Source: Candidatus Eiseniibacteriota bacterium
GTDB taxonomy: Bacteria; Eisenbacteria; RBG-16-71-46; SZUA-252
Length of the DNA: 52,983 bases
NCBI GenBank assembly: GCA_031397435.1
Contig: JANNMC010000404.1
Location: forward strand, 1-52,983
Direction: 5' to 3'
This document shows positions 1-52,983 of the stretch, piece by piece. The notes beneath the pieces were generated by a model. That model saw nothing but the letters and a program-made list of their open reading frames with translations. It was not told the DNA's origin and did not search any database. Each line of letters begins with the position of its first letter. The first letter of the stretch is position 1. The position numbers and the translations under genes were made by a program.

Positions 1-963
1 GACGTTTGCGACCCAGATTCCGAGGAGCGCCAGTCCCATCCCGCGGCGCGCATCCTTGGTCTCTTGTAGCTGATTCTGAAGCACCTCCAAATCGCGTAGG
101 CGGACCACTCTCTCCGAAGGCCCAGCACTATCGACGAGCAGGGCGGCCCAATCGGTCTTCGTCTGATTCTGATCGACGGCGCCATTCGCGATAACAAGTC
201 CCGCACCCGCGGCGAGTGCTGCTCCCAGCCAGACCGATCCACGGAACCGATGCCCTGCAAATTCCTGGCCTGCCCCAGGCACCATCAGCGAGCGCCAGAG
301 AGACGCTCCCCGGGTCGTCGACGGCACGATGAGCGAAAGACGCGACGGGGACGATTCCCGCACCGAAAAACGGGGGCGGATCATGTAGTCGAGTGCGCTC
401 ACACCCCAGACGGCCGCGCCATATACGAGCCAGGACCCACGGGCTCTGCGTTCGTCGACCATTCGATCGGAGGCGTAGTCGCCAAACTCATCGAGGCGTG
501 CGCGGTAACGAAGGTGAGAGCGAACGGATCCGAAAATGGCGCCAGATCCGGCTAGCGCGAGAATCGCTCCACGCTCCTCGCGCCTTGCCGTGATATTGGG
601 GAAACCCGGGAAATTGAGTGAGCGGACCAGGAGGCCCGCACTCATTCCTGGCGGCTCGGACAGTGCTTCGGCCTCGTTCCCCGCACCCGATATCCGGAAG
701 GCCCCCTGCGTGCGGGCTATGCCCTCGCCTGCGGCAAGAAGTGAGAATCGTCCGGACGCGGCGGGCGGTAGCTCGAGCGGAGAGTGGCCGTTCACCGAGA
801 GCTTGCCCGAGAAGTTGAGCCGCACTCCGAACGGTTCCGCGAGGATCGTGACACCGGGTGCCACGGAGGACGTGGCAGGCGACTTGAGCGACTCCTGCGC
901 GTGCGCGGTGGCGGCTGCGAGGATCGTGGCGAGGAGGGCCATGTGAATCGATCGTAGCTTCAT
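1..963 (-). CDS. hypothetical exported/membrane protein, N-terminal 321 codons only (continues past window start)
   Basis: Absent from the ORF track because no stop lies in the window. My own reverse-complement translation from ATG(963) stays open to base 1. It begins MKLRSIHMALLATILAAATAHAQESLKSPATSS... (signal-peptide-like) and later contains LWRSLMVPGAGQEFAGHRFRGSVWLGAALAAGAGLVIA (hydrophobic segment). No family recognised. Confidence 0.55.
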   Translation of the reverse strand, partial: MKLRSIHMALLATILAAATAHAQESLKSPATSSVAPGVTILAEPFGVRLNFSGKLSVNGHSPLELPPAASGRFSLLAAGEGIARTQGAFRISGAGNEAEALSEPPGMSAGLLVRSLNFPGFPNITARREERGAILALAGSGAIFGSVRSHLRYRARLDEFGDYASDRMVDERRARGSWLVYGAAVWGVSALDYMIRPRFSVRESSPSRLSLIVPSTTRGASLWRSLMVPGAGQEFAGHRFRGSVWLGAALAAGAGLVIANGAVDQNQTKTDWAALLVDSAGPSERVVRLRDLEVLQNQLQETKDARRGMGLALLGIWVANV

Positions 964-972
964 GCGACCGGG

Positions 973-1001
973 AACATAGGTGTCCTGTCGATCGCTGTCA
1001 A
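973..1001 (-). promoter_or_regulatory. sigma70-type promoter candidate for the 963..1 gene
   Basis: Minus strand reads TTGACA (1001-996), 17 nt, TATGTT (978-973), 9 nt, ATG (963). The -35 is perfect and the -10 fits TAnnnT. There is no Shine-Dalgarno between -10 and ATG, so the transcript would be leaderless or nearly so. Confidence 0.5.
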
Positions 1002-1020
1002 GCGCGATGCCCCAAACGAA

Positions 1021-1053
1021 TCGAGCCCGCTCGGTGTTGCCGAGCGGGCTCGA
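1021..1053 (-). terminator. intrinsic terminator candidate downstream of the PEP-CTERM gene
   Basis: Perfect inverted repeat cgagcccgctcgg (1022-1034) / ccgagcgggctcg (1040-1052) with a 5-nt loop, 26 nt after the TAA at 1079-1081. On the minus strand it is followed by AUUCGUUUGG (partial U-tract). It sits between a gene end and the promoter candidate at 973-1001. Confidence 0.6.
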
Positions 1054-1078
1054 GGATTCTTTGCTTCTGAGTGGCTAC

Positions 1079-1801
1079 TTAGGAGCGCGGGCGCCGTACC
1101 GCCAGAAGCCCGGCAAGACCACCGCCGATGAGCATCAGCATCCCTGGCTCGGGAGCCGAACCGCCACCGCCGCCAGTTCCGCCACCGCCACCAGACTCGC
1201 CACCACCCGTGTTGCCGGTAACGTCATGCGAGAAGGGGGCGAACGCACCGTGAAGCCTGTAATTGGCGCGTCCCACGGTGCCGGTGAAGTAGTGGTCGAA
1301 GGCGTCGAAGTGAACCTGATCGTAGCCGGTGACGTGCATCATGTACTTGTTGATCTGGCCGTACTTATTCGAATTCGGATTGGGAACGGATCCGGTCGTG
1401 TAGTCCTGGATCTGATCCGCCGTGCTCGTGAAATCGCCGATATCCCAGTAGATGTGACCATCGGCGTTCTTGAACTCTGCGTGATTCTGAACGCCCTGTG
1501 TAAAGCCGGGCTTCGACGCATAGTCCGGGTCGAGCGCCAAGCCAGGGGTAGGTGTGACCGTTCCCGAAGATCCGTAGAACGATGCGGCGAGGGTCACGTC
1601 GTAGATCGTGCCGTAGTCACCCACGGCGCCGATCACCCAGAGTTCGAACGTGTCGTCCTCGATCGTCCAGGTTTCGGAGGCCATGTCGTACGTCGCATCA
1701 GGGCTGTAGAGCTGCAGGGCGGGAATGGCGTGAGCCATCGGCGCGCAGAACAAAAGCGCCACCATCGATGCAAGAGCAAGATGTGAATTTCTTCGGATCA
1801 C
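1079..1801 (-). CDS. PEP-CTERM sorting-domain protein (putative exosortase substrate)
   Basis: 240 aa; GTG start preceded by GAGGAAA. Signal peptide MIRRNSHLALASMVALLFCAPMAHA, then Gly-rich linker GGGESGGGGGTGGGGGS. Canonical C-terminus follows: PEP, hydrophobic helix GMLMLIGGGLAGLLAV, basic tail RRPRS. The N-terminal domain is of unknown function. Confidence 0.9.
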   Translation of the reverse strand: MIRRNSHLALASMVALLFCAPMAHAIPALQLYSPDATYDMASETWTIEDDTFELWVIGAVGDYGTIYDVTLAASFYGSSGTVTPTPGLALDPDYASKPGFTQGVQNHAEFKNADGHIYWDIGDFTSTADQIQDYTTGSVPNPNSNKYGQINKYMMHVTGYDQVHFDAFDHYFTGTVGRANYRLHGAFAPFSHDVTGNTGGGESGGGGGTGGGGGSAPEPGMLMLIGGGLAGLLAVRRPRS

Positions 1802-1962
1802 GATTGGTTTCCTCGTCCCTTCCCTGCGTCAGTACGGGATAGTGCGCTCGGCGAAGGCATATATCTCCTTGCCGACTGGAAGATACTACGGCCTCTTGGC
1901 TCCGGGTGTCTAGAACTATTTTTCGGAGCCAGGATGAATATGTATCCCCCCAACTGGAAACT

Positions 1963-1990
1963 AGTCTAGCAGTTAGGTTCAGATAGTCAA
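1963..1990 (-). promoter_or_regulatory. sigma70-type promoter candidate (extended -10) for the PEP-CTERM gene
   Basis: Minus strand reads TTGACT (1990-1985), 16 nt, TGc-TAGACT (1971-1963), inside a ~200-bp AT-rich island. The predicted leader to GTG 1801 is ~155 nt. A second weaker pair, TAGACA (1912-1907), 18 nt, TAGTAT (1888-1883), also exists, so the assignment is tentative. Confidence 0.4.
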
Positions 1991-2058
1991 CATTGAATTA
2001 CATCTATCCAGAACGAATTACAGGCTAGACCGTAACTGATTGTCAATGTTAGACCTAC

Positions 2059-3504
2059 CTACTCGGGCTTGGGCCCGGTGGATGAATCTCCGAGGTGGCT
2101 GGCCCGCTCGAGCAGCATGGAATAGCGCCTAGCCGCGAAATAGAGCAGCCTGACGTCTTCTCGGCGTGGACGTCGCCCATCGCGGCGGGGCCCGCAGAGG
2201 AGAAAGCCGATCATCTCCTCCTCGCCCCAGAGCGGCACCGCGACGCGCGCGTTGCAGGCGGCAATGGCCACCTTATTCTCGACATAGATCGAGACGTACT
2301 CGAGGTCGTCCGTGGGTCCCTGCAGTCGAATGGCGCGGCGTGCACGCCGCAACTCCATCGCCAGAGGGTCACGATCACCCACCTCTACACTCGGCGGTGG
2401 CGTCATGGTGCTCGACGCACATCGGAACTTCGCGCTCTTTCGGTCTGCGAGGAAGAGCGTGACGGATGCGAGGTCGGCGATTCCCAGCGCGTTCGCCGGG
2501 ATCGATCGACAGAGCTCCTCATAGTTGGTGCAGCCGTCTAGCGGGGCCACGGCGCGATTCGCCGCGACGCGAAAGGCCCCTCTCCAGTCTTGTAGAAGCG
2601 GAGCGAAGGCACGCTCCAGGCGGCGCCGCGCTCGGTTCGAGATCGCGACCGCCGTCGTGCCGAGGATCACACCACCCAACGCCACGAGCCAAAGGCCCCG
2701 GACGAAGCTGAAGCCCAGGGAGTGCGTCATCCATAGCAGCGTCGCCGTTCCCGCGAGAAACGCTGCGGCGAGCAGGAACGATGTCGTGGCCGTGACGGGA
2801 TGGACGGAGGGCGATAGCCGGGCTTCCCCCAGGCGTCCGCGAACGTAGGAGAGCGGCAAGAGGAGCGCGACCAATGCAACGGGCGCGGCCCCCAGCGTCA
2901 AGTCCGCGACGACGGCGCGGCCCGAAAGCAGCCCGCTCGCCGCCACCGCGGCGTAGAAGGCCGAGCAGACGATGGTGCCGAGTAGCGCCGGACGAAACGC
3001 GCGGCGATATCGACGCGGAAGCGAGAGATAGGTCGCCTCCAGACGGACGGTGTAGACCACGATGTTCGCGAGGATGATCCCGAGGATGACGCGATCCACC
3101 ACGCCGAGCGCGAGGGTGCCGCGAAGGTGCGTCGGCGCCGGCGGCGGCCCGAGCGCGAGCCACGCCGCGCTGGCGGCGGAGAGAATAGCCTGGAGGAACA
3201 GATACCCTCGCCATCCGGCGCCAAGGCGGGTGATCCGGGGGCGGCCGAGCGTCACCGCGGCCAGGACCCAGAGCAGGGTGACCGGGAGCGCGAGGGCCAT
3301 GGAGTAGCGGAACCAGAGTGCTTCCCCGCCCCACGGAACATCGAGCGCCACCCGCGCGAATCCGATTTGAAGGAGGCCCAGCAGCGCCACGCCCACGCCC
3401 GCGAGCAGCGCGGGGAGCCGCCCTGGCGCGAAGAGCACGATGAGTCCCCCCGACAAGGCGGCGAGAACTCCAGCCAGCGCGAGGATCAGGGCATCGGACG
3501 TCAT
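2059..3504 (-). CDS. multi-pass membrane protein with C-terminal GAF-like domain (PrsK-like sensor region, no kinase core)
   Basis: 481 aa. The first ~290 aa form about 8-9 hydrophobic helices. The last ~170 aa look GAF-like (...VAVPLWGEEEMIGFLLCGPRRDG...). The ATG overlaps the deacetylase stop (ATGA at 3501-3504). The architecture resembles the N-terminal two thirds of the PEP-CTERM system histidine kinase PrsK, but no H-box or ATPase motifs precede the stop. Confidence 0.5.
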   Translation of the reverse strand: MTSDALILALAGVLAALSGGLIVLFAPGRLPALLAGVGVALLGLLQIGFARVALDVPWGGEALWFRYSMALALPVTLLWVLAAVTLGRPRITRLGAGWRGYLFLQAILSAASAAWLALGPPPAPTHLRGTLALGVVDRVILGIILANIVVYTVRLEATYLSLPRRYRRAFRPALLGTIVCSAFYAAVAASGLLSGRAVVADLTLGAAPVALVALLLPLSYVRGRLGEARLSPSVHPVTATTSFLLAAAFLAGTATLLWMTHSLGFSFVRGLWLVALGGVILGTTAVAISNRARRRLERAFAPLLQDWRGAFRVAANRAVAPLDGCTNYEELCRSIPANALGIADLASVTLFLADRKSAKFRCASSTMTPPPSVEVGDRDPLAMELRRARRAIRLQGPTDDLEYVSIYVENKVAIAACNARVAVPLWGEEEMIGFLLCGPRRDGRRPRREDVRLLYFAARRYSMLLERASHLGDSSTGPKPE

Positions 3505-4421
3505 GACGATGTCACCGTGAGCAGACCCAATTCGCGAAGCCGATCGGCAACGGGCAGGAACCGGGCGCGCGCCACGATGCGGCGGAGGATCCTCTCCGTG
3601 GCGCCGAGCCGCGCGTAGTGCGTCCAGGGTCGCCGGGAGGGCCCCACGGTCGGTTGGCCCGGATCAAGCTCCCACGGATGAACGTTGACGACGAGAGGCG
3701 TGCCGGTCGCGGCATGCCGGTCGAGCGCGCCGAGGGAAAGCCAGGAGGGGAATAATCGCAGGTACGCCCCGGCGAGAACCGGCAGCCGCAGCGCCCCCAC
3801 GGAGAGCGTCGGGAGGGGGAACTCCGCGATCGTACCCTGCCCGGTCGAGATCAACGCCGGCACGCGAGGGCCCTCGGGATATCCGTAGCGGCGGCGACGG
3901 ATCGGATAGACGCTCGAGTCGTACGCGTATCCCGATTCCACGAGGATATCGAGCGCCCAGAGGGTCGATTTCCCGACGCTGTAGCTTGGCGCGCGATAGC
4001 CGAGGATCCGTTGTCCTGAGAGGTCCTCGAGAAGGGCCTTCGAGTCGATGGCCTGGGACCTAAATTCGGCAGGAGTCAACTCTGTGATCATGCGGTGATC
4101 GACGCCGTGCGATGCGACCTCGTGACCCCTGGCGGCGATCTCCCGGATAAGCGACGGTCGCTCCCGCGCCACGCAACCAAGGGTGAAGAAGGTTCCCCTG
4201 GCCCCCGCACCATCGAAGAGATCAAGGAGGCGATGCGTATTCGCCACCACGCGAGAGGGATATCGACCCCACGACTCGCGCGGCGCGTACGCCGCGAAGG
4301 CCTGAACCTGGAAATAGTCCTCCACATCCACGCTCAAGGCGAACGCGGGCTCGGTGCGGCGCGGCGCGACGGGCTTCTGTGGTGGGGCGTCGATCATGGT
4401 GGAGGCGCAAGCGCGCGCCAT
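3501..4421 (-). CDS. polysaccharide deacetylase, XrtA/PEP-CTERM-locus subfamily
   Basis: 306 aa. It has the N-terminal signature FALSVDVEDYFQVQAF and NodB-like features characteristic of the deacetylase family named for PEP-CTERM loci. Its position next to the exosortase region fits. Confidence 0.88.
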   Translation of the reverse strand: MARACASTMIDAPPQKPVAPRRTEPAFALSVDVEDYFQVQAFAAYAPRESWGRYPSRVVANTHRLLDLFDGAGARGTFFTLGCVARERPSLIREIAARGHEVASHGVDHRMITELTPAEFRSQAIDSKALLEDLSGQRILGYRAPSYSVGKSTLWALDILVESGYAYDSSVYPIRRRRYGYPEGPRVPALISTGQGTIAEFPLPTLSVGALRLPVLAGAYLRLFPSWLSLGALDRHAATGTPLVVNVHPWELDPGQPTVGPSRRPWTHYARLGATERILRRIVARARFLPVADRLRELGLLTVTSS

Positions 4422-4488
4422 GGCGCGCCGCGCGACGGGTGGAGGATACCGTGTGGCGAGGAGAACGGGAAGCGTGGCCGTTCGAAGT

Positions 4489-5475
4489 CTACGGAATGAT
4501 CGCGAGTTGTGTCACGCTTCGGCCCGAGGGTGCGTCGACGATCACATTGTAGATGCCAGGTGCGACCGACTTCCCCGCATCGGAGCGGCAGGTCCAGTCG
4601 AGCGCCTGCTCCCCACTTGGGAGGATTCCGTCGAAGAGGGTGGTGATGCGATGCCCGGTGAGATCGTAGATCACGACCCGAACGCGGCCCGGCGCGCCAT
4701 CGGTGGTGCCTCCGCGAAATCGAATCGAGACACGGTCTCTCGCGGGATTCGGATAGCCGCGGACGGCGCTCGTGATCGTGGCAAGCCGATCGGACGGAAC
4801 CGTGGCCGTGGCCACGGCCGGCGGACTCTCGAGACCGTTCTGGTGTGTCGCGACGCGATATTCGTACGATTCCCCGCCGCGTACGGTGGTGTCCGTGAAC
4901 GCGGTCTGGACAACCGGCAGCGTCGCGAGCAGCGTGTCGGGGCTAGTGGAATCGCGACGATAGAGGCGATAGCCCTCACCCGCTCCCGCCGCCGGTTCAC
5001 TCCAGGCTAGCCGCACCCCTCCCGTCACGACCTGCGCCGTGAAGTCGCTCGGCGTGGCGAGCGCCCCGCCCGGCGTGCCGGCCTGCCGGACGGAGACATT
5101 GGAGTAGGCGGAACCATTCCCCGCGTCGTCGGTGCTGCGAAGCACGAAGTGGTAGGTGGCGCCGGTCGTCAGGCCGATCACCGTGAATCGTTCCCGGCTC
5201 CCCGCGGTGAGCGGTGGCGGGAGGACGCCCGCGGCCTGAGCGCCGTTCCACCATCCGGTTGTGTCACCGGAGGCGATCGGCGACGAGGCATAGCGCAACT
5301 CGTAGGAGGCGGCCCGTCCCGTTGTGCCGTCGTCGCCGGGCGCGGTCCACGTGAGATCGATTGTGTCCGCCACACCCCGTGACGGCGTGAAGGCCGCGAG
5401 CGCCAAGGCGCCCGCGACCATCCACGCCCGAGCGCGGGGCGTGCGAAGACTGTAGGGTCGGTTAGAAGGCGTCAT
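4489..5475 (-). CDS. exported Fn3-repeat protein with FlgD-Ig / T9SS-type-A-like C-terminal domain
   Basis: Track ORF 4489..5916 trimmed to ATG 5475 (MTPSNRPYSL...); the upstream part is Arg/Pro-rich and overlaps the previous gene. Signal peptide AWMVAGALALAAFTPSRGVA. Then an APGDDG-type Fn3-like repeat (DLTWTAPGDDGTTGRAASYELRY...WWNGA...YHFVL), a second ordinary Fn3, and a C-terminal domain GYPNPARDRVSIRF...VVIYDLTGHRI...VAPGIYNVIV...LAIIP. Confidence 0.8.
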   Translation of the reverse strand: MTPSNRPYSLRTPRARAWMVAGALALAAFTPSRGVADTIDLTWTAPGDDGTTGRAASYELRYASSPIASGDTTGWWNGAQAAGVLPPPLTAGSRERFTVIGLTTGATYHFVLRSTDDAGNGSAYSNVSVRQAGTPGGALATPSDFTAQVVTGGVRLAWSEPAAGAGEGYRLYRRDSTSPDTLLATLPVVQTAFTDTTVRGGESYEYRVATHQNGLESPPAVATATVPSDRLATITSAVRGYPNPARDRVSIRFRGGTTDGAPGRVRVVIYDLTGHRITTLFDGILPSGEQALDWTCRSDAGKSVAPGIYNVIVDAPSGRSVTQLAIIP

Positions 5476-6343
5476 GTCTTTCGGCCGCCGGAGACTCGCG
5501 GAAGTGCGTCGCCGCGCCACCCGCTGCTCCAGTCCCACCTCCAAAGGAGAGATCGCGCACCGCTGCCGGTGGAATCGTGTCGGCGGTGCTGGCGCTAGCG
5601 ACGTTCGAGAGCGCGGCGACGTTGCTTCGGTCGTCCGTTGCCCGCATGGCGACATAATAGATCTGGCTGCCCGCCAGGCCCGCGACGGTGAAGGTCTGCA
5701 CGGTCCCCGCGGCGGTCGGAACTGGCTCTCCGGTGACTGGAGTCGCGCTCGCCCAGTTTCCACTCGTGATGGCCGACGTGGAGTACCGAATGTCGTAGCT
5801 CGACGCCGTGCCGGTGCTGCCGTCGTCGCCCGGCGCGGTCCAGCGGAGCGACAGCGTCGTTCCCGTGGCGCCGGTGATGGTGAGGTCCGCGATCGCGGCA
5901 GGTGCCGTGACGTCACCCGACGTGGTCTTCAGGGCGACGTTCGAGTAACCCGCCCAGTTCGGGATTTCGTCTGCGGTCTTGATGATGAAGTAGTACGAGG
6001 TGAGCGGCTGGAGTCCCCTTACCCGGAGCGAGTCCGAAGCGCCCGATACGCCGGGAATCGGTTCCCCCGTGACGGCGGTGGCGCCGTTCCACCAGGTGAG
6101 CGTGTCCGTTCCCGCGACAGCGGTCGTGCGGTAGCGGAGGTCGTAGGTCGTGGCGCGCCCCGTCGTGCCGTCGTCGCCGGGAGCCGTCCAGTTCAAGACC
6201 ACGCTTGAATCGGCCGATGTCTGCGCGGTCGCCTCTCGTACCGACAAGGGTGAAACCGAAAGAGTCACGATCATGGCGGCGATCGCGAGTGGACTACGAA
6301 GGTCTTTTCGATTCAGACGGGAATTCGGTTGAAGCTCGAGCAT
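5462..6343 (-). CDS. exported protein with two APGDDG-type Fn3-like repeats (no C-terminal sorting-like domain)
   Basis: Start moved to ATG 6343 (MLELQPN...) because GGAGGA lies 6 nt upstream. Signal peptide ends ...SVREATAQ. Repeats are VLNWTAPGDDGTTGRATTYDLRY and LRWTAPGDDGSTGTASSYDIRY. The last 14 nt overlap the next gene start. Confidence 0.8.
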   Translation of the reverse strand: MLELQPNSRLNRKDLRSPLAIAAMIVTLSVSPLSVREATAQTSADSSVVLNWTAPGDDGTTGRATTYDLRYRTTAVAGTDTLTWWNGATAVTGEPIPGVSGASDSLRVRGLQPLTSYYFIIKTADEIPNWAGYSNVALKTTSGDVTAPAAIADLTITGATGTTLSLRWTAPGDDGSTGTASSYDIRYSTSAITSGNWASATPVTGEPVPTAAGTVQTFTVAGLAGSQIYYVAMRATDDRSNVAALSNVASASTADTIPPAAVRDLSFGGGTGAAGGAATHFRESPAAERHDAF

Positions 6344-6553
6344 GGGTGTCCTCCCCGCTTGCCGACGACTCGACGCCAACGACGCGACGAGCCGTCAGTG
6401 ACTCGTAGGTTCCATGGTGGCCCGGCCGGCATCGAGACGTGGCGCCACGGTGGCGCGCACGCTCGGAAGCCCCGAAACTCTGCGTCCCGTTCTTTCGTAC
6501 GGTTTGCTCTGATCATGGATGAAAGGCGTACCCCCCGGCCCGACCGTGAGACA

Positions 6554-6569
6554 AGCACGTTCGATGCCA
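6554..6569 (-). promoter_or_regulatory. sigma54 (-24/-12) promoter candidate
   Basis: Minus strand reads TGGCAT-CGAAC-GTGCT. The GG-N10-GC spacing is correct and 9 of 11 consensus positions (TGGCAC-N5-TTGCW) match. It lies ~210 nt upstream of ATG 6343 inside a 415-bp gap. Confidence 0.4.
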
Positions 6570-6758
6570 ATGCAAACGCTGACGATTTTGCAAAAGGGGC
6601 CGCGGAAAAGTCGTGAGTTACGCGCCAAACGTGCAGAGCGCCCGGCGGCATACGTGCTGCACGGGGACGGTTGCAGCGCCGTCGTCTGAAGATGCACGGG
6701 CAAGCGACGTGGAACGGCACCGCTGCGAAGCGAAGAATGGAGCGTGCTCCACAGATGA

Positions 6759-7643
6759 TTAGGCCGCACGACGCTTGTCGCCATCCTTACCGATAGGCGC
6801 GAGCGCCAACGACAGCGATCGCTCGGCGTCCCGCATCGAGAGATCGCGAACTGGAGAAGGCGCGATGGTGTCGGTGGTCGTGCCGCTCACGACGTTGGAG
6901 AGCGCTCCGACGTTGCCTCCGCCGTCCGAGGCGCGGATGGCGATGAAGTACGTTTGACTTCCTGAGAGTCCCGCCACGGTGAAAACCTGCTGCGTCCCCG
7001 AAACGGCGGGAGCTGGTTCGCCGGAGGCTTGCGTGGCAGATGCCCAGTTCACGGAGGTGATGGGGCTGGTCGAGTACCGGATGTCATAGCTGGACGCCGT
7101 GCCGGTGTTTCCGTCATTGCCAGGAGCGTTCCAGCGGAGCGAAATGGTGCTCGCCGCGGTGCCCGTTATGGCGAGCGTGGTGATGGCCGCCGGCGCGGTG
7201 TTGTCGCCAGTCGTCGTCTTCGTCGCGACGTTCGAGTATCCCGACCAGTTCGGAACTTCGTCCGCCGCACGGACGATGAAGTAGTAGGTCGTGAGCGGCG
7301 TAAGACCTCGCACCCGTGTGGAGTCAGTCGAGCCCGCGACGGCGGGCGCCGGCTCGCCGGTTACTTGGGTCGCGCCATTCCACCAGCTCAGCGTGTCCAC
7401 TCCTGAAATCGGTGTCGTACGGTAGCGAAGATCGTAGGAGGCTGCCCGTCCACTGTTGCCATCGTCCCCTGGGGCCGTCCAGAGGAGCACGACCGATGAG
7501 TCCGCCGATGTCTGCGCGAAGGCTAGGCCCGGGGATACCGCTGCTAGAACGAAGGCGACGACAAGAAGCAGGCGATGCGTGGGTCGGCGCGAAGCCGTTG
7601 GGTGGACCTTGGCGGAGTGCGGGAAACGCTGGCGAGCATGCAT
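6759..7643 (-). CDS. exported protein with two APGDDG-type Fn3-like repeats (tandem duplicate of 5462-6343)
   Basis: 294 aa; ATG 7643 preceded by GAGGAGGA. Signal peptide ends ...SPGLAFAQ. Repeats are VLLWTAPGDDGNSGRAASYDLRY and LRWNAPGNDGNTGTASSYDIRY. It aligns with 5462-6343 over its full length. Confidence 0.8.
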   Translation of the reverse strand: MHARQRFPHSAKVHPTASRRPTHRLLLVVAFVLAAVSPGLAFAQTSADSSVVLLWTAPGDDGNSGRAASYDLRYRTTPISGVDTLSWWNGATQVTGEPAPAVAGSTDSTRVRGLTPLTTYYFIVRAADEVPNWSGYSNVATKTTTGDNTAPAAITTLAITGTAASTISLRWNAPGNDGNTGTASSYDIRYSTSPITSVNWASATQASGEPAPAVSGTQQVFTVAGLSGSQTYFIAIRASDGGGNVGALSNVVSGTTTDTIAPSPVRDLSMRDAERSLSLALAPIGKDGDKRRAA

Positions 7644-7807
7644 GATGTTCCTCCTCGAGATGCGGCGCTGTACCTTGGCGGACGATTGCGTCCACCGCTG
7701 TCCCGTTTACCACACACCTGCACACTGGCCTCGCGGTCGAGACGCGCCCGATGGTGAGATGCCCACGATTGTTAGCAGGATCCCCTCCTGCCACACGCCG
7801 CAGGTGT

Positions 7808-7824
7808 TTGCAGGAATTGTGCCA
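7808..7824 (-). promoter_or_regulatory. sigma54 (-24/-12) promoter
   Basis: Minus strand reads TGGCAC-AATTC-CTGCAA, 10/11 matches to TGGCAC-N5-TTGCA with exact spacing. It lies in the 248-bp gap upstream of 6759-7643. Confidence 0.65.
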
Positions 7825-7891
7825 CGACATCATCTCTAACTCGTGCGGACTGCACGGTTGTGGAGCGATGGGGAGGAAATGTTGGGGATGG

Positions 7892-9430
7892 CTAGCGAGC
7901 GTCGTAGACGCTACGTAGCGAGCGACGAATAGCAGGAAGCATTTCAGCGCAGAAGTTCGCGAGAAGCCGTTCCGCGTCGCGCGGTTCGCGTGACGATGCG
8001 GTAAGTACGATCATCGCAGCGTGGTCGCGCCGTCCCAAGATGCGCGCGCGCGCCTGCAGAAACTTTGCCCGAATCGGATTGGTGGTGTATTCATCCGGGA
8101 TCCAGTACCAGTGCCATACGACCAACTGTTCGTCACGTGAGCGAAGCACCGTCTCCCGGAGCGTGAAGGCTGATCCTCCGTCCGCGACCTGCCGATCCAC
8201 CTCTCGGACCGTTCGCCACTCCGAGTCCTCCTCATGGACGATGCTGTTTCGTTCGCGCAGCAATTCCCTGCCCTGGGATTGATTCGCGTAGTACGCCATG
8301 TAGCACTGGACCGAGCCCTCGGTCGCTCCGTACGCCCTGTTCGACTCTGAAGTCGCGCCATGGAAGAGGGGGCGCCACATGCCGTGCGCCGCGGCCTCGA
8401 CCTTCCAAGCCCCGGACGGCGGCGGGGTGGCGACGGTCGCGATCGCTGGCTCCCCCTCGTGTGAAGCCGCGAAACGGTCGAAGGCCGGCCACGCCACCAC
8501 GGCGAGGAGGGCGAGGCCGGTGACAACGAGTCGCTGTCCGCCCGGGGCGGCCCTCGAGACGTCCGATTCCGGCTCCTCTCTCTCGCCAGGCGCCCCACTG
8601 GTTTCACGGTCTCGGAAGTGGGCGCCAAGCAGGAACCAGCCGCTCATGATGATGGTGAACACGAGCCAGCCGTAGAAGTAGTGATCGAACCCCTGCCCCC
8701 GGCGCATCTCCGTCAGATGTCCGATCAGGATGAGCACGTAGGCCCGGACTCCGTTGGCGAAGATGGAGACGGCGATAGCGGAAACGACAAAGAGCGCCCG
8801 TTTCAAGATGGACCGGTACGTGAGGAAAGCGAAGAGCGTGGCCAGGACGGCGCCCGCGACGGTGAAACGCAATCCGCTGCACGACTCGAGAATCTGCCAT
8901 CGCGAGTTCGGAAGGATGATAAAGAGCCCTTCCCGGGCTACCGTGAGCCCGCTCCAGCGAAGTGCCTGCTCCGCGAAGTCGGCCGTGATGACCATGAGCG
9001 TCGGTTGGAGAAAATCGCCGAACGGCACCGAGAAGAAGAGAAACGCGAGCGGAAACGCGAGCCGGTGCGTCGCCCGCCAGCCGAAGTGCGCCACGACGAG
9101 AACCGGGATCATCGCAACGAAGCTAAGCTGCTCGAGAAGCAATGTGCTGGCGGCGCGGCCCACGAGCCAGGCGAAACCGATGGGGATCAGCGCGAGGAGT
9201 GCGAGCGGCGTGGGATGGGGCCGAAGCGTCGCCAGGGAGGCGCGGGACCTCCAGGCGAGGTAGACACAAGCCGGAGCGACAAAGAAACCGTATACGAAGG
9301 TGTCGGAGTGGCTCCAGATGTTGACGAGCGACGCGATTGTCGTGCCGTACGCGAGGAGCGTGGCGAGGAGCGTGAACGCGAAGGCAAGGAGCGCCCCTTT
9401 CCAGGCGCGCGGGGGAACGTCCAGGTTCAC
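7892..9430 (-). CDS. xrtA: exosortase A (XrtA/EpsH1-type) fused to a C-terminal EpsI-family domain
   Basis: Track ORF 7892..9784 has an Arg-rich N-terminus overlapping the upstream gene. I start it at GTG 9430 (VNLDVPPRAWKGALLAFAF...), which overlaps the upstream TAG by 1 nt (TAGTG). It is multi-TM with exosortase motifs ILESCSGLRF (Cys), ANGVRAY (Arg) and LIGHL (His). The C-terminal ~190 aa (...VVWHWYWIPDEYTTNPIRAKFLQARARILG...) look like EpsI. The neighbourhood carries the named exosortase-A-associated marker genes. Confidence 0.85.
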   Translation of the reverse strand: MNLDVPPRAWKGALLAFAFTLLATLLAYGTTIASLVNIWSHSDTFVYGFFVAPACVYLAWRSRASLATLRPHPTPLALLALIPIGFAWLVGRAASTLLLEQLSFVAMIPVLVVAHFGWRATHRLAFPLAFLFFSVPFGDFLQPTLMVITADFAEQALRWSGLTVAREGLFIILPNSRWQILESCSGLRFTVAGAVLATLFAFLTYRSILKRALFVVSAIAVSIFANGVRAYVLILIGHLTEMRRGQGFDHYFYGWLVFTIIMSGWFLLGAHFRDRETSGAPGEREEPESDVSRAAPGGQRLVVTGLALLAVVAWPAFDRFAASHEGEPAIATVATPPPSGAWKVEAAAHGMWRPLFHGATSESNRAYGATEGSVQCYMAYYANQSQGRELLRERNSIVHEEDSEWRTVREVDRQVADGGSAFTLRETVLRSRDEQLVVWHWYWIPDEYTTNPIRAKFLQARARILGRRDHAAMIVLTASSREPRDAERLLANFCAEMLPAIRRSLRSVYDAR

Positions 9431-10458
9431 TACGGGAGAAGGACCAGGCGTTCGCGTACCCGCGTGCTCCCGATGCTGCCCAGGAGTTCGTAGTAGCCCG
9501 GGGCAACCTGTTGCCCGCCACGTCCTGCCCGATTCCACGTCACTTCGGATAACCCTCGCGGGTAGGTGCCGTCCACTACCGTTGCAACCCAGCGGCCCGT
9601 CATGTCGAAAAGCCGTACGTCGACGGCCATGGAGGTGCTCGACTGAACGTCCACGACGATCGTGACGGGACCGTTCGCTGGATTGGGATAGACGTGGAGA
9701 TTTGAGACGCTGGTCGAAGCGGCCGGCGGCGGTATCGTTCCGGGCAAGGTCACCGTCCTCGTGGCCGTGGACGGCCCCTCGCATGTGGGCCCCATGTACG
9801 CGGCGCGATAGCGGTATGTCGTTCCTGGGGAAACGGAGGTGTCCAGGAACGAGGTCGTGCCGACCGAGAGGTTCTGGATCTCACTCCAGGGGCCTGTCAT
9901 TCCAAGCGCTCGGTAAAGGTGGAGCGAGGTGGCAAGCGGATCGCTGGTCGTACCCCAGGACAACGATACCTGCCCCGTATCCGCCACGGCGTCGAAAAGG
10001 TTGGGTGCGTCCGCGGGAGCGCTGCACGGCTGGGTCGTGCCCGAAGCGACGTTGGAGAAGTCGGAGATATTGAGACTCTCGTCCAGCGCTCGAAGAATGA
10101 AATAGAACGTGGTCCCGGGCGTCAAGCCAGTGACCTTCGTGGAATCGGCGGCTCCGGCCGGCGCGAGAGGGGGGCCCAGCGTCAGCCGCTGGGAAAAAGG
10201 AACGGCGTTATCCCACCACGTGGTCATGTCGGATCCCACGGGTGTTGTACTGTAGCGAAGTTGGTAGCTGCTGACCTGTCCCTGATTGCCGTCGTCTCCC
10301 GGGGCCACCCACAGCACCGTCAGGCTATTCGCCGGCGTCGCCTGGGCATGCGCGGGAGGTGCAGCGACGAGTAGCGCTAGCATGCAAATGGCAAGCGCAC
10401 AGGCGACTCTCGCCGCCCGGACGACTCGCGGCAATCCGTTCCTGAACCGCAGGCTCAT
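9430..10458 (-). CDS. exported Fn3-repeat protein with FlgD-Ig / T9SS-type-A-like C-terminal domain
   Basis: 342 aa; ATG preceded by GGAGG. Signal peptide ends ...LLVAAPPAHAQ. APGDDG-type repeat (LTVLWVAPGDDGNQGQVSSYQLRY...WWDNA...FYFIL), second Fn3 (VSLSWGTTSD...YRYRAAY), and C-terminal VYPNPANGPVTIVV...RLFDMTGRWV...VAPGYYELL...LVLLP. Same architecture as 4489-5475. Confidence 0.8.
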   Translation of the reverse strand: MSLRFRNGLPRVVRAARVACALAICMLALLVAAPPAHAQATPANSLTVLWVAPGDDGNQGQVSSYQLRYSTTPVGSDMTTWWDNAVPFSQRLTLGPPLAPAGAADSTKVTGLTPGTTFYFILRALDESLNISDFSNVASGTTQPCSAPADAPNLFDAVADTGQVSLSWGTTSDPLATSLHLYRALGMTGPWSEIQNLSVGTTSFLDTSVSPGTTYRYRAAYMGPTCEGPSTATRTVTLPGTIPPPAASTSVSNLHVYPNPANGPVTIVVDVQSSTSMAVDVRLFDMTGRWVATVVDGTYPRGLSEVTWNRAGRGGQQVAPGYYELLGSIGSTRVRERLVLLP

Positions 10459-10513
10459 TTCACACCTCCGCGTTTCCAGCTACCCTTCGACCCAAGCGAT
10501 CAACCGAGAATGA

Positions 10514-10530
10514 CGCAATTTGCGATCCAA
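10514..10530 (-). promoter_or_regulatory. sigma54 (-24/-12) promoter candidate for the Fn3-xrtA operon
   Basis: Minus strand reads TTGGATC-GCAAA-TTGCG with correct GG-N10-GC spacing and an exact TTGC at -12; 8/11 overall. It lies ~55 nt upstream of ATG 10458. I found no convincing sigma70 hexamers in this gap. Confidence 0.4.
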
Positions 10531-10751
10531 TGCCACCTCACTTCTCGCGGAAATCTCTTGCACTCGAAGTCGCGTCGTAACGTGCTCCGAGGAAGGTGGT
10601 TACCCCATTCCATGGGGAAACCTAATCGCCTGGGTCACGGGTCCTTTCAGAGTCACCGGGCACGCCGGGGCCGGTCGGTAGTTGGCCGGCCGTTGCACTT
10701 TCCCGTTTCTCGTGTTCACGGCGCCCGGCTCGCCCCTACGGTTGTCCCCGC

Positions 10752-10767
10752 TGGCTCGAATCGTGCT
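10752..10767 (+). promoter_or_regulatory. sigma54 (-24/-12) promoter candidate for the beta-helix gene
   Basis: Plus strand reads TGGCTC-GAATC-GTGCT with correct spacing, 9/11. It lies ~110 nt upstream of ATG 10879. Confidence 0.35.
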
Positions 10768-10878
10768 AATTTCAGAGCGGCGCTGGCCCACGAATCTGGA
10801 ACGATTTTGCGGCTCGAGGGTACCCTTGATCCAGACGGCCCCAACATCAGGAGAGCGGAACATGAACGGCTGGCGAGT

Positions 10879-12360
10879 ATGTCCCCCCTCCTGACCCCGG
10901 CAGGCCTCGATACGAGAAGGTCTGCCTTGGCGCACTCCGCCATCGCGGGAGCGCTGCTCCTCTACGCCGCGATGGGTCCAGGGATGGCCAACGCGCGAAC
11001 CTATGTCGCGAATCCGCAGGCAACCTCCGGGCAGGCGGGTTACTACCAGACGCTTCGGAATTCGTTGGTCCCTGGCGATACTCTCTACCTCCCAGCCGGC
11101 TTCTATGCGGAGCGGCTCAATCTCGATGGTCTGAATGGCACCCCTTCGGCCTGGATCGTCATCACGGGTCCCGAGTCGGGCCCGCCGGCCACGATCACGA
11201 CGACGTCAACCTGCTGCAACACGGTGCAGCTCGGCGGTACGTCCTACGTCGTGCTCCGGAACATCACTGTCGACAGCGCCGGTCTGGACGCCATCGACGG
11301 TATCAACGCGAAAGGCAATCCGACCCACGACATCGTGATCGAGAACTGCACCCTGATCGGGCAGGACAACAGCCAAGGTACCATCGGAATCTCCACAAAA
11401 TCGCCGGCCTGGCGCTGGACCATTCGCGGCAATCGCATCATCCATGCGGGGACTGGCGTCTACCTCGGGAACTCGGACGGAACACAGCCCTTCGTCTCGG
11501 GGATCATCGAAGGCAACCTGTTCTTGAACTCCATCGGGTACAACATGGAGATCAAGAATCAGCTCGCCTATGGGGCTCAGGCGTGGGCCTCTCAGCTCCC
11601 GCCTGATCCCCATAGGACGATCATTCGGAACAACGTCTTCATCAAGGAGAAGAATGACTGGGCGCCGGGACAAGTGGTGGGGGCGAGGCCCAATCTACTC
11701 GTCGATCCATTCCCCGATACCGGAACCGGAAGTGCCGATCTCTATGAGATCTACGGCAACTTCTTCTACAAGAACCCCAACGAAGTCCTGCTCCAGGCGA
11801 CGGGGCGGATGACCGTTCACGACAATGTATTCGTGGCCTCCTCCGGAGGCCGCGCGGCGGCTCTCTTCACGGACCACAACGGACCGCTAAAGCTCGCGCA
11901 CGTCTACAACAATTCCGTCTTCAGCGCGGCCGGCGGTGGATTCCATTTCTCCGTGGCGCCTCGCGAGGGAGGAATTGTGCGCGGAAATCTGATCGTGACC
12001 GCTGGGAGCGCGCTGAGTGGGGCGGTACCGACGGCGGGCGGCAATCTCGTCGGTACTCCCTCGGACGGGAAGACCTACTTCACGGCTCCTTCGGAATCCC
12101 TAGGGCAAATGGATTTCTACCCCGCGGTTTCGTGCGTGGGATGCAGCGGGACTCCCCTCGATCTGACCCCCTTTGCCGGGAACACGGGCTTCACGCTCGA
12201 CTTCAATGGCGCATCCAAGGGGGACTTTCGGTTCCGTGGTGCCTACGCCGGGGAAGGTGCGAATCCGGGGTGGCGGCTGCAAGCAGTCCTGAAGCCACAG
12301 GGGTTCATCGGCTCCGATACACTCCCTCCGGGTCCACCGATCAACCTGCGCACTCCCTGA
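10879..12360 (+). CDS. secreted right-handed parallel beta-helix protein (polysaccharide lyase/hydrolase/epimerase-like)
   Basis: The track ORF starts at 10510, but its first 123 codons are Arg/His-rich. I start at ATG 10879 (MSPLLTPAGLDTRRSALAHSAIAGALLLYAAMGPGMANA, a signal peptide). Repeated beta-helix-type segments follow: NITVDSAGLDAIDGINAKGNPTHDIVIENCTLIG, IRGNRIIHAGTGVYLGNSDG, GNLFLNS. Confidence 0.7.
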   Translation: MSPLLTPAGLDTRRSALAHSAIAGALLLYAAMGPGMANARTYVANPQATSGQAGYYQTLRNSLVPGDTLYLPAGFYAERLNLDGLNGTPSAWIVITGPESGPPATITTTSTCCNTVQLGGTSYVVLRNITVDSAGLDAIDGINAKGNPTHDIVIENCTLIGQDNSQGTIGISTKSPAWRWTIRGNRIIHAGTGVYLGNSDGTQPFVSGIIEGNLFLNSIGYNMEIKNQLAYGAQAWASQLPPDPHRTIIRNNVFIKEKNDWAPGQVVGARPNLLVDPFPDTGTGSADLYEIYGNFFYKNPNEVLLQATGRMTVHDNVFVASSGGRAAALFTDHNGPLKLAHVYNNSVFSAAGGGFHFSVAPREGGIVRGNLIVTAGSALSGAVPTAGGNLVGTPSDGKTYFTAPSESLGQMDFYPAVSCVGCSGTPLDLTPFAGNTGFTLDFNGASKGDFRFRGAYAGEGANPGWRLQAVLKPQGFIGSDTLPPGPPINLRTP

Positions 12361-13642
12361 TCCTTCCGCCCTCCGGCTCCGGGTCCGGCTCGGGCTCTGG
12401 TTGTGAGAGCGCCCAGGCCTCCCGGTGTGCGAGCGCCTTCAGAATGATCGTGGCGGCGACCAGGTGATAGTAGAGATCGAAGTTCGCTCGTCCCAGAAAC
12501 GCACCGCTCGCCATGTAACCGATCAACGCGATCTGAAGCATGTTCGCGTAGCTGGCGACCCACTTCAATTCCGGCCACCGGCCATAGCGGCGGCTAAGCC
12601 CCTGAAGGCTCACGATCGACGACACGAGAATGGTCAAGAAGAGGCCGAGCCCCAAGAAGCCTTGTTCCCCCAGCATCTCGAAGTAAATGCTGTGCGCGGC
12701 ATGAAAGTCGGTGGGATCGGGGGCGTACCGAAGGAATAGATCAGGCGAGAAGGTGTTAAAGCCGCCGCCGAGGATACGGTCGGACGCGACATTGAAGGCG
12801 AACCACCACGCATTGATCCGCCCCAGCGCCGATTCGTCGTCCATGTCGCCGATGGTCATCATTCGGTCCAGCCACTGACCGGGCATTAGAGAAAAGCCGC
12901 CGACGGCCACGACCAGGAACACGATCATCGCCAGAGCCTTCCTCTTCGACTTCAAGAGTGCCCAGCCCGAGACGGCCGCGAGCCCGACGAATCCCCCGCG
13001 CGAGTAGGTGAAGATGACGGATATCGCGGAAAGCGCGCCGGCGGCGCGAAGTCCCCACCGCAGCCATCCGCGCGCCTCATCCCGGGCCAGATAGAAGAGG
13101 ATCGGTAGGACCATGACGGTGGCCAGGGCCAAGTCGTTGTTGTCCTCCAGGAATGACCCCGGGGGCCCGTAAATGCGATCGGTTCCACCGCCTCGTAGGC
13201 TGAAGATCCCGCCTTTGACGCCGAAAAAGCCCACGGAGAGAGCGATCACGAGGAGGAACATCCGGAATCGGTCCCGTGACGTGATGAGAGCCATGGTGGT
13301 GGCGGTCATCAGGAGTATCTTCGAAACCTGCTGGAAGCGATCCCACGCAGCCGCCGGGTAGAACGCGAAACTCGTCGTGACGATGAAGAGGACATAGAGG
13401 GCAATCAGCAGGATTGTCTCGCGCTCGAACGGGATCTTCACGCGATCCTTGGTGAACATGAGTCCGAGCAGCGTAGCGGCGCCGATGGCCATCGCGGCTG
13501 GGAAGTTGTAGGCGATGCCCCAGGTGAGCCGGTGGGGATTCATGTAGCTGATCCAGCACCAGTAGAGGACGCCGAGGAACGGCCGGAAGATGGCGATCGG
13601 AACTCCGGCGAGGATGATGGCCAGCACGAGATAGTCGCGCAT
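12341..13642 (-). CDS. putative O-glycosylation ligase / O-antigen-ligase-like protein, exosortase A system-associated
   Basis: 433 aa, ~10 TM; start preceded by GAGGAG. The N-terminus MRDYLVLAIILAGVPIAIFRPFLGVLYWCWISYMNPHRL and a Wzy_C-like core match my memory of the family of that name. It has a C-terminal EPEPEPDPEPE tail. Confidence 0.82.
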   Translation of the reverse strand: MRDYLVLAIILAGVPIAIFRPFLGVLYWCWISYMNPHRLTWGIAYNFPAAMAIGAATLLGLMFTKDRVKIPFERETILLIALYVLFIVTTSFAFYPAAAWDRFQQVSKILLMTATTMALITSRDRFRMFLLVIALSVGFFGVKGGIFSLRGGGTDRIYGPPGSFLEDNNDLALATVMVLPILFYLARDEARGWLRWGLRAAGALSAISVIFTYSRGGFVGLAAVSGWALLKSKRKALAMIVFLVVAVGGFSLMPGQWLDRMMTIGDMDDESALGRINAWWFAFNVASDRILGGGFNTFSPDLFLRYAPDPTDFHAAHSIYFEMLGEQGFLGLGLFLTILVSSIVSLQGLSRRYGRWPELKWVASYANMLQIALIGYMASGAFLGRANFDLYYHLVAATIILKALAHREAWALSQPEPEPDPEPEGGRIRECAG

Positions 13643-13655
13643 CGATGCTCCTCGG

Positions 13656-14900
13656 TCAGCCTCCGGTTATGGAATCGAGCAGCGCCGCCAGCTCGCGCGC
13701 CCTCGCGCGGCGTGAGTACCGCTCGACAACATCCAACCCCGGCACGGTGGCCGTTCCCCGCCGAACGGAGTCGATGAATCGCGCCAACCCGGAGGCGATC
13801 TCCTCTTCCGAGTCGAGGGGGACGACGCTTTCGACACCGGCATCCAGAAGGACACGAGCCGTGTCACCGTGGGAATCGGTCATCGCGAAGATCGGGCGCC
13901 CAGCGCGCAGGTACTCGTAGAGCTTCGCCGGAATCTGGTGATTGCAGTTCGCGGCCTGAAAGAGCAGAAGCCCGTCGGCCGCCAGCAGCTCAGCCAGAGC
14001 GGCGCGATACCCGATCGGTGGCTCGAGCTTCACGATGTCGTCGATCTTCCGCTCTCGCAGCATCGGACGATAGTGATCGTCGGAACCACTCGCACGGAGA
14101 ACGATCTGCACGGTTTGCGGCGAGATGACGCCGCTCCGCCGGAGCGTGCCGACCGCGTCGAAGAAGGGCCGGGGGTCGCGCTCATCGGGATAGAGCAGGC
14201 CGCTGTGCACCAGTACCGCCGGCGCCCCCTCAGCGCGCGCCGGAACTCGGACGCCTTCCGCGTCCTGGAAGGGCCCCTCGTCGAATCCGTTCGGAATCAC
14301 CGCCCACCGGTCCGCCGATAGATGGGGGTAGCGCTCCGCGTACATGCGTCGGGCGCCGGGGGTCGTGAAGACGGAGCGCGAGGCTCGCTCGACGGTGCTC
14401 CGTTCGATTCGCTGCCGGACTCCTCGGACCGTCGCGTCGGGCGGAAAGTTGGGCTCGGTCATGGAATCGCGAAAATCGGCGACCCACGGAAGACCCGAGG
14501 TCCGGTGCAGGGAGAGACCGACCAGGTGCGCCGTGGTGATCGGATAGGTGGACCAGATGGCGTCGGGGCGATGGCGCCGGATGATCCCCCACCCCGTCGG
14601 GACAGCTCCCAGGAGCCAACTCGCCCAGCGATCCGGAAGCGCAAAGGCCTTCGGATAGGCGCCGCGGATCGAGAGGTGCCGGGATGTGTCGAGGGCGAAG
14701 GGGCGGTAGACCGGGACATCAGAGGGGATGTCGCCAAGTTGGTCGGTGCCTGTGGCTGGATAGGCTCGTGGATGGGCGGACAGGATGATCGGCTGCCAGC
14801 CGAACTCGCGGAGATCGCGGGAGAATGCGAGTGTACGCTGGATCCCGCTGCTACCCCGGAGTGGAGGGTAGTGGTAGGCAATCATGAGAATCCGCTTCAT
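13656..14900 (-). CDS. glycosyltransferase family 4
   Basis: Start trimmed to ATG 14900 (MKRILMIAYHYPPLRGSSGIQRTLAF...). GT-B fold features run throughout, with a C-terminal nucleotide-sugar-binding half (...QIPAKLYEYLRAGRPIFAMTD...). Confidence 0.8.
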   Translation of the reverse strand: MKRILMIAYHYPPLRGSSGIQRTLAFSRDLREFGWQPIILSAHPRAYPATGTDQLGDIPSDVPVYRPFALDTSRHLSIRGAYPKAFALPDRWASWLLGAVPTGWGIIRRHRPDAIWSTYPITTAHLVGLSLHRTSGLPWVADFRDSMTEPNFPPDATVRGVRQRIERSTVERASRSVFTTPGARRMYAERYPHLSADRWAVIPNGFDEGPFQDAEGVRVPARAEGAPAVLVHSGLLYPDERDPRPFFDAVGTLRRSGVISPQTVQIVLRASGSDDHYRPMLRERKIDDIVKLEPPIGYRAALAELLAADGLLLFQAANCNHQIPAKLYEYLRAGRPIFAMTDSHGDTARVLLDAGVESVVPLDSEEEIASGLARFIDSVRRGTATVPGLDVVERYSRRARARELAALLDSITGG

Positions 14901-14931
14901 GCCCTTCGGGAGGGGGCCGACCTTCGGACGT

Positions 14932-16236
14932 TCAGGAAAGGTCCCCAAGGGTCTCCTCGTAACTCCCCGCCCGGCGCGCCACGATCGCCTCGCCGTCGCG
15001 GATGAAGATCTCCGCGGGCGTCGGCTGGCTCAGGAAGCCGAGCGGACTTGCCGAGCGGGCGTAGGCTCCCGACTGAAAGACTCCGAACAGGTCCCCCACT
15101 TCGACCGCCGGGAGCGCCAGATCGCGCGCGATGACGTCGAGCGGCGTGCAGAGCGGGCCGACGACATCGGCTTTCAGGAGTGGTTCCTCGCCGAGTCGGT
15201 TCAGAATCGCCGCCGGGAAGTTCCGCTTGATCACCTGGCCGAGGTTACCCGACGCGGCCAGGTGGTGATTCATTCCGCCGTCGACGATGAGAAACGTCTT
15301 TCCCCGCGATACCTTCATGTCGTTCACGCGGGTCACGTAGATCCCCGCCTCACCGGCGAGGTAGCGGCCCGGTTCGATGATGAAGCGCGTACCCTTGAAG
15401 CGGGCGTCGTTCGCCAGTTCCCCCACCAATTCCGCAAGACCCTCGGCGAGCGGCGCGAGGGCCAGGGGCGATTCGCTCGCGAAGTAGGGGATCCCGAGTC
15501 CGCCACCAAAGTCGAGCGTGCGGAGCGGGCGCGCCATTCGGTCGGCCACGCGGCGGGCGATCTCGATTCCGCGGCGATACTGGGTAACGAGGATTCGGTG
15601 GTCGAGGATCTGAGTTCCCGCGTAGAGGTGGATCCCCTGAAGGTCGAGCGATGGCAGGGCGAGGAGGCGGTCGAGGACCTCATCGAGAATTTCCTCGTCA
15701 ACGCCGAAGGGCGCTGGCTTTCCACCCATCCGCATGGCGCCTCCTTGCGCCTCGGCGCCCGGGTTGACCCGAAGCGCGACGCGCGTCCGAATTCCCAAGC
15801 GAGTGCTGATGGCCGCGACCCGCGCCGCTTCGAGCGTCGACTCGACGTGGATCTCGCCGATTCCCCGCTCGAGCACGTAGGCGAGTTCCCGCTCGGTCTT
15901 TCCGGGACCCGCGAAGAGGATTCGGCCCGCCTCGCATCCCGCGTGGAGTGCCTGGTGAAACTCCCCCGCGGAGGCGATCTCGAGTCCCAGGCCGCGCGAC
16001 ACGAAGTGACGGACGACGGCGGGACACGGGTTCGCCTTGACGGAATAGTAAATCTCGAAGGGGGCCGGATAGGCCGAGCGCAAGCCCTCGAACTGACGGT
16101 CCAGCGCGGCCGCGTCGTAGATGAAGATTGGCGTTCCGTACGAGGCAACCAGATCTCGGATCGCGAAGCCGCCCACCAGAAGCTCTCCATCGCGCGATCC
16201 AAAATGGCGGGCCACGATCTCCCGGACGTGCTCCAC
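14932..16236 (-). CDS. pyridoxal-dependent decarboxylase, exosortase A system-associated (Orn/DAP/Arg decarboxylase fold)
   Basis: Track ORF 14932..16752 trimmed: its first 172 codons are Arg-rich and overlap the ligase gene. GTG 16236 (VEHVREIVARHFG...) lies 2 nt after the ligase stop. The PLP-lysine motif is YYSVKANP, and later motifs are GGGLGIPY and EPGRYL. Confidence 0.88.
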   Translation of the reverse strand: MEHVREIVARHFGSRDGELLVGGFAIRDLVASYGTPIFIYDAAALDRQFEGLRSAYPAPFEIYYSVKANPCPAVVRHFVSRGLGLEIASAGEFHQALHAGCEAGRILFAGPGKTERELAYVLERGIGEIHVESTLEAARVAAISTRLGIRTRVALRVNPGAEAQGGAMRMGGKPAPFGVDEEILDEVLDRLLALPSLDLQGIHLYAGTQILDHRILVTQYRRGIEIARRVADRMARPLRTLDFGGGLGIPYFASESPLALAPLAEGLAELVGELANDARFKGTRFIIEPGRYLAGEAGIYVTRVNDMKVSRGKTFLIVDGGMNHHLAASGNLGQVIKRNFPAAILNRLGEEPLLKADVVGPLCTPLDVIARDLALPAVEVGDLFGVFQSGAYARSASPLGFLSQPTPAEIFIRDGEAIVARRAGSYEETLGDLS

Positions 16237-16238
16237 GG

Positions 16239-17810
16239 TCAGCTCTCGGTTCGGCGGCGCAAGGCGGGATAGTCCACCTTTCCGCTGCTCGTCTTCGGCA
16301 GGTGGTCGAGCACCTCGATCGTCTTCGGCAGCATGTAGGGCGGCATCTTTTCGGCGCAATAGGCCTTCAGCGCGGCGGGGTCGAAGGCTTCCCCTTCGCT
16401 CGGGACCACGAACGCGACGACGATGGCGCCGAGCATGGGGTCGGGCACGCCGATCACCGCCGCGCCCTGCACCATCCCGCTGTGGAAGAGCACCTCCTCC
16501 ACTTCGGTCGGGCTGATCCGGTAGCCGGACGACTTGATCATGTTGTCGCGGCGCCCGATGAAGTAGAGGAAGCCGTCCTCGTCGGTCTTCACGAGATCCC
16601 CGGAGTAACAGACGCGTTCCGTCGCGCCCATCTCCGCGGGGAGAAACGGATGTGGCCGGAGCACGCGAGCCGTCAGCTCGGGCTGCCCCCAGTATCCCAT
16701 CGAGACGGTGGGGCCGCGATGCACGAGCTCGCCGATCTCGCCCGGGCCGCATCGCCGGCCGTTTTCGTCCACGACCAGGATCTCCGTGTCGGGAATCGCC
16801 TTCCCCATCGACGTCGGCCTCCGGTCGAGTTCGGAAGGTGGAAGATAGGTCGAACGAAACGCTTCCGTAAGCCCGTACATGAGGAAGACGCGTGTCGCGG
16901 GGAGCGCACGGCGAAGCGTCGAGAGCACGTCCTGCGGCATGACCCCGCCCGTGTTCGTGATGTAGCGGAGATGCGGATAGGTCCCCTTGCTGAGGGACGA
17001 ACTCGGCTGCGCCAGAAGGCCCCAGAGCGTCGGGACGCCCGCGAGTCCGGTGATCCGCTCGGCTTTCAGCGCCGACACGAGTTCGCGGGCGAAGACGAAC
17101 GGCTTCAGAACGATCGTCGCTCCCCGCTGAAACGCCGTCATGATCTGGTTCATTCCGGCGTCGAAACTGAACGGCAGCACGGCGAGGATGCGCTCCGACT
17201 CCGTGATCTCCAGATAGGTCGAGACGATCGTGGCCCCGGCCATCACCTGGGCATGACTCAGCATCACGCCTTTCGGTTTTCCGGTGGACCCCGATGTGTA
17301 GAGAATCGCCGCGAGGTCACTCTCGATGGAGCGCTCCGGCGAATCCGCCCCCGAAACGTCGGCGCAGAGCGCTTCGTACGAATCCGCGGGGAGCGGCGTT
17401 CCAGGCGGGGCGGCTCCTCCCACGACGATGAGCCGCTCCAGGGTGGGGATGGACGAGAGCGCCGGAGCGATCGCGGCGAGTTTGGAGGCGGAGATGATGA
17501 GACAGCGCATCCGGCAATCGCGGGCGATGTGCGAGACCTGATCTTGTAGCAGGACGCCGTTGATCGGCACGAAGACGCACTCCGCGCGAGAAACGGCGAA
17601 GATCGAGATCGCCTGCTCCACCGAGGCGTCCAGGAAGATCCCGACGCGATCCGATCGTTCGATACCGGCCCGCTGGATCCCGGCGGCAAGGCCTCGGACC
17701 CGCGCCCAGACCTCGGCGTACGAAAGTCGCTGATCGCCGCCGACCAGCGCTTCTTTCTCGGGAAGCCGGGCGGCGCTCGAACGAAGCATGTGGTGAATGA
17801 GGAAGTCCAC
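16239..17810 (-). CDS. acyl-CoA ligase (AMP-forming), exosortase A system-associated
   Basis: Adenylate-forming motifs YTSGSTGKPKG, YGLTE and SGDLV are present. The start is ambiguous: GTG 17810 (after the ACP stop, purine-rich upstream) or GTG 17843 (the track start, overlapping the ACP gene). Confidence 0.88.
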   Translation of the reverse strand: MDFLIHHMLRSSAARLPEKEALVGGDQRLSYAEVWARVRGLAAGIQRAGIERSDRVGIFLDASVEQAISIFAVSRAECVFVPINGVLLQDQVSHIARDCRMRCLIISASKLAAIAPALSSIPTLERLIVVGGAAPPGTPLPADSYEALCADVSGADSPERSIESDLAAILYTSGSTGKPKGVMLSHAQVMAGATIVSTYLEITESERILAVLPFSFDAGMNQIMTAFQRGATIVLKPFVFARELVSALKAERITGLAGVPTLWGLLAQPSSSLSKGTYPHLRYITNTGGVMPQDVLSTLRRALPATRVFLMYGLTEAFRSTYLPPSELDRRPTSMGKAIPDTEILVVDENGRRCGPGEIGELVHRGPTVSMGYWGQPELTARVLRPHPFLPAEMGATERVCYSGDLVKTDEDGFLYFIGRRDNMIKSSGYRISPTEVEEVLFHSGMVQGAAVIGVPDPMLGAIVVAFVVPSEGEAFDPAALKAYCAEKMPPYMLPKTIEVLDHLPKTSSGKVDYPALRRRTES

Positions 17811-17818
17811 GGTACCCC

Positions 17819-18085
17819 CTACGCCTCCGTCCCCTGATCGCACTTGCTGTCGACGAAGCGGGCCATCGTGGCGATCGACTCGAAGCTCTCGGGAACGAGT
17901 TCCTCGTCGGCGATGGTGATACCGAATTCCGACTCGATGAAGACGACAACCTCGAGAATGCCGAGGGAATCGATGATCCCCGTGCGAAGCAGGGGGTCTT
18001 CGTCGGCAATGTCGCGTTGGCGCGCCAACGGAAACTGATTCAGGATGAAGTGCCGGATCCGTCCGGACGTGGTCTCAGCGCTCAT
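17819..18085 (-). CDS. acyl carrier protein
   Basis: 88 aa from ATG 18085 (alternative ATG 18094); the longer track ORF overlaps the upstream gene. The phosphopantetheine attachment motif is IIDSLGILEVV, and the length and charge are ACP-like. Confidence 0.85.
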   Translation of the reverse strand: MSAETTSGRIRHFILNQFPLARQRDIADEDPLLRTGIIDSLGILEVVVFIESEFGITIADEELVPESFESIATMARFVDSKCDQGTEA

Positions 18086-18104
18086 GGCACCCATCGGACC
18101 GGGA

Positions 18105-19139
18105 TCAACTTTCCCGATCTCCGTGTGTGAGAGGGATGTCGCCATCGGCGAGAGCCGGGCGATGATGAAGTGCCGGGCCGCCATGAAAGATCACGGGACT
18201 CTCCTCGCGGCGACGGAATCCGCCACGACGCAAGACCGCGGCCATCGGGTACGCCGCGAACAGCGACATCGACAGCGTGACGGCGCCTCGCCGCCACAAG
18301 ATGGCGCCCGTCTCGTCGACGAGCGCCCGTGCCGCCCCATCGTCCAGAGCCGCCACGTCGGAGAGTTCCGCGTCGGAACCACGCTGCGTGAATACGGCGT
18401 AGCCTCGCAGTCCGCGGCCATCCCGAGCGGCCAGGATGTCGTAGCGCGGGCCAGGATTCGATCGATACCGCCAATTCAGATGGGCCGCCGAGCGGTCGAG
18501 ATGGAGACGCGACGTCTCGCGGCGTTCGCGATCGAGTCCATCGAACTCCGCGCCGCACGCGTCGGCGTGCGGACGCATCGACAGGCCAGCGGGCACCCGG
18601 GCTCGGATCGGTGGCAGGAGGTCCGCGATCGATGCGACGGCCTCGACTCCCTCCCGCAGGCCCGGCACCGGAATCGCGCGCCCCAGTCTGCGACCCCATC
18701 GGAGGACGCGGGAGTGGCGAACGACGTTGCCGATCGGGCTGATCCGGAGGCGTCGGTAGACGGCCATCATGCTCTGGCTCGGAAAGTCGTAGCAGAAGGC
18801 GACGGCTCCGCGGTCGACAGCATCAAGACAAGCCCGATTGAGCTGAAGCGCGGGGCCGAGCGTACGGTACTCGGGGTGGATGCAGAAGTCCCCGAGTACC
18901 CAACCAAGTACCTCGACTCCGTCCAGGACCGCGCGCCGCGGAAAGGCGCTCGCCACGCCAATCGTCTCGCCGCTCCCCTCATCGACGGCAATCCAGGCAC
19001 TCGCCGGGCCGTGCGGACTCCCGAGGTAGAGCCAATCGTAGCGAGCGGCGTCGGCCTCCGGCGACAAGAAGCGGCGGAGGCAATCGATGATGACGTCTCG
19101 ATCCGCGCCCAAGTCCGCCAACCGGATCCTCAGCGGCAC
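18105..19139 (-). CDS. GNAT-fold acyltransferase (two-lobed, FemAB/CelD-like size)
   Basis: 344 aa, GTG start. The acetyl-CoA-binding-type motif is HPEYRTLGPALQL (R-x-x-G-x-A). The second half is also GNAT-like. It is adjacent to the ACP/ligase/decarboxylase cassette. The family assignment is tentative. Confidence 0.55.
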   Translation of the reverse strand: MPLRIRLADLGADRDVIIDCLRRFLSPEADAARYDWLYLGSPHGPASAWIAVDEGSGETIGVASAFPRRAVLDGVEVLGWVLGDFCIHPEYRTLGPALQLNRACLDAVDRGAVAFCYDFPSQSMMAVYRRLRISPIGNVVRHSRVLRWGRRLGRAIPVPGLREGVEAVASIADLLPPIRARVPAGLSMRPHADACGAEFDGLDRERRETSRLHLDRSAAHLNWRYRSNPGPRYDILAARDGRGLRGYAVFTQRGSDAELSDVAALDDGAARALVDETGAILWRRGAVTLSMSLFAAYPMAAVLRRGGFRRREESPVIFHGGPALHHRPALADGDIPLTHGDRES

Positions 19140-19219
19140 CGAGTTCGATCCGGTTCAGGACGGGAAAACGTGACCGAGTCGGGATGGCTCGGCGGAGTGC
19201 TTAAACGGCGTAGGTTGGC

Positions 19220-20293
19220 TCATGACTGCCACTTATTGTAGAGCAACCGCACCCCAAATGCAAATAGGTCCTCGTCCCATGGAGTGCCCCGGCGGAGCTC
19301 GAACGCGTCCGTGGCCGCGTCGTTCGCGCCGGGCGAAGTGGTTACCGCGAAACGATAGCCGCTGTCGCGCAGGAGCGCCTTCGTCTCCGGTAGAAAATCC
19401 GCGGGAGTTCCATTCGGATAGGCAAAGCCGTCCACGGAGACGCCGACCCGTTCTTCGATGATCGACTTCGACTCCTCGAGTTCGCGCCTCGCCCGGTCGC
19501 GGCCGACGCGAGAGAGAATCGGATGTGAAACGGTGTGAGAGCCGAATCGAATTCCGCCGCGGCTCATCTCCCTCGCCTCTTCCCAGGAGAGCATGAGTCC
19601 GGGAACGGCGCGGGACGGTCCGACGCGAAGCGCTTCGCGAAGCCGAACGACGGCTTCGGCCCGTTCCTCGTCGCTCACGGAGCGCAGCTCATTCAGCACC
19701 ATCTGCTGCACGCGGAGCCGCTCCGGAACCGTGTTCAGCGGGCCACCGATCGAACGGGGGCCGAAAGCGACCAGGGCGGGCGCCGCGGTTTCCCGGAATG
19801 CCGAGAAGACCTCGTCATGCCAGAGCAGACGCTCCGACCCGATGGCGGACGTCGCGAGGAAGATCGTCGCGGGAATGGAATAGCGCCGGAAGATCGGGAA
19901 CGCGTGAAGATAGTTGTCCCGGTAACCATCGTCGAGCGTGACGGCGACCGCATTCGGCGGGAGCGCGCGTTCACGAGTCGCGCTAACGAGTTCCGATAGC
20001 GGGAGAACGGTGAATCGTGACGAGAGGTAGGCCATCTGGCGCTCGAACCGCTCGGGCGGGATGCCGCCGAAATACGGGTCGCCCTCATCGTTCACGCGGT
20101 GATAGACAAGGATCTGCGCGTTCCGTTCGAGCCGTGCGACCAGGCGCGGGCCGGGCCATCGGCCGGGGCCCCCCCGGACCAGGCGCGTGCGGTTCACCAG
20201 GCGGCTCGCGAGCGGGAAGCTCCCGGATCCGTGGAGGAGCCGTGAAGCGAAGCCGAAGAGGCGCGCGCGAATCCCGGGCGGCGTGTGGCGCAT
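19220..20293 (-). CDS. polysaccharide deacetylase (NodB homology domain)
   Basis: Start trimmed to ATG 20293 (MRHTPPGIRA...), after the upstream stop. NodB motifs are VTLDDGYRDN and FGSHTVSHPIL. Confidence 0.8.
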   Translation of the reverse strand: MRHTPPGIRARLFGFASRLLHGSGSFPLASRLVNRTRLVRGGPGRWPGPRLVARLERNAQILVYHRVNDEGDPYFGGIPPERFERQMAYLSSRFTVLPLSELVSATRERALPPNAVAVTLDDGYRDNYLHAFPIFRRYSIPATIFLATSAIGSERLLWHDEVFSAFRETAAPALVAFGPRSIGGPLNTVPERLRVQQMVLNELRSVSDEERAEAVVRLREALRVGPSRAVPGLMLSWEEAREMSRGGIRFGSHTVSHPILSRVGRDRARRELEESKSIIEERVGVSVDGFAYPNGTPADFLPETKALLRDSGYRFAVTTSPGANDAATDAFELRRGTPWDEDLFAFGVRLLYNKWQS

Positions 20294-20316
20294 TTCCCCG
20301 ACGAAGGTTCCGGTTT

Positions 20317-22251
20317 CTAAGCCCGGCTCCTTCCCTCCTCTTCTTGACGCCGCAACCACAACTCGAGAATGACCAGGTTCCAGAGCGTGGTTCCGTAGAA
20401 GGACGTGGGGTCCTCGCGATGGCGCTTCAGGAGGTTGGCGAGCGCCTCCGGGCGGAAGTAGCCGCGCGATAGGGTGCGAGGGCTCAGGATCGCGTCGTTC
20501 ATCACCTCAGCGAGCGCCGGATCGGTCCGAAGCCACTCCGCGATCGGGAGCCCGAACCCGTGCTTCGACTTCGATCGAATTTCCGGCGGGAGCAGATCGG
20601 CGTAGGCGCGCTTGAAGAACGTCCGCAGCTTCCCTCCCCGCATCTTCATGCCGGCCGGCACAGTCATCGCGAACTCGGCGAGTTTCTGGTCCAGGAACGG
20701 GAAACGCACCGTCACGCCGGCCGCTTCGGTCATGCGCGTCACCTTGACGATGTCGTTGTCCGAGATGGTGAGATGGAGATCGAGATAGAGCTGCCGATCC
20801 AACTCGGTGGGACCGGGGGCGCGATCATGGAGCGCTTCCAGCGCGGCCCCGGGCTGATAGACTCGACCAACCTGTTCCGCGAACTCGGGGGTCAGGAATC
20901 CTTCCAGCGGGACGACTTGAAAGAAATCGTAGGACGTCAGCCGCTTCGCCGGCGGGAGGAGCGCCCGTCGAATGTACTTCCGGCCCTTGATGAACAGGTT
21001 CCACTTCAGCAGATCCGCCATCGCTCCTACCATCGGCTCGACAAACCCCCGGCCCAGCCAGCGAGGAACTCGACGGTAGTGCTCGAAGACCTGCTGCGTC
21101 TCGTAGCGAGAGTTTCCGGCGAAGAGTTCATCGCCTCCGTCTCCGGCGTAGAGGACGTCCACGCCGTGCTGCCGGGCGAGCCGCGCACAGAAATACGTGG
21201 GGATGGCCGACGCGTTGGCATACGGCTCATCGAACGACGCGAGAATGGTCGGCAGCGCTTCGGAGACGTCTCGGGGCACGACGAAGTACTCGTGATAGTC
21301 GGCATGGAGCGCATTGGCGGCGAGTCGCGCGTACGAGATCTCGTTGTACCGCGCTTCACCGAATCCAATCGAAAAACTCTTCATGCGGCAGGCCGCGACT
21401 TGCTGGAGAACCCCGGTGACGGTGCTGCTGTCGACACCGCCGCTCAGGAACGCGCCGATCCGGTCCGGTGCGCCGTCCACCTGGACGCGCCGCGCCATGG
21501 CCCCTGAGAACACGTCGCGGAGCTCCCTCGCCAACTCCGCCTCGCCCGAGCGTCGTGGACTTCTGAAATCGATCTGCCAGTACGGGGCGAGCGACGTGCC
21601 GCCCGCTCGATGCACCAGCCGGTGAGCCGGGGGTACCTTGAACAGTTCGCGATAGGCGGTGTGCGGCGTCGGAATGATCGAGGTGCCGACGGCGTCTACA
21701 ATCGCCTCAGGGCGGAGCGTCGCGGGAATCGGGATGGGCGACGCGAGGAGGGCACCGATGCGAGACGCGAAAACGAACTGATCGTCACGGTCGCTATAGT
21801 ACAGCGAGTGAAAGCGAAAGCGGTCCGTTGTGAGGTGAAGCTCTCCGGTTCGTCCGTCCCAGACCGCGAAGATCGCTTCCCCGCGGAGGCGCTCGACGAA
21901 GCCGATTCCCTCCTCGACGTATCGCTGCAGGAAGTGTTCCGGGACCGCGGAACGCGGCGCGTCCTGATCGTAGAAGCTGCCGAGGACCGCGATCGCGATC
22001 GCGTGGCCGTCCCGCTGAATGCTGGCCACGCCGCCGAGGTGGCGCCCGAACGTCGAGGCGCCGAGCGATACGGGACCCAGCGAGAGTGTGGAGCAGCCGC
22101 CGGGGCCCGTCCCGGATTCTCCCACGGTGAGTCGCCGGCACATCGCCTCGATTCCACCGGGAGCCATGCCGGGGCCACCGGGTCGAGTTAGGACGCCGCA
22201 AATGCCGCTCACGTCGGTGAGGGAGTGAAACGCGGAAGATGTCCGCCCCAT
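20317..22251 (-). CDS. asparagine synthase family amidotransferase (divergent paralog)
   Basis: 644 aa. The PP-loop is FLSGGVDSSTV, and the C-terminal synthetase domain aligns with 25158-27083. The N-terminal Ntn domain is divergent. The expected nucleophile Cys is residue 18 of the ATG-initiated ORF (SGICGVLTR), so the true start or processing is uncertain. Confidence 0.8.
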   Translation of the reverse strand: MGRTSSAFHSLTDVSGICGVLTRPGGPGMAPGGIEAMCRRLTVGESGTGPGGCSTLSLGPVSLGASTFGRHLGGVASIQRDGHAIAIAVLGSFYDQDAPRSAVPEHFLQRYVEEGIGFVERLRGEAIFAVWDGRTGELHLTTDRFRFHSLYYSDRDDQFVFASRIGALLASPIPIPATLRPEAIVDAVGTSIIPTPHTAYRELFKVPPAHRLVHRAGGTSLAPYWQIDFRSPRRSGEAELARELRDVFSGAMARRVQVDGAPDRIGAFLSGGVDSSTVTGVLQQVAACRMKSFSIGFGEARYNEISYARLAANALHADYHEYFVVPRDVSEALPTILASFDEPYANASAIPTYFCARLARQHGVDVLYAGDGGDELFAGNSRYETQQVFEHYRRVPRWLGRGFVEPMVGAMADLLKWNLFIKGRKYIRRALLPPAKRLTSYDFFQVVPLEGFLTPEFAEQVGRVYQPGAALEALHDRAPGPTELDRQLYLDLHLTISDNDIVKVTRMTEAAGVTVRFPFLDQKLAEFAMTVPAGMKMRGGKLRTFFKRAYADLLPPEIRSKSKHGFGLPIAEWLRTDPALAEVMNDAILSPRTLSRGYFRPEALANLLKRHREDPTSFYGTTLWNLVILELWLRRQEEEGRSRA

Positions 22252-22357
22252 GGATTCATGAACGAATCAGCCTAGATTTGGATGCCCCGAAAGTCCATTG
22301 GAAAGTTCCCGCAGGCTCGCACCTGGGGGCACCTGGATCGCCCCGCGGAGGTGCGGC

Positions 22358-23593
22358 GTGACAGGCACGATCGCCGGTTGGTACTCTGCCCCCATGCGCC
22401 AGGGTCCCGCGGCAGAAGTTTCGTCTCTCCCTCCCCTTCGAGTCGCTCACGTTGTCGACATGCTGGCGCTCGCCGGGATGGAATACGGCGTCGTGAAGCT
22501 GGTGAACCGGCTCGATCGTGATCGGTTTCGCTCCATCATCGTCTGCATGCGCCACCAGCGCAATGAAGTGAAGGCGCTTCTTTCGAGTGAGGTCGCCGTT
22601 TTCGAGATGAGGAAGCAATCGGGGCGGAACTGGCGGGTGATCGGACGCTTGGCGACGCTCTTTCGGTCGGAACGGATCGACATTGTCCACTCGCACAACT
22701 GGTCCACGTTTCTCTACGCGGTCCTCGCCGCACGACTGGCGCGGGTGCCGATTGTGGTTCATGGAGAGCACGGCAAGGACGACACCCTCCGTCACCCCCA
22801 ACGGCTCCTCGGGAGCCGCCTGCTGGCGCGTGGCGTCGATTGCGTCTGCGCCGTCTCGCGAGACCTCGAGGGGGAGGTGGTCCGGGATTGGGGAGTTCCT
22901 CCCGAACGCGTTCGCTGGATTCCCAACGGCGTCGACCTCGAGGCCTTCGGCGGCGACGACCGCACGGAGGCGCTCCGCGGTGAGCTCGAACTGGCGCCCG
23001 GCGATCTGGTCGTGATGAACACGGGGGGCTTCCGGACGGTCAAGGACCACCCCACCCTGCTTCGAGCCTTCGCCCTGGTCCACCGCGCGGATTCGCGCGC
23101 GCGGCTCCTCTTGATCGGCCACGGAGGCGCGGACGAAGCCCGCGCGAACCTCGAGCGCGAAGCCGCAGCCCTCGGCGTTCGGGAGGCAGTTCGTTTTGCC
23201 GGCGTGCGGACGGACATGCCGAGACTCCTTCGGACCTGCGACGTCTACGTCAATTCGTCTCGATACGAGGGAATGTCGAACACCATTCTGGAGGCCATGG
23301 CCGCCGGAAGGCCGGTGGTGGCGACGGCGGTCGGCGGAACACCCGACCTCATCGGCGACGGCGTCACCGGATTTCTCGTACCGGCAGGCGAACCGGAACC
23401 GATGGCCCGCCGCGTTCTCGAACTCCTGAACGACGCGGGGCTTCGGGAGCGGATGGGGACGGCGGGTCGGGCTCGAATGGAGGCGGTCCATTCCATGCCC
23501 GTGATGGTGCGAGCCTACGCAGCGCTCTACTCCGAGCTCGGTGCGAGGCTCAAGGGCCGGAAGCGGCACGCTGCGCCTGCAGCGCGGGGCTGA
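22358..23593 (+). CDS. glycosyltransferase family 4, PEP-CTERM/EpsH1 system-associated sugar transferase type
   Basis: [38 protein letters not shown] resembles the N-terminus of the named PEP-CTERM-associated sugar transferase family. GTG 22358 has GGAGG 6 nt upstream; ATG 22394 is the alternative. The track start at 22298 is unsupported. Confidence 0.82.
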
Positions 23594-24944
23594 GCCCGAG
23601 GCGGCTCACGACCGTCCGGTACTTGCCCGACTTCTCGCGCGGAATCTCGCTCACCAACTCGAATTCGACGCGCATTCCGTCCCCCAGGTGGGCGCGGAGT
23701 CCATGAGCGATCGAGGAAGTCACCTCGGCGGGCAACTCCCCCGTAACGACGAGCAGAACCCGCACGAGGTCCGGTAATTCCTGGACGAGTTTGAACCCCC
23801 GAATCTCGGGCCGCCCCTTGACCAGGTGGACGACCATCTGACCCGGCACGCGGGATCCATCGAGCGCCAGGAGCAGATCGTCAGCCCGGCCGTGCAGTTC
23901 ACGGAGGAGTGGTAGCCCCCGTCCGCATGCGCAAGGCGCTTCGTCGAGAACTCCGACGTCTCCGGTGTCGTAGCGGACGAACGGAAAATCGCCGCTCGCC
24001 AGGTTCGTCACGATGATCTCGCCCGCGATTCCTCGCGGCAGCGGCGCGCCGTGGTCGTCCACGATCTCGACCACCACGTCCTCGGCGCTCACGTGCATTC
24101 CGCCCTGAGGACACTCCTGCGAGACAAAGCCCGCGTCGCGCCCCCCGTATCCGTTCGCCACGGGGCAGCCGAAGATCCGCTCGAGTTGCTGGCGCTGGTG
24201 GTCGTACAGCTCTTCCGACGTGACGAACACGACGCGGATGCCGAGTCCGGAGAGTGACCGGCCGGTGCGTTCCGCGTGCGCGGCCAGTTCACAGAGCACG
24301 GAGGCATGCGAGAAGATGTGCGCCGGCCGGGCCCGCACGAGGGCATCCAGGTAGGCGTCCATCCGCGGCGCCGTCATGCCGGCCGCGGAGAGAAGCGTGC
24401 TGCGGAAGAGCCGGTCACGAATCGCCCGCACACGGTCCTGCCTCGTGATCTCGATCGGAGATCCCCAGAGAACGACCTCGGGGTCGCCGATGTCAATTCC
24501 CCACCACCGCATCGCGCGTCGCCTGGAAGCGACGTCGGCGGAGATGCGGGCGCGTCCCACGAAGAACTGGAGCGGCTCCCCGGTCGAGCCTCCCGTGCTG
24601 TAGGTGGTGAGCCCGTGGGAGCCTTCGCGGAGGAAGGCGGCATGGTGCCCGCGGATCTCGGATTTCGTGAGGATCGGAAGCTGCGTCAGATCTCCGGCGC
24701 TTTGAATCGACGCCGGTTCGAAGCCGATGCGGCGGAAGAGGTCTCGGTAGTACGGGACGTGTGATCCGACGTTGCCGAGAAATTGCCGAAGGCGCGAGAG
24801 CTGAAACGCCTCCAGGGTCGGGCGGTCCCACCACTGGCTTCGCTCGAGTTCGCGCAACCGGCGGCCGGTTTCATGACCTTTGAGGATCTCATGCAGCGGA
24901 AAGATGACTTCGGATACGAGCGCGCTGTACGCGTCACGCCCCAA
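23550..24944 (-). CDS. phenylacetate-CoA ligase / CapK-like adenylate-forming enzyme
   Basis: Motifs are TYSTGGSTGEPLQF and a C-terminal KSGKYR. I start at TTG 24944 (codon 44 of the track ORF) because AAGGAG lies 8 nt upstream, giving MGRDAYSALVSEVIFPLHEILKGHE..., a typical N-terminus for this family. Confidence 0.8.
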   Translation of the reverse strand: MGRDAYSALVSEVIFPLHEILKGHETGRRLRELERSQWWDRPTLEAFQLSRLRQFLGNVGSHVPYYRDLFRRIGFEPASIQSAGDLTQLPILTKSEIRGHHAAFLREGSHGLTTYSTGGSTGEPLQFFVGRARISADVASRRRAMRWWGIDIGDPEVVLWGSPIEITRQDRVRAIRDRLFRSTLLSAAGMTAPRMDAYLDALVRARPAHIFSHASVLCELAAHAERTGRSLSGLGIRVVFVTSEELYDHQRQQLERIFGCPVANGYGGRDAGFVSQECPQGGMHVSAEDVVVEIVDDHGAPLPRGIAGEIIVTNLASGDFPFVRYDTGDVGVLDEAPCACGRGLPLLRELHGRADDLLLALDGSRVPGQMVVHLVKGRPEIRGFKLVQELPDLVRVLLVVTGELPAEVTSSIAHGLRAHLGDGMRVEFELVSEIPREKSGKYRTVVSRLGLSPALQAQRAASGP

Positions 24945-25157
24945 CGTGTGGTCTCCTTGTGCCGCGGTAGAACTCGTGGGATCCGGCTTGCGGCCGCCGC
25001 GGCACGGGGCATCGTCGAAAATGCCGGAGCATGCGCGGCGCGATTTTCGATAGAATAGGCGCTTTCCCGGCACCGGCGGTAACGGTTATTTCCCGAACCG
25101 ATTGCCCCGGACTCCTGGGGCGCGCCCCCCATCCCGTATCGAGGAACGAAACCGACT

Positions 25158-27083
25158 ATGTGCGGAATTGCCGGCATTCTGGACACTCGCGATCTCCGCC
25201 GCCACGATCATGCCATCCTCGAGCGAATGAGCGAGAGCCTCCACCACCGCGGACCGGACGCGTTCGGCTTTCACGAGGAGCCGGGCGTCGGGTTGGTCCA
25301 TCGCCGACTCTCCATTATCGATCTCTCCGGCGGGCAGCAGCCGCTCTATAACGAGAACGGGCGCATCGTCGTCGTTTACAACGGCGAGATCTACAACTTC
25401 CCGGAGTTGATCGACGAACTGACGGCGCTGGGCCACGTCTTCAAGACCCGGTGCGACACCGAGGTCGTAGTGCACGCCTGGGAGTCGTGGGGAGAACGGT
25501 GCGTCGATCGGTTCCGTGGAATGTTCGCGTTCGCCCTTTGGGACATGGACCGCCGGACACTCTTTCTCGCGCGAGACCGTCTTGGCGTGAAGCCGCTCTA
25601 CTACGCTTCGCTCCCTGACGGGACTTTCCTCTTCGGTTCGGAACTGAAGGCGATTCTCTGTCATCCGGGCGTCGCGCCCGACCTGGATCCCTGCGCCGTG
25701 GAGGAGTACTTCGCCTACGGCTACATCCCGGAGCCGCGCACGATCCTCCGGCAGGTCCGAAAGCTCCCACCGGCCCACACGCTGACCATTCGGCATGGCG
25801 ATCCCGTCCCGGAGCCGCACGAGTTCTGGGACGTCTCGTTCAGTTCGACCGTCCAGGGCTCGGAGCAGGCCGTCGGCGAGGAGTTGATCGAACGGCTCCG
25901 CGAGGCGGTGCGGATACGGCTCGTCTCCGAGGTCCCGCTCGGCGCTTTCCTCTCCGGGGGTGTCGACTCGAGCGCGGTCGTGGCACTCATGGCCGGACTA
26001 TCTCCAGATCCGGTCAACACCTGCACCATGGCCTTCGGGGAGCGCGGCTTCGACGAATCGGACTTCGCGCAGGATGTGGCCCGGCGATACGCGACGAGTC
26101 ATCAAGTCGAGCGAGTGAGTTCCGACAGCTTCGACCTCGTCTCCCGGCTGGCTGATCTCTACGATGAGCCGTTCGCCGACAGTTCCGCGATTCCGACGTA
26201 CCGCGTTTGCGGCCTGGCCCGGAAGCGCGTCGTGGTCGCCCTCTCCGGGGACGGCGGCGACGAGAATCTGGCCGGCTATCGCCGTTACCGCTGGCACCTC
26301 TACGAGGACAGACTTCGGCGCATGCTCCCCGCATCGATCCGCCAGCCGCTCTTCGGCCTCATGGGCAGGGTCTATCCCAAGGCCGACTGGGCGCCGCGCT
26401 TCCTGCGCGCGAAGACCACCTTCCAGGGGATCGCACGTGACTCGGTCGATGGATATTTCCACAGCGTCTCGCTCTTCGGCACACAGCAACGCCGCGAACT
26501 CTTCAGCGACTCGTTCCGTCGGGGGCTGCAGGGATACAACGCGGTCGAAGTGCTCCGTCGGCACGCTCGCCGGGCCCCGGTCGAGGATTCCCTTTCGATG
26601 GTCCAGTATCTCGACCTGAAGACGTACCTTCCCGGCGACATCTTGACCAAGGTCGACCGCGCGAGCATGGCGCATTCGCTGGAGGTCCGCGTCCCGCTGC
26701 TGGATCACCCGCTGGTGGAGTGGATGGCGAAGCTTCCGCCGTCCCTGAAACTGCGCGGAAACGAGGGCAAGTACGTCTTCAAGCGCGCCTTGGAACCGTA
26801 TCTTCCCGCGGACATTCTCTATCGGCCGAAGATGGGATTCTCGGTTCCCCTGACGTCGTGGTTTCGCGGTCCGTTGCGGGACCGCATGCGGGAGGCGGTT
26901 CTCGGCCCCTCGATGCGCGAACTCGGAATCTTCAACTTCACCACCATCGAACGGATGGTCGACCATCACCAGGCGGGGCGGCGCGATTACAGTGCGCCGC
27001 TCTGGTCGCTCCTGATGTTCGAGTCGAGCCTGAAGCGGCTCCGCGGGTTGCGCCCGCGCGTCGACAACGCCGTTCAGGTCTGA
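25158..27083 (+). CDS. asnB: asparagine synthase (glutamine-hydrolysing) family; XrtA/PEP-CTERM system amidotransferase type
   Basis: 641 aa. Canonical MCGIAG N-terminal nucleophile, HRGPD, HRRLSIIDL, and PP-loop FLSGGVDSSAV. Confidence 0.92.
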   Translation: MCGIAGILDTRDLRRHDHAILERMSESLHHRGPDAFGFHEEPGVGLVHRRLSIIDLSGGQQPLYNENGRIVVVYNGEIYNFPELIDELTALGHVFKTRCDTEVVVHAWESWGERCVDRFRGMFAFALWDMDRRTLFLARDRLGVKPLYYASLPDGTFLFGSELKAILCHPGVAPDLDPCAVEEYFAYGYIPEPRTILRQVRKLPPAHTLTIRHGDPVPEPHEFWDVSFSSTVQGSEQAVGEELIERLREAVRIRLVSEVPLGAFLSGGVDSSAVVALMAGLSPDPVNTCTMAFGERGFDESDFAQDVARRYATSHQVERVSSDSFDLVSRLADLYDEPFADSSAIPTYRVCGLARKRVVVALSGDGGDENLAGYRRYRWHLYEDRLRRMLPASIRQPLFGLMGRVYPKADWAPRFLRAKTTFQGIARDSVDGYFHSVSLFGTQQRRELFSDSFRRGLQGYNAVEVLRRHARRAPVEDSLSMVQYLDLKTYLPGDILTKVDRASMAHSLEVRVPLLDHPLVEWMAKLPPSLKLRGNEGKYVFKRALEPYLPADILYRPKMGFSVPLTSWFRGPLRDRMREAVLGPSMRELGIFNFTTIERMVDHHQAGRRDYSAPLWSLLMFESSLKRLRGLRPRVDNAVQV

Positions 27084-27085
27084 GC

Positions 27086-28297
27086 GTGCGCATCCTCCAC
27101 GTTCTCGACCACTCCGTGCCGCTCCACAGCGGCTATACATTCCGCACGCTCGCCATCCTCCGCGAGCAGCGTAAGCTCGGCTGGGAAACGATTCATCTCA
27201 CGAGCCCGAAGCAGGGCCCATCCCCCGAGGAGCGGGAGCAAGTAGACGATCTCCTCTTTCATCGCACGCGCCCTCGCACCGGGCGTGCCCTCGACCTTCC
27301 GATCGTGCGGGAGTTGGTCCAGATGCGGGACGTGGAGCGGCGCCTCTACGCCCTGGCGCGGGAGACGCGGCCGGACATCCTGCACGCCCACTCCCCGGTA
27401 CTGAATGCCCTGCCGGCCTTGAACGTGGGGCGGCGCTTGGCTATTCCGGTCGTCTACGAGGTTCGCGCGTTCTGGGAAGACGCGGCGGTCGATCATGGAA
27501 CCACGGGCGCGTGGGGCCCGCGTTATCGGCTCACGCGCGCCCTCGAGACCAGCGCGCTCCGGCGCGCCGCCGCGGTCACGACGATCTGCGAGGGACTGCG
27601 CGGAGACATCGTCGCGCGCGGGATTCCGGCCGACCGCGTCACGGTCATTCCGAACGCGGTCGACCTGCTGAGATTCGCGGGGTCGCATGCCCCCGATCCG
27701 GAACTGGCGAGGTCGCTGGGCCACGACGGCGGCCCGGTCCTCGGATTCATCGGATCGTTCTATCACTACGAAGGTCTCGAGATCCTGATTCGGGCGCTGC
27801 CCGCCATTGTTGCCCAGACGCCAAACGTTCGAGTCCTTCTGGCGGGTGGCGGTCCGGAAGACGCCAGGCTTCGCGCCCTTGCCGCCGCGACACCGCAGGG
27901 CGACCGAATCCGATTCGTGGGTCGCATTCCCCATGCCGACATTGACCGCTACTACGACTTGATCGACGTGTTCGTCTATCCGCGCCTTCCGACCCGCTTG
28001 ACCGAGCTGGTCACACCGCTCAAGCCACTGGAGGCCATGGCCCAGGGACGGTTGGTGGTGGCCTCCGACGTCGGCGGGCATCGCGAACTGCTTCGCGATG
28101 GAACGACGGGCACCCTCTTTCGCGCGGGCGATCCGGCCGCGTTGGCCGACGCGGTCGTCCGCTTGCTTCGATCTCCGGAGACCCACCCGTCGCTCCGGCG
28201 CGAAGCTCGCGCGTTCGTGGAGCGCGAGCGCTCGTGGCCGACGGTCGTCAGCCGATACCGGCAGGTCTACGCGGCAGCGCAAGCGCCTCGGCCCTGA
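27086..28297 (+). CDS. PEP-CTERM/exosortase A-associated glycosyltransferase (GT4)
   Basis: GTG 27086 lies 2 nt after the asnB stop. The N-terminus VRILHVLDHSVPLHSGYTFRTLAILREQRKLGW is characteristic of the exosortase-A-associated GT family as I recall it. GT-B C-terminal half (EPLKPLEAMAQGRLVVASDVGGHRE). The track N-terminus (26720-27085) is out of context and overlaps asnB. Confidence 0.86.
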   Translation: MRILHVLDHSVPLHSGYTFRTLAILREQRKLGWETIHLTSPKQGPSPEEREQVDDLLFHRTRPRTGRALDLPIVRELVQMRDVERRLYALARETRPDILHAHSPVLNALPALNVGRRLAIPVVYEVRAFWEDAAVDHGTTGAWGPRYRLTRALETSALRRAAAVTTICEGLRGDIVARGIPADRVTVIPNAVDLLRFAGSHAPDPELARSLGHDGGPVLGFIGSFYHYEGLEILIRALPAIVAQTPNVRVLLAGGGPEDARLRALAAATPQGDRIRFVGRIPHADIDRYYDLIDVFVYPRLPTRLTELVTPLKPLEAMAQGRLVVASDVGGHRELLRDGTTGTLFRAGDPAALADAVVRLLRSPETHPSLRREARAFVERERSWPTVVSRYRQVYAAAQAPRP

Positions 28298-29406
28298 TGC
28301 CCGGATTCGTCGGACTCCGCGTGCTGCTGGTCGGGCCCGTTCCGCCGCCCGACGGCGGTATGGCCAACCAGACCGCGCAGCTCGCCAGACTCCTCCGGCA
28401 GGAGGGCGCGGTGGTGGAATTGGTGGCGGTGAATGCCCCTTATCGGCCGCGCTGGGCGGGACAGCTTCGCGGCATCCGCGCGCTCTTTCGGCTGATCCCC
28501 TTCCTCTTCGCCATGTGGCGCGCGGCGGGACGTGCCGACCTCATCCACGTCATGGCGAACTCTGGATGGTCGTGGCATCTGGGGGCGGCTCCCGCTGTCT
28601 GGATCGCGTCGTGGCGACGCCTCCCCGTCGTGCTCAATTATCGTGGGGGAGGAGCGGCCGAGTTCTTCCGGGCCGCACGCATCTGGGTGAGGCCGACGCT
28701 CGCGCGTTGCTCCGCGATCATCGTCCCTTCGCCGTTTCTTCAGCGCGTCTTCGGCGCCTTTGGATTCGAGGCGGAGATCGTTCCCAATGTCGTCGACCTC
28801 GATCGATTCGCGCCGGCAGCGCCTTCGCGCGGAGATATCGCTGCGGCCCGGCCGCCGCATCTCTTCGTGGCGCGGCATCTCGAGTCGATCTACGGGAACG
28901 ATACGGCGCTCCGCGCGTTTCGCGTCGTCCGCGAGCGCTTCCCCGGCGCCACGATGTCGATCGCGGGTTCCGGCGCGGAGCGCGCCTCGCTCGAGGCGCT
29001 GGCGGATGAACTTGGTCTTCGGGACTCGGTCGACTTCACGGGACGCATCGAGAACGCGCAGATGGCCGCGCTCTACGGACGTGCGGATCTGGTGCTGAAT
29101 CCAAGCCTCGTCGACAACACACCGAACTCGATCCTGGAAGCGCTGGCAAGCGGGGTTCCGGTGGTGAGCACGAATGTCGGAGGGATTCCGGACCTGGTCG
29201 AGGAAGGGGTCACGGCGGCGCTCGTCGACCCGCGAGATCACGGGGCCATGGCCCGCGCGGCGATCGAACTACTCTCGAATCCGGAACGGCGACGAGCCCA
29301 GGTCGCCGCGGGCCTCGAGCATGCCTCCCGCTTCAGTTGGAGTCGGGTGCGCGAGACCTTGGTGGCGGTCTACGGACGTGTCAGCGGCTCGAACACGCGG
29401 GGTTGA
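28297..29406 (+). CDS. glycosyltransferase family 4
   Basis: ATG 28297 overlaps the previous TGA by one base (TGATG). Sequence starts MPGFVGLRVLLVGPVPPPDGGMANQT..., with C-terminal NSILEALASGVPVVSTNVGGIPDLV. Confidence 0.85.
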   Translation: MPGFVGLRVLLVGPVPPPDGGMANQTAQLARLLRQEGAVVELVAVNAPYRPRWAGQLRGIRALFRLIPFLFAMWRAAGRADLIHVMANSGWSWHLGAAPAVWIASWRRLPVVLNYRGGGAAEFFRAARIWVRPTLARCSAIIVPSPFLQRVFGAFGFEAEIVPNVVDLDRFAPAAPSRGDIAAARPPHLFVARHLESIYGNDTALRAFRVVRERFPGATMSIAGSGAERASLEALADELGLRDSVDFTGRIENAQMAALYGRADLVLNPSLVDNTPNSILEALASGVPVVSTNVGGIPDLVEEGVTAALVDPRDHGAMARAAIELLSNPERRRAQVAAGLEHASRFSWSRVRETLVAVYGRVSGSNTRG

Positions 29407-29490
29407 TTCGGAAATTTCAGGGGCGCCTCGTCGCCAGCGCCCGAATGCCTCGGTGGATTAAGCCGGGTCCACCTGTTACCCTGCGGGCTC

Positions 29491-30738
29491 ATGACCCCCG
29501 ATCGCCCCACGAGCAGCCGACCCGGTGGCCCTGTCGACGTCGCCATCGTCGGGGGCGGCATCGTCGGCCTTGCTACATCCCGTGAAATCTTGCGTAGAGC
29601 GCCTGGTTCCCGCGTGGTGCTGCTGGAGAAGGAAACGGCAATTGCCCAGCACCAGACGGGTCACAACAGCGGCGTGATCCACACCGGGGTCTACTACCGC
29701 CCCGGAAGTCTCAAGGCCCGCCTCTGCGTCGAAGGGCGAGTTGAGCTGCTTCAGTTCTGCGAGGCGAATGGCATCCCCTACTCGATCACCGGGAAGCTGA
29801 TTGTCGCGGTGGAGGAGTCGGAGCTTCCGAGGCTGAAGGAACTCCATGCTCGAGGAATCGCCAACGGTGTGGAAGGGCTCGATCTCCTCTCCGGATCCGC
29901 CCTCCGAGAGCGGGAGCCGCATGCAGCGGGAATCGCCGCGCTCTGGGTGCCGGGCGCCGGCATTGTTGATTATGCCGCGGTGGCTGGTGCCATCGCCCGC
30001 GAGGCCAAGGCCTTCGGCGCTGAAGTTCTCGTATCACACGAGGTACGTTCCATACGCCGCGAGGGGGATGAAATTCGCATCCACTGGAGAGGCGGATCGC
30101 TCGTGGCAAAGCGCCTCATCGCGTGCGCCGGACTGCAGTGCGATCGGGTCGCGTCTCAGTCGGGCCCTGTTTCCGAGCTCAGGATTATTCCCTTCCGCGG
30201 GGATTACTACCGGCTCCGCCCGGAGGCGCGATCGCTGATCCGCTCGATGATCTATCCCGTACCCGACCCTCGCTACCCGTTCCTCGGCGTGCATTTCACG
30301 CCGCGCGTGAACGGCGAGGTATGGGCGGGTCCCAATGCGGTGCTCTCCCTGGCGCGGGAAGGCTACGGCCGCACGGCCTTCTCGTTCCGGGACGCGCTGG
30401 ATATCTTCGCGTGGCCGGGGCTCTGGCAAATCATGCGGCGCCACTGGCGCGCGGGCGTGGCGGAACTGTGGCGCGACTGGGTGAAGGAGGTTTACACCCG
30501 CGACCTGGCCCGCTACGTGCCGGAGATCCGCTCCACCGATCTTCTGGCCGGACCTTCTGGGATTCGCGCGCAGGCCGTCGCGAGAGACGGCAGCTTCATC
30601 GAGGATTTCGCGATCAAGTCCGAGGGCGCCCAGTTCCACGTGATGAACGCGCCCTCCCCGGCGGCGACGTCGTCGTTCGCCATCGCACGCGAGATCGCGG
30701 ATCGCGCGGGATTTCCCCTTGCCAGGTCGCCGTCGTGA
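29491..30738 (+). CDS. lhgO: L-2-hydroxyglutarate oxidase-like FAD-dependent oxidoreductase
   Basis: 415 aa. VDVAIVGGGIVGLATS (FAD fold) and LLEKETAIAQHQTGHNSGVIHTGVYYRPGSLKARLCVEG align closely with my memory of E. coli LhgO (YgaF). Confidence 0.85.
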   Translation: MTPDRPTSSRPGGPVDVAIVGGGIVGLATSREILRRAPGSRVVLLEKETAIAQHQTGHNSGVIHTGVYYRPGSLKARLCVEGRVELLQFCEANGIPYSITGKLIVAVEESELPRLKELHARGIANGVEGLDLLSGSALREREPHAAGIAALWVPGAGIVDYAAVAGAIAREAKAFGAEVLVSHEVRSIRREGDEIRIHWRGGSLVAKRLIACAGLQCDRVASQSGPVSELRIIPFRGDYYRLRPEARSLIRSMIYPVPDPRYPFLGVHFTPRVNGEVWAGPNAVLSLAREGYGRTAFSFRDALDIFAWPGLWQIMRRHWRAGVAELWRDWVKEVYTRDLARYVPEIRSTDLLAGPSGIRAQAVARDGSFIEDFAIKSEGAQFHVMNAPSPAATSSFAIAREIADRAGFPLARSPS

Positions 30739-31631
30739 GTGGTCGTTCCGCTCCCCTGATCGGCATCGGGCTCCCCATCTTCAATGGAGAGACTCACGTT
30801 GCGGTCTCGATCGAGTCTCTTCTGGCGCAGACCGTCGAGGATATCGAGATCGTTATCTCCGACAATCACTCGACCGACGCGACCGAGCAGATCTGCCGCG
30901 ATTTCGCCGCGCGTGATCCCCGCATTCGCTATGTCCGCCACGCGGAGAACCGGGGCGTGGCCTGGAATTTCAATCAGGCCTTTCATCTATCGCGGGGCCG
31001 CTATTTCAAGTGGGCCTCCTCCAACGACATTCACGAGCCTCAGTACATTCGCCGGTGCCTGGAAGTCATGGAGTCCGATGCGGGCGCCGTGCTCGCTTAC
31101 CCGAAGACGAGCATCATCGATGAACATGGCGCCGTGACCGGAACCTACGAGGACAAGTTGAACCTTTGGTGGCCGCAGGCGCCCCGCCGGTTCCGGGAGT
31201 ACCTCCGTCGCGTCGGCCTCTGCAATGCCTTGTACGGGCTGATGCGACCCGAGATCCTGCGCCGGACCGCGTTGCTCGGCGACTACCCTGGGTCCGATAT
31301 GATCTTCCTGGGCGAGTTGAGTTTCCACGGAACGTTCGCGGAGGTGCCGGAGTTCCTGTTCCGCCGCCGCTACGATCCGCAGAGCGCGATCCGAAACGCG
31401 ACACTCGAAAACTGGCAGCAGTTCTTTGCCCCGGCCACGCGGGGAAAGCTCGTGATGCGCACCTGGCGGCACCAATTCGAGTATCTCAAGGCCGACCTCC
31501 GCTCCCCGCTCTCCCCTTTTGACAAGGCCCGTGTCGGGGGGATCATCGCCAGGAATTTCGTCTCCGTTCGCGGCGCCGTCCTGCGCGAACTGGTCGGGGC
31601 GGCCCGAGCCAGGGCCTCTCGGGGGCGATGA
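30735..31631 (+). CDS. glycosyltransferase family 2
   Basis: The GTG start overlaps the lhgO stop (GTGA). Sequence IGIGLPIFNGETHVAVSIESLLAQTVEDIEIVISDNHSTDATEQI is GT-A, DxD-type. The track ORF start (30123) lies out of frame inside lhgO. Confidence 0.85.
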   Translation: MSGRSAPLIGIGLPIFNGETHVAVSIESLLAQTVEDIEIVISDNHSTDATEQICRDFAARDPRIRYVRHAENRGVAWNFNQAFHLSRGRYFKWASSNDIHEPQYIRRCLEVMESDAGAVLAYPKTSIIDEHGAVTGTYEDKLNLWWPQAPRRFREYLRRVGLCNALYGLMRPEILRRTALLGDYPGSDMIFLGELSFHGTFAEVPEFLFRRRYDPQSAIRNATLENWQQFFAPATRGKLVMRTWRHQFEYLKADLRSPLSPFDKARVGGIIARNFVSVRGAVLRELVGAARARASRGR

Positions 31632-33031
31632 AGTCCCCTCGGCGAGTCGGGATCCTCGGGCACGTTGGAAACGGGAATCTCGGCGACGAGGCGATCATCG
31701 ACGCGCTCCTCCAGGGAGTCCGCGGGGTCATCCCCGAATCGGAATTCATCGCGCTCACGATTCGCCCGGCCGACACCGAGGCGCGCCATCGGATCCCCTC
31801 GTATCCCCTGAGGCGAGGGCTGGCGACAGCCCACACCGCGCCACCCGCGGTCGTTCCCGCGCCAGCCGCTTCCTCGGGCGTTCGCTCCCGGCTCCGCCGA
31901 GTCCCCGGGCTTGGGGATCTCCTGGCGGCAGGCGCCGCCGCGCTTCCCTGGCTTCGCGACATGGCGGGAGAGGCCGCCTTCTGGGGCCTACGCTATCGGT
32001 TGATGCGCCGCGTCGACCTCTTGATCGTCGCCGGCTCCAATCAGCTCTCCGACTACTACGGAGGTCCGTGGGGTTTTCCCTACACGCTCTGGGCCTGGTC
32101 GGCCGCGGCTCGCCTCGCAGGAGCGCGCGTCGCCTTTCTGAGCGTTGGCGCCGGCCCGATCCGGGCGCGATCGAGCGGGCTCCTGATCCGAATGGCCCTT
32201 GCGCTCTCCTGGTACCGTTCCTATCGGGACGCGGGATCGCGCGATGCGATCGCGGCGGTCGGAGTGCCGGGTCCCTACGTCATCGCACCCGACCTGGCGC
32301 ACGGATTGCGCCCCGCGGCTCCTCGAGGCGCGGCCGCCACGTCGGAGGGAGCGAGGCTCATCGTGATCAATCCTCTCCCCTACTTCGATCCGCGCTCCTG
32401 GGCGGAGCGCGATGCGGCGGTCTACCAGCGATACGTCGACACCATGGCGGAGTTCGCGGTGACGCTTCGGGCACGAGGGTATCGCGTTCGCTTCGTGCCG
32501 ACGCAACTTCGCGCCGATCCGCTTGTCATCGCCGACATTCTTTTCGCGATGGAACGAAAGTCCGGAACAGCCGAGGGACTGACGTCACTCGCCGCCGTCG
32601 TCTCCAACTTCGAGGATCTGGTCGCGCAGCTCTCGGCGGCGGACTTCGTGGTCGCTGCCCGTTTTCATGGCGTGCTCATCTCCCAGATTCTCGGCAAGCC
32701 AACCATCGGCATCGTCTACCGTCGTTCCACGCGCGACCTTATGGTCGACGTGGGCCAGGGCGCGTATGCCATCGACATCGAGGGAATGACATCGGAGGAA
32801 CTCCTGGAGCGGCTTTCGGCCCTGGAGGGAGATACCCATGCGGGGGAGCGCATCCAGCGGCGCCTGGAGGGGTACCGGAGGGAGCTGGAAGCGCAGTACG
32901 CGACCCTGATCAGGCAGGGCGAATCCCAAGGCGCTCGTAGAGCCACGTCTCGCCGCGGAAGTGTCGGTATTGCTCGGCTCGCAGGCGATCCGCCAGACGG
33001 CCCTCAGGCAGGTCCACGTCATCGTAGGTAA
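31628..33031 (+). CDS. polysaccharide pyruvyl transferase family protein
   Basis: The ATG overlaps the GT2 stop (ATGA). Motifs GILGHVGNGNLGDEAI, LLIVAGSNQLSDYYGGPWGFP and AARFHGVLISQILGKPTIGI are typical of CsaB/WcaK-type pyruvyl transferases. The C-terminal ~40 codons overlap the convergent gene. Confidence 0.8.
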   Translation: MKSPRRVGILGHVGNGNLGDEAIIDALLQGVRGVIPESEFIALTIRPADTEARHRIPSYPLRRGLATAHTAPPAVVPAPAASSGVRSRLRRVPGLGDLLAAGAAALPWLRDMAGEAAFWGLRYRLMRRVDLLIVAGSNQLSDYYGGPWGFPYTLWAWSAAARLAGARVAFLSVGAGPIRARSSGLLIRMALALSWYRSYRDAGSRDAIAAVGVPGPYVIAPDLAHGLRPAAPRGAAATSEGARLIVINPLPYFDPRSWAERDAAVYQRYVDTMAEFAVTLRARGYRVRFVPTQLRADPLVIADILFAMERKSGTAEGLTSLAAVVSNFEDLVAQLSAADFVVAARFHGVLISQILGKPTIGIVYRRSTRDLMVDVGQGAYAIDIEGMTSEELLERLSALEGDTHAGERIQRRLEGYRRELEAQYATLIRQGESQGARRATSRRGSVGIARLAGDPPDGPQAGPRHRR

Positions 33032-34238
33032 GGACCTCGTCTCGGGCGAGATCGCGCCGCAGCCGGCAGCCCTCCACGAGCCCTTCCGGAAGGTAGCGCC
33101 CTCGGCTCATCTCTTCCGCGTTCACGGCCTCGCCGTACGTCATGTACATCCCGTAGGCGTCGAGCGTCTCCCCCGCCTTCAGGTCCTGTTTGGCCAACGC
33201 GCAGACCTCGACCACGGGACCCGCTAACGAGGGTGCCACGTCGTCCTGGAAGAGCACCACGCGGGCGATCGCGCTGGGAGTCTCGAAGTGAACGAGATGA
33301 TAGGGGATCCAGAAGGGATAGAGCGGGCCCTCCCCCATCTTGTAGAGGTTCAGATAATGCTGCTGCTTCGGATCCGGGTGCTCGGCCAGACAGAGCACCT
33401 TGACCAGCGGGAGTCCCACGACGTAGTCGACGATGCCGCCCAGCGCGCGCAGCTCCTCCACGTCATACTGCTTTCCGATGTCCATGACGGAGCCTTCGAA
33501 CTTGAGTCCACGCGACATCCCGCGAGCGCGGACCTTGAAACCGGTGGCGTTCGCCACGATCGCCTGCTCGAAGCTGATCTTCGAACCGTCAGCGAAGGAC
33601 GTCACCATCGCGGCATTCTGCGCCCAGCGCTCGGCCCACGCCTGCTGCGTCGTCGGATTTCGGTAGGGATCCTGTAGCCCCTTCACGTTCACCATCGCAC
33701 GCGGTGTGAGACCAAGTCCCTTCACCCAGCGGTAGAGGTTCATCTGAACGCCAGGCTCATCTCCGTCACAGGCGGAGAGAATGACTCCGTGCTGGCGTGC
33801 GTGGACGCGAAGGATCGGGCCGATGGTCGCGTCGACCTCCGCATTCATCAGGACGACCGATTTGCCGTGCCGGAACGCCTCGAGGATCACCTGGGCCCCG
33901 AAATCCACGGACCCGGTGACATCGACCAGGACGTCGATCTCGGGAGAGCGGCAGATCGTGAAGGGATCTTCGGCCACGGCGGGAACTCCGCGCCGAACGG
34001 CGTCATCGAGAGCCGCCTGCGTCCCCGCCATGACGACATCGGCGCAGCCGGAATACGTGTAGACTCCCACGGCCCGCTCGGGCTTTCGGTTGTAGATCGC
34101 GGCCATGCGCATGCCGGGCACGCTGTTCACGATTTGATTCGTGAGGCCCTGCCCCATGAATCCGGCGCCGATCATTCCCACGCGGATCGGCTTCCCCTGT
34201 TCCTCGCGCGCACGAAGCGCGGTATCGACGAGGATCAT
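32910..34238 (-). CDS. NAD(P)-dependent oxidoreductase with C-terminal SAF domain (homoserine-dehydrogenase-like)
   Basis: 442 aa. Rossmann N-terminus IRVGMIGAGFMGQGL; C-terminal SAF-like segment LAKQDLKAGETLD...LRRDLARDEVLTYDDV. It sits in a sugar-nucleotide modification context. Confidence 0.65.
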   Translation of the reverse strand: MILVDTALRAREEQGKPIRVGMIGAGFMGQGLTNQIVNSVPGMRMAAIYNRKPERAVGVYTYSGCADVVMAGTQAALDDAVRRGVPAVAEDPFTICRSPEIDVLVDVTGSVDFGAQVILEAFRHGKSVVLMNAEVDATIGPILRVHARQHGVILSACDGDEPGVQMNLYRWVKGLGLTPRAMVNVKGLQDPYRNPTTQQAWAERWAQNAAMVTSFADGSKISFEQAIVANATGFKVRARGMSRGLKFEGSVMDIGKQYDVEELRALGGIVDYVVGLPLVKVLCLAEHPDPKQQHYLNLYKMGEGPLYPFWIPYHLVHFETPSAIARVVLFQDDVAPSLAGPVVEVCALAKQDLKAGETLDAYGMYMTYGEAVNAEEMSRGRYLPEGLVEGCRLRRDLARDEVLTYDDVDLPEGRLADRLRAEQYRHFRGETWLYERLGIRPA

Positions 34239-34798
34239 GCCGTCATCCGGCGCTTGAGTTCCGGCTCCACCTCGCTCAGCGGCCTCCAGACGGCGTCCTT
34301 GGGAGATATCTCGGTGACGGGAAGCGGCCAGCGGAGTCCCAGCCGCTCGTCCGAGTAGAGCAGGCCCCCCTCGGTTCCGGGCGCGTAGAATTCACCCACT
34401 TGGTAACTCGTCTCCGTGACGTCCTCGAGCACCTGGTACCCGTGGGCGAAGCGCTCCGGCACGTAGAGAGCGCGATGATTGTCGGCGCTCAACTCCACCG
34501 CCACGTGCTGCAGATAGGTTGGGCTCTCGGGGCGCAGATCGACGATGATGTCGAGAATGGCTCCCCGCGTGGCGCGAACCAGCTTCGTCTCCGCCGCGGG
34601 GGGGAACTGGAAGTGCATTCCCCGGAGCGTCCCCTTGAGCTTGTTGAAGGCCACATTGGCCTGGGCGATGACCGGCTTTAACCCGTGCGCGACGAACTCG
34701 TGCTGGCAGAAGGAGCGGGCGAAGAACCCCCGGCTATCCTCCCGGAGCTCGAGGTCGAGAATGAACGCCCCCTTCAGCTTGGTTTCGGTGAAGATCAT
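34235..34798 (-). CDS. dTDP-4-dehydrorhamnose 3,5-epimerase family (RmlC-like cupin) sugar epimerase
   Basis: 187 aa. MIFTETKLKGAFILDLELREDSRGFFARSF...LRGMHFQ matches RmlC-type epimerases. AGGAG lies upstream. The substrate may be a CDP-sugar, given the adjacent rfbF. Confidence 0.86.
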   Translation of the reverse strand: MIFTETKLKGAFILDLELREDSRGFFARSFCQHEFVAHGLKPVIAQANVAFNKLKGTLRGMHFQFPPAAETKLVRATRGAILDIIVDLRPESPTYLQHVAVELSADNHRALYVPERFAHGYQVLEDVTETSYQVGEFYAPGTEGGLLYSDERLGLRWPLPVTEISPKDAVWRPLSEVEPELKRRMTA

Positions 34799-34836
34799 GA
34801 GGTCACTCCTGGGGATGCTGGTCTGGAGGGGAAACC

Positions 34837-35517
34837 CTAGAGCACGATTTTCCGGCCGTGAAACGCCTCGGCGTAGCGGCGTGACCGCGACTCAACACCC
34901 CGGAGGCGCATGAGGCCGCGAAGCGTCTCGTCGGTGAACCAGTGCTTGGTTCGTTGCGTGGCGTAGCACGTATTGAGGTAACGGATCTTGCGCGCGCACG
35001 TCGCGGCGTCGATCTCGGCGAAGACGTTCGGAATGCCGAGGTCGCCATCGTACTTTGGAATTTCGTACTCCAAGATCATCGCGTCGCGAAACGTCTGCCA
35101 GGTGATGTCGCTGACGACGCGGTGGTCCTGGTGGCGATCGTCGCGATAGTGGGTGAAGATCAGGTCAGGCGTGGGCTCGCGCTTCAGTTCCTCGAAGACC
35201 TGCTTCATTTCCGCGCCCTGATACGGAAAGTGGCCGTCGGTGAATGCCTCGATCCGAACAGCTCTCTTTCGCGACCCGCGCAGAAAGAGCGCCGCCGCCG
35301 CGGTTGCTTCGCGCGCACGCTCCGGGTTGGAACTGAGGACGACCCAGCGCACCGAGACATCGCGGCGGGCGCGAAGGATCCGGAGGATCGTCCCACCGCA
35401 GCCGATCTCAATGTCGTCGCCATGCGCCCCGAGACATAGAATCGTCGGGTTTCGCGGAAGGCGATCGAGAATACCAAGCGATCTCAATCCCGTGGACCTC
35501 GCCGCCAGAGCTCCCAC
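34837..35517 (-). CDS. PIG-L/LmbE family deacetylase
   Basis: ILCLGAHGDDIEIGCGGTILRI is a PIG-L metal-binding motif, and HYRDDRHQDH follows. An alternative TTG start at 35487 overlaps the rfbF stop (TTGA). Confidence 0.8.
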   Translation of the reverse strand: MGALAARSTGLRSLGILDRLPRNPTILCLGAHGDDIEIGCGGTILRILRARRDVSVRWVVLSSNPERAREATAAAALFLRGSRKRAVRIEAFTDGHFPYQGAEMKQVFEELKREPTPDLIFTHYRDDRHQDHRVVSDITWQTFRDAMILEYEIPKYDGDLGIPNVFAEIDAATCARKIRYLNTCYATQRTKHWFTDETLRGLMRLRGVESRSRRYAEAFHGRKIVL

Positions 35518-36272
35518 GGAGCCTCGCCGCGCAGGTGGAGTTCCTCCAGCGCCTGCTTGTCCTTGAAGGTGTCCATGCTAGCCCAGAAGCCCGTGTGATG
35601 GTATCCGAGGAGCAGTCCGTTCGGAACGAGACGCGGGAAGGCGTGCACGACGAGGTCCTCCCCGTCTTCGTAGTAGTCGAAAACGGACCGGCGCAGAACG
35701 AAGAAGCCGCCGTTGATCAACGGCCCGACCTCGCTGAATGGCCGGATGCTCTCGACGCGGGAGCCCTTGCCGATCTCGACAGCATGGTAGCTGAGGGGAG
35801 GGCGAACGCAGACGACCGCGCCGACGAACGAGCCCGCGTGGAACTTCTCAATCAGGGTCGGCAGGTGGAGGTCGGTCACGCCGTCGCTGTAGTTGGCGAG
35901 AAATACCTCATCGTCCCCGAGGTGCGTGCGAACGGCGCGCAGGCGCTGGCCGATCGTCGAATGCAGTCCCGTCTCGACGAAGGTGACGTGCCAGTCCTCG
36001 ATATCCTGCTGGAGAAGTTTGAGGTCGCGGCCACCCTGAGACAGGACGAAGTCGTTCGATACCGCCTCGCTATAATTGAGGAAGTAGTCCTTGATGGCGG
36101 CCGACTTGTGTCCGAGGCAAAGGATGAAGTCCTTGTGGCCAAAGTGGGAGTAATACTTCATGACGTGCCAGAGGATCGGACGTTGGCCGACCAGGGCCAT
36201 CGGCTTCGGGATGGCGTTGGGGCCGTCCCCCAGTCTCAATCCGAGCCCACCGCAAAACAGTACGACCTTCAT
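35484..36272 (-). CDS. rfbF: glucose-1-phosphate cytidylyltransferase
   Basis: 262 aa. MKVVLFCGGLGLRLGDGPNAIPKPMALVGQRPILWHVMKYYSHFGHKDFILCLGHK is a close match to RfbF-type cytidylyltransferases. Confidence 0.9.
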   Translation of the reverse strand: MKVVLFCGGLGLRLGDGPNAIPKPMALVGQRPILWHVMKYYSHFGHKDFILCLGHKSAAIKDYFLNYSEAVSNDFVLSQGGRDLKLLQQDIEDWHVTFVETGLHSTIGQRLRAVRTHLGDDEVFLANYSDGVTDLHLPTLIEKFHAGSFVGAVVCVRPPLSYHAVEIGKGSRVESIRPFSEVGPLINGGFFVLRRSVFDYYEDGEDLVVHAFPRLVPNGLLLGYHHTGFWASMDTFKDKQALEELHLRGEAPWELWRRGPRD

Positions 36273-36282
36273 CGATCTCTCC

Positions 36283-37350
36283 TCAGCCGGAGGAACGCCC
36301 CGAACCGGTCACGGCTTCGGGGCCTGGTTTCGTGCGGCGAAGTTCCTGGTCCAGTTCGCCACTTGCCTGCAACTCGGTGACGCGCTTGATGCGAAGGTAG
36401 CGTGAGCTGAGGAATTCCTCGCGGGTGAGGCCGTTCCGCTTGTAGGCATCGAGCAGTTCCTCGATGCCCCTACGGACCGTCCACTCCGGCTTGAACTCGG
36501 GGATCATCCGCTGAATCTTGCCACAGTCGACGCGATAATCGCGCTGGTCGGGACCACCGCCTTCGGCGTACTGGACCTCGCTCGTCGGGATAGATTCCCG
36601 GACCATCTCGGCTAGCTCTCGAACGCGGAAATTCTCCTCGTTCCGTCCGACGTTGAATGCCTCGTTGTGGATACGTGAGCGGGACGCCTCCAGGAGCGCC
36701 AGAAAGGCCCGCGAAATGTCCTCGAGATGTACCAGGGGACGCCAGGGCGAGCCGTCGCTCAGGATCAGGATTCGCCCGGTCGTGTAAGCGAATCCGACAA
36801 GGTTGTTCACGACCAGGTCTGCCCGAAGGCGCGGGGAAGACCCGTACGCCGTGGCGTTACGAAGGTAGACGGGGCTAAAGTGGTCGTCCGCGAGTGCCAT
36901 GAGATCGCGCTCGACGAGCACCTTCGACTCGGCGTAGGCCGTGACGGGATTGAATGCCGCGCTTTCGTCCAGCATGGCCTCACCCGCCTTGCCGTAGAGG
37001 CTGCAGGAGGATGACTGGAGAAATCGAGTGACCCCCGCCTCCTTGGACAGCCTGGCGAGCCGCACGGTAGCCCGGTGATTGATGTCGTAGGTGATGCTCG
37101 GGTTCAGATTGGAGAGTGGATCGTTCGAAAGCGCGGCCAGATTGATCACGGCATCGAATCCGCGCAACGCTTCCACCCCGACGTCTCGAAGGTCGACTCG
37201 AATCGATGGAATGTCATCGGGGGCGGGGCCAAACGTGCAGTCGGCGAACAGCGCGCTGTCGAGTCCGACCACCTCGTGCCCGGCGCGCTGGAACAACGGC
37301 GTCAGGACTGAGCCGATATACCCCTGATGTCCCGTTACGAGAACTTTCAT
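36283..37350 (-). CDS. NAD-dependent epimerase/dehydratase (extended SDR)
   Basis: MKVLVTGHQGYIGS (NAD fold) and catalytic YAESK. 355 aa. Not clearly the classical CDP-glucose 4,6-dehydratase RfbG. Confidence 0.82.
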   Translation of the reverse strand: MKVLVTGHQGYIGSVLTPLFQRAGHEVVGLDSALFADCTFGPAPDDIPSIRVDLRDVGVEALRGFDAVINLAALSNDPLSNLNPSITYDINHRATVRLARLSKEAGVTRFLQSSSCSLYGKAGEAMLDESAAFNPVTAYAESKVLVERDLMALADDHFSPVYLRNATAYGSSPRLRADLVVNNLVGFAYTTGRILILSDGSPWRPLVHLEDISRAFLALLEASRSRIHNEAFNVGRNEENFRVRELAEMVRESIPTSEVQYAEGGGPDQRDYRVDCGKIQRMIPEFKPEWTVRRGIEELLDAYKRNGLTREEFLSSRYLRIKRVTELQASGELDQELRRTKPGPEAVTGSGRSSG

Positions 37351-37394
37351 TCAGACGGCCTCGAAGAGTGTGAAAGGGGCAGTCCACTGGAGGC

Positions 37395-38663
37395 TCATGT
37401 CGTGGCAGTACCTGGCAGGTGGGGGTTCGAGGTCGAAGGTGACGCGTTCGCTGGAGTCGATCGCGCCACGCCACCGCACTTCAATTCTACGTCCGCCACG
37501 CCTCCCCCATAGGTCCGCGTCTCGCTGACCGCGAATAGTCCCGCGGGCACCAGATGTGAGATCGGCGAATGGGTCGGATTATCGTAGATGTGCGAGGCGA
37601 TGTGATACTGGCCACGCACCAGGTGGGCGCGGAACGTGAAGTCCACCGTGTAGCACGTGCCAGCCGGGAGCTCATCAATCCCGAGGTCCTCGCTTCGCAG
37701 ATTACCGTCGAATACCTTCAAGCCGTCGGTGGAACGGAAGAGGATGAACCGCATGTGGAAGTCCTTGGTCGGCCTGTGCATCTGATAGCTGACCCGGAGG
37801 GTCATCGTGGCGCCCGGTGCCACGCTGACGGCGGCGTTCGCATGCTCATCGAGCAGTTCCGCTTTCACGATGTCGATCGGGCCGCCGCGGGGGGACACCG
37901 TTTGCTGGGCGGCAGACCGGACGTAGGCGCCGATTGCCTGATTGGCAGGACCAATCTCCCGCACGCTTCCCGCGAGAAAGACCCCTGTGTCGCAAAGCTC
38001 GGCCACGGCTTGCATGTTGTGCGAGACGAAGGCGATGGCCACGCCCTGGTGCTTGAACTGCTTCATCCGCTCAATGCAACGCTCCTGGAACGCCATGTCC
38101 CCCACCGAAAGGACCTCGTCGATCAGGAGGACGTCCGGATTCAGGTGCGCCGCCACCGAAAAACCGAGCCGCGCGTGCATCCCCGACGAGAAGCGTTTCA
38201 CTGGCGTGTCGATGAACTCCGCGACACCAGCAAAGGCCACGATCTCGTCGACCTTCTTCGCGATCTCCGCGGAACGCATCCCCATGATGGATCCCTGGAG
38301 GAAGATGTTCTCCATTCCCGTCAGGTCGGGATGGAATCCAGCCGCGACTTCGATGAGGGCGCCCACCCGGCCACGCACCGTGCAGGTGCCCCGCGTGGGT
38401 CTAAGAATCTTCGTCAGGACCTTCAGCATCGTCGACTTGCCGGCGCCATTGGGCCCGATGATTCCCAGCGCTTCGCCGGGCTTCACCACGAAGTCGATCT
38501 CGCGAAGGGCCCAGAAGTCGCCCTTCTCGAGTTCGGTCGGCTTGGGGCCCCGGCCCACCATGCGCTTCGCCAAGGCGGGGACGAAGTCGCGGAGGCTGTC
38601 GTGAATCGCTCCCCGGTGGAACTTCTTCCAGACATTTGCGACTTCGATGGCGTATCCGCTCAT
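37395..38663 (-). CDS. wzt: polysaccharide/O-antigen ABC exporter ATP-binding protein with C-terminal substrate-binding-type domain
   Basis: Walker A GPNGAGKST, signature FSSGMHARLGF, Walker B LLIDEVLSVGD (TagH/Wzt type). About 170 extra C-terminal residues follow the NBD. Confidence 0.9.
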   Translation of the reverse strand: MSGYAIEVANVWKKFHRGAIHDSLRDFVPALAKRMVGRGPKPTELEKGDFWALREIDFVVKPGEALGIIGPNGAGKSTMLKVLTKILRPTRGTCTVRGRVGALIEVAAGFHPDLTGMENIFLQGSIMGMRSAEIAKKVDEIVAFAGVAEFIDTPVKRFSSGMHARLGFSVAAHLNPDVLLIDEVLSVGDMAFQERCIERMKQFKHQGVAIAFVSHNMQAVAELCDTGVFLAGSVREIGPANQAIGAYVRSAAQQTVSPRGGPIDIVKAELLDEHANAAVSVAPGATMTLRVSYQMHRPTKDFHMRFILFRSTDGLKVFDGNLRSEDLGIDELPAGTCYTVDFTFRAHLVRGQYHIASHIYDNPTHSPISHLVPAGLFAVSETRTYGGGVADVELKCGGVARSTPANASPSTSNPHLPGTATT

Positions 38664-38666
38664 GAA

Positions 38667-39668
38667 CTAGATGCTCTCCGCGAACACAAATTCGAGTCGG
38701 TGGAAGTAGAGTCCCGCGGCAAGGAAGCCGCCAATGCTCCAGATCAATGCGTAGAGCAGATACCAAGGGCTCCAGACGAGGATGCTCTGCCCGGCGACGC
38801 CGAGAGTCGTGAGCGGCTGAAGCAGGTTGTGCTGCTCGACGACGCAAAGCCGTAGCCCCTCGAGGAATGGCGAGACGGGGTTGAGCATCACGAGCACCGA
38901 CCCCTTTGCCCCGAACATGGAGGCTTCGAAGAGCACCGGCGTGAAGAATATCCCGAATGTGAGAAGCACCTGCACAATGTACTTCACGTCGCGGAAGAAG
39001 AGGTTCGCACAGCTCAGAAAAAGACCGACGGCAGTCGTGAACAGAAAGAAGAGAACGGCGAGAACGGGCACCCAAAGGAGCGTCCACGAAAACGGAACCC
39101 CCATGAAGGGGAGCGCCAAAGCCGCCACGGTCGCACCGATCAGGGTGTCGAAGGCCTGAGCGATCGTGGCGGCCAATGGAAACACCTCGCGCGGCAGGTA
39201 GACCTTCGTGACGAGCTGGATGTTGGCGAGAAGGCTGCCCGCCGCAAAACCGATCGCGCCGACGAAGAACGACCAGGGGATTGCCTTCACGGTCACGCTG
39301 GCGATGTCGGAGGATTGGAGCTCCCTCCCCGCAAACGTGGCCATGGCGACCTTGATCAACAGCCCCGCCAGCACGACCAGTGCGGGCATCAGCAGCGCCC
39401 ACCCGAATCCCATGACCGCCTGCTTGTATCGGATGCGGATATCGCGAAGTGTCACCTGGTAGAGCAGATCGCGATAGTCCCAGTAGTCACGCGCAATCGC
39501 GGCGAGATCGCCCAGAGCGGATGTGCGGGGTGAGGCGACGGACGTGGACTCGGATGCCCGGGATGGAGGTCTCATAGGCGGTTCGCCCCACTCGTTTGGG
39601 GATACGCAGGGTTCAGCCACCGCCGAGGACTCACAATGTTTCGTATCGTAATCATGACTTTCTAGCAT
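38667..39668 (-). CDS. wzm: ABC-2 type polysaccharide exporter permease
   Basis: YRDLLYQVTLRDIRIRYKQAVMGFGWALLMP followed by six hydrophobic segments. The start is uncertain (ATG 39668 or ATG 39575). Confidence 0.85.
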   Translation of the reverse strand: MLESHDYDTKHCESSAVAEPCVSPNEWGEPPMRPPSRASESTSVASPRTSALGDLAAIARDYWDYRDLLYQVTLRDIRIRYKQAVMGFGWALLMPALVVLAGLLIKVAMATFAGRELQSSDIASVTVKAIPWSFFVGAIGFAAGSLLANIQLVTKVYLPREVFPLAATIAQAFDTLIGATVAALALPFMGVPFSWTLLWVPVLAVLFFLFTTAVGLFLSCANLFFRDVKYIVQVLLTFGIFFTPVLFEASMFGAKGSVLVMLNPVSPFLEGLRLCVVEQHNLLQPLTTLGVAGQSILVWSPWYLLYALIWSIGGFLAAGLYFHRLEFVFAESI

Positions 39669-39704
39669 AGCAGGTGCGACGCTTGGTGCGAACGCAAAAT
39701 CTGG

Positions 39705-40913
39705 TCATACGCCCATCCGCGGCGCCGGTGAAACCAACCCCGAGAGGATGCCGTCAAGTTGCTCGCCAAGGCGCTCCCAGTGGTGATGACGCTCGACGTA
39801 ACGACGAGCCGCCTGACCGAGCGTGCGCTGCAACGCCGCATCCGCCAGAATGGTGACGCACTCCCGCGCAAGCGTCTCGGGCGTATCTGCCATTCGTACC
39901 CCGTCCGTCTCCCCTGCCCCGAGTCCCTGAAACGCGACACGCGTCCCGACCACCGGAAGTCCCGACGCCATGGCCTCGAGCACCTTGCTCTGCACTCCGC
40001 GAGCGATGCGAAAGGGAGCGACCGCCATTGCCGCCTCGGCGAAGTACGGTCGGACATCGGGGACCGTGCCGGTGACCTCGACGCCCGGAAGGTTTGCCAG
40101 CCGCCTGACGTCGGCGGACGGAGATCTTCCGACGACCACGAATCGCGCCTCGGGCACACGATCGCGTATGAGCGGGAGCACCTCCCGCGCGTAGTAGGAG
40201 GCGGCGTCTACATTGGGGTAGTACCCCATCACTCCGGTGAATACGATTTGCGGCACGCGTGGCGACGGGGGATCCGCGACCGGCCTGAAGTAATCGAGAT
40301 CGACTCCCATCGGAAGCACGCGGAGATCGCGACGAGCGGTCCGGCGCTGCACGATCGCCGCTTCCGCGGAAGAGACGAAGAACGACGCATCAAATTCGGT
40401 GGCCACGCGTCCCTCGTACCGTGCAAGCCGGCCCGCTTCGATCGCGTAGAGGGTCGATTGCGGAAACGGGCGAACGCGGCCATACGCGAGCCACTTCTCC
40501 GAATCAGCGTCCACGAAATCGATCGCGCGTGGGAGGCCGCTTCCCGCTTCCGCGTACTGCGCCATGGCGGAGGAGTAGGCGAAGATAAGGTCGGGCGGGT
40601 TGGCGCGAAGGCGTTCGCCCACCAACCGTCGGAGTTCTCGGGATCCAAAGGCCGCAACCGAAAGCGGTCGCCCCGTGAACAGCGCCGCGAGCGCCAGCAA
40701 CCCCGCCACCCGTGGCGAACGGTAGACGACATCTACCGAGGCGCATCGCTGGAGCAAGAACGCGACGTGCTCCTCGTCCACGCCCTGATCCGCAAGACAG
40801 GCAAGGTGGACTTCGTGCCGCCGCGCGAGCTGCGTGAGGTGATGGTAGGCGCGAATCTTCTCGCCCTTCGTCGGCGGGTAGGGAACGCGTTGACAGAGGA
40901 AGAGGATTCTCAT
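39705..40913 (-). CDS. glycosyltransferase family 4, PEP-CTERM/EpsH1 system-associated sugar transferase type
   Basis: Start trimmed to ATG 40913, which overlaps the upstream stop (ATGA). MRILFLCQRVPYPPTKGEKIRAYHHLTQLARRHEVHL is the N-terminal signature I associate with the named PEP-CTERM-associated sugar transferase family. Confidence 0.86.
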   Translation of the reverse strand: MRILFLCQRVPYPPTKGEKIRAYHHLTQLARRHEVHLACLADQGVDEEHVAFLLQRCASVDVVYRSPRVAGLLALAALFTGRPLSVAAFGSRELRRLVGERLRANPPDLIFAYSSAMAQYAEAGSGLPRAIDFVDADSEKWLAYGRVRPFPQSTLYAIEAGRLARYEGRVATEFDASFFVSSAEAAIVQRRTARRDLRVLPMGVDLDYFRPVADPPSPRVPQIVFTGVMGYYPNVDAASYYAREVLPLIRDRVPEARFVVVGRSPSADVRRLANLPGVEVTGTVPDVRPYFAEAAMAVAPFRIARGVQSKVLEAMASGLPVVGTRVAFQGLGAGETDGVRMADTPETLARECVTILADAALQRTLGQAARRYVERHHHWERLGEQLDGILSGLVSPAPRMGV

Positions 40914-41983
40914 GGAAAGTACCGCACGAGAGCGGGGCCGATCCGCCGGGAGAGCCAGAGCGGGGTCCTCTTCCACATCTCGATCGCGAAGGAGAAGTGC
41001 CGGTTCCGGGGACTCAAGTCCGGCAGCGACCGCTGGCGAACGAGTTGGTACTGATAATGAAGTGGAGTCGCCTCGAAGCCCCAGTGCCGTTTGAAGTCGT
41101 ACGAGCCGCTCTCCCGCTTGCTGCGGCCGAAGTCGAAGACCTTGTAGCCCTGCTCCATTCCGTAGCAGAGCAGGCTCCAGTACATGAAGTCGTTCACCGC
41201 GTACCGGAAGTCCTCCCGTCGCGCTCCCCCGTAGTACGGGAGAACCTGATCACGGTAGAAGAACGTCATGACGGCGGCGGCGGGACGCCCTTCCCTCCGG
41301 ACGACGAGAATCCGGCAGTCGGTTCCAAATGCCTCGAGGAGGTTTTGGAAGAGGCGGCGCGGAAAGACCGGTGTGCCGAGATTTCGGACGCTCTGGGAAT
41401 AGAGATCGAAAAAGGGGTCGAGGAGTTCCTCGCGGCCGACCTCCCACGCCAGATCGTTCTTCATCGCGATGCGGATGCTTCGGCGCTGATTTCGCGGGAT
41501 GGCGGCCATGTTCTCGTCGGCCGTGGGGAGAATCGGTTTCCGGAAGGTCACGTACAGATCCTTGCCGGGAAGATCCGGGAGAGGCGTGGTATTTCGGAAT
41601 TCAACGTAGCGGGCCCCCAATCGCTCCGCCATCTCGCGGGCGCCGCGCACCAGGGCGTCGAGGCTGTCGCTACCGTCGGCGATCGGGCCCCCGTAGACCG
41701 CTTGCGGCGCGGAAACGAGCGCCCGGCCCCAGGGGAGAGTCGGCACCACAAAGAGCGGTAGGATCCCGGCGATCTGCCCCTCGCGCCGGGCCACAACGTG
41801 GCGAGCCTCGTATTTGAAGGTTTGGCGCACGGCCCGCTGCCAGGCGGCCCTGTGGAAGAGTGTCGCGTCGGGATGGCCGTCCGCGAACGCGTCCCATTCC
41901 ACTCCGGGGTCGGCGACGATCTCGACGTCTAGCGTGGGCGCCGGCGCCGCGGATCCGAGCGACGCGGTACCGTCAGCGCTCAA
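40910..41983 (-). CDS. FemAB family protein, PEP-CTERM system-associated
   Basis: ATLFHRAAWQRAVRQTFKYEARHVV, and later FYRDQVLPYYGGARRE...VFDFGRSKRESGSYDFKRHWGFEATPLHYQY. The start is uncertain: TTG 41983 was chosen as the first start codon near the upstream stop, but it has no clear SD. Confidence 0.84.
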   Translation of the reverse strand: MSADGTASLGSAAPAPTLDVEIVADPGVEWDAFADGHPDATLFHRAAWQRAVRQTFKYEARHVVARREGQIAGILPLFVVPTLPWGRALVSAPQAVYGGPIADGSDSLDALVRGAREMAERLGARYVEFRNTTPLPDLPGKDLYVTFRKPILPTADENMAAIPRNQRRSIRIAMKNDLAWEVGREELLDPFFDLYSQSVRNLGTPVFPRRLFQNLLEAFGTDCRILVVRREGRPAAAVMTFFYRDQVLPYYGGARREDFRYAVNDFMYWSLLCYGMEQGYKVFDFGRSKRESGSYDFKRHWGFEATPLHYQYQLVRQRSLPDLSPRNRHFSFAIEMWKRTPLWLSRRIGPALVRYFP

Positions 41984-42920
41984 GGCGGAAGTGCTCGACG
42001 GTTCGCCGAAGGCCCTCCTCGAACCCGATCCCGGGCTGAAAGTCGAACAGGCGCCGCGCCTTGTCGATCGAAGCCTGGGAATGAAGCACATCCCCGGCTC
42101 GCGGCGGAAGGAACGTGGGGTCGGCATTCCGTCCGATGATCTTCCCCAGTTCCGAAAGCAGTTCCAGGAGCGAATAGCGCTCGCCGCAGGCCACGTTCAC
42201 GGCCTCCCCTGCCCCGGTGGGGCATGCGGCCGCGCGGAGGTTGGCGTCGACGACGTTATCGATATACGTGAAATCCCGGCTCTGGGTCCCGTCGCCGAAG
42301 ATGACCGGACGCTCCCCTTTCAGAATCGCGCGAATGAAGAGCGGAATCACGGCCGCATAGGCCGAGTTCGGATCCTGCCGGGGACCGAAGACATTAAAGT
42401 ACCGTAGCGAGATGGTCTCGAGTCCCATGGTTCCCGCGAAGACGCGCGCCATGTGCTCCCCGGCGAGTGTGTTGGCGGCGTACGGCGAGAGAGGCGACGT
42501 CGGCATTTCTTCGTGCTTCGGCAAGGTCGGCGTGTCGCCGTAGACCGAGGAGGAACTGGCGGCGACGACGCGGCGCACACCCGCGTCGCGGGCCGCGGTG
42601 AAGACATTCACCGTCCCCAGGACGTTCACCGCGGTGCTGTCGGCGGGATTCTCGATGGAGCGCTGGACCGAGGCGAGCGCGGCCTGGTGAAAGACGAACT
42701 CGACCCCTTCGCAAGCGCGACGACAAACGTCCCGGTCGCGAATGTCTCCGAGAATTGGCTCGAAGCGCTCCCCGTACGTGCGCTGCAGGAGGTCGAGGTT
42801 TTCCTGGCGGCCGGTCGACAGGTTGTCGAGGACCCGAACGCGATGGCCCTCATCCATGAGACGCGCCGCGACGTGGGATCCAATGAAGCCCGCCCCACCG
42901 GTGACGAGACGTAGACCCAT
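41973..42920 (-). CDS. extended-SDR nucleotide-sugar 4-epimerase (WbpP/TviC-like), atypical YxxxT active-site motif
   Basis: LVTGGAGFIGSHV, DNLSTGRQENL and RYFNVFGPRQDP are typical of UDP-GlcNAc(A) 4-epimerases. The catalytic motif reads SPYAANT instead of SPYxxxK. Confidence 0.85.
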   Translation of the reverse strand: MGLRLVTGGAGFIGSHVAARLMDEGHRVRVLDNLSTGRQENLDLLQRTYGERFEPILGDIRDRDVCRRACEGVEFVFHQAALASVQRSIENPADSTAVNVLGTVNVFTAARDAGVRRVVAASSSSVYGDTPTLPKHEEMPTSPLSPYAANTLAGEHMARVFAGTMGLETISLRYFNVFGPRQDPNSAYAAVIPLFIRAILKGERPVIFGDGTQSRDFTYIDNVVDANLRAAACPTGAGEAVNVACGERYSLLELLSELGKIIGRNADPTFLPPRAGDVLHSQASIDKARRLFDFQPGIGFEEGLRRTVEHFRLER

Positions 42921-42923
42921 GGC

Positions 42924-44252
42924 TTAGATCCGGAACACGCCGCGTGAGCGGCGGCCCTTCAAGGCATTCCGACAATCCACGACCGTTCGGGCGTGCCGCG
43001 AGACGAGGCTGTAATCGAAGGCCTTGTGCGCGGTGGAGATGACGACGCAGTCCGCGGCGCGAAGGGTGCTCGCCCGGAAGGGCACCGACCGCTTCTTTCC
43101 GCCGCCATGCATGATCGAAGGGACATACGGGTCGCAGAAGGAGACCCGTGCCCCTTCCTTCTCGAGGATTTCCATGATGTCGAGCGATGGCGATTCGCGC
43201 ACGTCGTCGATGTCGGCTTTGTACGCCATGCCGAGAATGAGCACGTTGGCGCCCCGGACCGACCGGCGCCTTGAATTCAACGCATCGGATACGAGCCGAG
43301 CGGCGTGATACGGCATGCTTCCATTGACCTGTCCCGCGAGTTCGATGAACCGAGCCTCGAATCCGCTCTGCCGGGCCTTCCACGAGAGGTAGAACGGGTC
43401 GATGGGAATGCAGTGCCCGCCGAGGCCGGGGCCAGGGTAGAACGGCATGAATCCGAACGGCTTCGTGGAGGCCGCCTCGATCACTTCCCAGACATCGATG
43501 TTGAGCTTGTCACACATGAGCGCCATCTCGTTCACGAGGCCGATGTTCACACTACGAAACGTGTTCTCCAGCAGCTTGACGGTCTCCGCGACCTGGGTCG
43601 AGGAGACCGGGACGACCTGATCGAAGATCTGCGAATAGAGCATCGAGACCGCGTTGCTGCAGGCGGCGGTGTGGCCGCCGGTGACTTTTGGAATATTCTT
43701 CGTCTGGTATGTCGGATTCCCCGGATCGACACGCTCCGGCGAGAAGGCGAGGAAGTAGTCCTTCCCGGCCCGCATCCCGCCTTCCTCGAGCATCGGCCGA
43801 ACCAGCTCGTCCGTCGTACCCGGATAGGTCGTGCTTTCCAAGACGACCAGCGCCCCGGGGCGAAGTCTCGATGCGATTTCCTGGACCGAGGCAATGATGT
43901 ACGAAACATCTGGGTCCCGTGTCTTCCGGAGCGGTGTGGGAACGCAGATCTCGATCGCGTCCATCTGACGGAGCGCGTCGAACTCCATGGTGGCGCTGAG
44001 TCGCCCCGATCGGACGAGATCGCGCAGTTCCCCCGTCGGTACGTCTTGGATATACGACCGGCCCGCGTTCAGGGCCGTGACGCGCTTGGCGTCGATATCG
44101 AATCCGGTGACGCGAAATCCGGCCTTCGCGAATTCGACCGCCAGAGGTAGGCCGACGTAGCCTAGCCCGATGACGCCGATCCGAGCCTTCCGGCTCTCTA
44201 CCTTGCGAATGAATCGCTGAAGGGTTGGTGACGTTCGATTCCTGGATGCCAC
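42924..44252 (-). CDS. nucleotide-sugar (UDP-N-acetyl-hexosamine) 6-dehydrogenase, TviB/WbpO/WecC-like
   Basis: RIGVIGLGYVGLPLAVEFAKAG and the catalytic-Cys motif GLGGHCIPIDP. The GTG start overlaps the upstream TAG by 1 nt. Confidence 0.9.
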   Translation of the reverse strand: MASRNRTSPTLQRFIRKVESRKARIGVIGLGYVGLPLAVEFAKAGFRVTGFDIDAKRVTALNAGRSYIQDVPTGELRDLVRSGRLSATMEFDALRQMDAIEICVPTPLRKTRDPDVSYIIASVQEIASRLRPGALVVLESTTYPGTTDELVRPMLEEGGMRAGKDYFLAFSPERVDPGNPTYQTKNIPKVTGGHTAACSNAVSMLYSQIFDQVVPVSSTQVAETVKLLENTFRSVNIGLVNEMALMCDKLNIDVWEVIEAASTKPFGFMPFYPGPGLGGHCIPIDPFYLSWKARQSGFEARFIELAGQVNGSMPYHAARLVSDALNSRRRSVRGANVLILGMAYKADIDDVRESPSLDIMEILEKEGARVSFCDPYVPSIMHGGGKKRSVPFRASTLRAADCVVISTAHKAFDYSLVSRHARTVVDCRNALKGRRSRGVFRI

Positions 44253-45043
44253 TAACGATCTCCTTCGAAATCTCGAGCACGTCGTGGCGCGTCCGGGTCC
44301 TGTCCTGGGGGCGCGCCCGCCTTGTCGAGTGGTGTGGGTCGGCGTTCCTTGTATCCGTAATAGCGATAGTCGTAGTAATACGGCAGCCCGTTCATCGCGT
44401 TGTTCAGCACGACCCCGACAATCTTCGACACAACCGGATCGAGAATCTGCATCGACCGCCGCACCGCCGTGATCGGCGTCTTGCCGGCCATGGCGATAAC
44501 GAGAATTCCGTCGACATGCTCGGCCATCAAGATCGGCTCGATGACCGGAACCACTGGAGCCGCGTCGACGAAGACGAGGTCGTAGCGTGACCGCGAATCG
44601 GCGAGCAGGCTCGCGAACACCTCGTCGGAATAGGCTTCGCTGGCCGGAGCGGGCGAATCGCCCCTCGGAATGACGGAGAGGAGCGGGAGCGCGGTCGAGC
44701 GCGTTGCATCTCGAATCGAGACGCTTCCCTGAAGGATCTCCCGCAGCCCCGGCCCGCGAGCCACGCCCATCAACGAATGGACCGTGGGCCGGCGGAGATC
44801 ACCGTCGATCAAGAGTGTCCGGCGGCGAAATACTCGCGCGGCTACGATGGCCATGAGCGCGCACGTCGTGCTTTTTCCCTCGTCTCTCGCCGCGCTCGTC
44901 ACCATGTAGACCTGCCGTTCGGCCTTCTGGCTGCCGTGATGCCGCGAGATATTTTGCAGCAGTCGCCGCACCTCGGTAACGTAGGGGGCGTCGATCTGGA
45001 AGCCCTCGAGAAGATCCTGCGACTGCTGCTTGGCGAAGCTCAT
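44252..45043 (-). CDS. XrtA/PEP-CTERM-associated tyrosine autokinase (BY-kinase catalytic subunit)
   Basis: Walker A-like TSAARDEGKST, Walker A'/B LLIDGDLRRP and LVFVDAAPV. C-terminal Tyr cluster YYYDYRYYGY. Confidence 0.88.
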   Translation of the reverse strand: MSFAKQQSQDLLEGFQIDAPYVTEVRRLLQNISRHHGSQKAERQVYMVTSAARDEGKSTTCALMAIVAARVFRRRTLLIDGDLRRPTVHSLMGVARGPGLREILQGSVSIRDATRSTALPLLSVIPRGDSPAPASEAYSDEVFASLLADSRSRYDLVFVDAAPVVPVIEPILMAEHVDGILVIAMAGKTPITAVRRSMQILDPVVSKIVGVVLNNAMNGLPYYYDYRYYGYKERRPTPLDKAGAPPGQDPDAPRRARDFEGDR

Positions 45044-46710
45044 GGCCGCGCCCTCTCGACCTGGCCGGACTTGGTCGGACGTGGGGAGACCACTTCGTCG
45101 TACACGACGACGAGCGCCGAAACGAGCAGGACCGCGAGGATGGCGAATTTGGGCCAGTGGACTCTCAAATACCCACCGGGCTTCGGACGGGTTTCGATGC
45201 GCGGCACCACGCCGACGACCTTCAGCCCGTACTCGGCTTCGGCCTGCTCCACGGTGCGCACGACGGCCGCGAGGCGCTCTCCCGCGAAGACGATGGCGGC
45301 ATCGATGACAAGTCCGAGGAAGAACGCCACTGCGAAGGTCGCTGTGGCCCCCATCGACGTCGGCGTCAAGGGCAGGAGCGGCTGTTCGAGGATCTGGAGG
45401 CGCGGTCCCACCTGACTCGTGGCGTAGGCCTCCGAAACTCCCGACGACACCGACTCGTTCCGCATTGTCGTCAAGATGTTCCGAGCGGACGTGACATCGT
45501 CCTGAAGCCTCTGGAGTTCGATCTCATCGCGAGGCGCCCGCTGCACGCCAGAGAGGAAGTCGCTGACGGCGGATGCAAGGCGGTTCCTCCGAGCCTGGAG
45601 CGAACGGAGCACAGCACGGTCGAGCGCTATCCCCGCCGCCGTGCTTCGAGCTCCGGGCGAAGCGTCGCCCGCCACCTCCTGAGACAGCCGGTCGAACTCA
45701 ACGAAGAGCGCTTGCCGTGTTGCACTGATTCGTACCTGGAGCGCTTCCCCTTCACCGGTCAGGTCAGACTTGCCGGCCAGTTGCGCCAGCGCCGCGCTCT
45801 CCTCGATCTTGACGAGTTGTGTCCCCAGAGCGGTCGCCCGCGCGCTCGAGAGACTCGGCATCAGCGCGTCTCCGGAACTGCTCCGCCACTCCTCGCTGCC
45901 GGCCAGGATACGCAGTCGCAGTTGCGCCATTTCGTCTTCTGTCGCCCGCCGCAGTCCCTGGGCGAGTTGTAGCCCGGACTCGCTGGAGATGCCGGCGGTG
46001 ATTCTCATATGGAGATGCGATTCCTGGAAGGCTCGGAGCTCGTTCTCGGCCTTGCGAAGTCGTTCCTCGAGCACCACGACCTGGTCCTTGCTGAATTCAC
46101 CACGCGCCTGAACCCTCTCCAAGGTGGTTTGAAGCGCCTGCTGGAGGAGCGCGTCGCCGATGGTCGCAACCAGATCGCGTGCGACTTCGGCGTTCGGGTC
46201 TTTCACGGAGATCTGGATCGCCGTTCCACGTCCCGGCCCGACGGAGATCTTCGTCCAGAGAATTCCCACGGCGAGCCGCAGCGCATGCTCCTCTGGCGTG
46301 ATCCCTGGCGTCGCCTTTGTCGCCGCCCTGGCGCGCGCCATCAGGACCGGATCCTTGTCCATTCCTCGTCGCTCGGCAATGCCTCTCAAGAATGTCTGAT
46401 TGTGGATCATCGCATCAACGATCGCGATCCGTTCACGGGGTGCGTTCACCGTCGCGTTGCCAGGAGCGTAGGCGCGCATCGCCGGCGACATATCCGAAGG
46501 GGAGTCCACCGAGACCACCAGGAAGGACTGATAAATGGGCACGGTGCGGCGTGCGACGATCGTGGCGACGCAGAGGCATGCGACGATGGGGAGGACCAGA
46601 ATCCACCCGTAGCGCTGAATGCGCCACAGCAAATCCTGGACATCGATCGATGCGGACGGAGCAACTCCGGGAGGTGGACCCGCAGCACTCCCTCGCATGG
46701 AGCTGCTCAC
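45040..46710 (-). CDS. polysaccharide chain length determinant, PEP-CTERM locus subfamily
   Basis: 556 aa. An N-terminal TM (YGWILVLPIVACLCVATIV), a long coiled-coil-like periplasmic region, and a C-terminal TM. The GTG start overlaps the upstream TGA (GTGA); the stop overlaps the kinase start. Confidence 0.85.
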   Translation of the reverse strand: MSSSMRGSAAGPPPGVAPSASIDVQDLLWRIQRYGWILVLPIVACLCVATIVARRTVPIYQSFLVVSVDSPSDMSPAMRAYAPGNATVNAPRERIAIVDAMIHNQTFLRGIAERRGMDKDPVLMARARAATKATPGITPEEHALRLAVGILWTKISVGPGRGTAIQISVKDPNAEVARDLVATIGDALLQQALQTTLERVQARGEFSKDQVVVLEERLRKAENELRAFQESHLHMRITAGISSESGLQLAQGLRRATEDEMAQLRLRILAGSEEWRSSSGDALMPSLSSARATALGTQLVKIEESAALAQLAGKSDLTGEGEALQVRISATRQALFVEFDRLSQEVAGDASPGARSTAAGIALDRAVLRSLQARRNRLASAVSDFLSGVQRAPRDEIELQRLQDDVTSARNILTTMRNESVSSGVSEAYATSQVGPRLQILEQPLLPLTPTSMGATATFAVAFFLGLVIDAAIVFAGERLAAVVRTVEQAEAEYGLKVVGVVPRIETRPKPGGYLRVHWPKFAILAVLLVSALVVVYDEVVSPRPTKSGQVERARP

Positions 46711-47684
46711 CGGGCCAGCACGAGGATGGAGGCCACGACGCCGATAATCGAGCCGACGGCGCCAACGATGCGGAGTGGACTGAAACCGCCGGATTTGCGC
46801 TGGAACCGGATTGTGTCGCCGGCCTGCAAGCGCGGATTTCCGACGAGGTCGCCATGATCGAAGTACTGATCCATGCGTATCCGCATCTGCACGACCTGAG
46901 CCCCGTTCCGCCGAATGATCTGGATGTTCTCGAAGTCGATTTCCTGCGACGGGCCCGAACGAATGAAGGCACTGACGAGATCGGGAGACAGATTCAGCGG
47001 CAGCGACCCCTGCATCCCGACCGCGCCGAACACGTAAACGACGTCCTCCTCGCCGCTCACGAGGCTGTTCTGCCGCGGGACGCGAACCGTGTCGCCAGGT
47101 CGGAGGCGCGGCAGGGTGGAGAGATCTCCACCCGACCCCGCTGTGACGTTCACGAGGGTCGGCTTCGGTTGAGACTCGGAGAGAATTTCCACGCTGCTAA
47201 GGTCCGCGTCGTCCGACGGCCCCCCCGCCTCTGCAATGGCCTCCCAGACGGTCGGACTCTGCTCGAAGGTATACATCCCCGGAAGAAGGACCGCACCGAG
47301 GACATAGTTCCGTCGCGAGGCGGCCTGCACCATCGTCACGGACACCTGAACGATCTTGCTTGAAACGAGTGACATTCTCCGAGCGAGGTCTGTGCTGATC
47401 TCCGAGGTCGTCCGGCCCGTCGCTGACACGCGGCCCACGGTGGGCAACGTGATGTGCCCACTCTTGTCGACGATCACCTCGCCCGAGATATCCGCTCTCC
47501 CCTCGATTTCCACGCGGAGGATGTCGCCGGGGTTGGCGCGCGCTACAGATTCAGCTTTGGGAGCCTGCGGGTACGCGGGCGTAACCGCTAGGGTCATGCC
47601 GAAGAGCAGGCCAACGATGCCTGCCGACATGACCAGCTGGCTCCTCCTCATTGCCTCTCGCATTTTCATCCGTCGAATCTCCAT
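46707..47684 (-). CDS. polysaccharide export protein (Wza/EpsE-like, PEP-CTERM system type)
   Basis: Signal peptide, Poly_export-like PGDILRVEIEGRADISGEVIVDKSGHITLPTVGRV, SLBB-like repeats, and a C-terminal hydrophobic helix. The ATG is preceded by AGAGGAAGG. Confidence 0.85.
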   Translation of the reverse strand: MEIRRMKMREAMRRSQLVMSAGIVGLLFGMTLAVTPAYPQAPKAESVARANPGDILRVEIEGRADISGEVIVDKSGHITLPTVGRVSATGRTTSEISTDLARRMSLVSSKIVQVSVTMVQAASRRNYVLGAVLLPGMYTFEQSPTVWEAIAEAGGPSDDADLSSVEILSESQPKPTLVNVTAGSGGDLSTLPRLRPGDTVRVPRQNSLVSGEEDVVYVFGAVGMQGSLPLNLSPDLVSAFIRSGPSQEIDFENIQIIRRNGAQVVQMRIRMDQYFDHGDLVGNPRLQAGDTIRFQRKSGGFSPLRIVGAVGSIIGVVASILVLAR

Positions 47685-47713
47685 AAACCTTCCTCTTTAT
47701 AGGGACTTACAGG

Positions 47714-47742
47714 ATTCTAACATCGACCCGAAAGGGTGTCAA
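47714..47742 (-). promoter_or_regulatory. consensus-like sigma70 promoter (extended -10) for the export / chain-length / kinase gene string
   Basis: Minus strand reads TTGACA (47742-47737), 17 nt, TGt-TAGAAT (47722-47714), then a ~22-nt leader with AGAGGAAGG and ATG 47684. The -35 overlaps the wecB stop codon. Confidence 0.6.
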
Positions 47743-48833
47743 CCTGGGGACAGATGGGCATGAAGGACGGTCGCGATTCGCTCGCCGGCGTGACCGTCCC
47801 AAAGCGCGGGGCATCGAGGTGGCACGGTTCCCCCGTCGAGAACTTCAAAGGCAGCCGGGACGATCGACTCGGGATCGGTGCCGAGCAGGCGATTCGTTCC
47901 CTCCGAAATGGTGATCGGCCTCTCCGTGTTGGCGCGGAGCGTGAGACAGGGAACGCCGAGTGCCGTCGTCTCCTCCTGCACTCCTCCGCTATCGGTCAGG
48001 ACGAGGCGGGCCGAGGCCTGAAGACTCAGGAATTCCACATAGCCAAGCGGATCGACGAACTGGAGCGCCGGCGAACTTGGAATGCCGACCTCCGCGATCC
48101 GCCCCCTCGTTCTCGGGTGGACCGGGAAGATCACCGGAATGCGCGCCGACAGCGCCTCGAGCGCTCGAACGATGCGATGCAGCAAGTCCGCTTGATCCAC
48201 GTTGCTCGGCCGGTGGAGCGTGACCAGGGCGTACTTCCCCTCCTCGAGGCCGAACTTCGCCGCGGCCCGGCGCGCGCGCGCCGCCGGCAGGTGAAGCCGG
48301 AGCGTGTCGATCATCGGATTCCCGACGAGGTGCACCTTCGCCCTCGGAACTCCCTCCGCCACGAGATTCTCGATCGCGTCGGGCGACGTCGCGAAGAAGA
48401 GGTCGGTCACCGCGTCGGTCACCAGCCGATTGATCTCCTCCGGCATGCTCCGGTCTCGGCTTCGGAGTCCCGCCTCGACGTGAGCCACCTCGATGCCCCG
48501 CTTCACGGCGACGAGGCTGCAGGCGAGTGTTGAGTTGACGTCGCCGACCACGAGGACCATCCGCGGCTTCCGCTCTTCCAGGACCTCGTCGAAGCGGGTC
48601 ATGATGCGCGCCGTCTGCACGGCGTGGCTGTCGCTTCCGACTTCCAGATCGCGGTCGGGCTTCGGGAGGTTCAATTCCCCGAAGAAGACACGCGACATCT
48701 CCTCGTCGTAGTGCTGCCCGGTGTGCACGAGATAGGCACGAAGATCGGGATAGGCGCGCAATCCCTGGAGGATTGGCGCCATCTTCATGAAGTTCGGTCG
48801 CGCCCCGACGACGCAGACGATTTCCTTGGTCAC
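47739..48833 (-). CDS. wecB: UDP-N-acetylglucosamine 2-epimerase (non-hydrolysing)
   Basis: Track ORF 47739..49523 trimmed to GTG 48833 (VTKEIVCVVGARPNFMKMAPILQGL...HTGQHYD...), preceded by GAGGGGGA and overlapping the upstream stop (GTGA). The discarded N-terminus is Arg/Gly-rich and out of frame over the DUF92 gene. Confidence 0.92.
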   Translation of the reverse strand: MTKEIVCVVGARPNFMKMAPILQGLRAYPDLRAYLVHTGQHYDEEMSRVFFGELNLPKPDRDLEVGSDSHAVQTARIMTRFDEVLEERKPRMVLVVGDVNSTLACSLVAVKRGIEVAHVEAGLRSRDRSMPEEINRLVTDAVTDLFFATSPDAIENLVAEGVPRAKVHLVGNPMIDTLRLHLPAARARRAAAKFGLEEGKYALVTLHRPSNVDQADLLHRIVRALEALSARIPVIFPVHPRTRGRIAEVGIPSSPALQFVDPLGYVEFLSLQASARLVLTDSGGVQEETTALGVPCLTLRANTERPITISEGTNRLLGTDPESIVPAAFEVLDGGTVPPRCPALWDGHAGERIATVLHAHLSPG

Positions 48834-49564
48834 GGCTTCCCCCTCATCGAAAATCCCGCGACGAGCCCCAGTGCCGTGGCTACCGCGGAGACGAATACGT
48901 TTCTCCCGAAATGACCCAGGGCGCGCCCGAAGGCGGAACCCGCGATGATGCTCTCGAACAGCGCGGCTCCGAATCCTGCCGCCCCCGCGAACGCCGCCAT
49001 TCCAACGCCGTGGATCAATCCGGAGGCGATCGCGGCCGCGGCGACGGCCATGCCGCCGACGGCTGTCGCCGCAAGTCCGGCGGCGCTGACGGCTCCGGCG
49101 AAACCATGCGGCCGTCGCACCAGCCTCCTGCCCTGAAGGCCGTAGGCAGCCCCCCGTCCGAGCGGTCCCACCTCGGTTCCCGCCGTATCGGCAAGGGCGC
49201 CCGCCAACGCGGCGGTGAAGGCCACCGAGAGTTCCCGCGTGAGCCCGGTCAGGCCCGCCACCACGGCAACGAGGGCAGGGATCGCCAATTTCGCAGCCAC
49301 GTGTTGCGCACCCCGCTTCCCCTCGTTCGGTTCCGCCGCGGCCATCGCGCGCTTCCGCGCGCTTCCGAATTTCGTGAGGGTACCGCCCCCGAGTACGAAG
49401 AGAGCGAGCGGAGCGAGCGCGGCCGGGCCGAGACCGACGATCGAGGCCGCTGCGACCACCATGCCTGACGCGGCAGCGACAACCGAGCCTTGCTTCGTGA
49501 ACGCCACCACAGCCGCGCCGCATGCCGCCAGAGCGAGCGCTTCAATCGTCGTGATCGGTCGCAT
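48830..49564 (-). CDS. DUF92 (COG1836, VTE6-like) integral membrane protein
   Basis: 244 aa, very Ala/Gly-rich, multi-TM. GGGTLTKFGSARKRAMAAAEPNEGKRGAQHVAAKL matches the T-K...K...G-x-R-x-x-x-Q-V pattern I recall for this family. Confidence 0.65.
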   Translation of the reverse strand: MRPITTIEALALAACGAAVVAFTKQGSVVAAASGMVVAAASIVGLGPAALAPLALFVLGGGTLTKFGSARKRAMAAAEPNEGKRGAQHVAAKLAIPALVAVVAGLTGLTRELSVAFTAALAGALADTAGTEVGPLGRGAAYGLQGRRLVRRPHGFAGAVSAAGLAATAVGGMAVAAAAIASGLIHGVGMAAFAGAAGFGAALFESIIAGSAFGRALGHFGRNVFVSAVATALGLVAGFSMRGKP

Positions 49565-49570
49565 CGCTCG

Positions 49571-50236
49571 TCAAACCAGAACGCTATAGGCGGCCGCCAC
49601 GGTGAGCGGGACGGTGAGGTTGTCCCATCCGGACGGCGTGATCGCCTCGGCCACCGCGCCGAGGGCTCCGCACCCAACGCCCACACGCCATGGCAGCGCC
49701 CCGGTGGCCTGCGCCGATGCCACGAGCCCGGCGGCAACGCCCGCCACGAGCAGAAAGACGAGCGACCCCTCGAGCGTTCGACCATGCCCGAACCGGTGAA
49801 ATTTCCGTTGCCCGAATCGCTTCCCCGCGATCGCCGCGGCGGGATCCGCGAAGGCCAGCGCGCAGAGCCCCGCCAGGATGGCGGGACGGATGCCCGGCTC
49901 CCAGAAGAGCGCGTAGACAAGGACGACGCCGGCCGGAAAGGTCCAGAGCCCCTTCGCACGCTCGGGCGTGCCTTCGATCGCGCGGAAGAGCGGGCGCGCC
50001 CAGGGCGAAGCATTCACGAGCAAGAACAGACTCGGAAGGACGAGCGCCCACGCGAGCGAATGAAAATATGGCGTAACAAGCAAGGTCCAGGCGCCGACGG
50101 CGGTATGGAGCGCCATTCGAATGCTGCTCGGGGAGACTCTCCGCCAACGAGCGAGAGCGTATGCGGCCAGGACGAAAGCGGAGACGGCGAAGAGCGAAAC
50201 GGCCACCACCACGACATCTTGGTGCTTGGAGTGCAC
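49571..50236 (-). CDS. CTP-dependent polyprenol (dolichol/phytol) kinase-like membrane protein (CdsA superfamily)
   Basis: 221 aa, ~6 TM. FADPAAAIAGKRFGQRKF...GRTLEGSLVFLLV resembles the D-x-x-A-x-x-x-G and KT-x-EG motifs of dolichol/phytol kinases. GTG start. Confidence 0.6.
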   Translation of the reverse strand: MHSKHQDVVVVAVSLFAVSAFVLAAYALARWRRVSPSSIRMALHTAVGAWTLLVTPYFHSLAWALVLPSLFLLVNASPWARPLFRAIEGTPERAKGLWTFPAGVVLVYALFWEPGIRPAILAGLCALAFADPAAAIAGKRFGQRKFHRFGHGRTLEGSLVFLLVAGVAAGLVASAQATGALPWRVGVGCGALGAVAEAITPSGWDNLTVPLTVAAAYSVLV

Positions 50237-50276
50237 GTGGCGACCTTACCGACCCCTTACGGGGAAGTCAAAGTGA

Positions 50277-51404
50277 TTACAGTTCATCCTCGGCGTCCGA
50301 GCCGCGCGAGCCGCGCGCTCGGGCCGACTCGATCCCACTTCCGTCGGTGGTCGCCACCGTGACGCGATTCTTCCCCGACTGCTTCGCGGCGTATAGCGCG
50401 ATGTCGGCCGACTCCAGAATTTCACCCGCCGTGATTCCATTTTCGGGATAGGTCGCCACGCCAAGGCTGACCGTGATCGTGCCCGGCTCCGCCAGCGGGA
50501 ATGCCGCGGCGGCGACGGCGATCTTCACTCGATCCGCGAGGACGCAGGCTCCCTCGCGCGACGTCTGCGGGAGAATCGCCACGAATTCGTCGCCGCCGTA
50601 CTTGGCGACGAGGTCGATGGAACGGGCCTCGCGCACAAGAATCTGAGCGATCACGCGAAGCACTTCGCTTCCCCGCAGGTGCCCGTTCTTGTCGTTGTAC
50701 TTCTTCAGGTTGTCGACGTCGATCATGAGAATGGAGAATCTCTGGTTGAAGCGCGCGGCCCGCTTCACCTCTCGGCGCAGGCCCATCTTGAGGAAACGGT
50801 AGTTGTAGACCTGCGTGAGATCGTCCGTCACCGCGAGCTGTTCGGCGCGGCGATAGAGCTTCCCGTTCTCGATCGCGATGGCCGTCTGGTTCGCGAGAAG
50901 CGAAAGGACCCGAAGGTGGCGGTCGTTGAACGGTGAGGCGTCGATCCGATTCACGGCCACGAGCACGCCGAGCGTCGTGTCTCGGACCCTCAGCGGCGCG
51001 GCGAGGCAGGCTGCGGTTCGGATTCCGGGGAGCGAATCGATGCTCGGATGGTAGCGGGGGTCGGCTCCGACGTCGGGGACATGGACAGCCTGCCCCTCCA
51101 GAAGGACCCACCGGGTGATTCCGGCCTGGCTAGGGAGTTCGTAGCGTTCGAGTCCCAGAATGTGCCCGTCGGGGGTGGCCCGAAGGGCGAATTTCCGCAC
51201 CCGGGACCCCTCCACCGTGATCAGGAAAACAGCCTGTGCCTCAAGCATTTGGAGGGCGCAGCTGAGAACCGACTCGAAGATGGTCTCCTGCGCCTTCCCC
51301 CCATTGATCAGGCTGGTAACTTCCTGGAGGGTGGCAAAAAACAGGTCGCTCCCCGCAAGGTCATCCGTTGCGGTTTGCATGGGCTTACGCGGTTCGGTAG
51401 TCAC
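50277..51404 (-). CDS. GAF domain-containing diguanylate cyclase (GGDEF)
   Basis: GAF-like region (...LGVLVAVNRIDASPFNDRHLRVLSLLANQTAIAIENGKLY), then GGDEF domain DDLTQVYNYRFL...LMIDVDNLKKYND...KYGGDEFVAIL. An RxxD I-site (RSID) lies 5 residues before GGDEF. The start is GTG 51404 or ATG 51380. Confidence 0.9.
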   Translation of the reverse strand: MTTEPRKPMQTATDDLAGSDLFFATLQEVTSLINGGKAQETIFESVLSCALQMLEAQAVFLITVEGSRVRKFALRATPDGHILGLERYELPSQAGITRWVLLEGQAVHVPDVGADPRYHPSIDSLPGIRTAACLAAPLRVRDTTLGVLVAVNRIDASPFNDRHLRVLSLLANQTAIAIENGKLYRRAEQLAVTDDLTQVYNYRFLKMGLRREVKRAARFNQRFSILMIDVDNLKKYNDKNGHLRGSEVLRVIAQILVREARSIDLVAKYGGDEFVAILPQTSREGACVLADRVKIAVAAAAFPLAEPGTITVSLGVATYPENGITAGEILESADIALYAAKQSGKNRVTVATTDGSGIESARARGSRGSDAEDEL

Positions 51405-51418
51405 GGCCGGAGTGGAAC

Positions 51419-51434
51419 TGCAATCTCCGTGCCT
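51419..51434 (-). promoter_or_regulatory. sigma54 (-24/-12) promoter for the GGDEF gene
   Basis: Minus strand reads AGGCACG-GAGA-TTGCA, 11/12 to TGGCACG-N4-TTGCA with exact spacing. It lies in the 39-bp gap upstream of the cyclase start. Confidence 0.6.
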
Positions 51435-51443
51435 TGGCGCGGG

Positions 51444-51689
51444 TCATTCCCCGGCTTGGAAGGCACTCCAGTGCTTCCGGAGGCGGAGCACCGCGAATAC
51501 GAGAACCGCCGCGATGCCGGCGAGGATGTACCAGTAGGAGGCCAGGCCGCCCGGCAGGCCGGGAGCGATGCGGAGGAAAAGGACCAGCAGCCAGACGTCG
51601 GCCACGACGACGATCGCGCTTACCGCCATCGCGATCGCCCGCGAGACTCTCGCCTCAGTCCACTCGTGGTGCTCTGGATTCTCGGTCAT
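51444..51689 (-). CDS. small hypothetical membrane protein (two predicted TM helices)
   Basis: 81 aa: MTENPEHHEWTEARVSRAIAMAVSAIVVVADVWLLVLFLRIAPGLPGGLASYWYILAGIAAVLVFAVLRLRKHW. The composition is protein-like, but there is no Shine-Dalgarno (upstream is CTTTTCTCCTCC) and it starts only 12 nt after the tRNA. Confidence 0.4.
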   Translation of the reverse strand: MTENPEHHEWTEARVSRAIAMAVSAIVVVADVWLLVLFLRIAPGLPGGLASYWYILAGIAAVLVFAVLRLRKHWSAFQAGE

Positions 51690-51701
51690 GGAGGAGAAAA
51701 G

Positions 51702-51778
51702 TGGTGCGCCCGAAGGGATTCGAACCCCTGGCCTTCTGCTCCGGAGGCAGACGCTCTATCCAGCTGAGCTACGGGCGC
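51702..51778 (-). tRNA. tRNA-Arg: tRNA-Arg (anticodon CCG), CCA encoded
   Basis: The reverse complement folds as a cloverleaf. Acceptor stem GCGCCCG/CGGGCGC; D arm GCTC-AGCTGGATA-GAGC; anticodon stem TCTGC/GCAGA with loop CTCCGGA; variable loop AGGCC; T arm AGGGG-TTCGAAT-CCCTT; 3' ACCA. Confidence 0.9.
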
Positions 51779-51792
51779 AACGTGCAGTCATT

Positions 51793-52920
51793 CTAACGGC
51801 TTGGAGGGTTCTTGGAAAGGACTGCCTGCGCGGCGGGTTTGGTGACCTCTTCATACGCGCCGCGGATGGTCGCGATGTAGCGTTTCAGCACACCGATCCG
51901 CGTCAGAGCCAGCGCCTGGGGCCCGTCGCAGAGCGCCAGTTCCGGGTGGGGATGGAAGTCTACGAGGACCATCGTGGCGCCGGCGATGACCCCTTGCCCG
52001 ATCACATGGAAGATGTCGGGCAGACCGTCGGGAGCGTCGTCCAGCCGGCCGACACTGTGCGACGGATCGATGCAGACCGGCAGGCGCGTTTGCCGGCGCA
52101 CCACCGGTACGTGGGCGAAGTCGACGAAGTTCCGGTGAGGCTCTCCCAGATGCGTCTTCATGCCTCGGAGACAGAAGACGATGTTGGCGTTCCCTTCGCT
52201 TGCGACGTACTCGCACGCGTTCAGCGACTCCTCCAGCGTGATGCCCATGCCCCGCTTGAACAGGACCGGGAATTCCCTCTGCTGCCCCACGTACTTCAAG
52301 AGTTCGAAATTCTGCGTGTTGCGCGTGCCGATCTGGAGCATGACGCCCGTCGGCTTGCCTGCCGCTTCCAGCGCTGCGCGGATCTCGTCGACATGCCGCG
52401 CGTCGGTCACCTCCATGGCGATCACCTTCATGCCGTACTTGCCGGCGAGATCGAAGACCCACGGAAGGCAGGCTTTGCCGAGCCCCTGGAAATCGTAGGG
52501 GCTGGTGCGCGGCTTGTAGGCTCCCATGCGCGTCGTGTCGATTCCCTCGGCCTGGAGCGCGGCCATCATTTCCGCCACGTGCTGGGGGGTGTCGACGGCG
52601 CAGAGACCGGCGAAGAGCTTCACGCTTCGCTCGTCGAAGCGGACGCCGTTGTACTCGAAGCCCGGAGTCTCGGCGCTCGAGTGCCGGCCAATGAGGCGAT
52701 ACTTGACGGAGACGCGCACCGCCGCGAGCACGCCGGGCACGTTCTCGAAAACATCGGTCGGAACCGCGCGTGTCGAGCCGATCAGGTGAATCTCGGTGAT
52801 GGCTGTCGAAGCGCCGCGGAACTCGTACTTGCGCGCGGTGACCCCCGCGAATCGCTCCGAGAGTTGCATGACGGAAGCGATGGCGCTTTCCGGAGCATCG
52901 GGTTCAAACGTGATGATCAT
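51793..52920 (-). CDS. aroF: 3-deoxy-7-phosphoheptulonate (DAHP) synthase, type I-beta with N-terminal ferredoxin-like regulatory domain
   Basis: Motifs YKPRTSPYDFQGLG, LQIGTRNTQNF and CIDPSHSVGR. I prefer ATG 52920 (MIITFEPD...) over the track ATG 52929, because a -10 hexamer overlaps the latter and homologs of this class begin MI(V/I)V as I recall. Confidence 0.9.
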   Translation of the reverse strand: MIITFEPDAPESAIASVMQLSERFAGVTARKYEFRGASTAITEIHLIGSTRAVPTDVFENVPGVLAAVRVSVKYRLIGRHSSAETPGFEYNGVRFDERSVKLFAGLCAVDTPQHVAEMMAALQAEGIDTTRMGAYKPRTSPYDFQGLGKACLPWVFDLAGKYGMKVIAMEVTDARHVDEIRAALEAAGKPTGVMLQIGTRNTQNFELLKYVGQQREFPVLFKRGMGITLEESLNACEYVASEGNANIVFCLRGMKTHLGEPHRNFVDFAHVPVVRRQTRLPVCIDPSHSVGRLDDAPDGLPDIFHVIGQGVIAGATMVLVDFHPHPELALCDGPQALALTRIGVLKRYIATIRGAYEEVTKPAAQAVLSKNPPSR

Positions 52921-52927
52921 GCACGGC

Positions 52928-52956
52928 ATTCTACCCGGTTGCTTGGGTCGTGTGAA
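52928..52956 (-). promoter_or_regulatory. sigma70-type promoter candidate giving a leaderless DAHP synthase mRNA
   Basis: Minus strand reads TTCACA (52956-52951), 17 nt, TAGAAT (52933-52928), 7 nt, ATG (52920). It lies immediately after the apparent stop (52960-52962) of an upstream minus-strand gene. Confidence 0.5.
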
Positions 52957-52983
52957 GCATCACGTCGCCAGGTCGCCGTCGTC

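Follow-up and report, generated by a model that had tools for sequence, protein, structure and literature searches.

Why should an exosortase A (XrtA)-EpsI fusion sit among four genes for exported Fn3-repeat proteins, none of which carries a PEP-CTERM signal? An earlier note on this DNA offered two answers: the Fn3 proteins either serve this exosortase system as its own set of matrix/scaffold partners or are a second class of XrtA cargo that uses a different C-terminal signal. We followed up both ideas in the window, meaning the whole analyzed stretch of 52,983 nucleotides. The window, from a Candidatus Eisenbacteria bacterium in the FCB group, is an exopolysaccharide (EPS) locus of the XrtA type. 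Four paralogous minus-strand genes, here termed A, B, C, and D, flank the fusion, and their reading frames are where the earlier note had placed them (Table 1). All four have signal peptides, and their products are Sec-exported proteins with WTAPGDDG-type Fn3 domains in common.

Table 1. Features of the XrtA locus discussed in the text (positions within the window)
Feature	Positions	Strand	Description
PEP-CTERM protein	1079..1801	-	Choice-of-anchor N
Polytopic membrane protein	2059..3504	-	481 aa; weak PrsK sensor-region likeness; TIGR02916 30.7 bits (cutoff 300)
XrtA-system polysaccharide deacetylase	3501..4421	-	TIGR03006 289.6 bits (cutoff 276)
Gene D	4489..5475	-	328 aa; signal peptide, strand-A-less Fn3, ordinary Fn3, T9SS-type C-terminal domain (CTD)
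CTD of D	4492..4770	-	7-strand sandwich, residues 239-326 (AF2 model); profile
Gene C	5462..6343	-	293 aa; tandem duplicate of B; copy behind riboswitch
Orphan strand-A tag of C	5543..5587	-	TADTIPPAAVRDLSF; strand-A alignment
c-di-GMP-I (GEMM-I) riboswitch aptamer	6413..6518	-	69 nt upstream of C ATG; RF01051
Gene B	6759..7643	-	294 aa; signal peptide AFA|Q; strand-A-less Fn3, complete Fn3, orphan strand-A tag, variable tail
Orphan strand-A tag of B	6837..6878	-	TTDTIAPSPVRDLS; invariant D, P, L, S; HMM positions 1-16 of complete domain
xrtA-epsI fusion	7892..9430	-	512 aa; GTG start; TIGR03109 + TIGR02914
Gene A	9430..10458	-	342 aa; signal peptide AHA|Q; strand-A-less WVAPGDDG Fn3, ordinary Fn3, T9SS-type CTD
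CTD of A	9433..9705	-	YPNPA...APGYY...LVLLP; HMM, profile
Secreted right-handed beta-helix protein	10879..12360	+	493 aa; divergent from A; ends in orphan strand-A tag
C-terminal tag of beta-helix protein	12313..12357	+	SDTLPPGPPINLRTP-stop

This is a full XrtA EPS locus, with XrtA-associated genes (TIGR03109, TIGR02914, TIGR03006, TIGR03097, TIGR03098, TIGR03099, and TIGR03108) together with a PEP-CTERM substrate. TIGR03006, TIGR03097, TIGR03098, and TIGR03108 exceeded their cutoffs, and TIGR03099 scored 448.8, slightly under its cutoff of 478. The fusion is a true exosortase A-EpsI protein, with 280.4 bits against TIGR03109 (cutoff 208), 130 bits against TIGR02914 (cutoff 42.8), and an exosortase-type Cys within ILESCSGLRF. 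Its match to XrtW stayed under the cutoff (246.6 bits, cutoff 425). A regex scan of all ORFs in the window and HMMs found one PEP-CTERM protein, the presumed genuine substrate of XrtA here. None of the four Fn3 proteins gave a PF07589 or TIGR02595 match, and they lack PEP-CTERM, as had been noted from the letters.

About 25 Candidatus Eisenbacteria loci, with identities as low as 47%, share the order A-xrtA-B(-C)-D-XrtA-type deacetylase. Thus, the adjacency of A to D with xrtA is not due to chance. B-D-deacetylase was kept at all D-ortholog loci whose contig reaches that far, with the deacetylase always directly downstream of D. In related loci, the polytopic membrane protein, in which we found no kinase domain, is conserved downstream of the deacetylase. 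Of the 20 loci that cover the slot between A and B, 17 have an exosortase there; in L092, L100, and L011, the Fn3 set is present and the slot has no exosortase. The earlier note had named scattered paralogs away from xrtA, together with a complete T9SS elsewhere, as a sign of coincidence. Weaker paralogs of 30-35% identity do occur elsewhere without xrtA (L013-L019), but the orthologs are strictly linked. These data define A/B/C/D as a lineage-specific conserved module of the XrtA locus, A-xrtA/epsI-(riboswitch)-B(-C)-D-deacetylase.

The TAG stop of A does overlap the GTG start of xrtA by 1 nt (TAGTG), and this overlap was kept in L001-L003 and L008; in five loci, translation of xrtA is coupled to that of A. 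Likewise, the 3' end of C and the start of D share 14 nt. Translational coupling, claimed for the whole set, holds for these two junctions but not for xrtA to B, with a gap of 248 nt, or for B to C, with a gap of 415 nt that contains a riboswitch. The aptamer matched RF01051 at 43.6 bits (gathering score 35) over model positions 1-87 of 87. The GGC variant model RF03167 scored about equally (43.1 bits), under its cutoff of 59. Control by c-di-GMP-I riboswitches is typical of biofilm-matrix genes.

Besides the window, 17 further loci have the riboswitch, always on the same strand and upstream of a B-like gene. The score of the L096 ortholog reached 56.3 bits. All 19 copies lie on the same strand upstream of Fn3 genes, in the 5'-UTR position. 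Compensatory changes were seen in 14 of 31 pairs, and none of 500 shuffles attained the covariation score; the real structure paired in 90.8% of cells versus 28-39% for slid controls. A c-di-GMP-I riboswitch, its ligand being predicted, precedes a tandem-Fn3 gene that is translationally coupled to D. The conserved synteny, the exosortase slot, and the riboswitch support the idea that the Fn3 proteins are scaffold or matrix partners dedicated to the exosortase/EPS system.

The four proteins matched Pfam fn3 (PF00041) at 27.6, 53.8, 55.4, and 47.1 bits (cutoff 25), in agreement with the Fn3 nature first read from their repeats. The motif W-x-A-P-G-D-D-G...Y-x-L-R-Y...WW...F showed little or no variation across 30 B-type and 32 D/A-type homologs. 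As described before, B and C are tandem duplicates (59% identical) with two repeats apiece, and A and D run from repeat to ordinary Fn3 to a C-terminal domain of about 90 aa. The best PDB matches of AF2 models of B and D were tandem FnIII domains (E of 1e-8 to 1e-10).

The C-terminal domain had been likened to FlgD-Ig and T9SS type A domains, and the comparison proved sound at the family level. As single sequences, A and D fell slightly under the curated cutoffs for T9SS type A CTDs (TIGR04183/PF18962): A scored 24.4 against Por_Secre_tail (cutoff 27) and 21.4 against TIGR04183 (cutoff 23), and D scored 17.8 (cutoff 27) and 20.4 (cutoff 23), all near misses. The single-sequence FlgD_ig match was 23.2 (cutoff 27). 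Across the family, FlgD_ig matched 29 of 32 members and Por_Secre_tail matched 25 of 32. A profile of the domain matched the PorU CTD (E = 7.7e-8), FlgD (5e-5), PorZ (8e-4), and the RgpB CTD (0.09) in the PDB. The last domain of A and D is a homolog of the T9SS CTDs. Like T9SS type A cargo and the PorU and PorZ CTDs, it lies at the extreme C terminus, spans about 90 aa, forms a 7-strand Ig-like sandwich, starts with YPNP, and has G-x-Y; the organism is likewise in the FCB group. The usual end of T9SS type A cargo is basic/hydrophobic, whereas the A/D family ends in an invariant Pro (AIVP/VLLP). NCBI names one D ortholog "T9SS type A sorting domain-containing protein." No T9SS genes were found in the 53-kb window, and our literature search found no paper on Eisenbacteria and T9SS.

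A CTD of the T9SS/FlgD-Ig type indicates an export route other than XrtA. This speaks against a second class of XrtA cargo recognized through the A/D domain, as do the PEP-CTERM substrate that the locus has of its own and the Fn3 sets that persist with no exosortase in the slot. Nothing suggests that XrtA processes the Fn3 proteins.

Like the riboswitch, two protein features had escaped the earlier note: strand-A-less N-terminal domains and orphan strand-A tags. In every family member, the first Fn3 domain, directly after the signal peptide, has no strand A. When the complete second domain is used as an HMM, its match to the first domain of B does not begin until position 18. In AF2 models of B and D, the first domain begins at strand B, while later domains keep strand A. 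Strand B of the first domain starts 7-12 residues past the predicted signal-peptidase site in A, B, C, and D. Mature A to D start at strand B, and strand A is thus missing, which leaves an Ig-like fold minus one edge strand, as expected of a strand acceptor. This trait is common to all WTAPGDDG-type Fn3 proteins.

At the other end, after their last domain, B and C have the very sequence of an Fn3 strand A, and no domain follows it. The tag T-x-D-T-(V/I)-(A/P)-P-A-P-V-R-D-L-S varies little or not at all among 30 B-type proteins, in contrast to the freely varying 25 or so residues behind it. It matches strand-A positions 1-16 of the domain HMM. Placed before an acceptor N terminus, it restores the A-B segment in sequence to within one residue; such a conserved extension, matching the missing strand in sequence, is what a donor should carry. 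The tag also ends unrelated enzymes: the beta-helix protein and, in related loci, Kelch and PcRGLX-like proteins. It is these orphan tags, rather than the CTD, that stand out as the unusual C-terminal signal of the locus.

Strict C-terminal tags numbered 20 among 6615 ORFs, with 0.13-0.14 expected by composition and 3.0 expected if internal strand-A motifs were placed randomly. In 74 of 82 tagged beta-helix homologs, the stop came exactly 3 residues past (D/N)(L/V); elsewhere in this enzyme family, the same C-terminal slot holds a MYXO-CTERM or TM anchor. A strand-A-less Fn3 gene, nearly always CTD-ending, followed within 900 nt after 25 of 34 tag-ending Fn3 genes. Outside Eisenbacteria, a tag-ending gene followed by a strand-A-less gene was found in L066, L128, and L069. 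In three loci without Eisenbacteria ancestry, tagged enzymes have a strand-A-less Fn3 protein as a neighbor, directly adjacent in L079 and L088 and about 6.5 kb away in L086. The layout of L032 is that of L079 and L088, with an acceptor that, by eye, may retain a strand-A-like segment. Within 10 kb of the tagged beta-helix homologs of L169, L170, and L087, no strand-A-less Fn3 was found; the L169 gene is directly upstream of xrtA-epsI.

These sequences suggest, as a proposed mechanism, that A to D and the neighboring enzymes join by lending one missing beta-strand. The orphan strand of one subunit would insert into the open first domain of another. A and D, with an acceptor and a CTD, would serve as bases anchored to the cell. 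B and C, with acceptor and donor, would be extenders that chain head to tail, and the tagged enzymes, which are donors only, would be docked cargo or tips acting on polysaccharide. The Fn3 proteins would form the protein scaffold of a c-di-GMP-induced matrix, while XrtA, working in parallel, would handle its own PEP-CTERM substrate and leave them unprocessed. Against this docking model, the tag is disordered in the AF2 monomer model of B, a tail of about 25 aa follows the tag in B and C, and the strand-A-less first domain might be a stable 6-strand variant. The L032 acceptor may still have a strand-A-like segment, and tags with no strand-A-less Fn3 nearby (L169, L170, and L087) imply that the tag partner could be something else. 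The single-sequence CTD scores under the curated cutoffs also count against it.

It is possible, if rather unlikely, that A to D are Fn3 proteins of an ordinary matrix or adhesin kind, free of strand docking and placed together with the EPS genes under common c-di-GMP control. A and D would then be plain surface T9SS cargo, and B and C would be soluble, RbmA-like polysaccharide-binding matrix proteins. The motif would be a conserved linker, the remnant of a lost domain, or another signal (proteolysis or quality control). The generic tandem-Fn3 fold, the homology of the CTD to T9SS CTDs, the conserved riboswitch, and the family-wide lack of strand A in the first domain all fit such proteins, and the Vibrio cholerae rbm cluster gives a precedent for matrix-protein genes inside an EPS locus. 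However, this leaves unaccounted for a motif conserved like a domain core with variable residues behind it, unrelated enzymes that stop exactly 3 residues past it, a tag enrichment of 20 versus 0.13, and strand-A-less genes that come so regularly after tag-ending genes.

We think it improbable that the exosortase system recognizes the tag, or the entire Fn3 proteins, through the periplasmic EpsI domain or another conserved EPS-export component. In that modified form of the earlier cargo idea, they would be XrtA-dependent proteins of a second class, one without PEP-CTERM. No function or solved structure is known for EpsI, XrtA-type EPS loci of several phyla typically include tagged beta-helix enzymes, A is coupled to xrtA, and the tagged enzyme of L169 adjoins xrtA-epsI with no Fn3 gene nearby. 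But L032, L079, L066, and L128 pair tags with strand-A-less Fn3 partners and have no exosortase within 10 kb, and three Fn3 sets (L011, L092, and L100) lack the slot exosortase. The tag has neither the TM helix nor the basic tail of every known exosortase signal, and its sequence is exactly that of the strand which the Fn3 acceptors lack. Least credible by far is that a large, scattered Fn3-plus-CTD family happens to adjoin xrtA in this genome. The distant paralogs without xrtA and the wide spread of the WTAPGDDG Fn3 type would fit, but synteny already contradicts it: B-D-deacetylase is kept across the ortholog loci, and the slot exosortase, TAGTG overlap, and riboswitch are conserved.

Strand docking has precedents. 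In type V pili, the donor strand is C-terminal and the missing strand is N-terminal. Donor-strand assemblies (chaperone-usher, Bacteroidota type V, and CPR Pam pili) use an Ig-like subunit minus an edge strand, filled by the terminal extension of another subunit, and comprise acceptor-only, acceptor-plus-donor, and anchor subunits, as proposed here. The Pam pili of CPR bacteria are treated in bioRxiv 10.64898/2026.03.03.709456. The present proteins differ in that the fold is a canonical Fn3 missing strand A, the open state would come from signal-peptide cleavage alone, and the anchors bear T9SS-type CTDs. Neither the window nor the related loci showed a gene for a chaperone, usher, or processing protease. 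Donors here include large enzymes (beta-helix and Kelch), more like enzyme docking than a pilus. Cohesin-dockerin pairs of cellulosomes likewise join diverse enzymes with a short C-terminal module to a repeated beta-sandwich scaffold and a cell-surface anchor. There the module is a folded Ca-binding domain and two folded domains are joined, whereas here a single-strand tag of about 14 residues would complete a fold.

RbmA of Vibrio cholerae is a secreted tandem-FnIII matrix protein whose c-di-GMP-induced rbm cluster lies between the vps EPS clusters. It is also described in bioRxiv 10.64898/2026.03.03.709456. Like the proteins studied here, it is tandem FnIII, encoded in an EPS locus, and linked to c-di-GMP. 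We found no sequence relationship, and RbmA was absent from the top 50 structural matches of the AF2 models. RbmA differs in having no orphan-strand tag, exosortase, or CTD, and its regulation is transcriptional (VpsR/VpsT), with no riboswitch. The described organization of XrtA/PEP-CTERM loci has no Fn3 insertion, riboswitch, or CTDs, and we found no paper linking these to XrtA loci.

Taken together, we regard it as an even call, judged from sequence, that A to D are the scaffold of a c-di-GMP-induced matrix assembled by strand complementation, with XrtA acting in parallel. In these bacteria, a CTD-anchored scaffold would then carry the EPS enzymes.

The earlier note had described four paralogous minus-strand genes for exported Fn3 proteins around the exosortase gene xrtA, and these genes, here called A to D, are real. 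All four proteins passed the Pfam fn3 model. Their shared repeat forms an Fn3 subtype of its own, W-(T/V)-A-P-G-D-D-G ... Y-x-L-R-Y ... W-W ... Y-(Y/F)-F (the WTAPGDDG subtype), whose signature residues were invariant or nearly invariant among 30 B-type and 32 D/A-type homologs. B and C share 59% identity and carry two such domains apiece; A and D have one WTAPGDDG-subtype Fn3, one ordinary Fn3, and a C-terminal domain (CTD) of ~90 amino acids.

Coordinates of the features discussed in the text, counted along the window
Feature	Position	Strand	Details
A, Fn3 protein	9430-10458	−	342 aa
B, Fn3 protein	6759-7643	−	294 aa
C, Fn3 protein	5462-6343	−	293 aa
D, Fn3 protein	4489-5475	−	328 aa
Exosortase A fused to EpsI	7892-9430	−	Between A and B; GTG start; TIGR03109, 280 bits (cutoff 208); TIGR02914, 130 bits (cutoff 42.8)
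c-di-GMP-I aptamer (predicted)	6413-6518	−	In the 415-nt B-C gap, upstream of C; RF01051, 43.6 bits (gathering score 35), full-length
Secreted right-handed beta-helix protein (NosD/Beta_helix-like)	10879-12360	+	C terminus ...SDTLPPGPPINLRTP-stop, a tag
XrtA-system deacetylase	3501-4421		TIGR03006
O-antigen-ligase-like/Wzy_C protein	12341-13642	−	TIGR03097
Wzm/Wzt ABC-transporter pair	37395-39704	−	
Poly_export (Wza-like) protein	46707-47696	−	
PEP-CTERM protein, choice-of-anchor N family	1079-1801		
Asparagine-synthase-type amidotransferase	20317-22266	−	
Asparagine-synthase-type amidotransferase	25083-27083	+	
Polytopic membrane protein	2059-3504	−	481 aa
GAF-GGDEF diguanylate cyclase	50277-51443	−	
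tRNA gene	51705-51778	−	

The CTD of D was modeled as a seven-strand sandwich (AF2 model of D; mean pLDDT, 80.8). As single sequences, A and D fell a few bits short of the curated cutoffs of Por_Secre_tail, TIGR04183, and FlgD_ig. Across the CTD family, FlgD_ig matched 29/32 members and Por_Secre_tail matched 25/32, and a CTD profile run against the PDB retrieved the C-terminal domain of PorU (E = 7.7e-8), FlgD (5e-5), PorZ (8e-4), and the RgpB CTD (0.09). The family-level HMM matches and the PorU match, at the extreme C terminus, bear out the likeness to FlgD-Ig and T9SS sorting domains claimed in the earlier note. By homology, we assign this part of A and D as a T9SS-type/FlgD-Ig-type CTD. 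Fold searches with the models of B and D returned only generic eukaryotic tandem FnIII proteins and were uninformative on function.

The window has a G+C content of 61 to 69%, and its first ~50 kb form a single large exopolysaccharide (EPS) locus. Besides the exosortase fusion, the deacetylase, and the O-antigen-ligase-like protein, the locus encodes the XrtA markers decarboxylase (TIGR03099), acyl-CoA ligase (TIGR03098), ACP, and amidotransferase (TIGR03108), together with a TIGR03088-like glycosyltransferase and sugar-nucleotide enzymes. Since the Wzm/Wzt pair, the Wzy_C/ligase-like protein, and the Poly_export protein are encoded in one locus, parts of two polysaccharide export routes lie side by side. 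One of the two amidotransferases is the full XrtA/PEP-CTERM system enzyme (TIGR03108, 1049 bits); the other copy has diverged and aligns with TIGR03108 only from model residue ~105 (285 bits, below the cutoff). The polytopic membrane protein lies directly downstream of the deacetylase in all related loci. It has no kinase domain and resembles only the sensor part of the histidine kinase PrsK (TIGR02916, 30.7 bits versus 300).

Homologs of B and D were named mostly from Candidatus Eisenbacteria (FCB group), and the few other labels are probably binning errors. Every D-ortholog locus with sufficient contig (~25 loci, 47 to 91% identity) had the order B-like gene, D, XrtA-type deacetylase. Of the 20 loci covering the slot between A and B, 17 had an exosortase there and three (L011, L092, and L100) had none (numbers with “L” denote fetched comparison loci). 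The one-base TAGTG overlap of A with xrtA was found again in L001 to L003 and L008, and overlap of the B-like gene with D is also recurrent. The B/C duplication is confined to the lineage of the window (the window and L001 to L003). Distant Eisenbacteria paralogs (30 to 35% identity) occur elsewhere without xrtA, and the WTAPGDDG Fn3 type itself is widespread. Because gene order and the exosortase in its slot are conserved among orthologs, for these the adjacency is not the coincidence that the earlier note had allowed for.

A c-di-GMP-I riboswitch was predicted in the gap between B and C. The GGC-variant model scored about equally to RF01051, yet below its own cutoff, and these near-equal scores make the ligand specificity uncertain. 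A covariance model built from the copies in the window and L004 was run on related loci and recovered the element from another 17. In these it is found on the coding strand a short way ahead of the tandem-Fn3 gene, except in L105 and L120, where it precedes an Fn3-plus-CTD paralog. In the riboswitch structure, 90.8% of cells were paired compared to 28 to 39% in slid controls; 14 of 31 pairs had changed on both sides, and 0 of 500 shuffles attained the observed covariation score. This conserved placement suggests an ancestral layout of xrtA, riboswitch, B, D, and deacetylase. Of the two copies in the window, C lies behind the riboswitch and has a good Shine-Dalgarno sequence before its ATG at 6343. 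Even with filters off, no riboswitch was found before window gene B or in the closest relatives (L001 to L003), in which it was either lost or has diverged past detection. The predicted riboswitch would tie the Fn3 genes to c-di-GMP signaling, as expected of biofilm-matrix components. The GAF-GGDEF cyclase at the edge of the EPS locus, which a tRNA gene adjoins, is a possible source of the ligand.

Taken together, we regard three findings as new and solid: the Fn3 module conserved in Eisenbacteria, the homology of the CTD, and the riboswitch. The earlier note had left two interpretations side by side, and they fared differently. Synteny and the riboswitch support a dedicated scaffold partner set of this exosortase system. 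The other interpretation, a second class of XrtA cargo using the C-terminal domain of A and D, finds no support, given the T9SS-type character of this domain and the presence in the locus of a PEP-CTERM substrate for XrtA itself. This substrate is, as the note had said, the only one in the window; scanning all window ORFs uncovered no other PEP-CTERM-type tail.

All four proteins have a first Fn3 domain without strand A. The predicted signal-peptidase sites (A-x-A↓Q-T-S-A-D-S-S in B and C, A-H-A↓Q in A, and V-A↓D in D) leave only 7 to 12 residues before the conserved strand-B Trp. An HMM of the complete second B-family domain fits the first domain only from position 18, so that positions 1 to 17 (strand A and the turn) have no counterpart. 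In the AF2 models, strand B opens the first domain and strand A is present in later domains. Such an open first domain is shared by the WTAPGDDG Fn3 subtype as a whole. We considered the end of the signal peptide as a cleavable strand A in the style of type V pili and rejected it, since the conserved P-x-x-A-x-A↓Q reads as the usual c-region of a signal-peptidase I substrate. In A, B, and C, cleavage by signal peptidase I at the predicted site (A-x-A↓Q; near 10344, 7514, and 6223) would expose an N-terminal Gln. This Gln is invariant in the B family and recalls the “Q-rule” of pyroglutamate N termini in Bacteroidetes, which does not hold for the whole FCB group (PMC5837995).

Past their last domain, B and C carry the segment T-x-D-T-(V/I)-(A/P)-P-A-P-V-R-D-L-S, which aligns to strand-A positions 1 to 16 of the HMM and is disordered in the AF2 monomer model. 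Across 30 sequences, conservation of this orphan strand (the “tag”) equals that of the domain core, and its D, P, L, and S never vary. Joined in sequence, the tag and the mature N terminus of an open domain (the “acceptor”) restore, to within one residue, the stretch that runs in a complete domain from strand A through the turn to strand B. In B and C, the tag is followed by a freely varying tail of ~25 residues (6759-6836 and 5462-5542, respectively), which in the B family often ends in a semiconserved E-R-H-(A/D)-S-like sequence; in other lineages (L066, L067, L128, and L166), the tag stands at the very C terminus.

Neighboring enzymes outside the Fn3 family close with this tag at their extreme C terminus. 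The window's beta-helix protein, for which no NCBIfam match was found, shares its tagged C terminus with its orthologs, and the Kelch-type and PcRGLX-like proteins encoded divergently upstream of xrtA in related loci are likewise tagged. For a census, we took ORFs of ≥100 aa in all frames from 168 loci and the window. A strict regular expression identified 20 tag C termini among 6,615 ORFs, all 20 in real genes. Shuffling or reversing the sequences gave an expectation of 0.13 to 0.14, and random placement of genuine internal strand-A motifs relative to stops one of 3.0. XrtA-type EPS loci of several phyla often include a member of the beta-helix family. Among 120 beta-helix homologs (~50% identity, several phyla), at least 81 have the tag after a flexible Gly/Ser/Pro linker, and the stop falls exactly three residues after (D/N)(L/V) in 74 of 82 tagged members. 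A minority have MYXO-CTERM or another membrane/TM anchor in this slot, which implies that the tag occupies the position of an anchoring signal. A Rosetta-stone search of the 120 homologs found a full WTAPGDDG Fn3 substituting for the tag in 0/120; the only replacements were other anchors, namely MYXO-CTERM, TM anchors, and a different beta-sandwich beginning DTTPP. We rejected the tag as an N-glycosylation sequon because the Ser or Thr of a sequon is missing from most tags, which read NLRAP or DLRxR.

Over all loci fetched, WTAPGDDG-Fn3 proteins fell into three recurrent architectures, each starting with a signal peptide and an open Fn3: those ending in the CTD (n = 58), in a tag plus tail (n = 26), or in a terminal tag (n = 7). 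An open-Fn3 gene, almost always CTD-ending, lies within 900 nt downstream on the same strand for 25 of 34 tag-ending genes. In L066, outside Eisenbacteria, a protein ending ...PDQTPPDAITNLQASTP-stop is followed by one with a canonical T9SS CTD ending ...KMVLLK, and L128 and L069, also non-Eisenbacteria, have the same order of tag gene and open-Fn3 gene. Two low-GC MAG loci labeled “uncultured Gammaproteobacteria” (L032, 4393-11461; L079, 1591-11746) encode three consecutive secreted enzymes, each ending in a Cys-rich module plus tag (e.g., ADTTPPATVTNLTAE-stop); next comes a membrane-anchored protein that combines a WTAPGDDG Fn3 with FG-GAP repeats and with the Cys-rich module of the enzymes. 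Strand A is clearly missing from the L079 acceptor; in that of L032, a strand-A-like segment (KVLAADVFAT) may be kept. No exosortase was found near these tagged enzymes. L088 (7021-11392) comes from another lineage and is likewise an EPS locus of the XrtA type; in it, three tagged enzymes (Kelch-like, a 431-aa protein, and a beta-helix protein) directly follow a lipoprotein of 160 aa with a strand-A-less Fn3 of a different subtype (SWEAPTTNDDGTPLADLAGYKVYYG). In L086 (Lentisalinibacter), a lipoprotein with an apparently open Fn3 is encoded 6.5 kb from a tagged beta-helix gene. In a Zixibacteria protein (L061, 9746-10525), a strand-A-less WTAPGDDG Fn3 is followed by an apparent dockerin-type repeat pair (DCSADGSVDILDL ... 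IDINDLTMFIDYLF), which hints that the subtype is combined with other docking modules. A one-to-one pairing of A with the beta-helix enzyme was dropped; numbers were too small and the pattern was inconsistent, A occurring with Kelch in L009, L092, and L107.

The most economical reading of these sequences, and a well-motivated one, is donor-strand complementation, in which the tag of one protein would insert into the strand-A-less first Fn3 of a partner; we give such docking a little under an even chance. Complementation within a single B or C molecule is sterically excluded, because no linker separates strand G of domain 2 from the tag and the domain 1 groove has its opening at the far pole. 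A and D (acceptor and CTD) would then be anchored bases, B and C (acceptor and donor) chainable extenders, and the donor-only beta-helix, Kelch, and PcRGLX-like enzymes docked cargo, together building a c-di-GMP-induced surface scaffold. Speculatively, and with a T9SS hypothetical here, partners exported by Sec only might cross the outer membrane through the T9SS by way of the CTD on the base subunit.

Two observations speak against donor-strand complementation: the tag is disordered in the monomer model, and the open first domain is found throughout the Fn3 subtype. A third is that three loci with tagged beta-helix genes had no open Fn3 within 10 kb, so that the tag could alternatively be recognized by a receptor in the EPS or exosortase machinery, e.g., EpsI. 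One of them, L169 (10001-13051, another lineage), is the main observation keeping an exosortase- or EpsI-linked role alive, as its tagged beta-helix gene lies directly upstream of an xrtA-epsI fusion. A PDB search with the EpsI domain found no solved structure. Donor-strand complementation, extended to the tag/acceptor pairs found in uncultured lineages (Zixibacteria-like and others) and in the XrtA-type EPS loci that other phyla carry, would amount to a new split-Fn3 docking and polymerization system. Its tag of ~14 residues, D-T-x-P-P-x-x-(V/P)-x-(N/D)-L-x-x-COOH, would, given this spread, rank as a general signal for anchoring, comparable to PEP-CTERM or MYXO-CTERM. We propose this whole reading tentatively and think it somewhat likelier to fail than to hold.

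Chaperone-usher pili, type V pili, and the recently reported CPR Pam pili (bioRxiv 10.64898/2026.03.03.709456) are based on donor-strand exchange. They are among the closest known mechanisms, although insertion in our case is inferred from sequence; T9SS CTD cargo (for A and D) and RbmA-type FnIII matrix proteins within an EPS locus are also close, and cohesin-dockerin docking is alike by analogy of function. As opposed to these systems, the window combines canonical Fn3 domains lacking strand A with a C-terminal tag of ~14 residues that enzymes carry too, no chaperone, usher, or protease was seen, and XrtA, T9SS-type CTDs, and a c-di-GMP riboswitch are joined in one unit. We found no literature describing the combined XrtA, T9SS-type CTD, riboswitch, and split-Fn3 arrangement, and nothing relevant on Eisenbacteria and T9SS, exosortase and Fn3, or exosortase and c-di-GMP riboswitch.

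Regardless of docking, this exosortase EPS locus has matrix-protein genes linked to a predicted c-di-GMP riboswitch, and it encodes an XrtA system and T9SS-type cargo as one unit; we found no earlier description of either. If the docking model is true, the tag would be a new C-terminal anchoring signal recognizable from sequence, and tag and acceptor could be adapted as a tool for protein ligation. Bacterial surface scaffolds would then be built by a new route, the completion of an Fn3 fold, and this would account for the retention of periplasmic or secreted EPS-modifying enzymes at the surface in uncultured FCB-group phyla.
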